Shown here in pieces: positions 1 to 64,000 of a DNA stretch of 64,000 nucleotides (the first letter of the stretch is position 1; each line of letters opens with the position of its first letter). The stretch is from positions 20,919 to 84,918 of the forward strand of contig JBGTEY010000014.1 in assembly GCA_041747555.1 (NCBI GenBank), in the 5' to 3' direction. The notes beneath the pieces are model-generated. The model saw only the letters and a list, made by a program, of their open reading frames with translations. It was not told where the DNA came from and did not search any database. Both the position numbers and the translations under genes were made by a program. The stretch is from Patescibacteria group bacterium (lineage in GTDB: Bacteria > Patescibacteriota > Microgenomatia > UBA1400 > PJMF01).

Positions 1-131
1 TACCCATGAGAAAACATTTAGGTTGGTATGTCAAAGATTTTCATAATGCACGTCAGGTGAGAATTGAAGTATTCCAATCAAATTCAGCGGAAGAAGTTGA
101 GATATTATTTACTAAATACAATCTAGTGTAG
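1..131 (+). CDS. 3' fragment of tRNA-dihydrouridine synthase (Dus)-like gene (partial, runs off window start)
   Basis: Frame 3 translates to ...HLGWYVKDFHNARQVRIEVFQSNSAEEVEILFTKYNLV*, resembling the conserved Dus C-terminal 'HLGWY.KGF' segment; stop at 129-131. Confidence 0.4.
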   Translation, partial: PMRKHLGWYVKDFHNARQVRIEVFQSNSAEEVEILFTKYNLV

Positions 132-145
132 AATAACAATGCACT

Positions 146-838
146 ATGTGTGGATTTTTTGCATTTACCCCAAACATGTCTCCCAGAGAACTTGCTGAAG
201 CACTTGGTGTAACCAACTTACCGTCATCAATGGACGACATTGAATCGCTCAAGTTTTATCCAAAGTCCCCTATTCCAACTGTTTCAAAAAACTCTCCAAA
301 TCAACTCGTGATCCGCCGATGGTCGCTCATCCAAAGGTGGTGGGACAAGCCACTTGAAGATTTAAAATTTAATACATTTAATGCCCGATCGGAAGATATT
401 GCAGTTAAAGCCAGCTACAGAACGCCCTGGAAATTGGGTCAGCGGTGCCTGATTCCTGCAACTTGGTTCTATGAATTTAAAGCGAAAAAAATTGATTCTA
501 AAGTTGTAAAAATTCCATATAAGGTGCTGTTTAAGAATTCAGAACTCTTCACCATGGCTGGATTATATGAGAATTGGAAGGATGGGGATAATTTAATTGA
601 ATCCGTCACCATAATTACCTGCTCAAGCGCTCTACCCCTGAAATCTATACACGATCGGCAACCAGTGATTATTGAAAAATCTGATCGAGAGAAATGGTTA
701 GATAAAAGTACGGACATGGAAAAAATTGAGTTACTGCTTAAACCGACAGCAGATTTGGAGTGTTTTGAAATAGATAGAGGGTTTAATACAGCATTTGGCG
801 ATGATGTGAAACCAAGTTTGTTAGAACTAAAATCTTGA
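146..838 (+). CDS. SOS-response-associated peptidase (SRAP / YedK, DUF159), abasic-site processing protein
   Basis: Protein begins MCGFF (the invariant Cys2 nucleophile of the SRAP family), is 230 aa, and has the conserved internal tryptophan and 'TMAGLYE' regions of the family. Confidence 0.75.
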   Translation: MCGFFAFTPNMSPRELAEALGVTNLPSSMDDIESLKFYPKSPIPTVSKNSPNQLVIRRWSLIQRWWDKPLEDLKFNTFNARSEDIAVKASYRTPWKLGQRCLIPATWFYEFKAKKIDSKVVKIPYKVLFKNSELFTMAGLYENWKDGDNLIESVTIITCSSALPLKSIHDRQPVIIEKSDREKWLDKSTDMEKIELLLKPTADLECFEIDRGFNTAFGDDVKPSLLELKS

Positions 839-849
839 GCTTCTGGAAG

Positions 850-923
850 TGGTCGCACCTGGACTCGAACCAGGGACCTCACGAATGTGAATCGTGCGCT
901 CTAACCAACTGAGCTATGCGACC
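850..923 (-). tRNA. tRNA-Val (anticodon CAC)
   Basis: The reverse complement folds as a 74-nt cloverleaf: acceptor GGTCGCA/TGCGACC, D-stem GCTC/GAGC, anticodon stem CACGA/TCGTG with loop TTCACAT (anticodon CAC), T-arm CCTGG-TTCGAGT-CCAGG, discriminator A. CCA is not encoded. Confidence 0.85.
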
Positions 924-988
924 GCAAGACACATAGTATATCACTTGTTTGTTAGCTTTTTGTAAGTTTTTTATCACATACTTGGGAT

Positions 989-1627
989 ATGTGGCAAAGC
1001 ATTCGACAAGTTATTTTAGAAACCATTTTCCCCCCGCAGTGTTGTCATTGCAAATCACTCGGGAGTCTACTTTGCAACGATTGCTATCAGCGATTAGAGT
1101 TTATTCCTCGCGCATTTCAACCGGACGCAGAGCCACCGTTGGATAGCATTTCTGTTGCATGCACTTACAAAGGTGGGGCAAAATCACTAATCAAAGCACT
1201 CAAATTAAAACGTGTCATCGGGATAGCGGACACACTCGGCTGGCTCTTGCACCATACCTGTGCCATTCCAGAAGTAGATTACATCGTCGCTGCACCAGCC
1301 AATCCCAAAAATCATGCTCAGCGTGGTTTTGATCCTGCATTTGAAATTGCACGTGCACTTTCTCGACAAAATAAAACACCCCAGCTCTCACTACTTTACA
1401 GAACTGACGCCACCGCAGAACAAAAACAACTCAATCGCGAAGAACGAATGAAAAATTTGACCAATACGCTGGTGTGCATTAGAGGGCCAACGCCAATTGA
1501 ACAAAAATCAGTGGTGCTGGTGGATGACGTAGTCACATCGGGAGCAACTATGATCGAATGCGCACGAGTGCTCAAAAACGCTGGTATAAAAACAGTCCAC
1601 GGCCTCGCAGTAGCCCATGGCTACTAG
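989..1627 (+). CDS. comF: ComF-family protein (phosphoribosyltransferase-type competence protein ComFC)
   Basis: N-terminal 4-Cys zinc finger (CCHC...CNDC) and a C-terminal PRTase motif VVLVDDVVTSGATM; 212 aa. Confidence 0.75.
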   Translation: MWQSIRQVILETIFPPQCCHCKSLGSLLCNDCYQRLEFIPRAFQPDAEPPLDSISVACTYKGGAKSLIKALKLKRVIGIADTLGWLLHHTCAIPEVDYIVAAPANPKNHAQRGFDPAFEIARALSRQNKTPQLSLLYRTDATAEQKQLNREERMKNLTNTLVCIRGPTPIEQKSVVLVDDVVTSGATMIECARVLKNAGIKTVHGLAVAHGY

Positions 1628-1637
1628 GCAAAAAAAC

Positions 1638-1666
1638 TTGAAAATACAGCATTTTTGGCGTATACT
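1638..1666 (+). promoter_or_regulatory. sigma70-type promoter of ssrA (TTGAAA-17 bp-TATACT)
   Basis: -35 TTGAAA at 1638-1643, a 17-nt spacer, -10 TATACT at 1661-1666, about 10 nt upstream of the tmRNA 5' GGGG. Confidence 0.6.
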
Positions 1667-1676
1667 AGACAGATAT

Positions 1677-2099
1677 GGGGATGTATTGCTTTGACGTGAT
1701 ACGTACTTTAACATCTGCAAGTCGCCATGATTCGGGCGTTAACTAATCAAAAAACAATAACTGGCAATCAAAACGCCGATACAGTTCCAGGTGCAAAACC
1801 AGCCAATGGCATTCTTGCTATGGGCAATGACTTTGCTTCAAACCTGAGAACTCCAGCTTTCGCTTTCGCAGCGTAAAATGGCATTCACAAGTTGTGTCTC
1901 ACTGATGCACGCTTGTGAGTGAAAACTCAGTCAGTGTGACAGTGTGTGCTCTCCTATCGGTACACACACAAGACTTAGATAGGGAGGGCGTGCGGACGGT
2001 TTGTCTCTTCACCGCGCAGGTCAATTCAAAGAGTGACTACACTTGTAGATGATGTTGCAGCTTCGTTTGCGGACAGGGGGTCACACCCCCTCATCTCCA
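1677..2099 (+). ncRNA. ssrA: tmRNA (SsrA), tag reading frame about 1802-1876 encoding ...GNDFASNLRTPAFAFAA*
   Basis: 5' GGGGATG pairs with 3' CATCTCC, including the G3:U70 wobble that is the AlaRS identity element. A TTTGACG box follows the 5' stem. The 3' tRNA-like arm GGACAGGGGGTCACACCCCCTCATCTCCA matches the tmRNA consensus GGACGGGGGTTCAAATCCCCC..CTCCA. An internal ORF ends AFAFAA-TAA, a typical degradation-tag ending. Confidence 0.75.
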
Positions 2100-2107
2100 C
2101 AGAAAAA

Positions 2108-2129
2108 AGAGCCTTTATGGCTCTTTTTT
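2108..2129 (+). terminator. rho-independent terminator after ssrA
   Basis: AGAGCC-tttat-GGCTCT hairpin followed by TTTTTT. Confidence 0.6.
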
Positions 2130-2229
2130 GTTGAAGTAAGAGTATCCTTAGTAACACCTCAAGAAAACAAAACTGTCACAATTGTCTGGGCAGAATGGAA
2201 GCAAAACATGGCCACATTTACACACAGTT

Positions 2230-3120
2230 TCAAATTTCAAAGTAACCATTCGGACGTTTTGACTTAATTCCTTTGGAAGCAGAAAAAAGCGATGGTGACT
2301 CGGCCGCTGGTCTATAGATCCAACGATAATTACCTTTTTTAATAAGCATTTTATACCGACCATGCGCCCATCGATCAGCGGCATTATTGAAAAAGAAACG
2401 TTTTAATTCAGCATTATTGTTAAGCTGATCTAGTGCAGCCTCTTCTAGTTGTCGATGCACTCCCATATCATCTTCATGAACATCATAATTTGCCAATTTC
2501 CATAGAATGTGTGTCACGTAGCCGTAAATTTCGTGACCTCCATTGAGTTTTTCAATCTCTTCTTCAAATGGAATGAAGTAGAATGATATTGAATTGGGTG
2601 GAGATTTCAATTCAGCCCTATCACGATAGCCGTCAGCAATTTCTCTAAAAACGTCTACGCAACGGTCGTAGTCCTCACTACGAACTAGAACATCGGTATC
2701 AATATCTCCTTTTTCTATTCCAGCTCTTCTATAAAAAAACCCTGAATTCCCTAACCTTTGCTTTCGTACTCCATGTTTTCCAGTATGTGAGAGACCAACT
2801 GCAGCAGACCCCACTATCCAAGTGTGCAGCATACCTGATTCTCTGAGCTGGCTAAATTTTTCAGAAACAATTTTTTCAACATCTACTATTCCACTTCGGC
2901 TAAATCCATTGAAGTTTCCAACATTTAAATGATCAGGAAAATATGGGCAAAATTTTGCCTCAACTAACTCTGGTATGCTGAACGTTCCTGTTCTGATTAA
3001 CTCAGCAAAGCGAGCGACATTTTCAAGTGTTTCGAGGTGCTTAATATTAAACTCAGCGCTCAATCGATGGAGCAAAGGGTTTTCGGTGAAGGTTTCGCTT
3101 GATTCTCGTGTTTCGCTCAT
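2230..3120 (-). CDS. Pol-beta-superfamily nucleotidyltransferase-domain protein (AbiEii / CD-NTase / aminoglycoside-NTase-like; function unknown)
   Basis: Minimal NTase signature in LGNSGFFYRRAGIEKGDIDTDVLV (G[SN]S-x12-DxD) with a downstream hDh strand (CVDVF), followed by an alpha-helical C-terminal domain; 296 aa. Confidence 0.5.
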   Translation of the reverse strand: MSETRESSETFTENPLLHRLSAEFNIKHLETLENVARFAELIRTGTFSIPELVEAKFCPYFPDHLNVGNFNGFSRSGIVDVEKIVSEKFSQLRESGMLHTWIVGSAAVGLSHTGKHGVRKQRLGNSGFFYRRAGIEKGDIDTDVLVRSEDYDRCVDVFREIADGYRDRAELKSPPNSISFYFIPFEEEIEKLNGGHEIYGYVTHILWKLANYDVHEDDMGVHRQLEEAALDQLNNNAELKRFFFNNAADRWAHGRYKMLIKKGNYRWIYRPAAESPSLFSASKGIKSKRPNGYFEI

Positions 3121-3219
3121 ATTTAACTATTTCAGCTTCAAAACTGTTTTAAATAAAAAAAATACACGCCATTTCTTCTGAGTCTAACCCGATCCACACC
3201 TGGTCGAGGCTCACTTTTA

Positions 3220-3654
3220 CTATTTAGTCAATTGATCAGCTATAAAAACCCACTCATTGTGCTGCTCACCAGTCAAAGTGAGAGATTTGCCATGAATAGA
3301 AGGGCTTGTTGATGATATGTATAGCGTAGTCTGAGCCTTACTTCGATCAACCGTGTACCTACTCCAATCTCGTAAGCCTAATGAATCACCACCGCCCGCT
3401 CCATTCACAGTGGTAAACACAGTGGTATCAGGATCACTCTGTTCGAGCCAGATTTGTCCAGCCAACAGGGGAGGACCTCCCTCTGAAGTAGCTGGCCTTT
3501 GATCGATTTTTACTGCACCTTCAGGCGGAATATACTCTGTTGCAGCAGGTTTTGCTCCAGATTCAATTACCTGTGCTTGAGTGGCTGCATCACTATCAGG
3601 TTTTTTTACACTAAAATTGGCTGCTTCTTCTGGTGCTCCATACTCGCTCATCAT
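3220..3654 (-). CDS. hypothetical acidic soluble protein (144 aa), locally higher GC than neighbours
   Basis: ORF with no recognised motifs; immediately upstream of, and co-oriented with, the NTase gene. Confidence 0.4.
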   Translation of the reverse strand: MMSEYGAPEEAANFSVKKPDSDAATQAQVIESGAKPAATEYIPPEGAVKIDQRPATSEGGPPLLAGQIWLEQSDPDTTVFTTVNGAGGGDSLGLRDWSRYTVDRSKAQTTLYISSTSPSIHGKSLTLTGEQHNEWVFIADQLTK

Positions 3655-3812
3655 AGTATCCTTTTAGAAAATAACAATTACTTTTTTAATAAAAATCTAT
3701 AACTACTATATCAGAATAAAACATTCAAACATTTAGTTCAACTACGAATTTCACAGCAATTATTTCAAAACTCCTTAAAGTTACTTTAATAAAGTTGCTT
3801 AAAATCTTGCAT

Positions 3813-5450
3813 TTATTCCAAAACAGTTTGCCCAGTTGGTAGTAAATTTACAAAATGTTCCGCTGTGCTAATATCCAGATTTGATGGATCAATACTCACT
3901 TCTAGCAACATGCCTCGCCTTGTTTCTGGACTAAAGTACTGATCAAACACAAAATTTCCCAGTGAATAATAGATCATTTTTTCTTTGTACACCTCTGATG
4001 GCTGGATAACATGAGGATGCGATCCAATGATGATATCTGCACCTTCGTCAATAAACCGATGCGCCAAGGATTGAATGGACGGATTTATTTCTGTGCTGTA
4101 TTCCACTCCCCAATGGGTATACAAAATAACCACATCTACTTGTGGTCGCACTAGTTTTAAATCATTCATTGTAGATTCAAACGCATTAGACGAAAATTCA
4201 TTGTAGTTAACAAATCCAATTTTCATCCCTTGAATATCTTTGGTAAAGTAGCTTTGATCAATTTCTGTGCCAACATTTCCAAAAAAACCAACGGATGATG
4301 CATTGAGGTAGTCAAAGGTTTGTGTCAATCCAGCCTGCCCAAAATTTAGAGTGTGATTGTTGCCCAAATTGACAATCGTAATGTTGTGATCTGATAAAAC
4401 TGCTGCTGTCTCTGGAGGTGAAGTAAAAATATAATTATTGCTTGCACCAAACGCACTCCCTTCACTTACCGATGCATTGTCTGTAATTGGGCTTTCAAGG
4501 TTAACCACCACGTGGTCAAATTCATGAAAGAAATCTCGTACATCTTGCAAAATAAAGTCATAACTTTTTTGCTTGGCAATCTGTCTAATATAACGATCAA
4601 ACGATAGATCACCAGCAAACAGCAACTTAATCTTTTCAGGTTGGACAACTACTCTTTCTCCCCTTTCATGGGTTCTTACTCCCTGTCTTGCAGGCCACTT
4701 CATTACAAAATAACTAGTGGTGCTGTCTTGCACATGATTAAACTGACTTGAGTTACCGTGAAAAATAATTTCAGGACAGCCTGATGAATATTCTTTGATT
4801 GCTTCTAATTGCAATAAAATATATACACAAGCAGGACAATCCAGGTAGTCATCACTGAGCTGTAAAGCTTCCTCAACTTGATGATTGCAAATCATCGATC
4901 GAGTTGTTACATCTAGTGAAGTTGCTTGTCCAACATCTAAATAATGAGAAAAATCTACTGACGCTAAAATCATCGTGGGTTGTTGCTGCACCTCTAGGTT
5001 GAGTCGATCAGTTAGTTCGTCTAACGCATCCTGAGGTACATTTCTAGTTACTAAATAATTCTCCACCTCTGCATGGGGAAAATACTGCTTAATATATGGC
5101 CAGTGAATGGTAGCTCCGTGGTCACCCTCAACTACTGTGTCGTCAGTCACAAGATAGTTTATATCTGGTTGATGATGGTTGGGAGATAGTAGTATTATTT
5201 TTTTAATCGTACTACCCTGGTTCGCAGAAATATTTTGATAGAAATCGTCAAATCGATCGAGTAATACGTCATGGTGTGGCAAGATTACTGCTTGTGGTAG
5301 CAACTGGGGTGATGATTGTGGCAGCGTGTTTTCTTGACTCGGGACGAAGTATATTTTTCCAAACAAATACACCAGAAACAGAAAAGCAAACAAACCTAGA
5401 ATTACTAGAAAATACTTAGACAGGCGGGGCATTATCGGGAGGCGTGGCAT
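3813..5450 (-). CDS. membrane-anchored CapA/PgsA-family metallophosphoesterase with an extra N-terminal domain
   Basis: C-terminal CapA motifs VDVVILYTHWGVEYS...GADIIIGSHPHVIQP...YYSLGNFVFDQ; N-terminal TM helix; 35-bp overlap with the upstream giant ORF, consistent with an operon. Confidence 0.65.
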   Translation of the reverse strand: MPRLPIMPRLSKYFLVILGLFAFLFLVYLFGKIYFVPSQENTLPQSSPQLLPQAVILPHHDVLLDRFDDFYQNISANQGSTIKKIILLSPNHHQPDINYLVTDDTVVEGDHGATIHWPYIKQYFPHAEVENYLVTRNVPQDALDELTDRLNLEVQQQPTMILASVDFSHYLDVGQATSLDVTTRSMICNHQVEEALQLSDDYLDCPACVYILLQLEAIKEYSSGCPEIIFHGNSSQFNHVQDSTTSYFVMKWPARQGVRTHERGERVVVQPEKIKLLFAGDLSFDRYIRQIAKQKSYDFILQDVRDFFHEFDHVVVNLESPITDNASVSEGSAFGASNNYIFTSPPETAAVLSDHNITIVNLGNNHTLNFGQAGLTQTFDYLNASSVGFFGNVGTEIDQSYFTKDIQGMKIGFVNYNEFSSNAFESTMNDLKLVRPQVDVVILYTHWGVEYSTEINPSIQSLAHRFIDEGADIIIGSHPHVIQPSEVYKEKMIYYSLGNFVFDQYFSPETRRGMLLEVSIDPSNLDISTAEHFVNLLPTGQTVLE

Positions 5451-8400
5451 CTTTTGTAAATTTTGAAAAGTGCCTTGGTTTCTTGATCCAAATTCCGTAC
5501 CCTGCTACAGGAATGAGCACTAGGATGCCAGCCACTATCCATTTCCATGAAAAAGGAAGTGAAGACTTTGCAGGGGATGGTAATTCTCCAGAAGGAAAAC
5601 TATTCTGAATAGCCAGCAATTCAAGAGAATTCTTTCCATCAATCACTAACTGGCTCGCATTGCTTCTAGCCCATAAAGTAGGGTCAAAAGAGTGCCTTAC
5701 TATCGCTGGTGGAGTATCAAAAGTCCCCTGCGAAATAACCCGAGCCTTATATCTGAATGTACTTACATCTTGGTCTGTGTAACTAATTTTCAGCTCTACA
5801 GTTTGTCCACTTATTTTTATTTGACCGAACTGGTTTTTGCCGACATTGTCAAACACGCCATTATCAAGTGACTCATCAATAGCAACTAAACCAGATGGGA
5901 GATAGTCAATTATTTCTAAATTTCTTTCTCCCAATCCTAGATTTTTAACCGTAAGCTCAACTACCACTAAGTCACCAACTTCAATTGGCTTTTCATTCTT
6001 ACTAGCTGACAAATACTTGCGACTAATTTCCAGATGATTGCTCTCACTTTCAGCCGCCCTATCAGTAATAAACTCAGTTGTTTTTACTGTCGAGTACACT
6101 GGTGATTCACCTTGATGCGTTATCTTCAATTGTCGGTCTGTAATCCCACCTACCTCAAAGGGAATTTCTACGACTTGTTCATCGCTTGATTTGAAAGTAC
6201 CTGATCTCATCACTTGATCATCCACCGACACTGTATAAGCAAGTTCTTGACTTGAGTCTGTGTAATACGCGAGGTATTCTGCGATACTTCTGATAAGAGA
6301 ATAAGAGGCCTGCTGATCACGATTTCGATACAAGAAATCTAAACCTTTTTCTACTATTTCTTGATCTGCTTTGAGTTCTATTAATGCTGCCACTGCGCGT
6401 GAAGAGTTCTTATAAATCCCACCGAATCTAAACGTTTGATCAGCTGGCCATGACAATTGATACGAGTTTTCAAACTTAAGATCGAGAATTTGTTGAATTG
6501 CAGCGGACTGATCCACAAATCCCTGGCGATAATTTGCCATAATTGCCATTAGAGCACGTTCCACATTAGTAGACGAATTGACCTCCAGATAGTGTCTCGA
6601 CAAGTCTAATTCCGGTGTTAATGAAAAAGCATATTGCTGCATGACTTGATCTTCATACTTGTTTGGTTGCCACTTTGCAAAGTATTCAATAACTGTGTTG
6701 AGTGTATTTTGATCAACAACGATCCCTGACTTACGAGCAAAAATTAATGCCTCTAGGAATTCTACTTTTTGTTCAGAACCGGTAAAGTTTTTCCAGGACT
6801 GATCTGATTCAAATGATTCAACCAACGTATGTATACTATTTTGAGCAAGTTCCTGATTTTGAGCGGAACTGTATTCAAGATTTAGCTCTGACCCAAACTG
6901 CTCACCAATTGCAACCATGGATAAAATAGCTGGAGCATTCGAAAAATATATACTTTCAGTTACTAAAATAGTCTGCCAGTCAGACTTAAATTCGGGATAT
7001 TTATTTGCTTGCAACGTTAGCACTGTTTGCGTTTTATCGCTCACAGCTCCAGTAGAAACTGGTATGTCATACGTCTGTTGATTTTCACCTAAAAGGTAGC
7101 TGTCTTGCCAAAAACCATATTCATATACGGGAATCTCATGGAAAACCTCATCGATATACTCATTTTGCCCTGTTGTTTGTGCCCTAACATGAAATGTTGC
7201 TGGACTCTGTTGACTAGTAATTTCTACTGGCCAACTCAGCGCCTCCAAACCTTTTGCAGCCAAAAGCAAAGGTTGTCCAGTTACCTGAAAATCTGAGAAA
7301 TTGAGACTAGCATCAATTTCTAAATTTAAATCTTGGTCAGTAAAATTATTAAGTAACGCTGATACATGTAAAATATCACCTTGCCTCAAGAAAGATGGCA
7401 TCACAGGCCTGACCACTAATTCTTTGGTTACAATAAACTCATCTTCACCTGAACCAACTTGTGTTTTTTGATTCGCTGATACCCCAGCAATAACCCAAGT
7501 TGTTAAATTGTCTGGCAGCTGAATGGTAACTCTTGCCTTACCCTCAGCATCAGTGGCAACATGCGGGTTCCAATATGCAGTATCTTTAAATATTGACCTA
7601 CTATCACCCTTATCATTGTGTACATAAATCCCATTTGCAATAAATGTGTGGTATGTATCAACAGTTAGGTTGTATACTGAGAATTTTCCCCGCATCCACT
7701 CAATAGAAGAAACGCGCTCTGTAAGACCTTCTGCTGTGGTCAATTCGTCACCAACTTTGAGTTGACCGGCTGTCTGCCACTTACCATTCACTAATAACTT
7801 ATGTTCTGGAGTAATTTTTAAATCTTGATTGATAATGAGATACCCATCTACCTCAACCAGATGAGTGTCGGTAACTTGTGCAGAGACAAGCTCATCACTA
7901 GTGCTCGATTTTAACGTTTGTATCCAGTCTCCTGTTTTGACCTGACTTATTTCTTTGAGTGACGAATCTGACATTAAAATTGAAGTATCTGCTGCAAAAC
8001 AACCTCCGCCACCTTCTGCTCCTGAGCTTGATAATCCCTCGAAGGAGTGATGCAGCAGCGGGAAGGTGTATCGCTCGCCCCAGAATGTGTCGAAAATTCT
8101 CCCGTAATTATCCCTGTTCAATTCCAGCAACGCCTTATCAAACACCCATACACTGACGTCTGTTTGAACTGGATTGCCTAGGGCATCTTTGGCAGCTATG
8201 TCCACTATTGCTGTTTGAGCAGGACCATATATTTCTTGATCAAAATCAAATGTAAGCTCCACCTTCTTATCGTCGGTACTAACCTCAACATCTTGACTTC
8301 CTTGCACCCAATAATCACCAACAAAACTGCCGGCTGCCACGCGAACATTGGGCTGATAGTCTTCTGGAATAGTGAGTGAGAACTGCTTACTACCGTTGGT

Positions 8401-10524
8401 CAGAACTTGGTACGTTTTGGAATAACTTCGTCCCACATAGACAAACAGATCTTGAGACTCAAAGCTGGGAAGTAACGTAATTGTAGCAGTTTCTCCAGGT
8501 GCATAACTGTCTTTGTCTGTTTCTATATCAATTTTTTCTCCACCCATAATTGAGTTTTTTACTTCTTCTGTTCTGACATAAAAATGCATATCACCTCTTA
8601 TGACATTGTCATGCTTATCTCGAGCTTCAAACTCAATCTCGTGACTGTCAGATTTTTTGGGGGTGTAACTCATAGTTACCTCACCCTCATTATTAGAAAT
8701 CAGGCGTTGAGCTTCACCCACCGGAAATCTTTTGTCTCCTGAATGTATCTCATAAACTTGCGCGGAAACTTCTATTCCATTCGTATCAACGCCTGCTTTT
8801 GTTGGCAAAATGTTTATAGAAAAATTACTATTTTTACTAATTACGTGAGAATTATTACGGTTTGAAGGGTTTTGTTCGATTACAAAATCACCTGGATTTA
8901 TCAAAATTTGCCTGGCATCGTTTGTGGCTGTCCCAGTCGCATCTACATACTCCAAAACAATAGCCCACATTTGCCGATAGCCTGTGGTATTTTTCACATC
9001 TATCTCTAGGTCAGCGACACCATTTTTATCCAACTGCAGACTACCTTGTGCAATTATTGGACTTCGTGCACCGAAATCAGTAACGCTGGTATTGAAAGTG
9101 ATTCCTTCATAATGACCATCTAGACTTGCTTTATACTGGTACACTTTATATCTCACTGTTTGATCGCTCAACGGTTGACCCAAAAAATAGCTACCCTTAG
9201 CCTGAGCCTTGAATGTATCGCCTGGATAATATGTATGCTCTTCTAGATGTAATGAAATTTCGCTATCAGGCTTACGAAACTCAGCTACCTGAACTGACGT
9301 TCCGGTTAAATATGTATCACCGTCATAAACTGTTAAACTGTAATATCCCACTTCCAAATCATCGGGTAAGCTGATTTCATGATCAATTGTTCCCAAATCA
9401 TCAATTAATAATTGCGCTTCATACAAATTATTTTGCCCATTTTGACCTCCAGATAATACTGCTCTCACTTGACCACTTGGTAATGAATACGAAGCATCAT
9501 CATCTGTGCGAAAAATTGCCTTGTAATACAGTGTGTCTCCTGGCTTGTAGATAAAACGGTCAGTGAAAATGAATGATTTTTTGTCAATTATTCTTGGCCC
9601 GAAAGAGTAATACGAACCATTTTGATTGCGATGCGCAAAACCATTGAGGTTAATCGGCACAATTGTCAGGGAGTTATTATGAGAAACAATGGCAATGTCC
9701 AATGCATCACTCGCTGCCACTTCAACAATGCCTTGATCATTGGTGGACACGTCTCCCAGAGTTTTCACGGTGTCTTGTGTATTTAAGAGCTTGATCTTTG
9801 CATCAGCAACGAGCTTTTTATCACTATCTTGTACCCAGAACGTAATTTTGTTATCAGATTTATTTGCTACGCCCGCCAGTGACGATCTTACAATTACTGT
9901 TTTAATTTTTTGGTCTTGGTGCGTTCCCTCTAGATACCATATGCCCTCCTGCTCTAAGTCGAGGTTTGGCCGAGACTGGTGATCCTGGCTTGAATCACCA
10001 CCAATTTGCTGATTAAACGTTGAAACGAGCTCAAGTTGATTCGTATCGAACTCATACAATTTTTTTAATTGGCTTCCATACCAGCCCTCACTTTCTTTAG
10101 ATGAATAGCGGAGATAATTAAGTAAATCTTCTTCATTGATCTTATATAAACTAAAATTTACTTCTTCTTTAAAGTTCCAGGAGCGAATTTCAACGACCGG
10201 CTCCATAGCGCTACTCAGAACAATTACACCTTCATTCATGTTTCTACCAATATTGGATGTAAAGTAAACACTATCGCTTAAGCCAAGCACATCGCCCTCG
10301 GGTTTTTCTGCGATCGGTTGCGGTGAAGCAGTGACAGCTTTAAAGCGAGGTGGCGGTGAGGATTGCTCCACCCTTGCCCCTGTATTAGAAAAATAGTTTT
10401 GAGTCAAATAGATTGATGTTGAGCTAGAAACTACGATGCTGACGACCACAAATAAAAAAAGAACGGTAGGTAAGCGCGAGAAGTGCATCAGCGCACTCTG
10501 TAGTTTCTTTTTTTCGGGAGACAT
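5416..10524 (-). CDS. giant (1702 aa) alpha-2-macroglobulin-like surface protein with an inserted Hint (intein/Hedgehog-like) domain and N- and C-terminal TM anchors
   Basis: A2M_N_2/MG7-like segment 'FKDTAYWNPHVATDAEGKARVTIQLPDNLTTWVIAG'. Alpha/alpha-toroid region with degenerate thioester site AIGEQ (canonical CxEQ). Hint blocks CFAADTSILM ... TPEH ... VYNLTVDTYHTFIANGIYVHN. Hydrophobic helices at both termini. Confidence 0.7.
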   Translation of the reverse strand: MSPEKKKLQSALMHFSRLPTVLFLFVVVSIVVSSSTSIYLTQNYFSNTGARVEQSSPPPRFKAVTASPQPIAEKPEGDVLGLSDSVYFTSNIGRNMNEGVIVLSSAMEPVVEIRSWNFKEEVNFSLYKINEEDLLNYLRYSSKESEGWYGSQLKKLYEFDTNQLELVSTFNQQIGGDSSQDHQSRPNLDLEQEGIWYLEGTHQDQKIKTVIVRSSLAGVANKSDNKITFWVQDSDKKLVADAKIKLLNTQDTVKTLGDVSTNDQGIVEVAASDALDIAIVSHNNSLTIVPINLNGFAHRNQNGSYYSFGPRIIDKKSFIFTDRFIYKPGDTLYYKAIFRTDDDASYSLPSGQVRAVLSGGQNGQNNLYEAQLLIDDLGTIDHEISLPDDLEVGYYSLTVYDGDTYLTGTSVQVAEFRKPDSEISLHLEEHTYYPGDTFKAQAKGSYFLGQPLSDQTVRYKVYQYKASLDGHYEGITFNTSVTDFGARSPIIAQGSLQLDKNGVADLEIDVKNTTGYRQMWAIVLEYVDATGTATNDARQILINPGDFVIEQNPSNRNNSHVISKNSNFSINILPTKAGVDTNGIEVSAQVYEIHSGDKRFPVGEAQRLISNNEGEVTMSYTPKKSDSHEIEFEARDKHDNVIRGDMHFYVRTEEVKNSIMGGEKIDIETDKDSYAPGETATITLLPSFESQDLFVYVGRSYSKTYQVLTNGSKQFSLTIPEDYQPNVRVAAGSFVGDYWVQGSQDVEVSTDDKKVELTFDFDQEIYGPAQTAIVDIAAKDALGNPVQTDVSVWVFDKALLELNRDNYGRIFDTFWGERYTFPLLHHSFEGLSSSGAEGGGGCFAADTSILMSDSSLKEISQVKTGDWIQTLKSSTSDELVSAQVTDTHLVEVDGYLIINQDLKITPEHKLLVNGKWQTAGQLKVGDELTTAEGLTERVSSIEWMRGKFSVYNLTVDTYHTFIANGIYVHNDKGDSRSIFKDTAYWNPHVATDAEGKARVTIQLPDNLTTWVIAGVSANQKTQVGSGEDEFIVTKELVVRPVMPSFLRQGDILHVSALLNNFTDQDLNLEIDASLNFSDFQVTGQPLLLAAKGLEALSWPVEITSQQSPATFHVRAQTTGQNEYIDEVFHEIPVYEYGFWQDSYLLGENQQTYDIPVSTGAVSDKTQTVLTLQANKYPEFKSDWQTILVTESIYFSNAPAILSMVAIGEQFGSELNLEYSSAQNQELAQNSIHTLVESFESDQSWKNFTGSEQKVEFLEALIFARKSGIVVDQNTLNTVIEYFAKWQPNKYEDQVMQQYAFSLTPELDLSRHYLEVNSSTNVERALMAIMANYRQGFVDQSAAIQQILDLKFENSYQLSWPADQTFRFGGIYKNSSRAVAALIELKADQEIVEKGLDFLYRNRDQQASYSLIRSIAEYLAYYTDSSQELAYTVSVDDQVMRSGTFKSSDEQVVEIPFEVGGITDRQLKITHQGESPVYSTVKTTEFITDRAAESESNHLEISRKYLSASKNEKPIEVGDLVVVELTVKNLGLGERNLEIIDYLPSGLVAIDESLDNGVFDNVGKNQFGQIKISGQTVELKISYTDQDVSTFRYKARVISQGTFDTPPAIVRHSFDPTLWARSNASQLVIDGKNSLELLAIQNSFPSGELPSPAKSSLPFSWKWIVAGILVLIPVAGYGIWIKKPRHFSKFTKDATPPDNAPPV
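7615..8001 (-). other. Hint / bacterial intein-like domain (129 aa) embedded in the giant ORF
   Basis: Cys codon at 7999-8001 is preceded by GGGG (Hedgehog-like G|CF site); the domain ends HN-D at 7612-7620; block B TxxH is present. Confidence 0.7.
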
Positions 10525-10616
10525 ATATCGTCAATTCTAGCAACCATTTGGGTAAAAGAATAGATGTCCCGATCCCATTTGAATGCCCCACACCCAATCT
10601 ATGATATACTCCCCCC

Positions 10617-11258
10617 ATGATCAATGCAGTTCTTTTTGATGTCGATGGTGTACTTCTGGACTCCCTCGAAGCTAATAGCAAGTACGTTTCTGACCTCAAC
10701 TATGCGTTGGGAAATTCTCCGTTGCCAAAGGATTGGTACGCGGCCCGCTATCACCTTTCACTCAAGGATATCATTATGGAATTGTCAGAATCCAATGACC
10801 AAGGAAAACTTGAGCGACTTTTCACGTTTGCTAAAACAGAAGTTCCCTATGATCACACACTCTTGAAAATTCCAGAAAATACTGAGGTTGTTTTAAAAGC
10901 GCTTTCAGAAAAATACTCACTCGCTATAGTAACCAGTCGAATTCACGAGAGTATCTACAGCTTGCCACAACTTAAGAAAATCAAGCAGTATTTTGAAACC
11001 ACAATCGGTTACGAAGACACTGACGAGCACAAGCCTCACCCCGCTCCACTCATCGAGGCTTGTAGGCAACTTAAAGTAAAAACAACTGAAGCAGTCTATA
11101 TCGGTGATGCAATTACAGATGTTCAAGCAGCAGTCGCGGCAAAAATGCCAGTCATTCACTTCTCAGATGACCCGAGTGAGTTTGCGACATTTAGCACGCA
11201 TACTTTTTCTGCGCTACCCGCGCTCGTAGATCGTGTGAACGATGAAAATTCAGTTTAA
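10617..11258 (+). CDS. HAD-superfamily hydrolase (subfamily IA, phosphatase / beta-phosphoglucomutase-like)
   Basis: FDVDGVLLDS motif I and the IGDAITDVQAA motif. Confidence 0.7.
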   Translation: MINAVLFDVDGVLLDSLEANSKYVSDLNYALGNSPLPKDWYAARYHLSLKDIIMELSESNDQGKLERLFTFAKTEVPYDHTLLKIPENTEVVLKALSEKYSLAIVTSRIHESIYSLPQLKKIKQYFETTIGYEDTDEHKPHPAPLIEACRQLKVKTTEAVYIGDAITDVQAAVAAKMPVIHFSDDPSEFATFSTHTFSALPALVDRVNDENSV

Positions 11259-12037
11259 TTAAATCGACCCAGCCCCAAGTTCGCACTATACAAAAAACTT
11301 CTATAGAAGAATAGGAGTGATCCAACCACATACAAACTATTCAGACCAAACGCGAGCAACATATATTCTCCAGAAACTCCGTTACCTGCCAAAATACTTC
11401 TCATTGATTCCAAAATGTAGGTTGTTGGAATTGCCCGACTGATCGGTTGCAAAAACACTGGTAATCGATCAAGTGGGAAAAATATAGCGCTAAATGGCAA
11501 CAAAATTCCGGGCAATGTCCAGATCACGGTCTGAACTTTTGGACCGTATCGCAAGACAATTCCCGCCGATATAAATCCAAGCCACCACCCAGTCATGGTC
11601 GCGCCCAAAAACAACAATGGCAACCACATCCCAAGTGCAAATACGTTTACTGAGTACAGTAAAAATACTACAGGAATCAAAAGTGACATGGTGATACTCG
11701 TCTTAACAACTGATAAAATCAAAACCGACGTCACCCATTCTGGCACGGTCAATGGTGTAGAAAACAAATTGACGAGATTATTATTCCAAATTTCATCCAT
11801 TAAATTACGCGAGACCTCAGCTTGTGCGCGCCAAATAATGTTCCACAGCACCAGTCCCAAAAGTATTGAGGCAACAATCGAAGTCCCCCCCGCACTGTCA
11901 GAAAGCCACTGGCTCGTCACACCCCAGAGCACGGTATCAACCATTGGCCAATAAATCATATCGGACAATAAATCAAAATCACGCTTGAGCGGGTACGTGT
12001 GTCGGTACAATAATGCTTGGATGCGATGTAGTTTCAT
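11255..12037 (-). CDS. ABC-2 type exporter permease
   Basis: Six predicted TM helices; translationally coupled to the upstream ABC ATPase gene. Confidence 0.65.
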   Translation of the reverse strand: MKLHRIQALLYRHTYPLKRDFDLLSDMIYWPMVDTVLWGVTSQWLSDSAGGTSIVASILLGLVLWNIIWRAQAEVSRNLMDEIWNNNLVNLFSTPLTVPEWVTSVLILSVVKTSITMSLLIPVVFLLYSVNVFALGMWLPLLFLGATMTGWWLGFISAGIVLRYGPKVQTVIWTLPGILLPFSAIFFPLDRLPVFLQPISRAIPTTYILESMRSILAGNGVSGEYMLLAFGLNSLYVVGSLLFFYRSFLYSANLGLGRFN

Positions 12038-13005
12038 GATTTTTTCCCATTAGAATTTTTTGAGTTTGGGACGCCACTGGTTTGTAAGAAGTAATCTTCT
12101 AAAGTCGGCGTGTCGATGGCAATACTTGAATATGAGATTTTCTCTGCTGCTAATTTCGATAAAAATGACGCAACTTCTTGCTCATCAATTTTGATCGTCG
12201 CTCGTCTGCCTTCGACAGAAACTTCCAAACCGAGCTCACCACAAAAACGATTAACTCGTTTCAAACCATCAATAATCTCCAAATGCATCGTCGCACCAGA
12301 AACAGATTTTGCCAAATTTTCTGGCGTATCAATTGCCAAAATTGCCCCCTCACGCAAAAACATCACTCGATCACAGACATCTGCAACTTCGTCCATATTA
12401 TGTGACGTGTATAAAATACTGGTGTCAAATGTCTGTTGTTGTTCCTTCACAAATTGCCGTACCTGATGGGCAATGTCAGGATCAAGCGAAGCAGTCGGCT
12501 CGTCGAGCAATACTACTTTAGGATGCGGAATAAATGCCTTTGCCAACATAATTCGCGTCACTTGCCCTGCGGATAACTGATTCATCGTCTTAAATCTTTG
12601 TTCCCAAACACCAAAGAAGCCCAAAAACCGCTCTGCACGCTGTAAAAATGCCTCGTGCCCAACTCCATACAAGAGCGCATAAATCTTGAGATTTTCCATC
12701 ACGGTTAACCGCCATGGCATTTTAATATACGTACTAGCAAAGGTAACCTGCTCTAAAATGTCACTTTTATGTTCTGAAAGTTCTTGACCAAAATACCGAA
12801 TGCTCCCAGACGTCGGTGTCAAGTTCCCCATCAACATAGAAATAGTCGTGGACTTGCCTGCACCATTTGGACCGAGCAGCCCCAATATTTCGCCTTTTTT
12901 AAGTTCAAAAGAAATATTCTTCACGGCAGTAAATGGCTGCCCGTTCTTTTTCTCTGCGGGGTACACTTTATGAAGCTGGTCGACAACTACTATCGATTTT
13001 GACAT
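12034..13005 (-). CDS. ABC transporter ATP-binding protein
   Basis: Walker A GPNGAGKST, signature LSAGQ, Walker B LLDEPT. Confidence 0.85.
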   Translation of the reverse strand: MSKSIVVVDQLHKVYPAEKKNGQPFTAVKNISFELKKGEILGLLGPNGAGKSTTISMLMGNLTPTSGSIRYFGQELSEHKSDILEQVTFASTYIKMPWRLTVMENLKIYALLYGVGHEAFLQRAERFLGFFGVWEQRFKTMNQLSAGQVTRIMLAKAFIPHPKVVLLDEPTASLDPDIAHQVRQFVKEQQQTFDTSILYTSHNMDEVADVCDRVMFLREGAILAIDTPENLAKSVSGATMHLEIIDGLKRVNRFCGELGLEVSVEGRRATIKIDEQEVASFLSKLAAEKISYSSIAIDTPTLEDYFLQTSGVPNSKNSNGKKS

Positions 13006-13081
13006 ACGTCAATTCTACCCAAAGAAAACAGAACTGTCTTACAGAGAGTGTAAAAAATAAATTATTAGAAAACGTGCGCGA

Positions 13082-14002
13082 TTAACCCTTTGAAGAAGGA
13101 GTATTCTTGCGGCGATTTGATACATACCAAATCACCAGCACTATTGGTGCCCAGACAACGCTGTACACAGTGAGCCAAATTATACCATACGCGACAACAT
13201 ACAGTTTATCCTTGAGCGAATCGATGGCTCGCTCAAATTCTGCACGAACGTCGGTTGAGTTTGGATTGAAGTAATTCTCACTGCTGGCGACGTTGACGGT
13301 GATGGTCGCATACTCGATTTGCTCGGAGACTGCTCGTTGTTGCTGCTCGAGTTGGGTGATCTGACGATTAATGCGATCGATTTCAAGCTGAACTCTTCTC
13401 TGATCAGCCGTAGTTGGCGCTTCTTGGAGCTCAATTTCTTTGAGCGCAACTTGATCTCGTAAATCCACAAGCTGATCTTGGATTGAAACTGCAGTACCAG
13501 TTCTGTCATCAGCATTTATGGATTCATTCACAACTTCTTTGACATCAGATGTAATTCGCGATGAGGCTTCTTCAAAACGAGTTACTGGAACCTTAATTCT
13601 CAAGTATCCATATTCATGGCGCTGTTGTTTTCCTTGATTCTGATTGAGAACTCGACCATCGATACTCAGGACATATTCTTTAGTAGATCGAATGTAATTT
13701 GAGACATTGTCGACAACAACATCATGATAGGAAGATTTTTCATACAATCGATCCTCAACTTGCAAGGCGTCATCTGATGGATAGTACGGAGGATAAAAGT
13801 CAGGAGCGATCATGGACGTTGCTGCGCCACCAAGCGCTCGATCTTCCATCATTTCTGCTTTACCGGGACTGTTAGTCACCGAACCAATCATCGTTCGCGA
13901 ACGGCTATTGCCAGTCAACATACCAATGGCGGTCACTACAACAAACGTCAAAATACCAAGTGCGAGAACAATAAGTGCAATTTTTTGTTTCGGCATATGC
14001 AT
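13082..14002 (-). CDS. DUF4349-like membrane protein (N-terminal TM, coiled coil, C-terminal TM)
   Basis: Architecture only: N-terminal TM helix, Q/E-rich coiled coil, C-terminal TM helix. Confidence 0.4.
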   Translation of the reverse strand: MHMPKQKIALIVLALGILTFVVVTAIGMLTGNSRSRTMIGSVTNSPGKAEMMEDRALGGAATSMIAPDFYPPYYPSDDALQVEDRLYEKSSYHDVVVDNVSNYIRSTKEYVLSIDGRVLNQNQGKQQRHEYGYLRIKVPVTRFEEASSRITSDVKEVVNESINADDRTGTAVSIQDQLVDLRDQVALKEIELQEAPTTADQRRVQLEIDRINRQITQLEQQQRAVSEQIEYATITVNVASSENYFNPNSTDVRAEFERAIDSLKDKLYVVAYGIIWLTVYSVVWAPIVLVIWYVSNRRKNTPSSKG

Positions 14003-14032
14003 TCAGTATAGCATCACTCTGCAAAACTTCAT

Positions 14033-16219
14033 CTACATTTCTTCGGGTGCCTGTCTTGACCGCAAGTATTCGAGGACTGCAGTACCATGGACATCTCTGG
14101 GCTTACTCCCCTGCTGCGGACCAACAAAACCTGCATCATGCAGTTGATCCAAAATTCTTGCAGCACGATTATATCCTACAGAAAACTGTCTCTGGATCAA
14201 TGACGATGACCCTTTATCTGCCTGGACAACAAATTGCGCTACCTCATCAAATAATTCGTCACGTTCTTCACCATCGGTGCCTGCCATTGAGGAACCTTTG
14301 CCGGTAACTGCTTTATATTTGGTAGTAATTTCTTCTTTGTATTCTGGTTTTTGACCTTGTTCTTTGATGAAATCTATTAAATTCTTAATTTCTTTATCAG
14401 AAACATACGTTCCCTGCACCCGAACTGGCTTGGCCTGATCTGGTGGGACAAACAACATGTCACCTTTACCAAGTAGTTTCTCTGCTCCTGGCGTATCCAA
14501 AATAACTCTTGAGTCAGTCATGGATGACACGTTAAATGCAATTCTTGCTGGGATGTTTGCCTTGATCAGTCCAGTAATAACGTCAACAGAAGGTCGCTGG
14601 GTGGCAAGGAGCAAATGAATACCTACCGCACGTGCCATTTGAGCAATTCTAGTAATGCATTCCTCAACATCAGAAGGTGCAAAGAGCATGATATCTGCCA
14701 ACTCATCAATTACGATTACGATATGCGGCATGGCTGCCAAGCCCGCAAGTTCGTTATAGCCATCGATATTTTTGACCCCAACTTGCGCAAGTTGTTTGTA
14801 CCGACGATCCATTTCGTGAGTCGACCAACGGAGTGCAGAGACGACCTTTTTGGGATCAACGATAACTGGAGTCAAGAGATGCGGGATGTCGTTGTAGCCG
14901 GTCAACTCGACTCGCTTAGGGTCGACAAGAATGAATTTAACTTCATCAGGGCTGGCTCTAAATAAAATTGAACAAATAAATGAGTTGATCGCCACAGATT
15001 TACCAGATCCCGTCGCACCTGCGATCAAGACGTGCGGCATAGCTGAAATGTTCATTACTGCTGGGTGGCCACTGACGTTGATTCCAAGTGCCGTTGCAAG
15101 TCGAGACTGATTTCCCTTCATTTGGGTGGAGGCGAGCATTTTTCTAAGGGTTACGTATTGTGCGGAGTAATTTGGCACTTCGACACCCACAAGAGAACGG
15201 CCAGCTATTGGTGCTTCGATTCTGATCTGTCCACCGGGAGCTGCCAGGGCGAGGGCGAGGTCGGTGGCGAGACCGGTGATTTTAGAAAGCTTGGTACCGC
15301 GAGCGATCTCGAGTGCATATTGGGTGACTGATGGACCATAATTAACTTCTTTGACCTTGGCACGGATGCCGAATGATTCGAGTGTTGTTTCAATAACAGT
15401 AGCGTTCTTTTTGACGTCTCCGCGATCTGCCTCACCACCTTCTGAACTTGAAAGGAGTGAGAGTGGTGGATATTCCCAAATTCTTTGCGCATCGTTTGGT
15501 GCCAGGAGTGCTCCGGAAAGTTCTTTGTCTTCGTCTGTCTGTAATTTTTGCTGTGCGGTTGCAGGTGTAATAGCGGTGCCGATTTGATCTTCTGGTGCAG
15601 ATTTAACTGCATTTTTGTTGTCATTTATGGCAAAACTGTCATCTGGCGTGTTCTTTTTGCCAAATGGTAGCGAAAGTTTGGGCAAATGAAAGCCTGATTG
15701 TTTTTGATCAGATTCAAACACTGGTTCTGCGTTTTGTTTTTTGGCAGGTAGTTTGGGCTTCATTTTGGCGACATGCTCGAGGACTTCCTGAACTGACATT
15801 TGGGTCAAAATTAATATTCCGATGAATAAAACCGATCCAAAAATGGCATACGCGCCGGCATCGGCAACTAACGTACTGACGTTGGCAAATGTTGTCGAAC
15901 CGACAGTGCCAGTTTTAAACGTGCCCATAAACCCAAGCATAATTAACAGTGTGCCAAGGAGTACGTGTGGATCAGACCATTTCCACTTGGTGCGAAACAG
16001 CATCATACCTGCAGAAATACACACGAATGGCAAAATAAACAGCGATGCACCGAGTGCAGAGCTGAGCTCTGTATTGAGCATTTGCAGTAATTTACCCTGA
16101 CCTGTGAACGACACAATCACTAAGACGCCAACAGTTACGAAAAGTACGCCGAGGATTGAATATAGTGTCCCAGACGGGAGTGATAGTTTTGGTAGTTTTG
16201 ATTTTTTTCTTCGACCCAT
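14033..16219 (-). CDS. ftsK: DNA translocase FtsK/SpoIIIE
   Basis: N-terminal TM helices, Walker A GATGSGKSV, and a C-terminal gamma (winged-helix KOPS-reading) domain. Confidence 0.9.
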   Translation of the reverse strand: MGRRKKSKLPKLSLPSGTLYSILGVLFVTVGVLVIVSFTGQGKLLQMLNTELSSALGASLFILPFVCISAGMMLFRTKWKWSDPHVLLGTLLIMLGFMGTFKTGTVGSTTFANVSTLVADAGAYAIFGSVLFIGILILTQMSVQEVLEHVAKMKPKLPAKKQNAEPVFESDQKQSGFHLPKLSLPFGKKNTPDDSFAINDNKNAVKSAPEDQIGTAITPATAQQKLQTDEDKELSGALLAPNDAQRIWEYPPLSLLSSSEGGEADRGDVKKNATVIETTLESFGIRAKVKEVNYGPSVTQYALEIARGTKLSKITGLATDLALALAAPGGQIRIEAPIAGRSLVGVEVPNYSAQYVTLRKMLASTQMKGNQSRLATALGINVSGHPAVMNISAMPHVLIAGATGSGKSVAINSFICSILFRASPDEVKFILVDPKRVELTGYNDIPHLLTPVIVDPKKVVSALRWSTHEMDRRYKQLAQVGVKNIDGYNELAGLAAMPHIVIVIDELADIMLFAPSDVEECITRIAQMARAVGIHLLLATQRPSVDVITGLIKANIPARIAFNVSSMTDSRVILDTPGAEKLLGKGDMLFVPPDQAKPVRVQGTYVSDKEIKNLIDFIKEQGQKPEYKEEITTKYKAVTGKGSSMAGTDGEERDELFDEVAQFVVQADKGSSSLIQRQFSVGYNRAARILDQLHDAGFVGPQQGSKPRDVHGTAVLEYLRSRQAPEEM

Positions 16220-16374
16220 AGGTGCAGGCTAATATCGCTTGTATATATTATTATAGGATTTAGAGTGGTTTGTCAAGCAGCTCATCGAGATAGCTCCATC
16301 CCACCAAACCAGTGCTCACTACAAGCACGATCTACACTTACTATACCCCGTTGACCTCTAGTAATCAAAGTGGG

Positions 16375-18030
16375 TTATCGATCTATAATAACAGGCACAA
16401 TCATCGGTTCTCTGCGAATGATGCTAAAGAGTTTGCGAGCCAAACGCTTTTCGATCTCTTTACGGAGAATTTCGTCTGATTTTTTACCAAATTTTTCAAT
16501 GGTCTCGATGGTGCTTTCATGGATGAAGTTGATTACTTCTTCTGCTTCTTTCATGAAGACAAAACCTCTTGAGACAATTTCTATTTGATCGAGTAAGAAT
16601 TCGTCATTATGTCTGGGAATTACCAGCACGATAATTCCTGACTCACCCATTGCGCGACGATCAGATAGGACAATTGGTCCCACATCACCTACGCCGAGTC
16701 CGTCAACAATTTGAGGTTTGAGGATGATTTTCTCTGCTGTTCGAGGTGCACCAAGACCAAATTCGAGGATTTCTCCTTTTTCTGGTATCAAAACTGATTG
16801 CTCGTTGTAGCCGAGTGGTTCTGCGACTTTTTCTAGAAATAGCACTCTGTGACGATCTGCGCCACCCATGGGGAAAAGATACGTTGGATTGAGTGTTCTG
16901 ACCATTTCTTGTTGTTCTGGTGCGCTAGCGTGACCAGATTGATGAAGACCATCTTGAATTGCTGGATACACCACGTGAATTCTGTTTCTACATAATTCAT
17001 CGATGGCAGCATAGTATGGCAATTCATTACCTGGAATGGCATCAGCCGAGAAAACTACTGTATCATTTGGTGAAATTCTGAGCGCACGGTGTTCTCCGAA
17101 AATTGCACGCACCAATGACGAGCCTTCTTGACCTTGACTACCTGCAACGATTACACAGAGTTGTTTGTCTGCATAATTTGAAAGTTTTCGCTTGTCGACC
17201 ATAACTCCGGCTGGAATAGTAATTTTGTTCAGACGAAGTGCAACTTCTATATTTTGTTCGACAGATCTGCCAATAAATGCAACTTTTCTGCCTTGAGCAA
17301 CAGCTGCATCAACGACTTGTTGAATTCTATGCAAATGCGAGCTCATAAGTGTGATGACGTATTTACCCTCAGTTTTCATCATGATGTCAGAAAGTACGGG
17401 GCCAACGGTTGACTCTGAAGGAACCCAGTTTGGATTCTCTACACGTAAACAATCGAGCAACATGCAGGTAATGCCATTTTCTGCAGCTTCTGTAATTCCC
17501 CGTATATCGGTTAAAATACCATCTACAGGCGCGGGATCAAGTTTGTAATCTGAACCATGATAAAACGTCCCCGCCTCACAGGTAACCAAAATATGTCGGG
17601 TATCAGGCACAGAATGCGTAACTGCAAACAACTGAATCGTGAAGCCACCGAGCGTAAATTCGTTAGAGTGATCGACAACATTGACGGTTCGCTTTGCTTG
17701 ACTTTCTTTCATGCGATCTTCAGCAAAACCGGCAGTCAGTGGCGATGCATAGATTGGAAACTCTGGTAACGCAGGCAGTAGATATGCGAGTGCACCAATA
17801 TGGTCGTCATGGCCATGGGATAATACCATTCCAACTACTGTCTTGCCTTGTTCTATTTTTTTTAAAAGATATGAAATATCTGGGATGAGAATATCTGCTC
17901 CCGGCATGTAATGATCGGGAAATCCAATTCCACAATCAATGATCAAAATTTCTTGATCCATTTCATATAAAAACATATTTTGGGTGACACCACCCATTCC
18001 TCCAAGAGGAACTATTTTAAGTGTATTCAT
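16375..18030 (-). CDS. rnj: ribonuclease J (metallo-beta-lactamase / beta-CASP)
   Basis: LSHGHDDHIGAL motif; length 551 aa. Confidence 0.85.
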   Translation of the reverse strand: MNTLKIVPLGGMGGVTQNMFLYEMDQEILIIDCGIGFPDHYMPGADILIPDISYLLKKIEQGKTVVGMVLSHGHDDHIGALAYLLPALPEFPIYASPLTAGFAEDRMKESQAKRTVNVVDHSNEFTLGGFTIQLFAVTHSVPDTRHILVTCEAGTFYHGSDYKLDPAPVDGILTDIRGITEAAENGITCMLLDCLRVENPNWVPSESTVGPVLSDIMMKTEGKYVITLMSSHLHRIQQVVDAAVAQGRKVAFIGRSVEQNIEVALRLNKITIPAGVMVDKRKLSNYADKQLCVIVAGSQGQEGSSLVRAIFGEHRALRISPNDTVVFSADAIPGNELPYYAAIDELCRNRIHVVYPAIQDGLHQSGHASAPEQQEMVRTLNPTYLFPMGGADRHRVLFLEKVAEPLGYNEQSVLIPEKGEILEFGLGAPRTAEKIILKPQIVDGLGVGDVGPIVLSDRRAMGESGIIVLVIPRHNDEFLLDQIEIVSRGFVFMKEAEEVINFIHESTIETIEKFGKKSDEILRKEIEKRLARKLFSIIRREPMIVPVIIDR

Positions 18031-18863
18031 TTTTTCCTTTCACTTTTTTTCTTAAAATCTTTCATAACTTGTAATCTAAAATCCCAGTCCGGATGCTTCA
18101 ATTTTCCTGAAAGCTTCTCGAATCCTGTTTTGAAACGATATGATTTGTAGGTGAAGAATGACAAACTGGTTGCTGTACTAAATAGTATCAAACTACCCCA
18201 GAAAAAACTATGTTCAATATCAAAGGGAGGAGTCCAGATTAAGTATATTGTAACATGAATGACGAACAGCGATGCGATGGTGAGCTTCATAAGGCGAGTG
18301 AAACTGTGTTCGTGCTGCCTGGGATCTGATAACCAAATTGCCAAAAAAAGGGCGACACCAAACAATCCTCCAAGTACCAATGCCGCATAAAAATTCCATC
18401 GCGCTAATTCAAACGGTATCGGTAACTCAAAATACGCGTTTGCAATCGCTACCAAACTAATCAGGACCATACTCCCCACAAACATCACAATATGCGTAAT
18501 CCAGAGGTGAAAATATTCAGATAACTTAAAAAGGTCATAGAGTGGATCGCGCTTCCGTTGCAAATTAAAGCTTTTGGTCAAAGCATGCATCACCACAAAC
18601 CCAAACACATACATTGCAATCACGCTAAACAACGTATCCCAAAAAAATATTTCATTTTGTGTGAGCGTACTATCAATTTCTTCTTTTAGTAAAAAGAAGA
18701 AAAAACTCTTTCCCCAGATAAAAAGTAACGGAGCAATAATGAACGCATAATAGAACTGCACCGTATCTAACTTGAGAATTTCACTCTTACCATTGAGTTG
18801 ATACAAAACAGCCGAGCTGACAATTGCCAACACGGGAACAATAATAAGGAGAAGTGGTAGCAT
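18027..18863 (-). CDS. polytopic membrane protein of unknown function
   Basis: About 8 TM helices; no Cys; overlaps the rnj start by 4 bp. Confidence 0.5.
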   Translation of the reverse strand: MLPLLLIIVPVLAIVSSAVLYQLNGKSEILKLDTVQFYYAFIIAPLLFIWGKSFFFFLLKEEIDSTLTQNEIFFWDTLFSVIAMYVFGFVVMHALTKSFNLQRKRDPLYDLFKLSEYFHLWITHIVMFVGSMVLISLVAIANAYFELPIPFELARWNFYAALVLGGLFGVALFLAIWLSDPRQHEHSFTRLMKLTIASLFVIHVTIYLIWTPPFDIEHSFFWGSLILFSTATSLSFFTYKSYRFKTGFEKLSGKLKHPDWDFRLQVMKDFKKKSERKK

Positions 18864-18906
18864 AGTAACGTGTCCCCGATTTTGATTTCAACGCCTGAAT
18901 TTCTTG

Positions 18907-19971
18907 TTAATATTGCGGCAAGAAAATCTTTTTGTTTTCGGGGTTTATTATAACTTCTGAGTATCCTTTTTCTACGATGATTCGAGCGACTTTTCGGACC
19001 GCGCCTTCTAAAGTCCGCTGTAAGGTACGAATTCCAGCGTCATACCCAAGTGGACGGGTAATTGCCGGCCAAACTTCATCGCTCATGATAAATTGATTTG
19101 GTTTGAGACCTGCGTCCTCAAGAAGACCAGGGAGAATGTACTTCTTGGCAATGACGATTTTCTCGTGGTCGGTATAGGACGGCATGGTGATCTTTTCCAT
19201 ACGGTCCATAACGGCTGTAGCAATATCCCCAGTATTATTGGCTGTAGCAAGGAAAATTGCATGTGATAAATCGATTGGATAATCGAGATACAGATCACGA
19301 AATGCATGATTCTGAGCGGGGTCGAGAAGTTCAACCAAAACACCCATGATGTCCCGATTAGCTTCTTTATTCACACGGTCAATCTCGTCTAGGAGAATGA
19401 CCGGATTTCTCACACCCTGCTCACATAAGCCTTTAATTATCCGACCCGGCTCTGACTCAAGATACAATCTGGAATTACCGCGCAGTTCTGCCGATGATCC
19501 CATTCCGCCAAACGGTACACGAACGAGCTTTCTGCCGAGCGCTTCTGCAAGTGAAATGGCAAACGTGGTTTTACCGGTACCTACCAAACCGACAAGTAAT
19601 AGAATTGGAGCGCGAAATTCGCTCTCTTGAAACTGGGTATCCCTAAGCTTGAGTACCGACACGTACTCAAGAAATCTATTTTTAACCTGCTGCATTCCAA
19701 AATGGTGTTTGTCAAAAATTGCTTTGGTGTGCTCTATGTCGAGCACATCTTTGCTTTCCTCGTGCCAAGGCACTTTGAGTGTCCAGTCAATATATCGAGA
19801 TACTTTTTCGTATTTTTCATCGTAACTACCCAGAGCCACACTTCTTTCTAGTGCAATAATGTCTTTATTGACCTTTCGCAGCATTTCTTCGGGTAGGGAT
19901 GCCTGCGAAACCTTACCTTTGAGCTCTTCTATTTCTTGCTTGAGTAGCTGAGTGTAATCCTGGTCCATCAT
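18907..19971 (-). CDS. Lon-type AAA+ ATPase module lacking both the LAN N-domain and the protease domain
   Basis: Walker A GLVGTGKTT, sensor and arginine-finger regions collinear with the Lon AAA+ module. The ORF stops right after the alpha-helical lid, with no PKDGPSAG serine-protease domain present. Confidence 0.7.
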   Translation of the reverse strand: MMDQDYTQLLKQEIEELKGKVSQASLPEEMLRKVNKDIIALERSVALGSYDEKYEKVSRYIDWTLKVPWHEESKDVLDIEHTKAIFDKHHFGMQQVKNRFLEYVSVLKLRDTQFQESEFRAPILLLVGLVGTGKTTFAISLAEALGRKLVRVPFGGMGSSAELRGNSRLYLESEPGRIIKGLCEQGVRNPVILLDEIDRVNKEANRDIMGVLVELLDPAQNHAFRDLYLDYPIDLSHAIFLATANNTGDIATAVMDRMEKITMPSYTDHEKIVIAKKYILPGLLEDAGLKPNQFIMSDEVWPAITRPLGYDAGIRTLQRTLEGAVRKVARIIVEKGYSEVIINPENKKIFLPQY

Positions 19972-19997
19972 GGTGGGGTATCAATTCTTTGGAACGA

Positions 19998-20516
19998 TTA
20001 TGCCTCATTCGAATTGTGTGCCAGCGTCATTCGGGCTGCGACACCAATTGCGATCGAGAACAAACCAATTCCTACTACATAGAACAAAGTTGATGATCCG
20101 CTCTCTGGTAGCGTATCTGGCATAGCTGGCTGTGTTGCGACTGGGGATGGGGTTGCTGACGCGCTTGAGGCAGTAGCGATGTTGAGCGTAAAGAGGATGG
20201 TTTCTGTAAGAGAAGATACTTGAACGCTATATGCACCGACCGCAGACATCGTGGTTGGTTGATACTGCCATTCACCTTCGGTTGTTGCGTTTGTAGCGTA
20301 TGTTATGTTTTCAATTTTTACATTTACGAGCGCAGAGGGCGATGCAGTGCCTTTTAACACGGGGTTTGCACCAATATAGGTCCAACTGGTAAATGTTTGG
20401 CCATTGGTGCTAGCATTGCCGATTGAATCTATTGTGAGCGTTTGAGCGTGCACCGGCTGTGCAGTAAACACTGCAATAATCGTTGCAACAAAAAATGGAA
20501 TGAGTCGTTTTAGCAT
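19998..20516 (-). CDS. secreted protein with signal peptide and LPxTG-like (LPESG) C-terminal sorting signal
   Basis: N-terminal signal peptide ...PVHA|QT; C-terminal LPESG followed by a hydrophobic stretch and a charged tail. Confidence 0.5.
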   Translation of the reverse strand: MLKRLIPFFVATIIAVFTAQPVHAQTLTIDSIGNASTNGQTFTSWTYIGANPVLKGTASPSALVNVKIENITYATNATTEGEWQYQPTTMSAVGAYSVQVSSLTETILFTLNIATASSASATPSPVATQPAMPDTLPESGSSTLFYVVGIGLFSIAIGVAARMTLAHNSNEA

Positions 20517-20530
20517 GTGGACATTATGTA

Positions 20531-21478
20531 CTATTTATGAGGTGTATTCCAAGTGGCATTTTTCATTTGCTTGAGTGTACGGAGTCCTGGCTTAGCGCCA
20601 AGATGCTGTACGACATGCTCTGCACTCTCTTGACCCCATTTGATGGCTTCAGAAACTTCTTTTTTCTTAAGAATTGCAGACACAAATCCCATCCCAAATG
20701 CGTCACCCGCACCAGTATTGTCGACACTGTCGACTTTGTGGGCTGTATATTTTTGCTCTTTTCCCTCATGAAATACGCGCCCACCTTTATCGCCCTCTGT
20801 CACGACGACGACAGGAATTGAGTCAATAATTTTCTGCTGAAGCTTCTCCACGATACTCCATTCCTCTGCATTGACCAGGAAAATCTGGCAAACTTCCAGA
20901 AATGTCTGAGGCATTTTACCCTGTGCGATTAACTCGAGTTCTTTTCGCCCGGGATTCCAGGAAAGTTTGCGTGTTTTCTTTTTTTGGAGGTGGTCAAACA
21001 GTGTCTCTAGCGTACTCGTTTGTGCCGAGAGGTTAGTGAGATGAATCCAGTCTGCAGTTGCAATTGATTGTTTTGGAATGTCTTTTGGATCGAGCATGGA
21101 TGATGCTCCCCTATGCACAAGAATTGTCCTGACACCACCCTTTGCAAGCAAAATGATTGATCCACCAGTCTTTTCTCGATGTTCTCTTGAAATTAAATTA
21201 GTCGCAACTATTTCCTTATGAAATTCTTCTTCAATAATTTCTGACCAAGTGTCGACACCAACTTCTGTCACGATCGCAGTTCGGAATCCCAAACGAGAGA
21301 ACCCTACAGCCGCATTTCCTGCACCACCGCCCGTTCGCAAGGAGAAGTCATCAACAAGTAATTTGTCTCCTCCAGTTGAGGAAAGCACCACGCCAGATTT
21401 TGACGACTGCAACTCAAACTCATCAGACTGAATAAAAATATCTACAACCGCAGAACCAATCGTGATCACGTCATACAT
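20531..21478 (-). CDS. PfkB-family carbohydrate kinase (ribokinase-like)
   Basis: N-terminal GG motif and C-terminal DTTGAGDAF anion-hole motif. Confidence 0.8.
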   Translation of the reverse strand: MYDVITIGSAVVDIFIQSDEFELQSSKSGVVLSSTGGDKLLVDDFSLRTGGGAGNAAVGFSRLGFRTAIVTEVGVDTWSEIIEEEFHKEIVATNLISREHREKTGGSIILLAKGGVRTILVHRGASSMLDPKDIPKQSIATADWIHLTNLSAQTSTLETLFDHLQKKKTRKLSWNPGRKELELIAQGKMPQTFLEVCQIFLVNAEEWSIVEKLQQKIIDSIPVVVVTEGDKGGRVFHEGKEQKYTAHKVDSVDNTGAGDAFGMGFVSAILKKKEVSEAIKWGQESAEHVVQHLGAKPGLRTLKQMKNATWNTPHK

Positions 21479-21480
21479 GA

Positions 21481-22119
21481 CTATACGATACCATCAACAG
21501 GCCGTCTTGGTAAACCACACCGATTTTCTAGTTGACCTTCAAACGCTTCAAGCTGCTCTATTAATTCAGTTTCGTTTTTGGCAATGCTATATACTTCACG
21601 TTCTTTATCCCCGATAAAAAAATGGTCATTAATCACCCGAAGTAACGATTCCCAGAATTCGCCATATAAAATAAGCGGTTTATGTTTGCCATAATATAAG
21701 TGCGCCAGCAGCCAAGCAGTTGACCACTCACTCAGAGTACCCGTGCCACCCTGAAAACAAATAAATGCGTCAGCGTGATCCATGAGGCCAAACATTCTCT
21801 CGATATAATTGGCAGTCTTTATTTCATGCGCGGGTTTATTGTCACTAAATCGCCCCTCAAATTCTGGCATGTCCTTAGGATAAAATGTCACTGCCAAGGT
21901 ATCGCCTCCAGCGGCTTGAGCACCTTTGGTGGCAGCATCCATAACTCCTGGTCCGCCGCCATTTACGATCACTCTACCGTGGTAAGCGAGATGACGAGCA
22001 ACGTTAAATACTTCTTCATACAATGGGTGCTTGGTGTCAATGTCGGCGCTTCCAAAAATAGCAATATTTTTGATCGTACAATGCTCTTGCGCACTGGGAA
22101 TCGGGATGTTAGTTTTCAT
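21481..22119 (-). CDS. LOG-family protein (cytokinin riboside 5'-monophosphate phosphoribohydrolase-like / TIGR00730)
   Basis: GGGPGVM and GGTGTLSEW motifs. Confidence 0.75.
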   Translation of the reverse strand: MKTNIPIPSAQEHCTIKNIAIFGSADIDTKHPLYEEVFNVARHLAYHGRVIVNGGGPGVMDAATKGAQAAGGDTLAVTFYPKDMPEFEGRFSDNKPAHEIKTANYIERMFGLMDHADAFICFQGGTGTLSEWSTAWLLAHLYYGKHKPLILYGEFWESLLRVINDHFFIGDKEREVYSIAKNETELIEQLEAFEGQLENRCGLPRRPVDGIV

Positions 22120-22140
22120 AAAAATTTTCTTTCTCTTTCA

Positions 22141-22800
22141 TTACCCTCGTTGTAGCGACTCGAATGCTTCTTGAATTGCTTCTGCTTTCCACAACACCGA
22201 ACCCACTGACACTCCTTGAACACCAAGTTCCTCAAGTATCGCTACCTGTTCTGCCTTTATACCTCCATCAACGATTATTTCAATTGCGTGTTCGCTGGCT
22301 CTACTTCGTTTCACCGCTTCCTCAATAAATGCAAGCGACTGCGGCTTAAACTCCTGCCCTTGGTAACCTGCCTGAATTCCCATAACTTGCACAATATCTA
22401 CGAGCTCCCAAACATGCTCATGAATCGACTCAAGGGGTGTGTACAAGTCTAGTGAAAGCCCGACTTGCCAGTTATTTCTCCTGACTTCTTCGGCATAAGC
22501 GACCTGATCGCTCATGCGCTCAATCTGGGCAATAATTGCCCTAATTGGCAACTGCTTCGCCATATCACGCGCTTCATAAACAAAATCGAGCGGTTCGTTA
22601 ACCATGAGATGGAGGTCTGCACGCAACTCACCGTATTCAAGTTCAGCCAGCGCAGTTGGAGCAAGCGTCAAGTTATCAACATAATACCCATCAATCACGT
22701 CAAATTGGACGGTTTCAACATCGGATAATTCCTGCGAAAGATCAAGCTGCTCCTGAGCAACGTGCAAGTCCTGGGTCAAAATACTGGGATATATTTTCAT
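22141..22800 (-). CDS. rpe: ribulose-phosphate 3-epimerase
   Basis: PSILTQD..., DVIDGYYVDNLT, LHLMV and a C-terminal DGG motif, collinear with Rpe. Confidence 0.8.
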   Translation of the reverse strand: MKIYPSILTQDLHVAQEQLDLSQELSDVETVQFDVIDGYYVDNLTLAPTALAELEYGELRADLHLMVNEPLDFVYEARDMAKQLPIRAIIAQIERMSDQVAYAEEVRRNNWQVGLSLDLYTPLESIHEHVWELVDIVQVMGIQAGYQGQEFKPQSLAFIEEAVKRSRASEHAIEIIVDGGIKAEQVAILEELGVQGVSVGSVLWKAEAIQEAFESLQRG

Positions 22801-22835
22801 GTTTTTCCTGTTCGTTGATTAAAGCTAGTATAGTT

Positions 22836-23321
22836 CTATCTTGCGTGAGCCTGTTCAATATCAAAAATCTTTTGTGCTCGTCTGAGATCTGATTCCTCGT
22901 TACTAAAGGCAGTCGTTAAAAATGCTCGAGCTAATTGCTCGACTTCTCCCACTGAAAGAAAGTCGCTCGGTACTGAGAGCACATTTACGCCATCGTCATG
23001 TCGAGCACCCTTGACCTGATCAGCGCGAAACCCAAGTGCAGACCTCACTCCCGCAATTTTATTTGCAACCACAGACACACCTACTCCTGATCCACAGAAT
23101 AAAATGCCACAGCTTTGCTCAACACTCGCGACATTTCTTGCAACTTGATATGCAATATCTGGAAAGTCATCGTGCTTTTGATACGATTCAGCACCACAAT
23201 CCACAACTGGAAATCCATGTGACTCAAGCCATTCCTTAATATGCTCCTTATGCTCAAATCCACGATGGTCCGCACCTAAAAATATGGTTGAAAATTGTGA
23301 TTTTTTTTGAAATTCAGTCAT
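22836..23321 (-). CDS. rpiB: ribose-5-phosphate isomerase B (RpiB/LacAB family)
   Basis: IFLGADHRGF ... ILFCGSGVG motifs. Confidence 0.8.
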   Translation of the reverse strand: MTEFQKKSQFSTIFLGADHRGFEHKEHIKEWLESHGFPVVDCGAESYQKHDDFPDIAYQVARNVASVEQSCGILFCGSGVGVSVVANKIAGVRSALGFRADQVKGARHDDGVNVLSVPSDFLSVGEVEQLARAFLTTAFSNEESDLRRAQKIFDIEQAHAR

Positions 23322-23345
23322 AGCCAGGCATTTGATATGTGGTTT

Positions 23346-23690
23346 TTACAGTCCGAGTTCAGCTCGGGCTGCTTCATCCATCATATCTGGAATCCACGGC
23401 GGGTCAAAGGTTAATTCTACAGTCACGTCTTGTTCAGAGGTAACTTCAGGCAACTCTAAGACCGCGTCTTTTACCATTTTATCAAAAACACCAATCAGCG
23501 GACAACCTGGTGTCGTGAGCGTCATTAACACATGAATGTGGTCACGCGGTCCATCCTCAAGTTGTCGCTGACGAATCACGACTTCATAAATTAACCCAAG
23601 ACTGACGATATCGATATGCAACTCCGGATCAATTACTTTTTGAAGCGCGCCGATAACGAGGTCTTTGGTGATTTTTTTATTTGTACTCAT
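23346..23690 (-). CDS. sufT: Fe-S cluster assembly protein SufT / DUF59 (MIP18 family)
   Basis: DPELHIDIVSLGLIY ... TPGCP motifs. Confidence 0.75.
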   Translation of the reverse strand: MSTNKKITKDLVIGALQKVIDPELHIDIVSLGLIYEVVIRQRQLEDGPRDHIHVLMTLTTPGCPLIGVFDKMVKDAVLELPEVTSEQDVTVELTFDPPWIPDMMDEAARAELGL

Positions 23691-23725
23691 AATAGGTTTG
23701 TCTGGTTCAGAGTACGTATTCTATC

Positions 23726-23760
23726 AAAAAACCCCCGCTTGAATGACTTCAAATCGGGGG
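23726..23760 (-). terminator. rho-independent terminator downstream of the 69-aa ORF
   Basis: CCCCCG...CGGGGG stem with internal TTGAA/TTCAA pairing, followed on the minus strand by U6. Confidence 0.6.
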
Positions 23761-23780
23761 TTTCTTAGTTTCAAGAAAAT

Positions 23781-23990
23781 TTACTTGTCAGATCGTTTCA
23801 GAACTGGCATGTTGGTTCGCTTGGTTTCCATAACCTCATATCCTGCTGGAACTGCGGAAAGGACACCTTCGCGAATATCTCGGGCGAAGAAATAAATTGT
23901 TTGTACCCGACCATTTTTGAGAGTAACATCTTTGCTGTGCAAAAAGTACTCTTGCCCTTTGGCATTTGTGTAACTGTAGGCGTCTGCCAT
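23781..23990 (-). CDS. small conserved hypothetical protein (69 aa)
   Basis: Compact ORF with its own terminator; no family recognised. Confidence 0.45.
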   Translation of the reverse strand: MADAYSYTNAKGQEYFLHSKDVTLKNGRVQTIYFFARDIREGVLSAVPAGYEVMETKRTNMPVLKRSDK

Positions 23991-24149
23991 ACGTACTTCC
24001 TTTCTCTTCTCTCTATTTGAGAGAAAATTTTTGTACCTAGTACTACTCTGTACTGTATACGATTGTGAACGACCTTTTTACTTGACGTGCACCTCTGGAT
24101 ACTATCTTTAGAATATCACACCAGACGGGCTTATCAAGGAGCAAATTCT

Positions 24150-24710
24150 TTATTCTTCTATTTCCATTTCGAGATCGGTGGTCTCACCTTCCATTACTTC
24201 AGCTTCTGGGGCTTCAATAATTGCCCGGAGAAGGACGCCAGATAGGTCGCTTGCCGTGAGTAACGCTTGGTCAGTGACCAGTACCTCGAACGGTAGTAAA
24301 TCAGACGGTAATGCAGCGCTACCGAGTAATCCTCCCTTTTGCTCTTCTAGGTTGAATGCCTGTCTAAGTGCTGCTCCATCTACCTCTTTGAGCCAAACTG
24401 AGTATTCTGCGTCAGTATCTTCAGTCTCATCAAGCGTGACGGTGAACCTGACTCTCTCATCATCGATATGGTAACGAATGCTGCCAGAAACAGAGCTTTC
24501 AGCACTTGCCGGCTCCAGCTCAACCATTTCAAAATCACCCGCAGATTGGAGGCTTTGAGCCTCTTCTTCACTGAGGTTTTCAATTTCAATACCCTCTGCA
24601 AAGAGACTATCTTCAACGCGTTGAACTCTCTGGTTGTACCAACGAACTACTAAGAAAAATACGACTCCCAATACCAGGAGTGGCAAAAGATATGGTGTGT
24701 ACCGTTTCAT
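24150..24710 (-). CDS. hypothetical acidic protein with N-terminal TM anchor
   Basis: ORF with TM helix and an E/D-rich ectodomain. Confidence 0.45.
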   Translation of the reverse strand: MKRYTPYLLPLLVLGVVFFLVVRWYNQRVQRVEDSLFAEGIEIENLSEEEAQSLQSAGDFEMVELEPASAESSVSGSIRYHIDDERVRFTVTLDETEDTDAEYSVWLKEVDGAALRQAFNLEEQKGGLLGSAALPSDLLPFEVLVTDQALLTASDLSGVLLRAIIEAPEAEVMEGETTDLEMEIEE

Positions 24711-24739
24711 AAAATTACCCCTTTATTAATGCTCAACTA

Positions 24740-25402
24740 CTACTGAGCGCTACTTTCTGCAAGCAGTTGTGTCACAGTCGCTTGCAACTGTGGGGCAGGG
24801 GTTCTTTGACCATTCACGAAGAAGGTCGGTGTAGCATTCACTGAAGCTTGCGATCCAGCAACTACATCACTGGTCACGGCGTCTGCTACAGATTCGTCTT
24901 CCATTTTCTCGATAAACTCATCTTTGTCAATCTCTAATTCAGCTGCATAGTCTCCAAACATATCGAGCAGGTCATCATCGCTACTGATTTGTGACCACTC
25001 GGTTTGATTGTCAAAGAGAACATCATGAAATTCCCAGAACTTGTCGTAGCTCGCTGCTACTTCTGACGCATGTGCGGCAGTACGAGCATTTGGATGAATA
25101 TTATCAAGTGGATAGTGTCGATATACGAACTTCACCGAGCCTTCATTTTCTGCAAGTACTTGCTTAATAAGTGGCTCAGTAGCCTTACAGGCCGGACATT
25201 CAAAGTCACTAAACTCGACGATTGTGATAGGCGCATCCTCTGGACCTGTACTGTGTCGTGCATCTGCCAGAAGAATAGCTTGATCCACGGTATCACTTGA
25301 GGTACTATCGGCACCTTGTGTTCCACCAAACATGACTGCAATTGCCAAAACTAAGACAACTGAAATTAGAAGTGTTCCGATTAAAAGTGGTACATTTTTC
25401 AT
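24740..25402 (-). CDS. DsbA-like thiol:disulfide oxidoreductase (thioredoxin fold), membrane-anchored
   Basis: CPAC active site in an FSDFECPAC context; N-terminal TM helix. Confidence 0.75.
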   Translation of the reverse strand: MKNVPLLIGTLLISVVLVLAIAVMFGGTQGADSTSSDTVDQAILLADARHSTGPEDAPITIVEFSDFECPACKATEPLIKQVLAENEGSVKFVYRHYPLDNIHPNARTAAHASEVAASYDKFWEFHDVLFDNQTEWSQISSDDDLLDMFGDYAAELEIDKDEFIEKMEDESVADAVTSDVVAGSQASVNATPTFFVNGQRTPAPQLQATVTQLLAESSAQ

Positions 25403-25499
25403 AGTTTCTCCGCGATACAGTCTGTTGCTGAAAGACTGTATTTATATGTATATATCATATTTAGCAACAAGTACGCTAGTAGTAACTTCAAGATTTATT

Positions 25500-25850
25500 C
25501 TATGCAACTGGCCATACTTGCTGACCAGTTTGAGTGTCGGTAACGATGATGGCTGCCGTCGGACAACTTTGAGCTGCTAAAAGTTTGGTATCGTCATCAT
25601 TGCCATCTTGTGAAATGACGACGGCGATGTTTTCCTCGTCAAGTTCGAAGACTTCTGGAGCGATGGCGGCGCAGCTTGCTGCGCCTATGCATTTGTCTCT
25701 GATGACCTCAACTTTGTATTTGCCAATTTGCTTTGACTGCACCACTCCACCATTTGGAGTCGTTTCTGTGGTGACACCTGGCGGTTGAGGGACTGGTTGG
25801 GCACCGGGTTGCACTGCGGGTTGATTTTGATCTGTTGGCTGATCTTGCAT
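25500..25850 (-). CDS. ferredoxin (single [3Fe-4S]/[4Fe-4S] cluster type) with Pro/Gln-rich N-terminal extension
   Basis: CIGAASC...CP cysteine pattern; start reassigned to the internal ATG at 25848-25850, preceded by AAAGGAA, because the longer ORF would overlap the upstream gene. Confidence 0.7.
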   Translation of the reverse strand: MQDQPTDQNQPAVQPGAQPVPQPPGVTTETTPNGGVVQSKQIGKYKVEVIRDKCIGAASCAAIAPEVFELDEENIAVVISQDGNDDDTKLLAAQSCPTAAIIVTDTQTGQQVWPVA

Positions 25851-25887
25851 AAAAATTCCTTTACGTATCAATACTATACTATTATTT

Positions 25888-26691
25888 TTAATAAAATTTT
25901 TCGTGATGGAGGTATTTTTTATCGATTGCTTTACCTTCGAGATACCCCAACACATCGTGAATCATTGGTTGGTTTCCACAAAGATAATAACCTGTCTTGG
26001 GATCGTGATCTTGGTGCACGCTGATGCAGTCAGTCACTCTACCTCGACACAACGTCCAGCCGTCAGATGCTCTAGAAATAACGGGATGAAATGAAAAATT
26101 TGGAAATGCATCAGAAAGTTCCGCAAACTCATCTTGCCAAAATAATTCCTCGACATAGCGCATTCCCCAGTATAGCGTCAACTTTCTGGTGTCCTTTTTC
26201 TCATGAAGTTGATCTAAAATAATAGACCGCATCGGAGAGATGCCTGATCCAGTCGCGACGAGAACAATTTCAGTTTCATCAGACGCTTGTGCAATGGTAA
26301 ATGCACCCATAGGACCCAAGGTGTCTACGGACTTTCCAAATTCTAAGTTTTCGAGAAACTTACTCCCCGCTCCCTGAGGACTGATGTCGACAAGTACGTC
26401 AAATCGATGATCAAGTGATGGACTACTACAAATGCTGTAGGAACGTCTATCACCGTTTTCTGCAACCTGGATCGAAACATACTGCCCTGCTAAAAATGGC
26501 ATTCGGTGTGGTTCATCGAGCTCGAAATTGAATTGAATAAATTTTTCATTAAAAATGTGTTTATCAGCCAATTTTACCGTCACTCTTTTTGGAGGTAATG
26601 GACGAGCTGGTTGGGGAACAATGGGTTGATCCGGAGTCGGGGTTGGTGCTGCAGTTGATACTACATTAGGGGTTGAAGTAGATGTGTCCAT
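25888..26691 (-). CDS. ferredoxin-NADP+ reductase-type FAD/NAD(P)-binding oxidoreductase with Pro-rich N-terminal extension
   Basis: RSYSICSSP FAD motif and VATGSGISPM NAD(P) motif. Confidence 0.75.
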   Translation of the reverse strand: MDTSTSTPNVVSTAAPTPTPDQPIVPQPARPLPPKRVTVKLADKHIFNEKFIQFNFELDEPHRMPFLAGQYVSIQVAENGDRRSYSICSSPSLDHRFDVLVDISPQGAGSKFLENLEFGKSVDTLGPMGAFTIAQASDETEIVLVATGSGISPMRSIILDQLHEKKDTRKLTLYWGMRYVEELFWQDEFAELSDAFPNFSFHPVISRASDGWTLCRGRVTDCISVHQDHDPKTGYYLCGNQPMIHDVLGYLEGKAIDKKYLHHEKFY

Positions 26692-26746
26692 ACGATGGCT
26701 ATAATACGGATGTTCCTTGATGTGCGCAAGACGTAAACGAAAAGAA

Positions 26747-27331
26747 CTAACTCAATTCTAGCTCCGTAGCTGCTTTTTGAAGTTCAACTTTCCAACTTCG
26801 TCCGTACCACAAGCCGAGTGCTAACTTGGTTATATTTTGATATTCTTCGGTGCGGTCGATGAAGTTCTTGGTAATAATACCCAAGAAACCTTGCTTTTGT
26901 CTTACATCACTTTCACCCACTAATTTTTCTGCCACTGGACCAAGTTCTTCACCATTCCGCAACATTTCTGCGATGAATTCTGGAATATAAAATCTCGCAC
27001 CATTTGCAGATTTCACAGCGCCCTCAAAATCTACTACAGTAATCCATACTGTTGAATGCATGCCGAGCTCTGTCTCAGTGACTCCGCCTTCTGGACCAAC
27101 ACCAAGACATACTAAAGGATCAAGGTTAGGGTATTTTTTCAATCCCATTTCTAGTGCAGCCTTTGCTCGATTTATGGATCCTTTTTGAGTTTCTACATCA
27201 CCCATTGGTTGTTCTGAAATACCACTCTCCACGTCAAAACCTTCTACAATCACCTCTGGCCATTCTTCAGTTGCAGCGCCGATAGTAGCATTTATTTTGA
27301 CTGGATTTGCTGAGCCGACAAAGATGTGCAT
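26747..27331 (-). CDS. non-canonical purine NTP phosphatase (YjjX / DUF84 family)
   Basis: GSANPVK, ESGISEQP and GPV motifs collinear with the inosine/xanthosine triphosphatase family. Confidence 0.6.
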   Translation of the reverse strand: MHIFVGSANPVKINATIGAATEEWPEVIVEGFDVESGISEQPMGDVETQKGSINRAKAALEMGLKKYPNLDPLVCLGVGPEGGVTETELGMHSTVWITVVDFEGAVKSANGARFYIPEFIAEMLRNGEELGPVAEKLVGESDVRQKQGFLGIITKNFIDRTEEYQNITKLALGLWYGRSWKVELQKAATELELS

Positions 27332-27364
27332 AGGTTTCCTTTCAATGTATTCTATAAAAATATA

Positions 27365-27724
27365 TCAGCTTGATGCAATCGCCTTCACCCCCAGCATCAC
27401 ACATTTTACTCTACCTGGACTAATTTCAGTAAGTCCAAGCAAATCTAACATATCTTCTACCGTTAGTTTTTTGACCTCAGAAACTGATTTTCCCACTGAC
27501 CAATCTGCGAGTACACTCAGCGATGCCTGACTCATAACGCACCCGTCACCTGTCCAGCCTATTTCTGCAATTGTGCCTGCTTCATCAAACTTTACGGTAA
27601 TCTCAACTGAATCACCACACGATGAATTTGTGCCATTAAATTGTTCGTCAGGATCAGCGAGCAGGCCATGACGCCGTGGGTGTTTTGCTTCATCAAGTAA
27701 ATCCTGGTGATACATCGAGCTCAT
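27365..27724 (-). CDS. sufU: SufU/IscU-like Fe-S assembly sulfur-acceptor protein
   Basis: HPRRHG...CGD...GDGC...S motif pattern; 119 aa. Confidence 0.75.
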   Translation of the reverse strand: MSSMYHQDLLDEAKHPRRHGLLADPDEQFNGTNSSCGDSVEITVKFDEAGTIAEIGWTGDGCVMSQASLSVLADWSVGKSVSEVKKLTVEDMLDLLGLTEISPGRVKCVMLGVKAIASS

Positions 27725-27727
27725 GCG

Positions 27728-28990
27728 TTATGCTCCAAAGACTTTTGCTACTTTGTCCAACCCTACTGCTAATGCATCAATGTCAGATCGAGAATTATAA
27801 AGCTGAAAGCTTGCGCGTGTGGTTGCAACCCAGTTATGCTCAACATGAAGTGGCATGGTGCAGTGATGACCTGACCTGACTGCTATATTCTGACTATCAA
27901 GAATCTGTGCCACGTCATGTGAATGAATACCACTGTATAAAAATGTTACTGATCCCACTCGGTTTGTCTTTGGTCCGACTATGGTTACCGCTGGAATTTC
28001 TGAAAGTTTCTCTAGAGAATATGAAACAAGATCCGCGTCATGTTCTTGTAAGGTTTGCATGCCAAACTGATTCATATATGTGCACGCTGCTGCCAATCCC
28101 ACCGCCGATGCTACGTCTGGAGTTCCAGCGGTAAATCGCTCAACAGGGTCGTCATGGAAAGTCGCGCCAGTTCGCGAAACTTCGCCAATCATGCCGCCAC
28201 CAAAAAACCATGGCTGCATTTCACCTGATTGCAAGAGTTCTTTGCGTACAAGTAATCCCCCGGAACCCATCGGGCCGAGCATTTTATGGCCACTGAAGGC
28301 GTAAAAATCGATGCCAAGTGCCTTGAAATTGACGGGGATGTGCGGTGCTGCTTGAGCGCCGTCAACAGAGATTCTGACTTGAGGTGATGAAGAGCGAGCA
28401 AGTTTCGCGATGTCTGCAATTGGAACAACTGATCCAAGCGCGTTGGAAACGTGAGCAAGACTTATCAACTTAACTAACTTGCCGTGCTTGTCGAGTGAAC
28501 GCTGCACCTGCTCAACTGCAATGCTGCCGTCCTCCTCAAGCTCAATGTAGTCCAGCGTAGCACCAGTTCGTTCCGCCACCTTTTGCCAGACAACTAAATT
28601 AGAGTGATGCTCGAGTAAGCTAACTAGAATAACGTCACCTGATTTTAGATTGTGATCTGCCCAACCGTAGGCAATTCCATTAATCGCTTCAGTGGTATTA
28701 CGGACCATGATCAGCTCATCATCAGCTGCACCAAAAAAATCTGAAATTGTGTGGCGAGCGCGCTCCCATGCCAGGGTGCTTTCATCCGAAAGATGGTGTA
28801 CACCTCGATGGACGTTGGCGTTTTTGGTCTGGTAGTACTCAACTAAAACATCGATGACTTGCTGGGGTTTATGACTGGTAGCAGCATTATCAAGATACAC
28901 CAACGATTTTCCATATTCTGATTGCGTAAATATTGGGAAATCAGCTCTAAGAACTTCTCCAAGCTCAACGTTTTCGTTTTGAGTTTTCAT
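27728..28990 (-). CDS. sufS: cysteine desulfurase SufS (class V aminotransferase)
   Basis: SGHKMLGP PLP-lysine motif and C-terminal active-site Cys region; 420 aa. Confidence 0.85.
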   Translation of the reverse strand: MKTQNENVELGEVLRADFPIFTQSEYGKSLVYLDNAATSHKPQQVIDVLVEYYQTKNANVHRGVHHLSDESTLAWERARHTISDFFGAADDELIMVRNTTEAINGIAYGWADHNLKSGDVILVSLLEHHSNLVVWQKVAERTGATLDYIELEEDGSIAVEQVQRSLDKHGKLVKLISLAHVSNALGSVVPIADIAKLARSSSPQVRISVDGAQAAPHIPVNFKALGIDFYAFSGHKMLGPMGSGGLLVRKELLQSGEMQPWFFGGGMIGEVSRTGATFHDDPVERFTAGTPDVASAVGLAAACTYMNQFGMQTLQEHDADLVSYSLEKLSEIPAVTIVGPKTNRVGSVTFLYSGIHSHDVAQILDSQNIAVRSGHHCTMPLHVEHNWVATTRASFQLYNSRSDIDALAVGLDKVAKVFGA

Positions 28991-28996
28991 ACCAGA

Positions 28997-29491
28997 CTAT
29001 TGTACCAGGAAACCCTCAACAATCATGTCTTCTGCAGCAGCTTTAGAAATACCACGGCTTTGCAGATAAAAAATCTGCTCCTCTGGGATTCGACTCACAC
29101 TTGCCGCGTGAGAGCACGATACGTCATCGGTTAGAATTTCTAGATCAGGAACAGCTTCTGCTGTTGCTTGGTCAGAAAGCAGTAAAATTCGTTCAGTCAA
29201 AAACGAATGACTATTCCCACATTCGGGATCAATAATAATCCGACCCACAAATCTAATCGAAGATTGATCGCGTCCAACACCCTTGAGTGTCGTGCGAGCT
29301 TGGGTATTGGGGGCTTTGTGATGGATCACCACCTCCACAGATTTTTTTTGATCATTTTTGGCTTCAAAAACGCCAGAAATTGTAACTTCTGCGCCTGATT
29401 TAGTAAGTTCAACGAGATACTCACCTGGTTTTTCCAAAATAATTGGTTTTGCATCTGCAGAATCGATAGTAAAAATTGTCGGCTGTATCAC
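28997..29491 (-). CDS. sufD: short SufD-like Fe-S assembly protein
   Basis: C-terminal SufB/D signature ...EEQIFYLQSRGI...; overlaps the sufB stop. Confidence 0.6.
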   Translation of the reverse strand: MIQPTIFTIDSADAKPIILEKPGEYLVELTKSGAEVTISGVFEAKNDQKKSVEVVIHHKAPNTQARTTLKGVGRDQSSIRFVGRIIIDPECGNSHSFLTERILLLSDQATAEAVPDLEILTDDVSCSHAASVSRIPEEQIFYLQSRGISKAAAEDMIVEGFLVQ

Positions 29492-30912
29492 CCAATACTC
29501 CCTTCCATCTCATGGTCGATTAGTCTATTCATCTCCACCGCATACTCAAGCGGCAATTTACGCACCAAATCATCAATAAATCCATTGACAATTAATTTTC
29601 GCGCGTCTTCTTCGCTCACACCTCGACTCATTAGATAAAATAGTTGGTCATCCCCAATTTTGGAAACAGTTGCCTCGTGCTGCACTTCCACCTGAGAGTT
29701 AAAAATTTTATCCACAGGGTACGTGTCAGATCTCGATTTTCCATCAAGCAACAGCGCGTCACAAATCACCGTATTTTTACTATGATGAGCCTTTGGACCA
29801 ATGCTGACCAAACCACGATAACTCGTGCGCCCGCCATCTTTACTAATCGACTTAGAAACTATCGTTGAACTGGTATAAGGCGCTAAATGAATCGCTTTTG
29901 AGCCCGTATCTTGATGCTGACCAGCTCCTGCCAGCGCCATCGATAACGTCTCACCACGAGCACCTTTACCTGCCAAAATAAAACTCGGGTACTTCATCGT
30001 CACCTTAGAACCCATATTAAAATCAGTCCACACCATCTCACCTTCTTCTTCTACCCAAGCACGCTTGGTCACCAGGTTATAGACATTTTTGTACCAGTTT
30101 TGAATGGTGGTGTATTGGCAGCGAGCACCTTTTTTAACAAATATTTCTACGACTGCAGAATGCAACGAGCCACTTGAGAAATTAGGGGCCGTGCACCCTT
30201 CCACATAATGCACCGATGCGCCTTCATCCACAATAATCAGCGTTCTCTCAAACTGCCCTGCATTTTCAGAATTAATCCGAAAATACGTCTGTAGCGGCAT
30301 TTTTACCTGTACGCCCTTAGGAATATATACAAATGAACCACCAGACCACACCGCAGAATTAAGCGCAGCAAAGACATTGTCACCGGCAGGAATTATTTTA
30401 CTAAAATATTCTTTGACTAAATCAGGATACTGCGCTAAACCTTCATCCATTGATAAAAATACCACGCCGTCTTTGGCAAAAACATCTTTGAGCGAGCCGT
30501 ACACCACTTCACTATCGTACTGAGCTTTCACCCCTGCCAAAACTTCGCGTTCAGCCTTGGGAATTCCCAATCTTTCAAATGTTTCCTTGACATCTGCCGG
30601 GACATCATCCCAAGTTTTACCCGGTGCATCCATTGGTTTAAGGTAATAGTGAATATCATCAAAGTGAATTCCCGACAAGTCTGCACCCCAGGGAGGCATG
30701 GACTTTGCCTGATATTTTTTGAACGAATCCAATCTAAAATCGAGCATCCATTTTGGCTCGTTTTTCATACTTGAAAGCTCATGAATCACGCGGGCATCTA
30801 GGCCGGGTTTGGTTATATGTGAATATGAATCGGTACTGAAAGAATACCCATGTTGGTACTCGTCTTTTTCGGTTTCGAAGGTGCTGGTTTTTTTCTGTGC
30901 AAATCGTGCCAC
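29488..30912 (-). CDS. sufB: Fe-S cluster assembly protein SufB
   Basis: 474 aa; the C-terminal motif DQLFYLMSRGVSEEDARKLIVNGF is diagnostic. Confidence 0.9.
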   Translation of the reverse strand: MARFAQKKTSTFETEKDEYQHGYSFSTDSYSHITKPGLDARVIHELSSMKNEPKWMLDFRLDSFKKYQAKSMPPWGADLSGIHFDDIHYYLKPMDAPGKTWDDVPADVKETFERLGIPKAEREVLAGVKAQYDSEVVYGSLKDVFAKDGVVFLSMDEGLAQYPDLVKEYFSKIIPAGDNVFAALNSAVWSGGSFVYIPKGVQVKMPLQTYFRINSENAGQFERTLIIVDEGASVHYVEGCTAPNFSSGSLHSAVVEIFVKKGARCQYTTIQNWYKNVYNLVTKRAWVEEEGEMVWTDFNMGSKVTMKYPSFILAGKGARGETLSMALAGAGQHQDTGSKAIHLAPYTSSTIVSKSISKDGGRTSYRGLVSIGPKAHHSKNTVICDALLLDGKSRSDTYPVDKIFNSQVEVQHEATVSKIGDDQLFYLMSRGVSEEDARKLIVNGFIDDLVRKLPLEYAVEMNRLIDHEMEGSIG

Positions 30913-31406
30913 TATAACTCCTCATGGGCGAGCGCGCGTTTGGCAGTCAGAACCACAAATTCACCAGTTTTGTCAAAGTCATACTGACCTAGCTCATCGA
31001 GTGACGCCCAAGCATACTCGGTGTGCTCGTCGCTGAGGACAACTTGTGGTCGAGCTGTAGCGTCAATTGCAATATTCCATCCAAAAATAATGGAAAACAT
31101 CTGTTGTGATGCATCAAAGTAGGTATTGAGATATGTCAATGCAGATTCGGTAAATTGATCGGCGTTTAGTGCAATTCCTGTTTCTTCTTGCACCTCTCGG
31201 ACCGCATCGGCTGCATACTGCCCATCACCTGATTGATCAGTTACGGGCCACTCTGAATTCCCGCCCGGTAAGTCCCACTTTTCTGGCCTACTTTTGGCGT
31301 CGGATGCTCTTTTAAGCAACAATACATGACCATCATGTACCAGTGCCACTTTTTGCAAAAGTTTAACTTGATCGGTGAGATGGTGGGGTTTGTTTGGACT
31401 ATGCAT
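30912..31406 (-). CDS. NUDIX hydrolase
   Basis: Nudix box GGNSEWPVT...AVREVQEETGI; start placed at the ATG 31404-31406, directly abutting the sufC stop. Confidence 0.7.
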   Translation of the reverse strand: MHSPNKPHHLTDQVKLLQKVALVHDGHVLLLKRASDAKSRPEKWDLPGGNSEWPVTDQSGDGQYAADAVREVQEETGIALNADQFTESALTYLNTYFDASQQMFSIIFGWNIAIDATARPQVVLSDEHTEYAWASLDELGQYDFDKTGEFVVLTAKRALAHEEL

Positions 31407-31407
31407 G

Positions 31408-32202
31408 TTATTTTTGGTGTGTGTACCCTTCGCTGTCGACTTGGGTAGCAAGCTCAGGGCCACCGCTTTTGGCAATTTTTCCATCAATCACAATGTGAAC
31501 ATAATCTGGACTCAAGTAATCAAGAATTCGCTGATAGTGAGTGATGACAAGCACACCAGTGTTAAATCGCTTTACAACTTCTTTGACTCCAGCGGCTACT
31601 TTTTTGATGGCATCCACGTCTAACCCCGAATCAGTTTCATCCAAAATGGCATACTTTGGTTCAAGAACAGCCATTTGCACAATTTCAAGTTGCTTCTTCT
31701 CACCGCCACTAAACCCTTCGTTGAGTCCACGTTCTAGCAATTTTTCATTGACCTTAAGGTCTTTTGTGAGTGACTGCAAATGCTTTCTAAAATCAATAGC
31801 TCGTTTAAACTGCTTTTTTTCATCCTCTTGAAATCGCTCTTGATGTGCCAAGCGCAAAAAGTTCTGCACACGAACACCCGGAACTTCTACCGGATACTGA
31901 AATGCCAAAAACAACCCAAGTTGCGCACGCTCATCGGGTGACATTTCTAGAATTGAGACACCATCTACCGTTGCCTCACCATTGAGAATTTCATATGCAG
32001 GGTGACCCGCAAGCGTTGCAGCCAAAGTTGATTTTCCAGAACCATTAGGGCCCATGATCGCATGCACTTCACCTGGCTTAACTTCTAGAGAAATGCCTTT
32101 GAGAATTTCTGTTTCCTCCACAGAGACTCTCAGATCGGTGATTTTGAGTGATTTTTCTACTTTTTTGCCTGTTTTTTTATTTTTTTGCATATTCCCTCGC
32201 AA
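31408..32202 (-). CDS. sufC: Fe-S cluster assembly ATPase SufC
   Basis: GPNGSGKST, LSGGEKK, ILDETDSGLD motifs. Confidence 0.9.
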   Translation of the reverse strand: MRGNMQKNKKTGKKVEKSLKITDLRVSVEETEILKGISLEVKPGEVHAIMGPNGSGKSTLAATLAGHPAYEILNGEATVDGVSILEMSPDERAQLGLFLAFQYPVEVPGVRVQNFLRLAHQERFQEDEKKQFKRAIDFRKHLQSLTKDLKVNEKLLERGLNEGFSGGEKKQLEIVQMAVLEPKYAILDETDSGLDVDAIKKVAAGVKEVVKRFNTGVLVITHYQRILDYLSPDYVHIVIDGKIAKSGGPELATQVDSEGYTHQK

Positions 32203-32725
32203 TTTTTAGTGCCAAGCGTGCTTCTGCACGGATATCATCGATCGTTTCAATTTCATCAAGTTCTGAATCAGAAAACCATGCGATGCCATCGGTTTCTTCA
32301 ACGTTTTGCGTAAATTCAATCGAACCAACCGCTTCCATTAAGTACAAAAAACCTAAATGTTGTTCGCAGCCTTTTGGCCAAAGTTTGGTTGAAACGCGTT
32401 TTTCATGGTCTTCACTTGCGAGTCGTGAATCGAAATTTTCTTTTGAAACCCAGTGAATATTTGAGGTAATTGGTGTTGGTAAGTACTGAGAGGTTGTGGA
32501 ATCTCTTAAAATTCCAATCGGTGCGGCTTTTACCTTTATTCCTGTTTCTTCCCAAAATTCACGCTCTGCTGTTTGGTGGGGGAGCTCATCTTCCTCTGTG
32601 TGACCACCGGGAGCGAGCCACATCTTTAATTTCTTATGCTTTACTAAAAGCACTTTTTCGTCCGCAACCAAAAAACCCGCAGCAGTCAAACACGTTTTTG
32701 CCTGAAAATGTTGTAGATCAATCAC
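32177..32725 (-). CDS. NUDIX hydrolase
   Basis: Nudix box GGHTEEDELPHQTAEREFWEETGI. Confidence 0.75.
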   Translation of the reverse strand: MIDLQHFQAKTCLTAAGFLVADEKVLLVKHKKLKMWLAPGGHTEEDELPHQTAEREFWEETGIKVKAAPIGILRDSTTSQYLPTPITSNIHWVSKENFDSRLASEDHEKRVSTKLWPKGCEQHLGFLYLMEAVGSIEFTQNVEETDGIAWFSDSELDEIETIDDIRAEARLALKIAREYAKK

Positions 32726-32756
32726 GGGTGTATTGTACCAGGTTTTGCCATGGGCT

Positions 32757-33341
32757 CTAGATTAAACTCATCTGGACTCCCGCATCTTTTTGGGGAGCAA
32801 AGCTAAAATCCACGGGACAATCAATTAATCTATTCCATTTGTTTTTAAACTGCACAAAACCTTTTTGCAACCCAACGTCATAAATATCACGTGTCACGGC
32901 AACGTCCTGCAAACAGTATTTTTCAAGTGCGTCCCAGTTTTGATTTTTGTAATATTTGATCGCATCTAATCCATCGCCACTTTTTCCAATTCCAAGGGTT
33001 TCCTGAGCTACTGAATCTAACTTAATGCGATGTCCTGCGCTATCTTTGATCCTGGTTAAAAGATCAAGTGTTGGAATACGAGAAATGTCTCCTGTGTAAT
33101 AGGTAGTAAATGTGGGCATGTCAAAATTATCGATATTGAACCCAATCACAATGTCAGCCTTTTCTAACAGCGGAAATAAATCAGGCAAATCTTTTTCAAA
33201 AAAACTGAGCATTTCACCTTTGCCAGAAAATCCCGTTCGAGCACATACGCCCACAAATGAAATACCAAGTTTTTCGGGGAAAAAGCCGCCGACTTCATCA
33301 AATGTTTTTTTGGTTTCAACATCAAGAATAAGCTGCAACAT
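32757..33341 (-). CDS. RNase H-fold 3'-5' exonuclease (PolB-exonuclease-like, DEDDy)
   Basis: ILDVET Exo I motif and YCLQDVAVTRDIYD Exo III motif. Confidence 0.55.
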   Translation of the reverse strand: MLQLILDVETKKTFDEVGGFFPEKLGISFVGVCARTGFSGKGEMLSFFEKDLPDLFPLLEKADIVIGFNIDNFDMPTFTTYYTGDISRIPTLDLLTRIKDSAGHRIKLDSVAQETLGIGKSGDGLDAIKYYKNQNWDALEKYCLQDVAVTRDIYDVGLQKGFVQFKNKWNRLIDCPVDFSFAPQKDAGVQMSLI

Positions 33342-33438
33342 AGAAAAGATTCCTCATCTATTTCATTTCTGAAAAAAACAGAATACCACAGGTGCCACAG
33401 GTCATGAAACCATTGAACTTGCTCAAAAAATGAGCGTT

Positions 33439-34041
33439 TTAGCTGGCGTCAGAAAATCGTTTTGAAACCTCAGACCAATTGACGACATTCCAGAATGCTT
33501 CGAGATAGTCAGGGCGACGATTCTGGTACTTCAGGTAGTATGCGTGCTCCCAAACATCTACTCCGAGTAATGGAACGCCATTGAGATCTGAAACGTCCAT
33601 CAAAGGATTGTCTTGATTTGGCGTTGAACCGATTTGGAGTGAGCCTCCATCCAAAACCAGCCATCCCCATCCCGAACCAAATTGTCCTGCAGCTGTGTCT
33701 GAAAATTGTCTTTTAAAAGCATCAAATGATCCAAAATCTTTGGCTATCGCATCTGCGAGGTCTCCCGTTGGTTCACCTCCACCGTCTGGCGACATGCTGG
33801 TCCAAAAAAGATCATGATTATAGAATCCTCCGCCATTATTGCGTACAGCCACTGGGTGCTCAGAAACATGGGCGAGAATTTCCTCAATACTAAGATTGGC
33901 AAGCGGTGTTCCCTCTATGGCACCGTTTAGTTTATCGGTATAACCTTGATGATGCTTGGTGTGGTGAATTTCCATGGTTTTAGCATCGATGTGCGGCTCG
34001 AGTGCGTCATGGGAATATGGTAATTTTGGTAAAGAAAACAT
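33439..34041 (-). CDS. sod: Fe/Mn superoxide dismutase
   Basis: HHTKHH and DVWEHAYYL metal-ligand motifs. Confidence 0.9.
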
Positions 34042-34093
34042 GGGTTCCTTTCGGGGTGATTTTCCTCAGTATAGCACAGGATGGAAGTGACTG

Positions 34094-34966
34094 CTAACTC
34101 ACAATCCTGTTTTCTGAGAGTATTCTGCGGAGCTCTAGCATTCTGTCTCGACCAACGGTGTTTAGAAAGGTAAACCACTCTGGGACACTTTCTGCCATCA
34201 AATTGCCATTGGGATTTAGTGCATTTTTAATACTTTCCGCAGGAGGAAATATCGCGGTGGAGATCAGAAATCCATCAGCACCGGCCTCAATACCTGCTCT
34301 TATTTCAGATTTTGCGCGCTCATAATCAGCCTCTGTGCTGGAAATAATCCAGGGAACGTCTAACTCTGTAGTTATGGTGGCTGCAGTCAGTGGATCTTCA
34401 AGATATTCTAAAATCATCCCGTCGCACTTGTCACGTAATTCTACTACTGCTGTTAACTGGTCTTGAAGTTGCGTTTCGCGTTCTGCTGCCTCACTCGCTT
34501 GATGGTACACCAAAAGCTCCAGCATAAGATCAATTCCAACGTGTCGACAGTGTTCATGTATTTCTGCAACAAATTTTTGCTTGGCAAGTGCTTGGCGTTC
34601 TGAAGGATGATAGTAGAGACGAAGCTTGGCAACGCCATAGTTTTGACGAATATTCTCTACATTCCAGCGGTCCACGAGTGCTGGTAAGGCCATCGGATCG
34701 ACATCAACTGATTGTTTTTCAATGGTGAGCACTAATCCAGCGTTTTCTGACTTTTGAAGAATTGAGTAGTACGTATATTCAGGTGAGAACACGATGCCTG
34801 TTGCGTGCGGACTGAGGGTTCTGACCAGTTCCTTGGAAATCGTTTGGGCTAACGCAGCTGTTTTTGCATCAGTTATGTTGAGTTCTTGTGCATCAAGTAT
34901 TTGTGGCAGTGAAGCAACAGATACGAGTGCGATTCCATTCTGGTCTCGGAGGGCAGGAATGTGCAT
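34094..34966 (-). CDS. class I aldolase of the LacD / tagatose-1,6-bisphosphate aldolase family (possible FBP aldolase role)
   Basis: ...IVFSPEY... and GLVLTIEK segments parallel the LacD 'ILLDPEY' and 'GLLLAYEK' segments. Confidence 0.45.
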   Translation of the reverse strand: MHIPALRDQNGIALVSVASLPQILDAQELNITDAKTAALAQTISKELVRTLSPHATGIVFSPEYTYYSILQKSENAGLVLTIEKQSVDVDPMALPALVDRWNVENIRQNYGVAKLRLYYHPSERQALAKQKFVAEIHEHCRHVGIDLMLELLVYHQASEAAERETQLQDQLTAVVELRDKCDGMILEYLEDPLTAATITTELDVPWIISSTEADYERAKSEIRAGIEAGADGFLISTAIFPPAESIKNALNPNGNLMAESVPEWFTFLNTVGRDRMLELRRILSENRIVS

Positions 34967-34973
34967 GGTTGAG

Positions 34974-35852
34974 TTATTCTAGCGGAGTCAGGCTTCGCTT
35001 GACTAGTTGCAGAGTGGCGCTGATTGATTCATCTGCCAAGAGACGATCGTCAGTCAACTCCACTTCAATAAGTTCTGCCAGCTTGTTTTTTTCCCATTTG
35101 TCTCGTTTTTTCTTCCATTCTAATTTTTCATCTGCCGCAACTTGATCCCCTTGGTCAGCTTTACTTGTGAGACCTCTAACGTATTGTTTATCCTTATTGC
35201 GTGGATTTTCAGCATCATCCATCGTTTGCAGTTTAAGATAGGCCAAGTGTTGCAGGCATGATAGCCATGCCTCCACTCCATGTTTTTGCACTATGGTACT
35301 CCTCAACGAGAGGATTTCAGAAGGCATGCCATCTGCATCAAATGTTGCAATTTTAGTGAAGACATCATGCGCGTCCTCGGCTGGAACTGGCGACTTAGTC
35401 AAGTGATGCGCATAGTATGCAAGATGCATCATATCTGCCCACTCAAAAAGAATATCGGCTAGCCTACCGGGGACGTTGGGCTCCTTCTGAGCAAGCTCAA
35501 TTGCTTGTAAAACTTCAGCTAATTCTGTTGCCTCTGCCCTGGAGTCCTTGTCAGCTCGAGCTGTGTCGCCATAACTCCTGACAGACAAATCTCCAGAAAT
35601 TATGCTGAAGCCAATTTTGATTTTCGCTTGATTAAAAGTACGCACAGATCGCCTGACTTCACCCTGACCTGCATCAATATCATCATTAGGTGGAGGCCCA
35701 TAGACAGTGTACAGAGCCAGTTGGTATCTCCTAGCAGTTGGAGATGTGTTTAGTACATCTAAAATCTTCTGAAGTTTGGTTGTAATTTTGTCATTAGATT
35801 TTTCATCACTCTGACTTCCTAAATCGCCCTCCCAAGGATTTATCCCTGACAT
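34974..35852 (-). CDS. hypothetical protein (292 aa), helical, no recognised motifs
   Basis: ORF only. Confidence 0.4.
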   Translation of the reverse strand: MSGINPWEGDLGSQSDEKSNDKITTKLQKILDVLNTSPTARRYQLALYTVYGPPPNDDIDAGQGEVRRSVRTFNQAKIKIGFSIISGDLSVRSYGDTARADKDSRAEATELAEVLQAIELAQKEPNVPGRLADILFEWADMMHLAYYAHHLTKSPVPAEDAHDVFTKIATFDADGMPSEILSLRSTIVQKHGVEAWLSCLQHLAYLKLQTMDDAENPRNKDKQYVRGLTSKADQGDQVAADEKLEWKKKRDKWEKNKLAELIEVELTDDRLLADESISATLQLVKRSLTPLE

Positions 35853-35898
35853 ACAGCACTCCCCTATCTTATGTTAGTACTTGATTCAAATTACCTAG

Positions 35899-38271
35899 CT
35901 ACCGTCTCGGACCTCTTGAGCCGCGGTCTCTGTCGCCACCTCGTGAGCCGCCACGGTTGCGATCGCCACCTCTGTAGCCGCCGCCACGTGAGCCACCTCT
36001 AGATCCGCCGCGGTCGCCGCCGCGATCTCCTCTATCACCGCCGCCGGAACGTTGTGGTTGCTTACTCTCTTCTTCTTCAGTGAGCATGGAGAGGCCGATT
36101 TTGCCGTCTTCTTTAATCTCGCTAATTCTAACGTGAGCCTTGTCGCCGACATTTACTAGATCTGCAGCGTCATTGACGTACTCTGTGGACATTTTTGAGA
36201 CATGGACTAATCCTTCTCTGCCAGGTAAGTATTCGACAAAAGCGCCGTAACTTTCTACTCTAGTAACGATTCCATCAAATGCTTCACCGACTTCCATAAC
36301 ACGCATCATGTTATTGATGAATGTGGTGGCAATGTTGATTTTTTCCTGATCTGGAGAAGAGACATTGACTAAGCCAACTTTCTTTTCCTCGTCTTCATCA
36401 ACGTTGATGTCAGCGCCGGACATTTCGATAATGCTCTTGATCATCTTTCCACCTGGACCGATCAATTCACCGATTCGCTCTTGAGGAATGGTTAGTTGAA
36501 CAATTTTTGGCGCAAACTGTGAAAGTGCGGTTCTTGGTTCTGAAATACCCTTGAGCATTTCAGCCATGATGTGCATTCGACCAGTGTGTGCTTGAGACAA
36601 TGCTTGTTCTAAGATGCTTTTTGGCAATCCTTTGAGTTTGATGTCCATTTGAATTGCGGTGATGCCCTCTGAGCTACCCGCAACCTTGAAGTCCATGTCA
36701 CCGACGTGGTCTTCAAGACCTTGAATGTCAGAAAGTACTCTGAAGGTCTTGCCATCTGAGACTAATCCCATAGCGATTCCAGCGACTGGGCGCTTGATTG
36801 GAACACCTGCAGCCATGAGTGACAAGGTTGATCCACAGACTGAAGCCTGGGATGTTGAGCCATTTGAACTCATGATTTCTGAGACAACGTGAATTGCATA
36901 CGGGAACTCTGCCTGAGACGGGATCATTGGCAGGAGTGCGCGCTCTGCGAGCGCGCCATGCCCAATTTCCCTTCGCTTCGGCCAGCCAATTCGACCAGCT
37001 TCTCCAGAAGCGTACGGAGGCATGTTGTAGTGGTGCATGTAGTGACGGGTTTCTTCGCCTTCAATACTCTCGATCAATTGACCAAGTGAAGGGTTGCCAA
37101 GTGTTGTAACGGTAACAGCTTGAGTAGCACCCCGTTTAAACATTGCTGAACCATGGGTTCTTGGAAAGACATCAACTTCTGTCCAGATTTCTCGAATTTC
37201 ATCGAGTCCTCGGCCGTCGGGACGGGTTGCGTCATCAATGATCATCTTACGAGCACCGAGCTTGAGTGAGCCGTAGACTGCACTTCCAATTTCTTTTTCG
37301 GTGTAGAGATCTTCTTCGTCTCGACCTTTGTTGAACTCTTCAAGTAATTTGGCTTCAAACTCATCGAGCTCAATAGCTTCTAGAGAACCCTTTTTCTTGG
37401 TAAGTGCTAGAATTTCTGCGGTGTGAGCCTCAAAAACAGCTTGGGTGAGTTCTTCTTGTCGTTTGTTCTGAGCAACTTCTGCTTCAGTGAGTAACTCAAC
37501 TTTCTCTTTACCGATCTCTTTGACAATTGCTTCAATATCCTTTGAAATTTTGCCAATTTCTGTCTGAGCTAAGGTGAGCGCCTCAATCATGATTGACTCT
37601 TCAATCTCATTTGCGCCAGCCTCGACCATGACGATTGCATCATGAACACCAGAAACAATTAAGTCTAAATCGCCAGCGTCTCGATTTGCATAGGTTGGGT
37701 TAATCTCAAAATTCTTGGTTGACTTAGTGTATCCAACTCGAACACCACTCAATGGACCGTCGAAGGGAATTTCTGAAATTGCCAAAGCAATGCCACTTCC
37801 AAGAAGCCCAAGCATATCAGGATCATGTTCTCCATCAAATGAGAAAACGGTGTTTACAACTTGCACTTCATTGGTAATTCCATCTGCAAACATTGGTCTG
37901 AGTGACCGGTCAATAACACGTGCTTTTAGAATTGCATCGTCGGTTGGTTTGCCGTCTCTTTTGACCCAACGGGAGCCTTTAATAACTCCAGCGGAATATA
38001 ATTTTTCAATAAATTCAACTGAAAGTGGGAAATAGCCAAGATTGACTTTTCTGCCAAGTGCAACCGTTGTATGAACGATAGTTTCACCACATTGGACGAG
38101 CACTGCTGCGCTGACTTGTTGTGAAAAGCTACCAACGGTAATTTTTACGGTTTTGTCACCAATTTTTAGGTCTTTGGTGTAGACGTCTGGGTATACAGGG
38201 TATGACATGTATTCCTTCTCCTGCCTCAACAATCGTCGTGGATTTTGAAGAGTACTCCGGAGAGGAAACAA
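35899..38271 (-). CDS. pnp: polyribonucleotide nucleotidyltransferase (PNPase) with C-terminal RGG/GDR repeat tail
   Basis: Two RNase PH domains, KH and S1 domains; tail GGDRGDRGGDRGGSRGGSRGG... Confidence 0.9.
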   Translation of the reverse strand: MFPLRSTLQNPRRLLRQEKEYMSYPVYPDVYTKDLKIGDKTVKITVGSFSQQVSAAVLVQCGETIVHTTVALGRKVNLGYFPLSVEFIEKLYSAGVIKGSRWVKRDGKPTDDAILKARVIDRSLRPMFADGITNEVQVVNTVFSFDGEHDPDMLGLLGSGIALAISEIPFDGPLSGVRVGYTKSTKNFEINPTYANRDAGDLDLIVSGVHDAIVMVEAGANEIEESIMIEALTLAQTEIGKISKDIEAIVKEIGKEKVELLTEAEVAQNKRQEELTQAVFEAHTAEILALTKKKGSLEAIELDEFEAKLLEEFNKGRDEEDLYTEKEIGSAVYGSLKLGARKMIIDDATRPDGRGLDEIREIWTEVDVFPRTHGSAMFKRGATQAVTVTTLGNPSLGQLIESIEGEETRHYMHHYNMPPYASGEAGRIGWPKRREIGHGALAERALLPMIPSQAEFPYAIHVVSEIMSSNGSTSQASVCGSTLSLMAAGVPIKRPVAGIAMGLVSDGKTFRVLSDIQGLEDHVGDMDFKVAGSSEGITAIQMDIKLKGLPKSILEQALSQAHTGRMHIMAEMLKGISEPRTALSQFAPKIVQLTIPQERIGELIGPGGKMIKSIIEMSGADINVDEDEEKKVGLVNVSSPDQEKINIATTFINNMMRVMEVGEAFDGIVTRVESYGAFVEYLPGREGLVHVSKMSTEYVNDAADLVNVGDKAHVRISEIKEDGKIGLSMLTEEEESKQPQRSGGGDRGDRGGDRGGSRGGSRGGGYRGGDRNRGGSRGGDRDRGSRGPRR

Positions 38272-38402
38272 GATCTTCTTATTTGCTCTCTCGAATCCTC
38301 AGACCACGGGACGTGCTGCGGCATAATTTATATGTAAGTGTATTGTACCACGGGTTTTAGGAGGTTATTCTCACGGGAGGTCAGCAGAACGTGAAACTGT
38401 CC

Positions 38403-38957
38403 TCAATGTACCATGTTCATCACGCCCTCAATTTTCCAGACCTCGTTATTTTTTTCCCACAGTAAAATATTCAAACTCTGCTGGTCAAAGTAGTGAAGGT
38501 GCAATCTCACGCCAGCGAGAGTATTTTCTTCTCCCGTGTTTGGATTTGGAGAGAAAGCTGCTGCTTCTAGTTCATAGTGATCAATTTCTGTCTCCAAATT
38601 TAGGAATGTTTGTAGTCCTTTTCGATCAATAACACCATTTGAAAAGTGACGTGCAACTGCGCCTTCAGAAAAAAATTCTGTTACATCAACATCCTGGTCA
38701 CCTTCTTCATTTATAATCAGTGTCAGGGCATCTGCAAACGCAGCTGATTTCTCAGCCAGCACAATCGTTTCTTCATCACGTTGCGCTGCACTTTCGACCA
38801 TTTCTTCGGTGAGCCAGGTACTATCAGTTGACTGGACTTCTTGAGAAGACGGTGGATACATTTTGCCGTCCGTATAAATGAGATATGCCCCGAGTGCAAA
38901 CCCAGCGACGACTACAGTAGCAACTGTCTGAATGCTAATTTTTCCAAATATTCTCAT
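38403..38957 (-). CDS. hypothetical membrane-anchored protein (184 aa)
   Basis: N-terminal TM helix; first gene of the putative Cu cluster. Confidence 0.4.
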   Translation of the reverse strand: MRIFGKISIQTVATVVVAGFALGAYLIYTDGKMYPPSSQEVQSTDSTWLTEEMVESAAQRDEETIVLAEKSAAFADALTLIINEEGDQDVDVTEFFSEGAVARHFSNGVIDRKGLQTFLNLETEIDHYELEAAAFSPNPNTGEENTLAGVRLHLHYFDQQSLNILLWEKNNEVWKIEGVMNMVH

Positions 38958-38973
38958 CGAGTCAATCTAGTAT

Positions 38974-39618
38974 TTATGACTTGTGTTTAGCTAGAGTGTA
39001 TCCGGACAAGGCTAGAGCAGCAACTACCCCCACCCAGAGCAAAGACTGGCTTCCTTCTTCATCCGCTATACCTTGATCGGTGTCATCTGATACATCGTCC
39101 ACGACTTCAGTAGAAGAGTATGGGTTTGGAGCATCATCACCTGCTTCTTCACCGTTGTGCTGTTCGTATTCATCGAGCATAGCGGGACTTGCATCCCAAG
39201 CTACGACCTCTCCATCCGCATACGTTTGGTATGCTTTCCAAACTAACTCACCTTCTTCAAGTGGAGCTTGAGCATTGAACATTAAAACGTCCATTTGATC
39301 TGCGGGAATTGAGCCGTTCGACCAAATGATTTCAGTGATTGTGTCTGATGCATCATCCCTGACAATTTCAATATCCCAACCTTCAGCAACATGGGGGCGT
39401 ACACTCTGAAGACCAGCGGGTATCTGGAGCGACACTTGCGTGGTTGGCACGTCTTTTTCTGTAGGGACGTTAATGACAAATGTTTCCCTGCTCGCAACTC
39501 CAACGGTTTTTGGTCTGACCACCACGTGCGCGTCGACATGGTGGGTGAAAAAAACTGATGCTGATAAGAGTGCGATGGGAATTACGAGAATTTTTTTAAA
39601 TTTCATATACCATTCCAT
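38974..39618 (-). CDS. YcnI-like (DUF1775) copper-binding protein with C-terminal TM anchor
   Basis: Signal peptide then N-terminal His: DA|HVVVRPKTV...INVPTE... matches the DUF1775 N-terminus 'HVtVtP....f.lRVPnE'. Confidence 0.55.
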   Translation of the reverse strand: MEWYMKFKKILVIPIALLSASVFFTHHVDAHVVVRPKTVGVASRETFVINVPTEKDVPTTQVSLQIPAGLQSVRPHVAEGWDIEIVRDDASDTITEIIWSNGSIPADQMDVLMFNAQAPLEEGELVWKAYQTYADGEVVAWDASPAMLDEYEQHNGEEAGDDAPNPYSSTEVVDDVSDDTDQGIADEEGSQSLLWVGVVAALALSGYTLAKHKS

Positions 39619-39669
39619 ATGTGTAAATACTTGCGTTAGTGTACCACGGGTGTCCCGACATTCACATGA

Positions 39670-40257
39670 TTAATTATTTATTTTTTGATTATTCATAACT
39701 ACAAACGGCAGTCCCACCATTACCACAACACCTATTAAGGATAGCAAAAACTGAGCTGCAGTTCTCTGGGATTCACCATCAGCTAAAAAAGACCTTTTTT
39801 GAGTACTTGCTTCATCTGGTACTTTCGTCATTGCGCCAGAATTTCTCGCCACACGAATTGAGTACTCTAACAAAAATGGTGAAAATGACTCACCAGAGGT
39901 TGGTGATCCTTCAACAATCAATTCGTAGACGCCAGTCTCTGGAAACGTGACCACTGCTGTGCCTCTTTGGACACTTCTAGCAACAGCGTCATCCTCAAGT
40001 TGAACGGTCGATATAGTCTCACCTGACCGCTTCAAAGACAGTGTGCAGTCACACTCCTGCAATCGCATTTTCTCAGCCGTGTCTTTGAAAGATAGAACTA
40101 GCGTTGTCGCTTCGCCTGCTGCTGGATCGTCTTGAGGTAAAATATGGAGCACCGCTCCCACAGTGCCTTCTGATTTGAGTACATGAGCTTGAGTTTGATG
40201 AGGAATGCTCAATCCAAATACGCAGACCACTGATAAAATTGCAATCAGTTTTTTCAT
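39670..40257 (-). CDS. CopC-like periplasmic copper-binding protein (N-terminal His after signal peptide) with C-terminal TM anchor
   Basis: QA|HVLKSEG... resembles the CopC 'HxxLxxSxP' start; beta-rich domain; C-terminal TM helix. Confidence 0.4.
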   Translation of the reverse strand: MKKLIAILSVVCVFGLSIPHQTQAHVLKSEGTVGAVLHILPQDDPAAGEATTLVLSFKDTAEKMRLQECDCTLSLKRSGETISTVQLEDDAVARSVQRGTAVVTFPETGVYELIVEGSPTSGESFSPFLLEYSIRVARNSGAMTKVPDEASTQKRSFLADGESQRTAAQFLLSLIGVVVMVGLPFVVMNNQKINN

Positions 40258-41018
40258 TAAACTAATCCCTCCTTAACCGCAACGCCATGCATCACTGCCA
40301 ACCAAATGAAAAATGCAAGAAATAATCCCGTCACCAGTGAGAAAAATATGCGCACTGGACCGTTGTATACCTGTTTTTCTCGAAGAAATATATCAAAACG
40401 ATTTGCCTCGAGTGAAATCAAAAATGCCAATGCCACATACATCCCACTCATAAACAAACCAAATCGATCTGCAAAATGCGATCCAAGCATCCACGCGTGC
40501 ATCAGCAAAAACACTCCTGCCACATACACTAATCTATGCAATAATTTCCATCTTCGATAGGTAAGCCGTGCCACTGCCGCATCAAAAGAAGTAATCGTCA
40601 TTAAAAATAAAATACAGAGCGCGCTAAAACTCAAAATAATTGCCAAACGATACGTATTGTCCAGAAATTGCACTCCAGCAAAACCACCCAACTGCCCAAA
40701 AAATGCAATTCCTCCATGGAGTGCACCATAGAAAAAAACTAATTGTCCTAGTGCTCTTCTGCCACGCTTGAGGAGTCCAGCACTTGGAAACTTGGGAAAT
40801 GCCAGTGTCAGCGGTGAAATCAGCAGGGTCAGGTACAACAAGCCAAATGCAAACAGCGCATACCCTTGTTGCAATTTAAAAATCACACCTGCTTGAGACG
40901 GTATAAAAAACTGCGCATACGCGAACAATCCTACAGCCACCAAAAAACCACCACTCAAAATCTTAGCGCGAATGGAATTCAGAACATTGTTGCTTTTGGG
41001 GGGCACTTCACCACTCAT
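40257..41018 (-). CDS. ferric-reductase-like transmembrane heme-b protein (MsrQ/YedZ-like)
   Basis: 6 TM helices; paired-His helices ...FFYGALHGG... and YRRWKLLHRLVYVAGVFLLMHAW resemble MsrQ 'RRW..LH...Y...LLH'. Confidence 0.5.
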   Translation of the reverse strand: MSGEVPPKSNNVLNSIRAKILSGGFLVAVGLFAYAQFFIPSQAGVIFKLQQGYALFAFGLLYLTLLISPLTLAFPKFPSAGLLKRGRRALGQLVFFYGALHGGIAFFGQLGGFAGVQFLDNTYRLAIILSFSALCILFLMTITSFDAAVARLTYRRWKLLHRLVYVAGVFLLMHAWMLGSHFADRFGLFMSGMYVALAFLISLEANRFDIFLREKQVYNGPVRIFFSLVTGLFLAFFIWLAVMHGVAVKEGLV

Positions 41019-41067
41019 ATCAGTGAAATTATACCCTGCAGATAAGCGTTCGGTAGGAAGAAATCAA

Positions 41068-41337
41068 TTACTTGCTCAAACCCAAGCTATCAATCAGCTT
41101 GCGGTATCGCTCTTCGCTGCGCTCAAGTAAGAAATTGAGCAAACGACGTCTCTTAGCAACTTGCTTGAGGAGACCTCGGCGAGAGTGATTGTCTTTTTTG
41201 TGTGATGAAAGATGCTCGGTGAGCTCTTGAACAGATGCAGTGAGAAGTGCAATTTGCACTTCTGGTGAACCTGTGTCACCTTCGAACAACTGGTAATCAG
41301 TGATGATCTGTTGTTTTTGTTTTTTTGTTAGAGCCAT
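41068..41337 (-). CDS. rpsO: 30S ribosomal protein S15
   Basis: 89 aa; the [14 protein letters not shown] ... [15 protein letters not shown] segments are collinear with S15. Confidence 0.9.
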
Positions 41338-41452
41338 GGTATTCCTTTCGTGTTTCCCGTTCTGGCTCAGCGTTTGCCGATACAGACAGTGACCATGTAT
41401 GTTTTACTATCTACTATTATATCATGTTTTGAGGAGTTCAGCTATGTGTCGC

Positions 41453-42925
41453 TTAATCTTCATCCTGAATTTTATATGCGATCAAAATATCGCCAACCTG
41501 AAAATCAAGTTTCTTATTCTTAAACGTCATGCCAAATTCACTCTTGGCTGTTACTTGGGTGATTTCTTCCTTGCCATGCATCATTGATTTGATGACTGGG
41601 TTTGCAATTATTTCGTCTTCACGCTTGAGGTGGAGGAGGTCATTTTTCTTAAATTCGCCGGTTTTGACCTTGCTACCCGCGATCAATTGACCCTTCATCT
41701 CGAAAATCTGCAATATTTCAGCTTCACCGGTCACGACTTCATCAATGGTGGGCTCGATGAGTTTAAGCATTTGTTTTTGCAGTTGCTCGATGAGTTCGTA
41801 AATAATGTTGTAGGATTTGATCCTGACACCGGCTTTTTTGGCTAATCGGACGATTTGCTTGGGAACTTTAGTATGAAATGAAATAATTGTTGCGCCACTT
41901 GCTTCTGCGAGCTCAAGGTCGCGCTCGGTTACTTGACCAAGGCCTGAGCTGAGTAATTCAGTGCTGTCATCATCTAAATTCTGCAAAATTGCCTCGAGTG
42001 TGCCTTCTGTGTCTGCTTTGATGATTAACGGTAATTTTGGCTTGTCTTCGAGCATGGCTGCGAAGTCGAGGCCTTCGAATTCTGCCTCTTCTGATTCTTC
42101 TGACGTCGCTTCTTCAACTACTTCAGCTTGAGCATATTCAGCATGCTGATCTCTGACAACCGACCCAACACTCGGCACATCATTAAATCCAATAATCTGC
42201 GCGGGATATCCTGGCTTCACGTCATGGAGCTGCTCACCAACTTCGTTTGAGAGTAATTTAATTCTGCCAGTCACTTCTTCTGAAATCACATCTTGTTTGA
42301 CGGATAACGTACCCTGTTGAACGATTACATTGGCTACTGTTCCTCGCTGCTTATCTTTGCTCGATTCAATCACGACTGCCTCAAGCGGTGCTGCGGGATC
42401 AGCCTTAAGTTCAAGTAACTCCGCCATGACTTGGATAGTTTCAAGTAGTTTGTCGACACCTTTGCCTGTTTTTGCAGAAATTTCAACAGTTTCGATATCA
42501 CCACCATAATCCGTAACAACAAGTTCATGCTCGGCGAGTTGGGATTTTGCGACTTCTGGATTGACGTCTGGGAGGTCAATTTTATTTATCGCAACCAAAA
42601 CCGGAACCTTGGCGCTTTTGATGTGTCTAATTGACTCAATCGTTTGTGGTTTTACACCGTCATTTGCGGCAACAACCAAGATTACTAAATCAGTAACTTG
42701 AGAGCCTCGCTCACGCATTCTATTGAATGCCGCATGACCTGGCGTATCAATAAAGGTAAGTGCTTTGCCTTTAAAATCAATGCTGTACGCACCGATATGT
42801 TGAGTGATACCACCCGCTTCTCCAGCTGCAACCCTCGCGTTTCTGATGTAATCCAAGAGCGTTGTCTTGCCGTGGTCGACATGGCCCATGATAGTGATTA
42901 CTGGTGGTCGCGCTTGTGATGCCAT
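41453..42925 (-). CDS. infB: translation initiation factor IF-2 (short form: G domain plus C-terminal domains, no N-terminal region)
   Basis: GHVDHGKTTLLD at residues 14-25, DTPGHAAF, NKID, C-terminal beta-barrels. Confidence 0.85.
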   Translation of the reverse strand: MASQARPPVITIMGHVDHGKTTLLDYIRNARVAAGEAGGITQHIGAYSIDFKGKALTFIDTPGHAAFNRMRERGSQVTDLVILVVAANDGVKPQTIESIRHIKSAKVPVLVAINKIDLPDVNPEVAKSQLAEHELVVTDYGGDIETVEISAKTGKGVDKLLETIQVMAELLELKADPAAPLEAVVIESSKDKQRGTVANVIVQQGTLSVKQDVISEEVTGRIKLLSNEVGEQLHDVKPGYPAQIIGFNDVPSVGSVVRDQHAEYAQAEVVEEATSEESEEAEFEGLDFAAMLEDKPKLPLIIKADTEGTLEAILQNLDDDSTELLSSGLGQVTERDLELAEASGATIISFHTKVPKQIVRLAKKAGVRIKSYNIIYELIEQLQKQMLKLIEPTIDEVVTGEAEILQIFEMKGQLIAGSKVKTGEFKKNDLLHLKREDEIIANPVIKSMMHGKEEITQVTAKSEFGMTFKNKKLDFQVGDILIAYKIQDED

Positions 42926-42928
42926 AGA

Positions 42929-44323
42929 TTATTCGGTGTCGGTCTTTGGTTCTTTTTCTGTTTCTACTTTTTCTTCTGAACTTTCTGCTGCAACTTCTTG
43001 TGAAGAGCCTTCAACTGCTGATTCTGAGAAATCTTCCATGTTGGCAAATGCTTCTGCTCTTGCCTGGAATGCAGCTTCGCGTTCTTCTTGCTCTTTCTCA
43101 AATTCACCGACTCTATCGATAAGGAGCTGCATCTGATCTTCTGGCAACTCAAACTCTTCCCATTTGTCTCTAAATCGAGCTAAATCTGCGAGTGTGGTGA
43201 GTTTGTGCTCAATTAATTGTTCTCGTGTCTCTTCTGCTAATCCTTTGAAAGTGTCGATTTCGTACTCTTCTTCACCAGTCGCATGAGATTGAACGGTGCC
43301 TGCGGCTGATTTGACCGTAATTTTGTAGCCAGTTAGTTTGGCTGCAAGTCGGGCATTTTGACCACCTCGACCAATTGCGAGCGAAAGTTGATCGTCAGGA
43401 GCGGTGACAACGACGGCTTTTTTATCTTCATCAATTTCAATCAATAAGTTTTCTGCAGGAGCGAGTGCACCCTGGAAAAGCACGGTTTTATTGTCGCTAA
43501 ATGGAATAATATCAATTTTCTCGTTGTTGAGCTCTCTAATGACTTCTTGGACACGAACACCACGTTGTCCAACACAAGAACCAACAGGATCGACACCTTC
43601 TTGGGTTGATCTAACAGCTAATTTGGTCCTGACACCTGCTTCTCGGGCAATAAGGGCAATGTCAACTGCACCTGATGCAACTTCGGGAACTTCCCGCTCA
43701 AATAATTTAGCTACAAGATTTTTATCTGCTCGACTGACAATAATCGCGCGACCTTTGTAGGTCTCCCGAATGTCTTTGATAAGCACTGTAATTCGAGTAT
43801 TTACTCGGTAAAATTCACCCCGCATCTGCTCCTCTGGAGGCATAATGCCGTGACCTCGACCGATATCCAGCACAACTGATCTGCCATTCATGCGCAAAAT
43901 TTGCGCACTGACGATTTCTCCGAGTTTTTCTGAGTAATCGGCAATGATTTTGTCTTTTTCTGATTCTCTGATTTTCTGCAAAATAACCTGCTTGGCTGTT
44001 TGCGCGGCAATTCGACCAAATCCTGGAGGCGTGACCTCAACAGCTTTTGACTCATCCCAGGCGAGAATTTCTTCTGTTTCTTCGTCTTGTTCGGTAATTG
44101 GGGCTTTGAAAATATGGGATTCGCCGGTACCGGTGTCTAGTTTAACAAAATAATAGGCTTCTTCTTCGAGTCCACCAAATTGTTTTCGGTACGCTGAAAT
44201 AAGTGCCTGACGAATAGCTTCGTAGATAGATTCTGGCTCAATTTTGCGCTCGTTTGCAATTTGATTAATTGCTGCCGCAAATTCTGTTCGAATCATTTGT
44301 CCGGATGCGCCCTGCATTTGCAT
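42929..44323 (-). CDS. nusA: transcription termination/antitermination factor NusA with acidic C-terminal extension
   Basis: S1 and KH1/KH2 domains; acidic E-rich C-terminal tail. Confidence 0.85.
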   Translation of the reverse strand: MQMQGASGQMIRTEFAAAINQIANERKIEPESIYEAIRQALISAYRKQFGGLEEEAYYFVKLDTGTGESHIFKAPITEQDEETEEILAWDESKAVEVTPPGFGRIAAQTAKQVILQKIRESEKDKIIADYSEKLGEIVSAQILRMNGRSVVLDIGRGHGIMPPEEQMRGEFYRVNTRITVLIKDIRETYKGRAIIVSRADKNLVAKLFEREVPEVASGAVDIALIAREAGVRTKLAVRSTQEGVDPVGSCVGQRGVRVQEVIRELNNEKIDIIPFSDNKTVLFQGALAPAENLLIEIDEDKKAVVVTAPDDQLSLAIGRGGQNARLAAKLTGYKITVKSAAGTVQSHATGEEEYEIDTFKGLAEETREQLIEHKLTTLADLARFRDKWEEFELPEDQMQLLIDRVGEFEKEQEEREAAFQARAEAFANMEDFSESAVEGSSQEVAAESSEEKVETEKEPKTDTE

Positions 44324-44361
44324 AAGTTCCTTGTAACATTAGTAACATTATTTTTGTGATC

Positions 44362-44387
44362 AAAAAAGAGCTCAACGGTGGAGCTCT
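44362..44387 (-). terminator. rho-independent terminator between the dnaJ/small ORF and nusA
   Basis: AGAGCTC-7 nt-GAGCTCT stem followed by U5 on the minus strand. Confidence 0.55.
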
Positions 44388-44466
44388 TCTGTCACAAGCT
44401 GAGTACTATTATAGCAAAAAATTAGCCAGAGAGCAACCGAGCTGTACGCTTACTAAATTGCCTAGA

Positions 44467-44625
44467 CTACTTTTCTTCTTTAGCGACCGTAGGAAGAGGA
44501 GTAGATGCAATTTCTTCCCTTTGTTCTGGGCTTAATTTAGATATAGCTTTTGTGATTTCCGCAATCTGATCAACCGCTTCATCTACTAGCTGTTTATCCG
44601 AAGGTAATGGGTATTGTTTCTCCAT
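44467..44625 (-). CDS. possible small protein (52 aa) MEKQYPLPSDKQLVDEAVDQIAEITKAISKLSPEQREEIASTPLPTVAKEEK
   Basis: Uninterrupted ORF (below the 60-aa track cutoff) between dnaJ and the terminator, preceded by GGAG about 12 nt upstream. Confidence 0.3.
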   Translation of the reverse strand: MEKQYPLPSDKQLVDEAVDQIAEITKAISKLSPEQREEIASTPLPTVAKEEK

Positions 44626-44640
44626 AATTACTATTCTCCC

Positions 44641-45501
44641 CTACAACCCGGATTTTTGCAACTCACCCAGGATTGACTTTTGCTCTTTGGTGAGCGTTTC
44701 AGGTGTCTCGATTATCATTCTGACATACAAATCACCTCGTCCACCGCCGCGAAGCCGAGGGAAGCCTTCTTCCCTGAGTCGAACCATGGTGTGTGACTGG
44801 GTGCCGGGGCGGATTTTAAGTTTTAGTTTATCTTTCACCGTCTCTACTTCAGTTGTACCACCAAGTGCGGCGAGGGAAAAGGAGATTTTTTGATCAACAA
44901 ATAAATCATAGTTATCACGCTTAAACTTAGGATGCGTCTGAACATTAATCGTGACATCAAAATCATCAAATCTAATTCTGGTGCCATCATTTGCGCCTGC
45001 AGGGATTTTAATGGTATGTTTCTTATCTTCAATTTCAACTTCTTTTGAAACGCCCTCAAATGCTTCCATAAACGTAATCGTTATCGAGTACCGCTTCCTC
45101 CGCGCTGCTTGACCAAATCCGCCTCCAAAAAACTGCTCAAAAATATCAAATGGGTCATTGAAATCCATATTCTCAAATGGATTTTGCCCAGAACCTGAGT
45201 AGGTATAGGTAAATGGACCCTGTCGCGCACCACCAGCAAATGGATTGCCGCCCATTCCACTTGAAGGATCAAAAGCAGCGTGACCAAATTGGTCATATTT
45301 TTGACGTTTTTCTTTGTCAGAAAGAATCTGATATGCCGCGTTTATTTCTTTAAACTTGGTTTCTGCGTCTTCTTTGTCTTTGCCTTGATGTTTATCAGGG
45401 TGCCACTTGAGAGCAAGCTTGCGATATGCACTCTTAATATCAGCTTCAGATGCTGTTTTTGCAACACCAAGAATTTCGTAGTAGTCACGCTGTGTAGCCA
45501 T
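44641..45501 (-). CDS. dnaJ: DnaJ-family co-chaperone (type II: J domain plus G/F region plus C-terminal domain, no Zn-finger)
   Basis: J domain with HPD; G/F-rich linker; absence of CxxCxGxG repeats. Confidence 0.8.
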
Positions 45502-45507
45502 ACTTGA

Positions 45508-47478
45508 TTATTCGTTGACTACTTCACCCTCTTCGGCAGATTTTTTGTCGTCTGCTTTTGAATCATTTTTGCCCTTGGCATCTTTAGCAGGATCAGCGTC
45601 CTCTCCCGATCCATCTGCATCAGCTTCTGGTTTTACCCCTGCTTCAGCTTCTTTTCGCATTACCTCGCCAATTTTTTGGGCAGAGGTGAGGGTTTCTTCA
45701 GAAGCTTTTTCGAGTTCTTCCTTGGTGGCGTCTTCACTTTTGACAAGTTCTTCGAGTTTTTTGACATTTTCTTCGATGACTTCTTTGTCTTTTTTCTCGA
45801 GTTTTTCGCCGTATTCCTTGAGTTGTTTTTCGAGTTCAAAAACGACACTCTGGGCTTGATTTCTAGCCTCGACGAGATCTTTTTTACGCTTGTCGTCCTC
45901 TGCGTGCTTTTCTGCGTCAGCTTTCATTTTTTCGACTTCTTCTTCTGACAAATTGGTTGAATTTTGAATCGTAATTTTTTGTTCTTTTCCAGAAGTCTTG
46001 TCTTTTGCGGTGACATTTAAAATACCGTTTGAGTCAATATCAAAGGTAACTTCAACCTGAGGAACTCCCCGAGGTGCGGGTGGAATGCCATCAAGAATGA
46101 ACCGGCCAAGCGATCGATTATCAGCTGCCATTTCCCGCTCACCCTGTAGCACATTAATTTCAACTTGGGTCTGATTATCGGCAGCAGTAGAAAATGTCTG
46201 AGATTTACTCGTTGGAATGGTCGTGTTGCGCTCAATCAAAGGAGTGCGCACGCCACCCAGGGTTTCAAGACCAAGAGTAAGAGGAGTTACGTCAAGTAAC
46301 ACAACGTCAGAAACATCCCCGCCAATAACTCCAGCCTGAATTGCGGCACCAATTGCAACCACTTCGTCTGGGTTGACACCCTTATGTGGCTCTTTACCAA
46401 AGAATTTTTTGACTTCTTCTTGAATCTTAGGCATTCGCGTCTGGCCACCGACCAAGATAATGTCTTGGATATCACTTGGTTTCATCTTGGCATCTTTGAG
46501 CGCTTGCTCGACTGGTTTGAAACTCTGTTTTACCAAATCACTCACGAGCTCTTCTAATTTAGAGCGGGTAAGTGTAAGTGTTAAATGCAATGGCTGACCA
46601 TCGTCACCTTGAGTAATAAATGGTTGATTGATCTCTGATGATTGTGCACTTGAGAGCTCAATTTTGGCTTTTTCTGCAGCGTCTTTAATTCTTTGGAGCG
46701 CTTGGGGATCTTTACTGAGATCTTTTCCTTGATCTTTTTTGAATTCTTCAATGATCCATTCAATAACTGCATTGTCAAAGTCATCACCGCCAAGGAATGT
46801 GTCGCCATTAGTAGATTTGACTTCAAAAACTCCGTCACCAATATCAAGAATTGAGATGTCAAAGGTACCGCCACCAAGGTCATAGACAGCAATGGTTCGA
46901 TTTCCTTTTTTATCAAGTCCGTATGCGAGTGCAGCAGCTGTTGGTTCGTTGACGATTCGCTCTACCGTAAGGCCGGCAATTTCGCCAGCTTGTTTGGTCG
47001 CTTGTCGTTGTGAATCATCAAAGTAGGCAGGTACGGTAATCACTGCTCGAGTAACTTCGGTACCGAGATAGCTTTCTGCGTCTGCTTTGGCTTTTCCGAG
47101 AATTTTTGCTGAAATTTCTTGTGGGGTGTATTCCTTTTCACCAATTTTGACGACTGCCATGCCATCTTTACCTTGGGCAACAGGGTAGGAAACGTGCTTT
47201 GTGGCTGCTTTGACAGCTTTATCATTGAGCTTTCTGCCCATAAAACGTTTAACTGAGTTGACTGTTTTTTCTGGATTGAGGACCATTTGACGCTTAGCTG
47301 TGTCGCCAACGAGAACATCGCCACCTTTAAATCCAACGATGGATGGATAGGTGTTTCGACCCTCTGTTGTAGGAACGATTTTTGGGGAGCCACCTTCCAT
47401 AACCGCAATTGCGGAGTTAGTGGTTCCTAGATCAATACCAATGATTTTGCCTGTTGCGTCTGCCATAGGTCCTTTCAC
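45508..47478 (-). CDS. dnaK: molecular chaperone DnaK (Hsp70) with long K/E-rich C-terminal tail
   Basis: [18 protein letters not shown] motifs; the likely true start is the internal ATG ([18 protein letters not shown]). Confidence 0.9.
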
Positions 47479-47561
47479 AATTTTGTAAGTATATATTTTG
47501 TATGTGTACGCGGGTAGCGTATCATATTTTAGCAGTCATTGCAAGTGATTGCTAATAGGTT

Positions 47562-47954
47562 TTATTTAATTTCTTGTGATATCTGATAGAGCCAATTCCA
47601 ACCATTTTTAGTTATTCCTTTTGAAGGTGTATTCTTTCGGATCAGCTGAAGCTCATTTGTAATGACGTCAAATACTTTTTCTGTATAGGCTTTCTCAAGT
47701 ATTGCATTGATCAGATTATGAATCGCTTCATAGACCTTGGGGTACTTATAAATTTTAGCACCACCAAGCTGAGATTGAAAAAATGACTCATTTAGTTGAC
47801 TTTCTCCAAACGGAGAATAATTCTTCAACGCATCAAGCAGCATGTCCTGCCGATATCGCATATATAACACATTCTTTTCAAGCTCTGCTTCAGTCATTTC
47901 TGCTGAAGTAGCTACACTAGCACCACCATCATGTATAATTTCTGCGGTCATCAC
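47562..47954 (-). CDS. hypothetical protein (130 aa) inserted between grpE and dnaK
   Basis: ORF whose start overlaps the grpE stop by 4 bp. Confidence 0.45.
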   Translation of the reverse strand: MMTAEIIHDGGASVATSAEMTEAELEKNVLYMRYRQDMLLDALKNYSPFGESQLNESFFQSQLGGAKIYKYPKVYEAIHNLINAILEKAYTEKVFDVITNELQLIRKNTPSKGITKNGWNWLYQISQEIK

Positions 47955-48793
47955 TCCACCTCCCCCAACACCACTTTTGCGTGCTGAATCACAGAATCAT
48001 ATAACCGATAGCCGTCTTGAACAACTTTGATAACTATATCACCCGAACCATTTTTATCCACAGCTTCCATCGTTTCAATATCAAATTTCTTGCCAAGGAC
48101 GTCAATTTTTTGGAGTCCGTGATTTTCGAGCGCTTGCTTGAGTTGTTGGACCACCATGCTCAAACCAGTGTCGTCAATTTGCTTCGCTGCCAAATCGAGA
48201 AGACTGAGTGGTTGCAGCAGGTCTTCCACGACTTGTTGGGTTGCATACTTGGCGAGTTTGCCTCGTTCTTCTGCGGTTCGTCGTTGGAGATTGCGATAAT
48301 CTGCAAGTGCTCGTTGTTCCTTTTGGTGAGCCAAATTGAGTTTAGCTGCATCTGTTTTGGCTTCGATGAAGGCGTTGATGTCACGAAGTACGCCTGGGTC
48401 TTTCACGAGTTTCAAGGCTTTATCTAGAGTTACCCATTGATATTCCTGATGCTCATGACTTAACTTCACTTCCTGGTCAGGTGTTTGACACCAATACGTC
48501 AAGCCAATCACTTCATTTTCTGCACGCTTCTCACCTCTGTAAAAATGCCAACCAGTGAGTAATCTCACGAATTCAATATTCTTAATGCCCGTTTCTTCTC
48601 GAATTTCTCTCCTCAAACCAGCTTCAGGATCTTCACCCTGGTCAATTCGGCCGTAGCCAGTTTCCCAAATGCCTGGCTTATAGTTATCCTCAGAACGCTG
48701 CAAAAGTAATATCGTTTCAGTTTCTGGGTGCTCAAGAATTGCTCCCGCCGCAACCATAAAAGTGCCAATATCTGTAGGTGTATCAGATTTCAT
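47951..48793 (-). CDS. grpE: Nudix-domain / GrpE fusion protein (nucleotide exchange factor)
   Basis: N-terminal Nudix box GYGRIDQGEDPEAGLRREIREETGI. C-terminal GrpE features: helix ...ADYRNLQRRTAEER... plus a beta-domain ...VVQDGYRLYDSVIQHAKVVLG. One uninterrupted 280-codon frame. Confidence 0.7.
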   Translation of the reverse strand: MKSDTPTDIGTFMVAAGAILEHPETETILLLQRSEDNYKPGIWETGYGRIDQGEDPEAGLRREIREETGIKNIEFVRLLTGWHFYRGEKRAENEVIGLTYWCQTPDQEVKLSHEHQEYQWVTLDKALKLVKDPGVLRDINAFIEAKTDAAKLNLAHQKEQRALADYRNLQRRTAEERGKLAKYATQQVVEDLLQPLSLLDLAAKQIDDTGLSMVVQQLKQALENHGLQKIDVLGKKFDIETMEAVDKNGSGDIVIKVVQDGYRLYDSVIQHAKVVLGEVE

Positions 48794-48797
48794 GATG

Positions 48798-49520
48798 TTA
48801 TTCTACTATTTCTTGAATTAATGTTCTTAAATACCGCATCATCGGGAAAATGTAAGGATAATCAAAACGACTTGATCCCAGTACTCCCAGACGACACATT
48901 TGGCCATCTACTACGACACTCATATAAATCACACCAATCGGCTCTAAATATTTGTTCCCAAGTTCTGGACCGTATACCACTTGTACAATATTTTCACTAC
49001 TTCCGTAGGTAAAAATATCCTCAAGCAATGGTTGTTCCTCAATTAGTTGCAACACGTGTCGCATCACTTGAATATCATAAAATTCTGGCATTTGGAGCAA
49101 ATTTGCATACCCCGCATGAAAAATCTTGGTGTCATCGAGCATGCCAATGGCGAGCGCATGTGATTTGTCCGCAAGGACTTTGGTAATTTGATTGAGTAAA
49201 TCATCGAGCTCGTGACGACTTTGCCAGACTTTTTCTTTAGCAGAAACTTCATCGGCTACGGTCAAATCGCGTTCACGCATCAATTCGTTGACGTATAGTT
49301 TGAGCGCGCGCGGTGTGGGCAATCTACCCGCACTGCTGTGCGTTTTTGATAAATATCCTTGATTGGAAAGATACACCATTTCGTTGCGAATGGTGGCAGG
49401 TGAGACGCCGATGTTAAATTTTTTATCAATGGTATCTGAGCCTACTGGCTCTGCAGTCTCGATGAACTCGTCGATGATAGATCTAAGAATCTGAATTTGC
49501 CGAGCGGTAAGATCTATCAT
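48798..49520 (-). CDS. hrcA: heat-inducible transcription repressor HrcA
   Basis: N-terminal winged-helix region (...LTARQIQILRSIIDEFIETAEPVGSDTI...); operon position. Confidence 0.75.
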   Translation of the reverse strand: MIDLTARQIQILRSIIDEFIETAEPVGSDTIDKKFNIGVSPATIRNEMVYLSNQGYLSKTHSSAGRLPTPRALKLYVNELMRERDLTVADEVSAKEKVWQSRHELDDLLNQITKVLADKSHALAIGMLDDTKIFHAGYANLLQMPEFYDIQVMRHVLQLIEEQPLLEDIFTYGSSENIVQVVYGPELGNKYLEPIGVIYMSVVVDGQMCRLGVLGSSRFDYPYIFPMMRYLRTLIQEIVE

Positions 49521-49542
49521 AGATGTCCTGATATAGTATGTA

Positions 49543-49569
49543 TTAGCAATACTAATGGCTGTTTGCTAA
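49543..49569 (-). promoter_or_regulatory. CIRCE-like operator (TTAGCAATA-N9-GTTTGCTAA)
   Basis: Imperfect 9-bp inverted repeat with a 9-bp spacer, 23 bp upstream of the hrcA start; consensus is TTAGCACTC-N9-GAGTGCTAA. Confidence 0.55.
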
Positions 49570-49649
49570 ATTGTCAATGGAAGATGCGCCCTAACTGATG
49601 TATCACACTCCAGCTAGTCGCATTTTAAAAAAATTGTTAAAGTATATAA

Positions 49650-51083
49650 ATGGCCATTCACAATAAAAGCAAAAAATCAGCACCATATCGTAAAAAACGA
49701 TTGAAGATGATCTCAAGATTTGCGGTCATATTTTTTGTCTTGGTTATGGTTGTGGTTGGAGCTTGGCAACTCGATGCAGTTCGTGAATTTCTCTCCAGAG
49801 CCAGTGGAGAACCTGCCAATCTTATGATTAACACCCAAGCAGTCATCGGCCCCATGCCGCGTCCTTGGAGAAACCTTGCCCAAGGTGGTGAATCTCATGA
49901 GTGGCGAATTCAACCGATCAATGCCGAAGTTGCCGCACTCAATCCTGAATACATACGTATCGACCACATTTATGATTTTTATGACATTGTCCAGGGATCG
50001 CCGGGCAATATTACCTTTGATTTCTCTAAATTTGACGTCATTCTTGATGATATAGAAGCGACTGGAGCAAAACCATATATTGCACTGACGTACATGCCGC
50101 CCGCGATTGCCAAAGATGATATTGTTTCTGAGCCGGTCTCATATGATGACTGGCAGTTGGTGGTACAACGCACTATTGAGCATGTGAGCGGCACGCGTGG
50201 TACGAGAGATGTCTATTATGAGGTTTGGAATGAACCCGATTTATTTGGTGGGTGGAAATATTATGGATCAAAAAATTATCTGACGCTGTACACCTACGCC
50301 GCGCGTGGAGCTCAAAATGCACGAGGCACGCAGCCATTCAAAATTGGTGGACCCGGCATTACGGCACTCTACAAAAATTGGGTTGATGCTATGGCTCGAC
50401 ATAGTTTGCAGAATAACCTGCGACTCGATTTCATTTCTTGGCATCGCTACAACCACGATATTGAGCGTTTCCGACTCGATATGACCGAAGTCCAGTCTTG
50501 GCTCAGAGAATTTCCCCAAGTCGACGTCACTGCTGAGTTGCACATTACCGAATGGGGACACGACAGCGAAAATCACGATGGCTATGACACCAATTATGGT
50601 GCAGCACACACTGCAGCGGCGGCGATTGAGATGGTTGGGGTTGTCGAGCGCGCGTTTGTGTTTGAGATCCAAGATGGCAAAGATCCTGCAGGAAAAAATC
50701 TATGGGGTCGATGGGGATTACTCAGTCATAATGATGCGGGTGCAGTCAAAAAACCTCGATACAACGCACTCATTATGCTCGATGGTATTGGAGATCAACG
50801 GTTGCAAATTTTAGGAAAAGGAACTTGGGTAAAAGCGCTCGCCGCAAGAAATGACGAGGGAAATACAGAAGTGGTGCTCTCAAATTTTGATCGAAATGGC
50901 AGAAATAGCGAAAACGTGCCCGTCACAATTACAAATATTGTTCCAGGAGAATATGTAGTGACCAAAGAATTCCTCGATGGCAGACGCCAGAGTGAGCGGA
51001 TCGCCACCACCGAAGCTGCTCTGCGCGCAGACATCCTAATGACACCCAATATGGTTGGGAAGATTACGTTTGATTTGCAGTAG
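49650..51083 (+). CDS. glycoside hydrolase (clan GH-A, GH39/GH5-like) with N-terminal TM anchor
   Basis: YYEVWNEPDL catalytic acid/base motif and a later ITEWG nucleophile-like motif; TM helix after the basic N-terminus. Confidence 0.55.
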   Translation: MAIHNKSKKSAPYRKKRLKMISRFAVIFFVLVMVVVGAWQLDAVREFLSRASGEPANLMINTQAVIGPMPRPWRNLAQGGESHEWRIQPINAEVAALNPEYIRIDHIYDFYDIVQGSPGNITFDFSKFDVILDDIEATGAKPYIALTYMPPAIAKDDIVSEPVSYDDWQLVVQRTIEHVSGTRGTRDVYYEVWNEPDLFGGWKYYGSKNYLTLYTYAARGAQNARGTQPFKIGGPGITALYKNWVDAMARHSLQNNLRLDFISWHRYNHDIERFRLDMTEVQSWLREFPQVDVTAELHITEWGHDSENHDGYDTNYGAAHTAAAAIEMVGVVERAFVFEIQDGKDPAGKNLWGRWGLLSHNDAGAVKKPRYNALIMLDGIGDQRLQILGKGTWVKALAARNDEGNTEVVLSNFDRNGRNSENVPVTITNIVPGEYVVTKEFLDGRRQSERIATTEAALRADILMTPNMVGKITFDLQ

Positions 51084-52254
51084 TCGACTTTTTTACAACG
51101 TCTCCCAATGCTTTCTGAAAATTTTGAACTGAAAATTTTTCTGCGAACGCTCTTATTTTAGTTGCAGAAAACACCTTCTTTTTATGTTTTTTCTCAAAAT
51201 TCTTTATTGCATTACTGAGACTCTCTTCGCCGATCTCTTCAAATAACACCCCCGTCTCATCTGGAATTACTGTTTCTAAAGGCCCTCCAGACGCATGCGC
51301 AATCACCGGCACGCCATATCCCATTGCCTCCACCGGCACCATCCCAAAATCTTCATCTTCTGCGGGGAAAAGGAGCGCGCGGGCACCTGCGTACCATCTT
51401 TGGAGTTCTTCATCGGGTATTTCACCGGTAAATTGGATAGTTGGACCTGCGAGGGACCGCAGGTACTCTGTATTTTTACCTGCACCTACCACAACCAGAC
51501 TCCTTCCCAATGCGGTACAAACTTTAATTGATAAATCAACGTGCTTACTCTGTGTTAATCTACCCACAGAAAGATAATAGTCGTGTTGCGGAGGGTTCGA
51601 GCGGGCTTTTTTAATCTCACTATCAGTTGGAAGTATGATTGGCGGATACACAACTTGCGATTCTCTTCTGTAAAATTTCTTGATTCTTCGGGCAGTTTCT
51701 TTTGAGTTTGCAAGGAAAGTGTCGACTTCTTGGGCGATCTCAAAATCAGTCATTCGTAAGAAATGGTTCATGATCTGGCCGACAAATCGAGTGATTGGAT
51801 TGGCTTTCCAGTTTGACATCGTGGTGTAACCGTAGAGGGATCTCGGTGGTGTGTGGCAGTAGCAAATGTGCTTGCCATTCGGAACAACGACTGCCTTGGC
51901 ATAGTACGCGTTACTTGAGGAAATCACCACATCGTACTCAGATAAATCGAGAGATTTAAATGCGCTCGGCGCAAAGATTCGATAGGGTGAAAAAAGTTTT
52001 TTGTAGAAAGGCAAACGAGAAATCCAAGTTTCTCTGATGTCCCAGTCTTTCATTTTTGGTGCATGCACCCCCAGCACATCCCAATCAACAAATGAAACAT
52101 AGACAGGTGCGTCGGGGAATATATCGTGAATGCTCTCCACCACTCGTTCCGCACCACCGTATTCGCGCAAGTAGTCGTGCACGATAGCAATTTTGGGTGT
52201 GCGACTTGGCCTAGAGGGTGACTTTTTTGATGTAATGGGATTGGTAGCGTACAT
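51064..52254 (-). CDS. GT4-family glycosyltransferase
   Basis: EDFGMVPVEAMGYGVPVIA (E-x7-E) motif. Confidence 0.75.
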   Translation of the reverse strand: MYATNPITSKKSPSRPSRTPKIAIVHDYLREYGGAERVVESIHDIFPDAPVYVSFVDWDVLGVHAPKMKDWDIRETWISRLPFYKKLFSPYRIFAPSAFKSLDLSEYDVVISSSNAYYAKAVVVPNGKHICYCHTPPRSLYGYTTMSNWKANPITRFVGQIMNHFLRMTDFEIAQEVDTFLANSKETARRIKKFYRRESQVVYPPIILPTDSEIKKARSNPPQHDYYLSVGRLTQSKHVDLSIKVCTALGRSLVVVGAGKNTEYLRSLAGPTIQFTGEIPDEELQRWYAGARALLFPAEDEDFGMVPVEAMGYGVPVIAHASGGPLETVIPDETGVLFEEIGEESLSNAIKNFEKKHKKKVFSATKIRAFAEKFSVQNFQKALGDVVKKSTTANQT

Positions 52255-52272
52255 AGGTATTGATTTTTGCTA

Positions 52273-53253
52273 TTAAAATAAAGCTTGTTGGACTTCTAAT
52301 TCAAATGCGTCTTTGGGCAGTAACGGCAACACTGATTTGAAATTCAGCCTGGTGAAGAGATCTACCGCTTTGGTTTTATCATACGAGCTCAATATGCATT
52401 TTTCTATATCAAAAGGTACAGCAACCGATCGATCTATAGTAACAAGTTCTTGGCTGAGATATGCCATCTCTTTGTCAGAACTAAGTTTTTTGAGGACCGC
52501 CCCTTTGAGAAGAGGATGCTCTGCTGTTGGGCCAGTGTTTTCGACTGCAGAAACGGCTTCATACAATGCGTCGAGTGTTTGATATTGATCAAGAAGTGCA
52601 ACTGCTGTTTTGACACCCACACCTTTTACTCCAGGAATATTGTCTGAAGGGTCTCCCATAAGTGCCTTGAGGTCAATGATTTGATTTGCCCGAACCTTCA
52701 TTTTTCTTTCCACCCCTGCTTCGTCATACTCGATTAGTCCTTGTTGATTTTTACCTCTGGCTGGAATGAGCACATGGGTGTATTCATCCACTAATTGAAA
52801 TAGATCTTTATCTCCCGTCACAATTGATGTTAAAAATTGCTGGCCAGGTCCTCCTGTTTCTACTGCCCTGACTTCATCAGACAGCTGAGTGCTGATGGTG
52901 CCGATTAAATCGTCGGCCTCATATCCTGCCTCTATAAATTGAGGAATGTTGAGCACGCTGACGACTTCTTTAATAATCTCAATTTGTGGCTTGAGATCAT
53001 CGGGCATTTCTGGACGGTGGGCTTTGTATTCGATGTAAGTTTCGGCGCGTTTGGTTTTTGCTTTGTGGTCAAACGTTACTGCTAAATGTTTGGGGGCGAG
53101 GTCACGGATCGTGGTTAGTAGAATTCTGCTAAATCCAAAGACCGCATTAACCATTCTTCCCTCTGGATCAGAAAGCGGTGGAAAGGCGTGATAGGCGCGG
53201 TAAATGAGTGCGTGTCCGTCAAACAGTACAAAGCGCTCGCGTTCTTGCATCAT
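52273..53253 (-). CDS. stand-alone 5'-3' exonuclease / flap endonuclease (Pol I N-terminal domain homolog)
   Basis: FVLFDGHALIYRAYHA start; acidic-residue clusters; helix-hairpin-helix GVKGVGVKTA. Confidence 0.8.
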   Translation of the reverse strand: MMQERERFVLFDGHALIYRAYHAFPPLSDPEGRMVNAVFGFSRILLTTIRDLAPKHLAVTFDHKAKTKRAETYIEYKAHRPEMPDDLKPQIEIIKEVVSVLNIPQFIEAGYEADDLIGTISTQLSDEVRAVETGGPGQQFLTSIVTGDKDLFQLVDEYTHVLIPARGKNQQGLIEYDEAGVERKMKVRANQIIDLKALMGDPSDNIPGVKGVGVKTAVALLDQYQTLDALYEAVSAVENTGPTAEHPLLKGAVLKKLSSDKEMAYLSQELVTIDRSVAVPFDIEKCILSSYDKTKAVDLFTRLNFKSVLPLLPKDAFELEVQQALF

Positions 53254-53268
53254 GTATCAGTTGTACCA

Positions 53269-55206
53269 TTATCTGGCTGGTTTTGCTTTTGGAATCCCCA
53301 TGAGTTTGGAAAAATCATCAGCATCGAGGCTTTCCACATCAATCAATTTAACTGAAACTGACTCGAGGGTAGTCTTGTATTTCTTAAGAAGTTTAATGGC
53401 ATTATCTTGACACAGTTCTATGATTTCTCGCGTTGCTGCGTCGATCTTTTCTTGCATGGAGTCAGAAACCTTGATTGCTTCGCCCCAAGCTTGACCATAT
53501 TCGCTCGATTCATACATAGGATCAAAATTCATGGGACCAAGTTCGCTCATCCCGTACTCCATGACCATGGCTCTGGCGATGCGGGTTGCTTGCTTGATGT
53601 CATTGCTGGCACCTGCAGTTTGCTCGTTGAAAACCAGGAGCTCTGCAGCTCTGCCACCCATCATGACGGTTATGCGGTCGAGGAGTTCTGATTTTGTAGT
53701 CTGTAGTTTGTCTCTTTCTGGAGGAGTCAGGGTGAAACCAAGTGCTCTACCTCTAGAAACGATTGAAATTCTGTGGACTGGATCTGCGTGGGGAAGGACG
53801 TGGGCAATTATTGCGTGGCCTGCCTCGTGATACGCGGTCATTTCTTTTTCTAAATCATCTTGAAGTCGTTTCTTGCTTGGACCAAGCTTAACCTTGAGAG
53901 ACGCTTCTTCGATGTCAGCCATGGTTATCTTTTTGCGCGCTTCGCGCGCAACCGCAATCGCCGCCTCATTCAACATATTCTCAATATCAGCACCAGAAAA
54001 TCCAACCGTTCTCTTGGCTACTTTTTCCCATTCCACAGCCTTGGTAAACGGTTTATTTTTGGCATGAATAGAAAGAATATATTTCCGCTCTTCTAAATCG
54101 GGCAATTGCACCACCACGCGTCGATCAAACCGCCCCGGTCGAACCAGCGCTGTATCAAGCATATCGCCTCTATTAGTCGCCGCCATCACGATTACATTGT
54201 CGTTTGCCTCAAATCCATCCATTTCAACCAAAATCTGATTGAGTGTTTGCTCGCGCTCATCATGTCCACCCATATTTCCCATACCGCGACTTCTGCCAAT
54301 GGCGTCAATTTCGTCGATAAAAATAATGGAAGGTGATAGTTTTTTAGCAGTGGTAAAGAGATCGCGCACACGCGAGGCACCCACACCAACTAACATTTCC
54401 ATAAACTCACTACCTGCAATTGATAAGAACTGGACACCAGCTTCGCCTGCAACTGCACGAGCAAGTAATGTCTTACCGGTACCAGCAGGACCAACTAACA
54501 GTACGCCTTTAGGGGTTCTCGCGCCGACTTTAGTATATTTCTTAGGGTGTTTCAAAAAATCAACAATTTCCTCAAGTTCTTTCTTGGCCTCATCCATACC
54601 GCCAACATCGTCAAATGTGGTGGACTGCTTGCCTTTGATAAAAACCTTGGCCTTGCTACGTCCAATGCCCATAATTCCATCTTGCCCACCTTTGGCTTGT
54701 CGGAAAATATACACAAAAAACAAAACCATCAGCAGTATAGGGAGAAAATTAATTACTACCTCCCAGAACAATCGTCCCGAAGACAAATTCTCAACTTCAA
54801 CGTTCACTTGATTTAAATCAATCCCTGCACTCTCAAGCACACTGACAGCTGACGATGATTCCTCGTTCTGAGCCATCCTGACACTACCGTCGTCATACAT
54901 GATTTTTAACTCTGAACCAGAAACTTCAATTTTCTCAACGCGATCCTCACGCACATCCGCCACGAGCTGACTCAAGGAAATCTTTTCTACAGATTCACCA
55001 GAAAAGGTAGATATCAGAAACGGAAGAAATAACATCGCCATAAAAAGATACAATAAACCGCGATTTATCCATTGTTTTTTGTTCATAGGAACTTGAAAAA
55101 AACTAGGGGATTTTTGCTGCTTCTTTTGACTTGAAATGTCTTTCGGTGATTTTGACGGAGTAGTATCTTCGGCCATATGTCTTTCTCTGAGGAGGTATTG
55201 TACCAT
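53269..55206 (-). CDS. ftsH: ATP-dependent zinc metalloprotease FtsH
   Basis: [13 protein letters not shown] Walker A, SRH region, HEAGHAI zinc site. Confidence 0.9.
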
Positions 55207-55215
55207 GGGAGCGCT

Positions 55216-55578
55216 CTAGAGCAATGAACTGCCCGGAGCTACTTCTACATCAGGGTGAAGGAGTACGGCCTTGTCGTCATTGGCAGCAATTAACATGCCT
55301 TGACTCTCGATACCGCGCAATGTTTTTGGTGCTAAATTTGCGAGATAAATTACTTGTTTGCCAACCAGTTGTTGTGGTGAATACCAGGGCTTGATTCCAG
55401 AGGCGATAACGCGCTCACCGAGTTCACCGACATTGAGGGTGATTTTATATAATTTGTCAGCCTCAGCCACCTCATCAACAGCAATCACGGTTGCAATTCT
55501 CATATCGAGGGCTGCGAATTGTTCATAGGTGATGATTGGTTTTTGGGTTGCTTGTGCAGTTGATGACTGATCTATCAT
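55216..55578 (-). CDS. tRNA-binding domain protein (CsaA / Trbp111-like)
   Basis: LDMRIATVIAV...GIKPWYSPQQLVGKQVIYLANLAP pattern of the OB-fold tRNA-binding domain. Confidence 0.7.
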   Translation of the reverse strand: MIDQSSTAQATQKPIITYEQFAALDMRIATVIAVDEVAEADKLYKITLNVGELGERVIASGIKPWYSPQQLVGKQVIYLANLAPKTLRGIESQGMLIAANDDKAVLLHPDVEVAPGSSLL

Positions 55579-55653
55579 TTATTCCTCTTTTTGAAAAATC
55601 AAATTTGTGTAATTTCTACTTATTCTTTTATTATAAAATGCAGTTCTTACATG

Positions 55654-56658
55654 TTACCGTTTTGATCCCAATCCCATGGCTGCTTTTGTTTCTTCTACAG
55701 TTTGAGATGCGATTTCTCGTGCCTTTTTTGCGCCTGATTCAATGACGTCGTCTACATACTGCTCATCGTTTTCGAGTGCGTGCCGACGCTCTTGAATTGG
55801 AGCGAGCTCGCCTGCTATTGCTTGGGCCAAAGCTGATTTAAGGTCGCCGTATCTGATTCCTGAGCTTGTGTAGGCGTGGACGTACTCATTTCGAGACTCA
55901 GCTCCCATAAATAACTCAACCATTTTGAGTAAATTTGCCACACCACCAGTAGTTGGCACAACACTGCCTGTTCCACCGTCCGTCGGTGCTGCCTTGAGAC
56001 GATTGAGGATTGTCTCGTAATCATCTGCGAGCGTGATGTAGCTCCCTTCAACGGATTTGCTCATTTTGCCCTGACCAGAAAGCGACGGAACATATTCACC
56101 CTTAGTCGCAAACCGCTTGGGTTCCGGGAAATCGAGTCCATACGTGTCGTTCATTTTTCTGGCAATTTCACGCGAAACTTCAATATGCGGCTCTTGATCA
56201 ATCCCCACCGGCACCGAATCAGCCTTGTACACCAGGATATCTGAAGACATGAGGATCGGATAATTCAATAATGCCATCGTGGCAGAGTCAGGGTATTGTT
56301 TAACTTTCTCTTTAAATGTCGGTAAATGCTGCATTCGAGCAATTGTCATCACCGAGGAGAACAAAAATGCCATTTCCACATGCTCAGGCACCATGGATTG
56401 CTGAAAAATCACACTTTTTTCTGGATCTAGACCACAGGCCAGATAGTCAAGAATAACAGCTCGTCGATGTACTCTGAGTTCTTCAATATCATACGGCGTG
56501 GTAATGGCGTGCATGTCTGCAACCATATAAAGGGTGTTGTATTCTGGGTTTTCTTGGAGTTCCAGCATGCCTTTGACCGCACCCAAGTAATTACCAAGGT
56601 GTAATCTGCCGGTTGCACGGATGCCAGAAAGGACGGTATGTGTTGCCATACACGCCAT
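55654..56658 (-). CDS. trpS: tryptophan--tRNA ligase
   Basis: HLGNYLG (HIGH-class) and KMSKS motifs. Confidence 0.9.
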   Translation of the reverse strand: MACMATHTVLSGIRATGRLHLGNYLGAVKGMLELQENPEYNTLYMVADMHAITTPYDIEELRVHRRAVILDYLACGLDPEKSVIFQQSMVPEHVEMAFLFSSVMTIARMQHLPTFKEKVKQYPDSATMALLNYPILMSSDILVYKADSVPVGIDQEPHIEVSREIARKMNDTYGLDFPEPKRFATKGEYVPSLSGQGKMSKSVEGSYITLADDYETILNRLKAAPTDGGTGSVVPTTGGVANLLKMVELFMGAESRNEYVHAYTSSGIRYGDLKSALAQAIAGELAPIQERRHALENDEQYVDDVIESGAKKAREIASQTVEETKAAMGLGSKR

Positions 56659-56678
56659 TGTACCAGATGAAACGTGAG

Positions 56679-57545
56679 TTAGAGCTCTTCGATTTGGATG
56701 TTGGGACTCATGTCAGGCGCGTCGACCAATTTGAGATATTTCTCTGTTGTGGTGATGCGTTTGTGACCAACTAACTGTGAGACGTACACGAGAGGTGTGC
56801 CTGCTCTGAGTTGTTCGACAATAAAAGTATGTCTGAGGTCATTGACCTTAGCATCTTTGATGCCGGCAAGTCTAAAGTAACGGTCAATCGCAGTTCTGAT
56901 GTTTCGAACCAAGAATGGTCTGCACGTTTTGGTCAAAAAGACCGTCTTTTCACGCGCTCTTGGACGTACTTTGAGGTAATCCATGATTGCTTTCTTGGCT
57001 GCTGAATTGAGAGGGACTTTTCGTGCTGGTCTGGAGTTTTGTGCCTGGATCATGATCACATTTCGATCATAATCGACATCGCTGACCTTGAGGTTGGCGA
57101 GCTCTGAGATTCTCATTCCTGTCTGGAGTAAGAGTTCAACAATTGCTGACATTCGAGCATCACCCCTACAAGCGTCTCTGAGCGCGCGGTATTCAACGCG
57201 GCTCAATACTCGAGGAGGAGATTGTTCATATTTTGGATGTGAAACAGCTTCTGCCGGGTTATCTGAAATGGTGCCTTCTGCAATCAAGTATCTGAAAAAT
57301 GATTTAATTGAATTAATTTTTCTTGAGATGGATTTGCCGGTGTAGCGTTGTTTTTTGAGAAGTGCTTTGAAATCTTCAATATCTTCTGCCACGACCTCAT
57401 CAACCATGGATTTGCCGCTTTTTCCTACAAATTCCACGAGTTGCTCGACGTCCTTGCTGTATGCAATAACAGTAGCGTCGGCTTTGCCGGTAGATTTAAG
57501 ATGCTCGGTGTAAAGTGCCTGGGCATCAAGTAATGTTTGACTCAT
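56679..57545 (-). CDS. tyrosine site-specific recombinase (XerC/XerD family)
   Basis: C-terminal R...HxxR...Y catalytic pattern (DLRHTFIVEQL ... LVGHKRITTTEKY). Confidence 0.8.
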   Translation of the reverse strand: MSQTLLDAQALYTEHLKSTGKADATVIAYSKDVEQLVEFVGKSGKSMVDEVVAEDIEDFKALLKKQRYTGKSISRKINSIKSFFRYLIAEGTISDNPAEAVSHPKYEQSPPRVLSRVEYRALRDACRGDARMSAIVELLLQTGMRISELANLKVSDVDYDRNVIMIQAQNSRPARKVPLNSAAKKAIMDYLKVRPRAREKTVFLTKTCRPFLVRNIRTAIDRYFRLAGIKDAKVNDLRHTFIVEQLRAGTPLVYVSQLVGHKRITTTEKYLKLVDAPDMSPNIQIEEL

Positions 57546-57667
57546 CGATTCTTTCTAAGCGTGCTACCATAGATATACTATGAGTAATACGCAGAGTATT
57601 TTTAATATCTGGTTGCAGGCTCGAATGATTACAGATCTTATAATATCACTAGACAGGATTATTTTCA

Positions 57668-58018
57668 ATGGGTAAACTGCTCAATCACCCCATTATAATA
57701 CTCGTTATTACGGGTTTTTCAATACTAGTTATAGTTTCGTTATTCAGGACGGCAAAAAAAAGTGATGAAACTGCTGAAGCAATTGTGACAATAGAAGAAT
57801 CAATTGCAGTTGCTCGTCAAAAAAATGAACTCCTTGCAGAAGAAGTAGCACTTTCTCAATCAGAATTTAGTCAGGATAAAATCATTCGTAATGAGCTGCT
57901 CCAGAAGAAGCCCGGAGAGTACATTGTTCACCTCCCAGACCCTCCACCTGAACCGCCAAAAAAGCCCGCTGAGGAGACACAAACACCCCTTGAGACATGG
58001 GTTGAATTACTTTTCTAA
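57668..58018 (+). CDS. FtsB/DivIC-like septum-formation-initiator-type protein (TM plus coiled coil)
   Basis: Single TM helix followed by a heptad-repeat coiled coil and a Pro-rich tail. Confidence 0.4.
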   Translation: MGKLLNHPIIILVITGFSILVIVSLFRTAKKSDETAEAIVTIEESIAVARQKNELLAEEVALSQSEFSQDKIIRNELLQKKPGEYIVHLPDPPPEPPKKPAEETQTPLETWVELLF

Positions 58019-58045
58019 ATAACTTTTAGATAATTTATTATAGGT

Positions 58046-59101
58046 TTATTTGACAACATGTATTGTTTGCGTCGGATAGGCGATTTCTATCTTTTTCTTG
58101 TCAAAGGCCGCGAGGATATCCAAATTAATCTGCTGTTGTAAATCCATGAATAAATCATAATCGCTGTCGAGAACAAAGAAGACTACCTCAAAAATAAGTG
58201 CCGATTCACCAAACATTTTGAAGTGCGCTCTACCAAACTCTACCATTTTGCCTTGATCTACAATTATTTTCTCGATCATGCCTGGAATTTGCTTGAGTGA
58301 TGCATGTGTGGTTTGGTAAGAAACACCAATCGTGAAAGCAGCGCGCCGCTTCTCCATTTTTTTGAAATTCTTAATTCTTGCTGAGGTCAGGTCGACATTG
58401 GAAACGACTAATTCTTCTCCTTGCAGCGAGCGAATTCTACTAGTTTTGATGCCTATTTTTTCAACCGTACCCTTGTGCTCGCCGACTTCAATAAAATCGC
58501 CAACTTCAAAGGGTTTGTCAAAATAAATTGCGAGCGAGCTAAACACGTCCCCCAAGATATTTTGAACAGCGAGTGCGATGGCTATTCCGCCGATTCCCAA
58601 TCCTGTGACGAGCGACGTGATGTCGATTCCAAGGTTGCTCAGTACCAAGAGCAAACCAATTGACCACAGTATGAACTTGCTCGCAAGTTTAAGCATACCG
58701 ATGGGTGCGCCTGTTGCCTCCTCGCCCATTCGTTTTTGTGCAATGTAATCTATAAAAACATCGATCACCGTAGCCGCCTGCCAAACGAGAAAAATTAAAA
58801 CGAGTGATTTTACTCCTAGATTAATTGCTTGATGTACCGCTAAAAATTGAATAGATATGTAGAGTGCGATAAACACATACATGGGTGGGCGAATTGATCT
58901 CACAATGTTGATTAATGTGTCATCAACTTCGGTTTCAGTGCGCAGTGCGGCAACAGTGAGTCGAGATAGTACCAACTGCTCAACGAGCCAGAAGACAACG
59001 TACAGACCAAGGAAAATGGTGAGCGCAGTGGCGTATTGGAACAAAGTGTTTCCAAAGAATAGTATTGAAGAAATTTCTGGTGAGGCAATAAAATCAAGCA
59101 T
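58046..59101 (-). CDS. mechanosensitive ion channel MscS family
   Basis: TM3-like GIGGIAIALAVQNIL segment and beta-domain FEVGDFIEV...GTVEKIGIKTSRIR. Confidence 0.8.
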   Translation of the reverse strand: MLDFIASPEISSILFFGNTLFQYATALTIFLGLYVVFWLVEQLVLSRLTVAALRTETEVDDTLINIVRSIRPPMYVFIALYISIQFLAVHQAINLGVKSLVLIFLVWQAATVIDVFIDYIAQKRMGEEATGAPIGMLKLASKFILWSIGLLLVLSNLGIDITSLVTGLGIGGIAIALAVQNILGDVFSSLAIYFDKPFEVGDFIEVGEHKGTVEKIGIKTSRIRSLQGEELVVSNVDLTSARIKNFKKMEKRRAAFTIGVSYQTTHASLKQIPGMIEKIIVDQGKMVEFGRAHFKMFGESALIFEVVFFVLDSDYDLFMDLQQQINLDILAAFDKKKIEIAYPTQTIHVVK

Positions 59102-59179
59102 GCTTCGAGTATAGTATCCTTGAAAGATTATGGAAAGACCTGGGCGATAAATATTTTACAATATAAATTAAAAAAATGG

Positions 59180-59725
59180 TTATTTTTTCACTGCTTTGTA
59201 TGCTTGTTCAGATCGCCTGATAAGATCTGTCAAAAATTCATCATACTCATACCCTGCGCCTGTCGCACTCCTACCTTTGCCTAATTGTCTTAAGTGCGTA
59301 CTTACGGCACTGTTGTGCATCGTTCTCCAGCGCCACATTCCTTTAAAAAGCTCAGAAAGCGGTGGCAACAGTGGATTATCATCTGACAAGTTCTCTGAAA
59401 TCACCCTCTGCCTTAATGACACAAAATCAGCATTTTCAAAAATCGATTGGAATTTCTCTTTCACCCTGGTGGGAAAGTACACTAATTGCGAAGTAATTCG
59501 TCCCTGAGTTGCTTCATCTGCGCCGTAGAGCAAAATGTCTATCATCGCTATTGAATGATCAGCATTGGTGTTATTTTGAACAGTTGTTGTCATTTCTCCG
59601 TCCGGTCCTTTCCAAAGTGGTTTTTCTAGCTCAAGTGGTTTGGTTGCATATTTACGGCGACGATCAAAAAACTCTGGTGAAACATTTTTTCGTAATTCAA
59701 GCATAATCTGGGCAGTAGCATTCAT
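59180..59725 (-). CDS. hypothetical protein (181 aa)
   Basis: ORF only. Confidence 0.4.
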   Translation of the reverse strand: MNATAQIMLELRKNVSPEFFDRRRKYATKPLELEKPLWKGPDGEMTTTVQNNTNADHSIAMIDILLYGADEATQGRITSQLVYFPTRVKEKFQSIFENADFVSLRQRVISENLSDDNPLLPPLSELFKGMWRWRTMHNSAVSTHLRQLGKGRSATGAGYEYDEFLTDLIRRSEQAYKAVKK

Positions 59726-59737
59726 TGCAATTGCCGC

Positions 59738-60310
59738 TTATTGAGCCACAATCGCAAGATGCGGTTTATTCTCCCAATCAGCAGACTGCAATAGGCGGTT
59801 GATGCCAGAAATAACTATTGAAAACTCTCTGGCAAAATCCTGATCGTAACGAATAAGTGCCAATTCTTCCTCCTCATTGGTGAATGACCGAGTTGCTGCT
59901 CCTTTTGCGTTGACATAGCTATACGCATACTTGCAGTCTCGAGGTGGCAAACCTGTTACCCGCGAAAGTGTCAGTAAAGCATCAATGAGCTGAGGAAATT
60001 GACTTGATACATCAATTCCTTTGTAATTCAACGCCGAAACTGCCATGCCAATGTCTTGCTGCGCACGCTCTATTACTTCGATAGGACCAAACGTTACGAG
60101 CTCATTTATCTGCCTACTCGATGGCAATGAAGCAAGTAGCTGTGTAATAAAATGTTCTAACTCTATCCTATCTGTATTCAAAAGTGGAACTGAAGCAACC
60201 ACAAACTTACTAAAACTACCAAGAGGAAAGACATGCTCTGGTGACTCTTTAATTCGTTCTATTTGTGCCATCTGTCTATTATAGGATATTACTTGTTGTA
60301 CATCAAGCAC
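59738..60310 (-). CDS. hypothetical protein (190 aa)
   Basis: ORF only; 12 bp upstream of the preceding gene. Confidence 0.4.
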   Translation of the reverse strand: MLDVQQVISYNRQMAQIERIKESPEHVFPLGSFSKFVVASVPLLNTDRIELEHFITQLLASLPSSRQINELVTFGPIEVIERAQQDIGMAVSALNYKGIDVSSQFPQLIDALLTLSRVTGLPPRDCKYAYSYVNAKGAATRSFTNEEEELALIRYDQDFAREFSIVISGINRLLQSADWENKPHLAIVAQ

Positions 60311-60614
60311 AAATATTAGTATGGTTTTCTATAGTATTTGATAGATACCCTTCCTACTAAATTTTTCTTTGCTACAATGCGAAAATAGTTCCATACCGAA
60401 TATAAAAAAAGCAGATCTCTGCACTCAGCTTCTGAGCAATTTAAGCCAGTGAGGTTGATGAAATCAGAATGCGGTACCGTTCGGTTAGGAAAGCTGATTT
60501 AGTTCAATATTTATCAGTTACTATTATTGGACGCGTGTTGAGAATTATACTTTACAATATGTAACTGATGTGTAATAATTCGTCACTATAAAATACTTAT
60601 TAAGTGGAAAAAGT

Positions 60615-61265
60615 ATGATTTTTATAACTGGACCACACTGCTCTGGAAAAACACACGCACTTCGCAATGTATACGAGTATGGTTTTCCATCGATCGATTT
60701 GGGTCCAACTCTGCGAAAACTCTATCAAGACTTTTCGTTCGGTTTAACATTTCCACAGTGGCTGGTGACTGGTGAAGAATCTTATGGTGATTCCTTTACC
60801 GACAGACTAATTGTCCTAGCAATTGAGGAATGGATAGAAAAACAACTCGCCAAACATGAGGGAAAAATTCAGGACTTTATTATTTCTGGAAATAGATCAG
60901 TTGGAGGCATTCAGTATATCGTAGATCATTTTGATATTGTGGGCGAACCAACAGTAATTTATGTAGACGCAGATCCTGAAGTGTTAAGATCGCGATACCA
61001 ACAGCGTGAAGGTGTCATAGTGAGCCCTGAAGACTTTGAGGCTTATTTAGATCGTGATTATAGAATGGGTTTAGCAAGTGTCCGTAGATTTGCGACACAT
61101 CTAATATCCAATGGCGACACGACAGATGATAATTTGAGAAGAAAAATGGATGCAATACTATTTGATGAGTTAGGACACAAAAAAGAATCAGTGCTTGATC
61201 CTAAAGAAGGAAGGATTTCATTAGAAAATGAATGCAGATTCGCAATGAATAAGGAACGAAAATGA
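60615..61265 (+). CDS. P-loop NTPase / small-molecule kinase-fold protein
   Basis: Walker A GPHCSGKT at residues 6-13; length and layout like the AAA_33 / gluconate-kinase-like kinases. Confidence 0.55.
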   Translation: MIFITGPHCSGKTHALRNVYEYGFPSIDLGPTLRKLYQDFSFGLTFPQWLVTGEESYGDSFTDRLIVLAIEEWIEKQLAKHEGKIQDFIISGNRSVGGIQYIVDHFDIVGEPTVIYVDADPEVLRSRYQQREGVIVSPEDFEAYLDRDYRMGLASVRRFATHLISNGDTTDDNLRRKMDAILFDELGHKKESVLDPKEGRISLENECRFAMNKERK

Positions 61266-62404
61266 CAGTAAAAGAACAGCATTCAGATGCTCGCCGCGTT
61301 CCTGGCCTACAAAACCATGAACATGCACCTACATCCGCTGAACATCCCATCACTGCTCAAGACAGAATCGATGCGACAGTTCGACAATTAGATCCACTCA
61401 ATGCCGATGAGTTGTTTGAATTGATGGCTGATGCCAATGATCTTAGTGATACTCAGTCGCTGTGCACAATCGGTGATGAGCTCGTAAAAAGAGCTAACCG
61501 TAGAGTATTGAGTTCCTGCTCATATGAGGAATCATTGGCTATGTTGCGTGACCTGGGCATGCTAGCAGCGTCATTGGCTAAGTTCAACTTATTGGTTGAT
61601 TCAGTTCCTGGATTGGAACAACTATTACTCCAGCTGGGCTCAGTAACTGAAGAAGTACCTCGAGACACAGTCTTTTCATACGGTCCCAGAAACCCACAGC
61701 AACCAGAAAGAATGCGAAAATTTACGACAACTGACGCTGAGACAGTATTTATCGAGTCATTCAGCGAAGGAATGAAGCACTTGGGTGCTGTAATTCTGGC
61801 ATTGGAAACAGCACTTGCTGCTACAGACCCAGATGAAATAGCCACCAACCTTAGAGCTGCCACAGAACAGCTTACTGAAATGACCCAAGCGATAGTCAGA
61901 GTAAGAAGAAAAATTCCACCCGAGGTGTTTACATACCAGCTACGACCATTTTTTGATCCCGTAACCGTTGGGGGTCAGTCTTACTTAGCACCGGGAGGCG
62001 CCCAGATGCCCGTCATTATAGTTGATAAATTGGTATGGGGAATTGGCAGAGAGTATCCTGAATTCGAAGAATACTTCCAGGAAAATCTCCAGTACCACCC
62101 CAGAGGATATCGAGAGTTTTGGCAGGAGCTTTCAAATACTCTTACGCAAAATTTAGTCGACAGATTAATCGAATTGACTCAACAACCTGATTCAAATGGC
62201 ACATATACGAATGCACTGGAGGAATTATTGACATTTATCAACACGCTGATCAAATTTCGGGTGCCCCATCTAAAGGTAGCAACGGATAATTTTCAATTAA
62301 GAGAAGGCGATGAAGTGGGAAGTGGTGGCTACCAACCAACGATATTAGAGCAACTTCTGGAAGCAACGAAGGCCGCAAGAAGTCAAGTGCAATCAGCTCT
62401 GTAG
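61262..62404 (+). CDS. hypothetical all-alpha protein (380 aa); speculative TDO/PrnB-like fold
   Basis: ORF translationally coupled (ATGA overlap) to the P-loop gene; helical composition; conserved-looking VPHLKV near the C-terminus. Confidence 0.4.
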   Translation: MTVKEQHSDARRVPGLQNHEHAPTSAEHPITAQDRIDATVRQLDPLNADELFELMADANDLSDTQSLCTIGDELVKRANRRVLSSCSYEESLAMLRDLGMLAASLAKFNLLVDSVPGLEQLLLQLGSVTEEVPRDTVFSYGPRNPQQPERMRKFTTTDAETVFIESFSEGMKHLGAVILALETALAATDPDEIATNLRAATEQLTEMTQAIVRVRRKIPPEVFTYQLRPFFDPVTVGGQSYLAPGGAQMPVIIVDKLVWGIGREYPEFEEYFQENLQYHPRGYREFWQELSNTLTQNLVDRLIELTQQPDSNGTYTNALEELLTFINTLIKFRVPHLKVATDNFQLREGDEVGSGGYQPTILEQLLEATKAARSQVQSAL

Positions 62405-62421
62405 TAGATACTAGGAACCTT

Positions 62422-63507
62422 ATGAAAGATGATTTTTCCAGTTACCCAGTCGGAACAGTTTTTAATCCAATTAAGAATCAGTTTAAGGAATCAACACCAC
62501 AACATCGAGAAGTCTCGATTGAGTTTCCAAGTAGACTGAACGCCATGGCAATAGATCCCAGTAAAATTGCAACCAATGAAAACATGGTCTTCACTCCTGG
62601 CGAAGTCGTGTTTGCAATTGCGATCACAAAAAAAATACAAGTCACTGTTGTTCAATCGTCATCCAAAATTGCAATCAATGCCACAGCCAAACGAAAGTCG
62701 CTAATTTTACATGCCGCACTGCTTATGAAAGCGGCATTAGGGTTTGAGAATGGTCTGATGATCGATGTAGATAACTCAGATGAGCTCAAACATTGCGGCT
62801 TGGGATCAAGTAGCAGCCTCATTGCCGGTGTAGCAGCAGCCATAAACGAAGTATATGGCAATCCTATTCCACACAATGTTCTACTTAAGTACATTGCACA
62901 AAATCATGGTGAGGAGATTGACAATGATGATGAACAGCTCATGCCCGTTCAATGCATCGGTGGGTCAGCCTCATCTGGATTATATGAGGGATCTGCACTG
63001 ATTTTAACAGGAGAAAACACAGTAATCGTTAACAAGAAGATTGACAATAAAGCGGTACTAATTGGAATTCCAAATGATTTTATCCCCAGAGATTCAGAAG
63101 AATTATTAGAAGATGAAATAAAGAATTTTAATAAGTTTATAGCTACTGGCGTGAAATATGGAAAAGAAATTGCCTACGATATGCTGCATAAGGCTATACC
63201 AGGCTTGTATAACAATGACCTCTCTGCTTTAGGGGATTTAATTTTTAGATATCGATTTGACATGGGAAGTATTGACAACTGTTCATTCGTTTTTCCCCGA
63301 ATGAACTCGATAGCTAATAATTTGAGACAACCCTATTCTGTGCATAAACCAGATGTACTGGCGCTCTCCTCTGTGGGTCCAGCTTTTTTTGTAATTTGCG
63401 AACAAAAAGATGAAAGCACTTGGGCCACTATATTTGAGAATGAAAATATGAAAGTACTACCTACCAAACTCTACAACACGAAGTACAAAGTACTGCACAC
63501 TGAATAG
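62422..63507 (+). CDS. GHMP-kinase-fold protein (sugar / small-molecule kinase or beta-RFAP-synthase-like)
   Basis: GHMP motif II HCGLGSSSSLIAGVAAAI. Confidence 0.6.
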   Translation: MKDDFSSYPVGTVFNPIKNQFKESTPQHREVSIEFPSRLNAMAIDPSKIATNENMVFTPGEVVFAIAITKKIQVTVVQSSSKIAINATAKRKSLILHAALLMKAALGFENGLMIDVDNSDELKHCGLGSSSSLIAGVAAAINEVYGNPIPHNVLLKYIAQNHGEEIDNDDEQLMPVQCIGGSASSGLYEGSALILTGENTVIVNKKIDNKAVLIGIPNDFIPRDSEELLEDEIKNFNKFIATGVKYGKEIAYDMLHKAIPGLYNNDLSALGDLIFRYRFDMGSIDNCSFVFPRMNSIANNLRQPYSVHKPDVLALSSVGPAFFVICEQKDESTWATIFENENMKVLPTKLYNTKYKVLHTE

Positions 63508-63513
63508 GACACT

Positions 63514-64000
63514 ATGGGAAGACCGAAAGACTTACAGCCAGGAATAGGGTATTGGAATGACGGCCGCCACAGCGAGTACAGAGCAAAACCACCCTCAAGT
63601 TTTGTTCAAAGGTCATTAGACATGATCATGCAGGATGTGCCCGAAGGCACACTGCTTAAATCTCTTGATGCTGGATCAGGTGGTGGAAGAAACAGCGCGC
63701 CTTTCATTCACGCAGGATGTGAGGCGTATGCTTTTGATTACCACACAGAAATGGTGGCACAAACACAGCAACTGTTTGCAGAAATGAGCCAAAACCCACT
63801 GAATGTTACTCAGCAAGAAATGTCACAGCTGTCTTTCTCAGATGGTGCATTCGATATAGTGTTGTCAAATGGAGTAATCCATAATGCAGTTTCTGCAGAG
63901 CATTTTTTGGCTACAATTGAAGAGTTATCTCGAGTAATTACACCAGGCGGTCACCTTATTTTTTCTGTATTTACCGCTGATGAGATTTCAAGCGAGTTAG
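63514..64000 (+). CDS. class I SAM-dependent methyltransferase (5' partial, continues beyond window)
   Basis: Motif I LDAGSGGGRN and a motif post-I acidic residue. Confidence 0.65.
   Translation, partial: MGRPKDLQPGIGYWNDGRHSEYRAKPPSSFVQRSLDMIMQDVPEGTLLKSLDAGSGGGRNSAPFIHAGCEAYAFDYHTEMVAQTQQLFAEMSQNPLNVTQQEMSQLSFSDGAFDIVLSNGVIHNAVSAEHFLATIEELSRVITPGGHLIFSVFTADEISSEL

Follow-up and report, generated by a model that had tools for sequence, protein, structure and literature searches.

GrpE is among the best-studied co-chaperones, and the direct action of its tail on the substrate-binding site of DnaK has been shown only recently: the N-terminal tails of GrpE bind the DnaK substrate-binding domain (SBD) (PMC12915176, PMC10803776). 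Canonical GrpE proteins, such as those from E. coli (1dkg), Geobacillus kaustophilus (4ani) and M. tuberculosis (8gb3), comprise a long helix, a helical bundle and a C-terminal β-domain, carry an ADYxNLxRR segment within the helix, and have CIRCE-controlled genes flanked by hrcA and dnaK. Small MutT- or Ap4A-hydrolase-like Nudix enzymes, in turn, are one-domain proteins about 130-150 residues long, in which the Nudix box is complete. In E. coli, DnaK can be crosslinked to Ap4A; GroEL and ClpB are further crosslinking partners of this nucleotide, and heat sensitivity is seen in apaH mutants (PMC10148737).

Here, we analyzed a stretch of 64,000 nucleotides from a Patescibacteria group bacterium (contig JBGTEY010000014.1, positions 20,919 to 84,918; hereafter the window), in which a single gene of a chaperone operon shares the features listed above with both kinds of protein. 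In contrast to canonical GrpE, a folded enzyme domain of 130 residues stands where the disordered tail and the initial part of the helix would be. Our literature searches turned up no description of such a Nudix-GrpE fusion. The architecture itself is common in ultra-small CPR bacteria and has many entries in public databases, KKT13008.1 among them, so that the novelty suggested by a first-pass annotation of the window has to be qualified.

Results

The Nudix-GrpE fusion is a genuine and conserved gene

The fusion gene (47951..48793, minus strand) is an uninterrupted ORF of 280 amino acids, in agreement with the single Nudix and GrpE frame proposed in the first-pass annotation. Both parts exceed their Pfam cut-offs, with NUDIX (PF00293) matching residues 12-128 at 78.2 bits against 21.1, by which the Nudix region also passes its profile search, and GrpE (PF01025) matching residues 150-276 at 89.6 bits against 25.8 and covering profile positions 25-163 of 165. 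Combining Pfam with an AlphaFold2 (AF2) model and Foldseek, we assigned the Nudix domain to residues 12-132 (48398..48760, minus strand). The GrpE domain (residues 150-276; 47966..48346, minus strand) contains the remainder of the long helix, the helical bundle and the β-domain. Between them, residues 133-160 (48314..48397, minus strand) are modeled as one continuous helix, in which the C-terminal helix of the Nudix domain passes into the long helix of GrpE. The AF2 model has a pLDDT of 85.8 and shows the α/β/α fold of Nudix proteins for residues 13-129, followed by helices 133-206 and 209-224 and a β-domain of residues 227-277, the GrpE part being predicted with a pLDDT of about 80-94.

Both domains recur at the same length in 22 homologous protein clusters of 45-100% identity, which were drawn from independent NCBI, JGI, ENA and Logan assemblies; one of them, P0004, was alone read on 24 contigs, some of them scaffolds of more than 1 Mb. 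The chance that an indel or chimera had merged two genes is therefore practically nil and a frameshift or chimeric origin, for which we found no sign, is ruled out, as architecture, length and synteny are maintained across clusters down to 45% identity and the junction is free of indels across the family, barring a 3-residue insertion in the degenerate proteins P0025 and P0026. Comparison with an 86%-identical orthologue indicates purifying selection on the Nudix half (pN 0.110) as well as on the GrpE half (pN 0.091), with pS saturated at 0.72-0.84. Nudix-GrpE fusions are also found in other CPR bacteria, namely the 22 clusters of the window type (W type) and a second, far larger family in Parcubacteria/Falkowbacteria-type CPR bacteria (F type; see below). 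Taken together, ORF 47951-48793 is a genuine, conserved Nudix-GrpE fusion and not an assembly artefact.

The long helix of GrpE is largely retained behind the Nudix domain

Profile searches of the PDB with the GrpE half returned 4ani, 8gb3, 3a6m and 1dkg. Residues were compared with E. coli GrpE, in which F86, G122 and R183 are important, after its sequence had been checked for length and positions. In this comparison, Y183 of the fusion corresponds to F86, so that the aromatic residue is kept, and G210 corresponds to G122, which is invariant in the family. The fusion departs from canonical GrpE at S267, the counterpart of R183, where the arginine is not conserved and the position is variable. 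It also falls below the cut-offs of every NCBIfam GrpE equivalog (top model 70.5 versus 137) and lacks the acidic/hydrophobic stretch, resembling (D/E)E(I/L)IEQL, of its nearest stand-alone GrpE relatives.

The first-pass annotation had placed the Nudix domain in place of the long helical tail of GrpE and had concluded that a thermosensor was replaced. Neither view is supported by the model, in which the long helix, serving E. coli GrpE as its thermosensor, is present from residue 133 to ~183; displacement is limited to the N-terminal tail and the beginning of the helix, and it is thus the short tail contacting the SBD that has given way. Helix 133-206 is unbroken in the AF2 model, with pLDDT values of 88-94 in 10-residue blocks across residues 131-160. 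In profile positions, stand-alone Nudix relatives stop at about 145-153, and stand-alone GrpEs start at about 149-151. The junction helix has a pN of 0.03 relative to the 86%-identical relative, and the spacing from the Nudix box to the ADYxN motif is fixed at 94-95 residues throughout the window-type family. Heptad periodicity, examined as a sign that the Nudix helix enters a coiled coil, is inconsistent in phase across the junction, and residues 144-162 are mainly polar.

The Nudix half resembles small MutT- and Ap4A-hydrolase-like enzymes

The Nudix box GRIDQGEDPEAGLRREIREETGI (residues 48-70; 48584..48652, minus strand) reads G48-x5-E54-x7-R62-E63-I-x-E66-E67-x-G69-I and matches the consensus G-x5-E-x7-REUxEExGU exactly, which bears out the intact catalytic box noted at first pass. 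Over alignment A1, its residues show little or no variation (≥90% conserved), with the exception of P0025 and P0026, and a strict-box regex matches 23 of the 24 W-type fusions. In addition to the box consensus, the subfamily is marked by E21, R33, W43, E44, Y47, R49, Q52, R86, E92, S112, E114, H115 and W120, and these signature residues recur in enzymes without a GrpE half, for example P0220 and P0232.

A PDB search with the Nudix half gave 622 matches at E≤0.001, and all matches listed are Nudix proteins. The closest structures are 3grn, DR1025, Ap4A/Ap6A hydrolases, MutT1/Rv2985 and RppH, so that the nearest solved relatives are MutT-like enzymes, Ap4A/Ap6A hydrolases and NTP pyrophosphohydrolases at 22-29% identity. 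The structure closest to the fusion Nudix, 3grn, is itself without a known substrate. The Ap4A hydrolases 1kt9 (E 3e-9) and 3u53 (E 2e-8) share about 22-27% identity with the fusion, and NudG, NudI, MutT and 3grn score similarly. Against a comparison set of the M. mazei 'MutT-related' protein 3grn, the C. elegans (1ktg), human NUDT2 (3u53/4ijx) and Aquifex (3i7u) proteins, DR1025, Ndx1 and NudG (2rrk), Foldseek yielded E-values of 1e-11 to 1e-9 and target TM-scores of 0.7-0.84. Unlike these enzymes, the fusion carries WExGYGRxDQ instead of the common PGG ahead of the box, and its Nudix half stays far below the cut-offs of all curated NCBIfam Nudix models. Y85 of the fusion pairs with chain position 76 of the C. 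elegans Ap4A hydrolase 1kt9; we take this tyrosine to be one of the adenine-stacking pair of Ap4A hydrolases, the second of which lies in an insertion absent from the fusion. Judging from these comparisons, the Nudix half is probably a small MutT/ApnA-hydrolase-like enzyme and is predicted to be catalytically competent. None of the NCBIfam, PDB alignment or Foldseek results singles out ADP, (p)ppGpp or Ap4A as the substrate.

Every catalytic residue is retained in more than 85% of the W-type and more than 90% of the F-type fusions. The catalytic glutamates are gone while the domain is kept in P0025, P0026 and P0216 of the window clade, none of which fits the strict Nudix box, and in about 6 of 136 F-type fusions; catalysis thus appears dispensable in some lineages.

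The first-pass annotation had counted three further stand-alone Nudix genes in the window. Searching all ORFs of at least 60 amino acids with strict and loose box regexes, together with a family Nudix-column HMM and Pfam on 10 neighboring ORFs, we recovered only two (30912-31487 and 32177-32761), and a third was not found by these means.

The fusion occupies the grpE position of a predicted heat-shock operon

The fusion is the second gene of an operon with the order hrcA / Nudix-grpE / orf / dnaK / dnaJ. The gene for the heat-shock repressor HrcA (48798..49520, minus strand; Pfam HrcA, 61 bits) ends with its stop codon 4 nt ahead of the ATG of the fusion. The TGA of the fusion overlaps the ATG of a small, translationally coupled ORF of 129 amino acids (47562..47951, minus strand), which has no family match in Pfam, NCBIfam or PHROGs, is 24% identical to its positional counterpart in locus L084 and evolves fast (pN 0.50). 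It is followed by dnaK (45508..47478, minus strand; Pfam HSP70, 835 bits) and dnaJ (44641..45501, minus strand; Pfam DnaJ and DnaJ_C), the latter encoding a J domain and a C-terminal domain without a zinc finger. A CIRCE-like inverted repeat, TTAGCA-N15-TGCTAA, lies upstream of hrcA at 49543..49569 and adjoins a TTGACA box. The same repeat recurs just upstream of dnaK at 47529..47555, with two mismatches to canonical CIRCE. The window thus contains two such repeats versus none expected from 100 shuffles, and the operon is predicted to be under HrcA/CIRCE heat-shock control.

The hrcA-fusion order recurs in L001-L003, L018, L081 and L084-L086, and in all ten fusion loci examined beyond the window the fused gene lies after hrcA and before dnaK, a slot that in syntenic relatives is filled by a stand-alone grpE. 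A second GrpE was found neither in the window nor in any of 82 loci. One candidate for a second grpE of the same genome, P0074 on a contig of 1.08 Mb, was rejected, as it comes from another organism, which has an hrcA / grpE / dnaK set of its own. The Nudix-GrpE protein is the GrpE of this operon.

Nudix and GrpE were joined at least twice

F-type fusions such as P0095 (from locus L018) and KKT13008.1 equal the window type in domain order and in their position between hrcA and dnaK, and resemble it in the spacing from box to ADYxN (mostly 91-93 versus 94-95 residues). The family is large, with 118 of the best 120 matches of P0095 being Nudix-GrpE fusions. Its annotation is heterogeneous: KKT13008.1 is named 'ADP-ribose pyrophosphatase' and many others 'nucleotide exchange factor GrpE'. 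In contrast to the window type, the F-type Nudix belongs to a different subfamily with the motif WxIPGGHIE, and the junction is predicted to be interrupted by a short flexible stretch. Some F-type variants have a DUF1653 added at the N-terminus, others a second Nudix domain.

The Nudix halves of the two types are 26% and the GrpE halves 35% identical, versus 40% (Nudix) and 44% (GrpE) between the window-type halves and stand-alone proteins; the F-type GrpE half is no nearer to the window type than stand-alone GrpEs are. An exclusive split uniting both fusion types was found in none of 100 bootstraps, in the Nudix tree as well as in the GrpE tree. A single origin of window-type and F-type fusions is ruled out by these identities and bootstraps and, since no tree unites both types, the fusion arose at least two times independently, from different Nudix subfamilies. 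Within the window-type clade, stand-alone proteins are interleaved in neighbor-joining trees, whose resolution is too low for counting events.

Members of the window-type Nudix subfamily are also found as stand-alone proteins, in Nudix-Nudix tandems and on an archaeal contig. No Nudix gene adjoining a stand-alone grpE, as a precursor of the fusion, was found within 10 kb in CPR relatives; in three non-CPR loci, a Nudix gene lies upstream of hrcA-grpE-dnaJ at a distance of 2.1 kb. Four stand-alone GrpE loci (L006, L024, L028 and L033), chosen because their tblastn match reached upstream of the GrpE, contain no remnant of the Nudix C-terminal helix in the alignment, and the direction, fusion or fission, can therefore not be inferred from them.

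Discussion

Our preferred reading, to which we give about an even chance, is a bifunctional heat-shock GrpE that carries a competent Nudix enzyme at the tail position, at the tip of the stalk, and works without channeling ADP. The C-terminal part would swap ADP for ATP on DnaK as an ordinary GrpE does. The last helix of the Nudix domain would run straight into the long helix of GrpE and, given this continuity, the two Nudix domains of a dimer would be located at the stalk tip, beside the SBD of DnaK and distant from the nucleotide cleft. There, the N-terminal part may cleave a nucleoside polyphosphate, most plausibly an Ap4A-like dinucleoside polyphosphate or a (damaged) NTP. Through the fusion, the Nudix activity would become heat-shock-inducible, stoichiometric with GrpE and localized to DnaK. 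We deduce the geometry of the dimer and of its complex with DnaK from homologous structures; catalysis, the class of substrate and functional cross-talk with DnaK are likewise inferred. It is plausible that the Nudix domain is linked to the chaperone cycle, and the two independent origins strengthen this view. Set against this model, syntenic relatives get by with a plain GrpE.

The two halves might, on the other hand, be functionally uncoupled, with a housekeeping Nudix enzyme joined to grpE and shared (heat-shock) expression as the sole gain. We consider this rather unlikely. It would fit the compact genomes of CPR bacteria, in which the genes of this operon abut or overlap, the occurrence of the subfamily outside the fusion, the absence of the fusion from close syntenic relatives and the Nudix genes found upstream of hrcA-grpE-dnaJ outside the CPR. 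However, two Nudix subfamilies independently joined the same end of GrpE at nearly the same spacing, and convergence of this kind suggests that the linkage itself was selected for. Moreover, the F type gained further N-terminal modules, and the SBD-binding tail motif of the stand-alone relatives was lost.

It also seems improbable that the Nudix domain serves mainly as a ligand-binding or dimerizing module that caps the stalk. In that case it would take over the role of the tail in substrate release or in stabilizing the helix pair, and hydrolysis would be secondary or reset a sensor. The Nudix domain does occupy the place of the SBD-binding tail (PMC12915176), it is rigidly connected through a continuous helix of fixed spacing, and P0025/P0026 and P0216 keep the full-length domain in the same operon slot after losing the box. 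Non-catalytic Nudix sensors exist as well: the AraR regulator 5bs6, found among the profile matches, uses the Nudix fold as a ligand sensor and is a precedent for these three catalysis-free proteins. AraR-type regulators are, however, DNA-binding transcription factors, whereas the partner here is a chaperone co-factor and the catalytic residues are mostly kept. The completeness of these residues in the large majority of both fusion types, the signature residues identical to those of stand-alone enzymes and the flexible junction of the F-type model likewise speak against a mere cap.

Least probable by far among the functional readings is the mechanism of the first-pass annotation, according to which the Nudix domain hydrolyses the ADP expelled from DnaK, or (p)ppGpp, which would render exchange irreversible. 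The physical linkage of the domains and the intact box are in line with it. Plain ADP, however, is an unusual Nudix substrate, and no ADP- or ppGpp-specific enzyme is prominent among the matches. Using the dimer and DnaK-complex geometry inferred from homologous structures, we estimate that the Nudix site lies ~75 Å from the nucleotide cleft of DnaK, as it sits at the N-terminal end of a helix of ~50 residues (133-183), far from the cleft-opening β-domain (227-277). Homologous complexes, too, place the N-terminus of GrpE at the SBD (PMC10803776, PMC12915176). Capture of released ADP is therefore disfavored, and a coupling of exchange to ADP hydrolysis is unlikely on geometric grounds. The suggestion of (p)ppGpp or Ap4A as a specific substrate likewise found no confirmation, the relatives being MutT-like, Ap4A/Ap6A and NTP enzymes at low identity.

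Going beyond the preferred bifunctional GrpE, one might speculate, with considerable doubt, that a stress nucleotide feeds into the DnaK cycle of many CPR bacteria. From the tail position at the SBD, the Nudix domain would then bind and hydrolyse an alarmone-type nucleoside polyphosphate such as Ap4A, which crosslinks to E. coli DnaK, and make GrpE exchange and/or substrate release ligand-dependent, an arrangement invented at least two times and sometimes reduced to a non-catalytic sensor.

In a large, poorly understood branch of minimal-genome bacteria with a single DnaK system, the tail of GrpE has been exchanged for an enzyme at least two times. If the halves do not interact, the proteins still illustrate clearly how gene fusions can converge, and the finding corrects the annotation of proteins now called GrpE, ADP-ribose pyrophosphatase or nucleoside triphosphatase. 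If they do interact, the fusion would be the first nucleotide-exchange factor with its own nucleotide-metabolising or -sensing module, and it would offer a purifiable handle on the binding of Ap4A-type alarmones to heat-shock chaperones, which has been unexplained for 30 years.

A complete Nudix domain is joined to GrpE in one reading frame

The Nudix-GrpE fusion is encoded by a single uninterrupted ORF with an ATG start (window 47951-48793, minus strand; 280 residues). In Pfam, residues 12-128 match NUDIX (78.2 bits; gathering score 21.1), and residues 150-276 match GrpE over profile positions 25-163 of 165 (89.6 bits; gathering score 25.8). The region that the first-pass annotation had read as Nudix thus holds up in a profile search, and the catalytic box it quoted is present and perfect (G48-x5-E54-x7-R62-E63-I-x-E66-E67-x-G69-I). 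Against the NCBIfam equivalogs, the GrpE half remained sub-threshold (best 70.5 bits; cut-off 137), and the Nudix half scored under the respective cut-offs of NudG, MutT and NudB. Membership of the fusion in GrpE is well supported; the protein is divergent within both superfamilies, and its Nudix half carries no curated functional assignment.

A homologue search covering 5.8 billion proteins, with assemblies from NCBI, JGI, ENA and Logan, returned 22 clusters of the window type (P0001-P0022; 279-296 residues), all containing PF00293 and PF01025, with the same architecture at 45-100% identity across independent assemblies. For P0004, one of these (57% identical), 24 contigs were read, some of them exceeding 1 Mb; the gene order there is GH39, HrcA, fusion, small ORF, DnaK. 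The order hrcA, fusion, dnaK also occurs in the related loci L001-L003, L084 (86% identical), L085 and L086. Related genomes with a plain GrpE (146-200 residues) carry it in exactly the fusion's slot, and one such relative, P0074, has the GT4, GH39, HrcA synteny in common. The spacing from the Nudix box to the GrpE motif ADYxN is 94 residues in 21 window-type sequences and 95 in three, i.e. a one-residue indel at most. Relative to the 86%-identical orthologue, the Nudix half has a pN of 0.110, the GrpE half 0.091 and the helix at their junction 0.030 (hrcA, 0.025; dnaK, 0.035); synonymous sites are saturated (pS 0.72-0.93). Purifying selection thus acts on both halves. Recurrence in 22 clusters, synteny and the fixed junction spacing exclude an assembly or frameshift artefact.

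The fused gene lies in a heat-shock operon

The minus-strand gene order is hrcA (48798-49520), whose stop lies 4 nt before the fusion ATG, the fusion, a 129-residue ORF (47562-47951), dnaK (45508-47478) and dnaJ (44641-45501). CIRCE-like inverted repeats lie upstream of hrcA beside a TTGACA box (49543-49569) and upstream of dnaK (47529-47555). The pattern TTAGCA-N15-TGCTAA occurs nowhere else in the 64 kb, and shuffles gave an expectation of 0. The fused gene is thus part of a classical HrcA/CIRCE heat-shock operon. A profile HMM of the family's GrpE columns found no second GrpE within the 64-kb window.

The small ORF is translationally coupled to the fused gene, its ATG overlapping the fusion TGA (TGATG), and had no match in Pfam, NCBIfam or PHROG. 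In L084, a 133-residue ORF in its slot (4849-5250) is only 24% identical (pN 0.50), in contrast to the fusion, hrcA and dnaK of this locus at 86%, 97% and 94%. The 57% relative has an unrelated 146-residue ORF there (L081 6840-7280), and other relatives have none. It is a very fast-evolving or replaceable gene within the operon. DnaJ (286 residues) has a J domain and a C-terminal domain; Pfam gave no match for the CXXCXGXG zinc finger, which the Ignavibacteria DnaJ in L044 has. Divergently transcribed from hrcA is a GH39-family glycoside hydrolase (49650-51083, plus strand). The GT4, GH39, HrcA neighbourhood is kept in L081, L084 and L087, and an integrase-like (rve) gene occupies the GH39 position in L085.

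Nudix genes also occur elsewhere. In the window (28997-34041, minus strand), they are unusually interleaved with the suf Fe-S assembly cluster: sufC (31408-32202) has a stand-alone Nudix gene on either side (30912-31487 and 32177-32761), and the cluster also includes sufB (29488-30912) and a SufBD-core fragment (28997-29491). Adjoining genes encode an RNase-H-like exonuclease (32757-33341) and an Fe/Mn superoxide dismutase (33439-34041). Three non-CPR loci of Ignavibacteria/Bacteroidota type (L044 7104-11637, L056 7268-11622, L074 5878-9100) have a Nudix gene that precedes grpE by ~2.1 kb on the same strand; the L044 order is Nudix, unknown 255-residue ORF, HrcA, GrpE, DnaJ. Such loci may show the Nudix-GrpE association in a looser form.

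The Nudix domain displaces the N-terminal tail of GrpE

From the family alignment, AlphaFold2 predicted, at a mean pLDDT of 85.8, a Nudix α/β/α fold (residues 13-129), a continuous helix (133-206), a second helix (209-224) and a β domain (227-277). In an exhaustive profile search, stand-alone Nudix relatives cover profile positions ~5-150 and stand-alone GrpEs start at ~149; P0220 and P0232, among other stand-alone Nudix proteins, already end in the helix GI(K/R)xDIxxFI. The two domains are thus spliced helix to helix near residues 148-150. By BLASTP against an E. coli GrpE sequence (length and key positions checked), R161, Y183 and G210 correspond to R64, F86 and G122, and E. coli R183 aligns with the variable S267. 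The ADYxN equivalent is preceded by 66 residues in this E. coli sequence and by 32-60 in the nearest stand-alone CPR GrpEs, including an acidic/hydrophobic stretch (for instance DELIEQLV or EIIEQLV); the fusion retains only ~14 GrpE-derived residues there. Most of the long GrpE helix is thus kept, lengthened by the Nudix helix. The Nudix domain stands in place of the N-terminal tail, and not of the long helical tail as the first-pass annotation had it. According to recent work, this N-terminal tail binds the substrate-binding domain (SBD) of DnaK and drives substrate release (PMC12915176; PMC10803776). A helix of ~50 residues (~75 Å) would separate the Nudix active site from the β domain, which opens the nucleotide cleft.

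The Nudix half resembles small nucleoside-polyphosphate hydrolases

By sequence, the closest solved protein is 3grn (M. mazei 'MutT-related', function unknown; E 2e-11), and further ones are the C. elegans and human Ap4A hydrolases and NudG. A fold comparison gave 3grn, DR1025, Ap4A and Ap6A hydrolases, M. smegmatis MutT1/Rv2985, BdRppH and NudB as the closest. These are all small hydrolases of nucleoside polyphosphates, with 19-29% identity. In the C. elegans Ap4A hydrolase, the counterpart of Y85 is position 76, an adenine-stacking tyrosine; the second adenine-stacking tyrosine lies inside an insertion missing from the fusion. The likeness to Ap4A hydrolases is a lead and falls short of an assignment.

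The window-type Nudix subfamily has a distinctive box context (WExGYGRxDQGE) and is also found alone and as tandem Nudix-Nudix proteins; P0228 reads as such a Nudix with a MerR-like N-terminus. A stand-alone member, P0048 (L083 4111-5021), has archaeal neighbours (RNase P p30/Rpp14 and ribosomal L15e genes), and another Nudix gene follows it immediately. CPR bacteria and archaea therefore share the subfamily.

Nudix domains were probably fused to GrpE at least twice

P0095, a Nudix-GrpE encoded between hrcA and dnaK in the locus L018 (32% identity over residues 15-277), represents a second and larger fusion family in CPR bacteria. A search with P0095 gave 1076 matches, and 118 of the best 120 have both domains; organism names include Falkowbacteria, Parcubacteria and Patescibacteria, and one example, KKT13008.1, is annotated as 'ADP-ribose pyrophosphatase'. 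Longer variants are DUF1653-Nudix-GrpE (~342-357 residues) and Nudix-Nudix-GrpE (~447-451 residues). Such versions were seen among the L018 relatives P0096, P0233, P0267 and P0148, extra modules accumulating at the GrpE N-terminus in Parcubacteria-type fusions.

Mean Nudix identity is 48% within the window type, 40% to stand-alone proteins (maximum 56%) and 26% to the second family; for GrpE, the values are 51%, 44% and 35%. In distance-based neighbour-joining trees of these short domains, a split exclusive to the two fusion types appeared in 0 of 100 bootstraps for either domain, and a long branch separates them. The parsimonious reading is that at least two independent fusions joined different Nudix subfamilies to the GrpE N-terminus. 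The box-to-ADYxN spacing is nevertheless alike (94-95 versus mostly 91-93). In the AlphaFold2 model of the second family, the helix that is continuous in the window type is interrupted by a short low-confidence stretch (143-146).

A putative bifunctional GrpE

The Nudix box is lost in P0025, P0026 and P0216, which keep a full-length N-terminal domain; P0025, which does not reach Pfam NUDIX, and P0026 occupy the same operon slot as the window fusion. Among 136 second-family proteins, ~6 have catalytic-glutamate substitutions and the rest are intact. Catalysis thus seems to be the rule among fusions, though the domain can persist without it. Serious rivals to the bifunctional model set out below are a sensor or structural-cap role of the Nudix domain and a functionally uncoupled fusion. 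The hydrolysis of DnaK-released ADP proposed by the first-pass annotation is disfavoured by both the estimated ~75 Å geometry and Nudix chemistry.

The model with the best support is that of a bifunctional GrpE under heat-shock regulation, in which a small Nudix hydrolase would take the place of the SBD-directed tail and the fusion would tether a putative nucleoside-polyphosphate-degrading activity to the DnaK machine. A dinucleoside polyphosphate is an attractive, if unproven, candidate substrate, because of the old observation, reviewed in PMC10148737, that Ap4A crosslinks to DnaK, GroEL and ClpB and that mutants in apaH are sensitive to heat. Among 8 million full texts, we found no paper describing a Nudix-GrpE fusion, and no solved structure spans both halves; public sequence databases already contain the architecture in abundance, though its names there are inconsistent. 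What is new is the added Nudix module on GrpE and its convergent acquisition.

Follow-up and report, generated by a model that had tools for sequence, protein, structure and literature searches.

Enzymes of the beta-RFAP synthase/ForT branch of the GHMP fold, where characterised, form C-C glycosidic bonds using PRPP; PRPP reacts with an aromatic acid, and PPi and CO2 are released. In ForT, Arg-19 and the pyrophosphate loop from His-99 to Ser-104 bind PRPP (PMC8183095), and the binding set also counts Thr-106 and Arg-135, the latter being needed for PRPP binding. The reaction of PrnB (monodechloroaminopyrrolnitrin synthase) rearranges a ring rather than hydroxylating it, and even for authentic PrnB it has never been reconstituted with the pure enzyme; in the crystal structure of FbPrnB, Gly210, Gly211, and Ser319 hold the Trp carboxylate. 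Characterised Peptidase_U32 proteins stand in, without O2, for O2-dependent hydroxylases (PMC10990095, PMC6599085, PMC6747719), and the family includes prephenate-dependent, O2-independent hydroxylases. Two of them hydroxylate RNA pyrimidines, for which separate O2-dependent alternatives exist (PMC6599085, PMC5727448).

Here we describe a locus at the end of a 64,000-nt stretch of DNA from a Patescibacteria group bacterium (contig JBGTEY010000014.1; hereafter the window), in which genes for a P-loop protein, a PrnB-like haem protein, a GHMP-fold protein, and a SAM methyltransferase lie together. With moderate confidence, we propose that this cassette is the aerobic (haem) version of a pathway to a non-canonical methylated ribonucleotide, most likely a C-linked one. 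The cassette is apparently widespread and undescribed, being shared by tiny symbiotic bacteria, archaea, and antibiotic-producing actinomycetes; nothing on it was found in the literature on the PrnB family, COG1907, DUF1864, and C-ribosylation.

Layout of the locus and the minus-strand paralogue

Every open reading frame that the original prediction placed in this region is present at its position (Table 1). The g1 stop codon overlaps the g2 start codon (ATGA), and g2-g3 and g3-g4 are spaced by 17 nt and 6 nt, in line with the predicted coupling of g1 and g2 and the close packing of the plus-strand genes. The full-length g4 is found on a longer Logan contig (L001:11093-11788). Extending the view past the window edge, as had been suggested, reveals that two Ham1/ITPase genes come next. 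The surroundings of the cassette are housekeeping genes, with no mobile-element signs seen, and the window's cassette has neither a Gre-like nor a deoxyribosyltransferase-like gene.

Table 1. Features of the cassette locus in the window
Feature	Position	Strand	Description
C-terminal half of the second, divergent PrnB-family gene	59180-59725	-	181 aa
N-terminal half of the same PrnB paralogue	59738-60310	-	190 codons, TAA at 59738-59740
Divergent intergenic region	60311-60614		304 bp
g1, P-loop protein	60615-61265	+	216 aa, N-terminus MIFITGPHCSGKT
g2, PrnB-family haem protein	61262-62404	+	380 aa
g3, GHMP-fold protein	62422-63507	+	361 aa, motif KHCGLGSSSS
g4, class I SAM methyltransferase	63514-64000, cut by window edge	+	full length 231 aa

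The divergent intergenic region, estimated beforehand at roughly 300 bp, has the length given in Table 1. It contains the sequence TTTACA-17-AATAAT with an extended TG at 60551-60579 (+), which is a candidate promoter only, because promoter-like sites are no more frequent in the region than in shuffles. Terminator-like sites likewise show no enrichment, no riboswitch or other Rfam family is found in the region, and its repeats are trivial.

The two minus-strand open reading frames had been described as two hypothetical proteins. They share one frame, with a single TAA and four codons between them, and the joined halves match the PrnB-like profile A1 end to end (positions 38-362 of 369, E = 9e-27), indicating that they represent one gene. 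On sequence grounds, the pair is one interrupted paralogue of g2. The joined halves share 34% identity over 353 residues with the intact orthologue of the split paralogue (L007:10998-12146), and the C-terminal half retains the His of WRWRTMH, a motif that lines up with KFRxPH around the proximal His. The same sequence of the region, TAA included, is present in an independent Logan assembly. The TAA may mark a pseudogene or a split gene, or it may be an error in one base.

Family assignments of the plus-strand proteins

The family assignments of the original prediction are borne out: PrnB, IDO, GHMP_kinases_N, and Methyltransf_11 all score above their Pfam cut-offs. The all-helical g2 protein, speculatively called TDO/PrnB-like, matches Pfam PrnB (PF08933) at 102.4 bits (cut-off 27, E = 3e-29) and Pfam IDO at 33.6 bits (E = 2.4e-8), and among crystal structures of PrnB the g2 family profile matches 9dfg at 4.6e-87 and 2v7i at 3.2e-85. 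The C-terminal proximal His336 is invariant in the cassette PrnB-like proteins, and the speculative call was right. FbPrnB Gly210, Gly211, and Ser319 have G245, G246, and S354 as their aligned counterparts, all nearly invariant; from these conserved ligands, the g2 family is predicted most likely to bind an amino acid on haem. The cassette PrnB-like proteins make up a clade of their own, distinct from both FbPrnB and the P0091/P0093 clade. The classical PrnB-like protein P0091 adjoins a halogenase-type gene, and no halogenase (prnA/prnC) or PrnD-type gene is present in any cassette examined.

For g3, GHMP_kinases_N is the sole Pfam family above cut-off (37.3 bits, cut-off 22.3). Its best NCBIfam model is beta-RFAP synthase (NF040726), a full-length match at 31.2 bits against a cut-off of 328, while TIGR00144 also stays below its cut-off (19.2 against 113.5 bits). 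In an exhaustive profile search, nine of the ten nearest outgroup proteins of g3 match beta-RFAP synthase best. The AF2 model of g3 (pLDDT 91) matches many GHMP structures, homoserine and mevalonate kinases being close matches, and a Foldseek search of the PDB places ForT at ranks 1-3, with a modest gap to the true kinases (E = 5e-16 versus 3e-14). This link needed the structure model, because sequence and profile searches of g3 against the PDB return only weak kinase matches and no match to ForT. The g3 family and its beta-RFAP-like neighbours have in common the invariant motifs PxR (R38) and HxGxGS (H124-S129), and R38, H124xGxGS129, and S131 are, by position and spacing, candidate counterparts of PRPP-binding residues of ForT. 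ForT Arg-135 has no clear equivalent in g3, where the region reads NHGEE. The neighbours, the NCBIfam model, the fold matches, and the motifs thus argue that g3 is probably not the GHMP kinase it was labelled as, but a putative PRPP-dependent C-glycoside synthase of the beta-RFAP synthase/ForT branch. The description of the locus as carrying two kinase folds is correct for the folds, GHMP and P-loop both being present, but it overstates the phosphorylation, because the GHMP-fold protein is probably no kinase. An aromatic carboxylic acid, the substrate type of the characterised branch members, is not evident for the cassette.

The g1 protein carries the Walker A motif GPHCSGKT and alone scores slightly under the cut-off of Pfam AAA_18 (26.2 against 29.4 bits). 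A word-indexed homologue search of g1 gave only three relatives, and the AF2 model from three sequences (pLDDT 46) was not used. Profile A5, built from 23 cassette homologues among the locus ORFs, matches SSO1041/AdkA-like at 1e-16 and next adenylate and UMP-CMP kinases at 1e-8; judged by these profile matches, g1 is a P-loop protein of the NMP-kinase fold. The g4 protein matches Methyltransf_11 at 64.1 bits (cut-off 21.2, E = 1.9e-17), bearing out the class I methyltransferase assignment.

Linkage across genomes and the PrnB/U32 alternation

The PrnB-like, GHMP, and methyltransferase genes occur together in 33 of the 35 genomic loci found via the PrnB-like protein, a set that comprises Patescibacteria, one archaeal MAG, and actinomycetes. 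Metagenome loci found via the GHMP gene show the cassette with P-loop, Ham1, and Gre-like genes, and the association recurs over about 115 independent loci. PrnB-GHMP fusions are present in L003, L041, and P0221, and GHMP-methyltransferase fusions in many homologues. The conserved synteny and the gene fusions exclude chance adjacency. The conserved, non-standard enzyme cassette suspected in the original prediction is therefore genuine, and the plus-strand genes are not the unrelated housekeeping genes lacking co-localisation that it had set as the opposing outcome.

We collected 31 complete metagenomic loci via the GHMP gene. The P-loop gene is present in 25 of these, a divergent GreA-like gene in 20, and nucleoside-deoxyribosyltransferase-like genes in eight. 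Sanitising pyrophosphatases (Ham1 or NUDIX) are adjacent in all cases, and NUDIX replaces Ham1 in 17 of 21 actinomycete loci. The actinomycete clusters contain a melatonin-like set of an aromatic-amino-acid-type PLP decarboxylase, a GNAT, and a methyltransferase, together with several APH-type kinases.

Within the 31 loci, 12 have the PrnB-like gene only, 17 have a Peptidase_U32-like gene only, none has both, and two have neither (Fisher p = 6e-7, a nominal value because the loci share ancestry). A HisC/CobD-like aminotransferase gene accompanies 14 of the 17 U32 loci and none of the 12 PrnB loci. The GHMP sequences of the PrnB and U32 loci interleave in the tree, with 62 of their positions conserved identically and none conserved differently in one type than in the other. 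The 21 actinomycete loci all belong to the PrnB type, and a human-gut contig (L119) belongs to the U32 type. PF01136 is matched by all 24 U32-like proteins (best 1.4e-12), although the member shown matches only the short stretch of profile positions 4-53. C198, C202, and C226 are invariant in this family and C16 is nearly so, forming a candidate 4Fe-4S set. NCBIfam gives the U32-like protein a single match, a weak one to TrhP (6.6e-4), and no sequence match to a solved structure is found.

Proposed pathway, alternatives, and related systems

From the observed gene identities, linkage, fusions, and alternation, we infer a substrate, an order of steps, the use of PRPP, and the nature and role of the product. 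The PrnB-like haem enzyme and O2 would oxidise an aromatic alpha-amino acid (probably tryptophan), probably by hydroxylating its ring or in a related oxidation. The GHMP-fold enzyme would then couple the electron-rich ring to C1' of PRPP to give a ribonucleoside 5'-phosphate, which the SAM methyltransferase would methylate and whose phosphorylation state the NMP-kinase-like P-loop protein would raise. The Ham1/ITPase-type pyrophosphatases past the window edge would turn the triphosphate back to the monophosphate, either as a pathway step or as producer protection. In oxygen-free relatives, a Peptidase_U32-type iron-sulfur protein and the HisC/CobD-like aminotransferase would replace the haem enzyme. 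Among the products that had been guessed for the locus, a modified nucleotide is the best supported, whereas the defence-related option finds no match: in a PADLOC scan of ten cassette proteins, nine are without a match and the tenth, the methyltransferase, has just a generic one (mad2).

Kinase-based tailoring of a tryptophan-derived non-nucleotide, in which the GHMP-fold protein would be an ATP-dependent kinase acting on a hydroxyl and the P-loop, Ham1, and NUDIX proteins would serve cofactor handling or resistance by phosphorylation, is unlikely. The Pfam assignment of g3, its structural closeness to homoserine and mevalonate kinases, and the actinomycete clusters with a melatonin-like enzyme set and APH-type kinases are consistent with it, but the neighbours, best model, top folds, and motifs of g3 point to beta-RFAP synthase/ForT and to no kinase family, and the accessory genes are of kinds specific to nucleotides (NMP-kinase fold, ITPase, NUDIX, and deoxyribosyltransferase-like). 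We see a similarly small chance that the product is a toxic nucleotide analogue, an antiviral or inter-microbial weapon from which Ham1/NUDIX and the Gre-like factor protect the producer; this concerns the role of the product and is compatible with the chemistry proposed above. The known ForT-type products formycin and pyrazofurin are antimetabolites (PMC8183095). Sanitising pyrophosphatases are always adjacent, the divergent GreA-like gene is frequent, and the actinomycete versions resemble nucleoside-antibiotic clusters with kinases and phosphatases. Against a weapon stand the PADLOC result, the housekeeping surroundings free of mobile-element signs, and the archaeal cassette, which also has a Gre-like gene although archaeal RNA polymerase is not known to use Gre factors; that minimal genomes keep the cassette so widely may suit a cofactor better.

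Two characterised U32 proteins act on RNA, and the weak TrhP match of the U32-like protein points the same way, so that the U32 or PrnB-like protein could be a hydroxylase working with the methyltransferase on tRNA or rRNA bases, as TrhP and a methyltransferase do for ho5U/mo5U. We consider RNA modification very unlikely: it gives no role to the ForT-like enzyme, the NMP kinase, or Ham1, ligands for a free amino-acid carboxylate are retained in the PrnB-like protein, and fusions join the hydroxylase directly to the ForT-like domain. A pyrrolnitrin-type or kynurenine/NAD-type pathway, suggested by the Pfam matches to PrnB and IDO, or housekeeping genes adjacent by chance, is scarcely credible. 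The pyrrolnitrin pathway is rejected because halogenases and PrnD are absent and FbPrnB and the P0091-type proteins form a separate clade; the kynurenine/NAD pathway is rejected because no downstream enzyme, neither a formamidase nor a kynureninase family, turned up among the cassette-linked gene clusters; and synteny and fusions speak against chance.

Returning to the ribonucleotide pathway, a broader and tentative proposal is that Patescibacteria, DPANN-type archaea, and actinomycetes might have in common an undescribed route to a new tryptophan-derived methylated C-ribonucleotide, one that would run aerobically through a PrnB-type haem oxygenase and anaerobically through a new Peptidase_U32 subfamily and an aminotransferase. 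If true, the PrnB clade would gain a second, simpler catalytic role, and ultra-small symbionts would own a dedicated non-canonical nucleotide serving as a cofactor or an antimetabolite. Minimal genomes rarely retain six to eight linked biosynthetic genes, and their retention here suggests that the product is probably important to these organisms, whether as a cofactor, as a signal, or as a weapon against hosts or viruses. C-nucleotides are valued drug scaffolds and few enzymes for C-C glycosidic bonds are known; the g3 family would add a large, well-conserved group of putative ones. Through the PrnB/U32 alternation, an uncharacterised U32 subfamily acquires a function that can be tested. The alternation likewise opens a fresh approach to the chemistry of PrnB, for which reconstitution with pure enzyme has failed for decades, and the PrnB-GHMP fusions that occur in nature provide ready-made objects for such tests.

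ForT, PyfQ, and beta-RFAP (RHP) synthase are the C-glycoside synthases of formycin, pyrazofurin, and methanopterin biosynthesis. Like ForT, g3 has a GHMP-derived fold, its first-strand Arg and His-x-Gly-x-Gly-Ser sequence are candidate counterparts of the Arg and phosphate loop of ForT, and the genes around it have the nucleotide flavour of ForT-type systems. However, g3 is only about 17% identical to ForT and scores far below the family cut-offs, its partners are a PrnB-like or U32 protein, a methyltransferase, an NMP kinase, and Ham1, and the pyrazole-forming and methanopterin genes are absent from the cassette. Methanopterin biosynthesis was itself considered and rejected, as no further pathway genes turned up. 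PrnB and g2 share the proximal His and, as ligands of the tryptophan carboxylate, Gly-Gly and Ser, but the g2 clade is separate (26-33% identity), no prnA, prnC, or prnD is present, and next to the indole pocket the cassette clade reads FSYGPRNP where PrnB reads HYGPWNP, replacing Trp with Arg. Unlike the PrnB rearrangement enzyme, the cassette protein is exchangeable with a U32 protein, which suggests an oxidation simpler than the PrnB rearrangement. This exchange resembles UbiI/H/F versus UbiU/V and TrhO versus TrhP, where a Peptidase_U32 iron-sulfur protein likewise replaces an O2-using enzyme while the rest of the pathway stays the same. The O2-using partner in the cassette is a PrnB-type haem protein, whereas the Ubi and Trh pairs use a flavin or rhodanese-type enzyme, and the uncharacterised U32 subfamily of the cassette, unlike theirs, comes with a HisC/CobD-like aminotransferase.

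Genes of the window and the minus-strand paralogue

The ORF listing and translation bear out the four close-packed plus-strand genes (g1 to g4), and an ATGA overlap of the g1 stop with the g2 start is present. Pfam places g2 in PrnB (102 bits, cut-off 27; second match IDO) and agrees with the predicted class I methyltransferase for g4, and g1 falls slightly under the AAA_18 cut-off. An exact-match look-up recovered Logan contig L001, which shares 11,579 identical nt with the window and continues 2.5 kb beyond the window edge. It gives a full-length g4 methyltransferase of 231 aa, followed downstream by two Ham1 genes, the first of them a convergent Ham1/ITPase gene, and then by a gene for a small membrane protein. 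The upstream neighbours are housekeeping genes (MscS, DivIC, an XerC/D-type recombinase, TrpRS and FtsH).

Features of the window and their supporting evidence
Feature	Position	Strand	Size	Evidence
tRNA gene	850-923	-		Rfam
tmRNA gene	1677-2102	+		Rfam, 96 bits
ORF	30915-31487	-		NUDIX profile match
ORF	32180-32761	-		NUDIX profile match
ORF	47954-48802	-		NUDIX profile match
Interrupted PrnB paralogue	59738-60310 and 59180-59725	-	376 residues, joined	Profile match
g1, P-loop protein	60615-61265	+	216 aa	Walker A GPHCSGKT; ORF listing and translation
g2, PrnB-like protein	61262-62404	+	380 aa	ORF listing and translation; Pfam PrnB
g3, GHMP-fold protein	62422-63507	+	361 aa	KHCGLGSSSS; Pfam GHMP_kinases_N
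g4, methyltransferase	from 63514, truncated by window edge	+		Pfam class I methyltransferase

The tmRNA and tRNA genes are the sole Rfam matches above the gathering score in the 64-kb window. The three NUDIX-profile ORFs, with a best E of 8e-19, match a profile that was seeded from the NUDIX protein of the actinomycete cassettes.

The two minus-strand segments, originally predicted to encode two hypothetical proteins, lie instead in one reading frame with a single TAA and four codons between them. Their joined product matches the g2-like profile at positions 38-362 of 369 (E = 9e-27), shows 34% identity across 353 residues with an intact gene of locus L007, which stands there in tandem with a g2 orthologue, and retains the proximal-histidine motif (WRWRTMH vs KFRVPH). 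The shared frame, the profile match, the identity to the L007 gene and the kept histidine motif identify the pair as one divergent second PrnB paralogue with an internal stop codon. This stop codon may reflect a pseudogene, a split gene or a base error; the Logan assembly, possibly built from the same reads, has the identical base there.

The PrnB-like and GHMP-fold proteins

The original, speculative prediction of a TDO/PrnB-like protein with a conserved C-terminal His agrees with the Pfam match of g2. A profile from 26 g2 homologues matches two PrnB crystal-structure sequences (4.6e-87 and 3.2e-85), and His336, invariant in the g2 family, aligns with the His of the FbPrnB KFRKPH motif; in PrnB the haem is ligated by His. 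When tryptophan is bound in the FbPrnB structure, its amine ligates the iron, and Gly210, Gly211 and Ser319 hold its carboxylate (PMC11791213). Counted along the profile alignment, these carboxylate ligands fall in two motifs that the g2 family keeps almost unchanged, PGGAQ (G245/G246) and GSGGY (S354), so that the substrate of g2 is likely an aromatic alpha-amino acid bound at the haem. A distance tree sets the cassette proteins in a clade of their own, apart from FbPrnB and the Streptomyces homologues P0091 and P0093 (the P0091 gene adjoins a halogenase-type flavoprotein gene). Beside the indole-pocket Tyr, this clade has FSYGPRNP, whereas the classical proteins have HYGPWNP or HHYTTWNP, a Trp-to-Arg change. 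By these comparisons, g2 is a genuine haem protein of the PrnB family, though distinct from the classical PrnB proteins.

Among homologues P0079-P0089, about ten PrnB-like proteins (505-567 aa) also carry HATPase_c_2 (PF13581), an anti-sigma-factor/RsbW-type kinase domain, in the same chain. These fusions hint that certain PrnB relatives are haem-based sensors, not biosynthetic enzymes. Another homologue, P0218 (883 aa), combines an N-terminal HEPN/Toprim domain with PrnB-like and GHMP domains, which could reflect either a genuine fusion to a defence-type domain or an error of gene calling.

The GHMP assignment of g3 agrees with its Pfam match, but the balance is against a kinase activity. The best NCBIfam model for g3 is beta-RFAP synthase, aligned over the whole length with a score far under the cut-off. 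The AF2 model of g3, built with 30 homologues (pLDDT 91.3), has ForT structures as its first three PDB fold matches (E = 5e-16 to 3e-15), followed by homoserine and mevalonate kinases from E = 3e-14. An exhaustive search of 1.84 billion representatives with the g3 profile returned only 304 proteins at E <= 1e-3, and beta-RFAP synthase is the best match for nine of ten full-length proteins scanned from the tail of this list. The g3 family and seven of these neighbours share the invariants P36, R38, D45, H97, H124-x-G-x-G, N142, N161, E164 and SSxGP, with S129 nearly invariant. In ForT, the PRPP phosphates are bound by Arg-19, located on strand one, and by a turn that spans His-99 to Ser-104 (PMC8183095). 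R38 and H124-S129 of g3 agree with these in position and spacing; no counterpart of ForT Arg-135 was identified. The balance favours g3 as a putative PRPP-using, C-C bond-forming enzyme rather than a kinase.

Conserved linkage and the alternation of PrnB-like and U32-like genes

The grouping of these genes is conserved across genomes. With the g2 profile, a search limited to a single genome for each species gave 35 loci, 33 of which carry the PrnB-like, GHMP and methyltransferase genes together. The loci come from Patescibacteria MAGs, one archaeal MAG and actinomycetes (21 loci, 20 with the full triad) of the genera Streptomyces, Micromonospora, Kitasatospora, Nocardia and Dactylosporangium. 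PrnB-GHMP fusions were found in L003 (9905-12124), L041 and P0221, and GHMP-methyltransferase fusions are common, at least two of them annotated as archaeal. Patescibacteria-type loci are linked to Ham1 (14/15), the P-loop protein (13/15) and a GreA-like gene (12/15). In actinomycetes, NUDIX takes the place of Ham1 (17/21 loci), and the longer operon adds a GNAT, a flavin amine oxidase, a dual-specificity phosphatase, a 790-aa PLP decarboxylase, APH-type kinases and a second P-loop protein. The decarboxylase, GNAT, methyltransferase and putative tryptophan oxygenase resemble the melatonin-biosynthesis enzyme set, which we treat as a lead only.

Four loci from MAGs labelled uncultured Gammaproteobacteria (L007, L010, L033 and L035) are Patescibacteria-type cassettes with Ham1 and P-loop genes, three of them also with a Gre-like gene, and their labels could stem from faulty binning or taxonomy. 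In the Micromonospora locus L037, a gene for a giant TIR-NACHT-pentapeptide-WD40 protein (16439-21083) lies ~1.1 kb past the cassette-terminal NUDIX gene, with one small unannotated gene between them.

The accessory genes point to nucleotides as a probable theme. The P-loop protein profile has its best match in the AdkA-like SSO1041 (1e-16), ahead of adenylate and UMP-CMP kinases. For the Ham1 proteins, the matching models are those of XTP/dITP diphosphatases, and 8 of the 31 complete cassettes include a nucleoside-deoxyribosyltransferase-like gene, often immediately 5' of the PrnB-like gene. The cassette GreA-like proteins (A7; for example L046:6069-6542 and L064:5992-6498) are full-length and divergent, with either SHSDT or HDD..E as tip motif; the housekeeping GreA in the same genome as one of them (L012:16273-16743) has DLSENAEY. 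An archaeal cassette also has a GreA-like gene (L040:1-508), which makes a role at RNA polymerase uncertain, as Gre factors are not expected in archaea.

Searching metagenomes with the GHMP profile added 80 loci, 31 of them complete (at least 3.5 kb on either side of the GHMP gene). Twelve complete loci have a PrnB-like gene, 17 have a Peptidase_U32-like gene instead, none has both and two have neither (nominal Fisher p = 6e-7); both occur in the shorter locus L067. Fourteen of the 17 U32 loci and none of the 12 PrnB loci also have a HisC/CobD-like PLP enzyme; the U32-like and aminotransferase genes stand together, for example, at L064:1503-3690. All 24 U32-like proteins tested match Pfam Peptidase_U32 (best 1.4e-12), with Cys198, Cys202 and Cys226 invariant and Cys16 nearly so. 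In a neighbour-joining tree, GHMP sequences of the two types are intermixed; at 62 positions both types have one and the same residue with conservation of 90% or more, and the alignment comparison found none conserved differently. From this, the GHMP enzyme almost certainly acts on the same molecules in both types, and U32, together with its aminotransferase, seems to stand in functionally for the PrnB-like protein.

The characterised U32 proteins, UbiU/V, TrhP and RlhA, are needed for O2-independent, prephenate-dependent aromatic hydroxylations, which for ubiquinone and tRNA ho5U parallel O2-dependent routes, with phenylpyruvate as a proposed by-product from prephenate (PMC10990095, PMC6599085, PMC6747719, PMC5727448). 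By analogy, the alternation suggests that the cassette PrnB-like enzyme may oxidise an aromatic ring with O2; that the aminotransferase handles prephenate or phenylpyruvate is speculative. The actinomycete loci are all of haem type and the human-gut contig L119 is of U32 type, which fits oxygen-dependent and oxygen-independent versions.

One subgroup of the U32-type loci (L113, L115, L117, L118 and L119) is without P-loop, Ham1 and Gre-like genes, and three of these (L115, L118 and L119) have two other conserved unannotated linked genes (clusters 10 and 12, ~406 and ~274 aa). An Asp/Glu-type amino-acid racemase gene (cluster 8) occurs in 10 of the 80 metagenome loci, linked to the GHMP-methyltransferase fusion gene; it lies directly downstream of the fusion gene in L051 and L052 (L052:8713-9384) and is also linked in L062. 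This linkage hints at an amino acid as pathway input.

Proposed pathway and related systems

From the observed gene identities, linkage, fusions and PrnB/U32 alternation beside an unchanged GHMP enzyme, we propose a pathway in which an aromatic amino acid, probably tryptophan, would be oxidised by the haem enzyme or, without oxygen, by U32. The ForT-like enzyme would join the oxidised product to PRPP, methylation would come after this coupling, and the NMP-kinase-like protein with Ham1 or NUDIX would set the phosphorylation state. The domain order of the PrnB-GHMP and GHMP-methyltransferase fusions weakly suggests this sequence of steps. The product may serve as a cofactor or signal, or act as an antimetabolite; against known defence systems, the cassette proteins gave no match save a generic methyltransferase hit. 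The high interest of the cassette comes from its spread among minimal genomes, together with an apparent built-in aerobic/anaerobic enzyme swap. Our literature search found nothing on the cassette. Its nearest known counterparts are the C-nucleoside pathways of ForT/PyfQ and, in methanopterin synthesis, the RFAP step; apart from the C-glycoside synthase, the partner enzymes of those pathways differ from those of the cassette.
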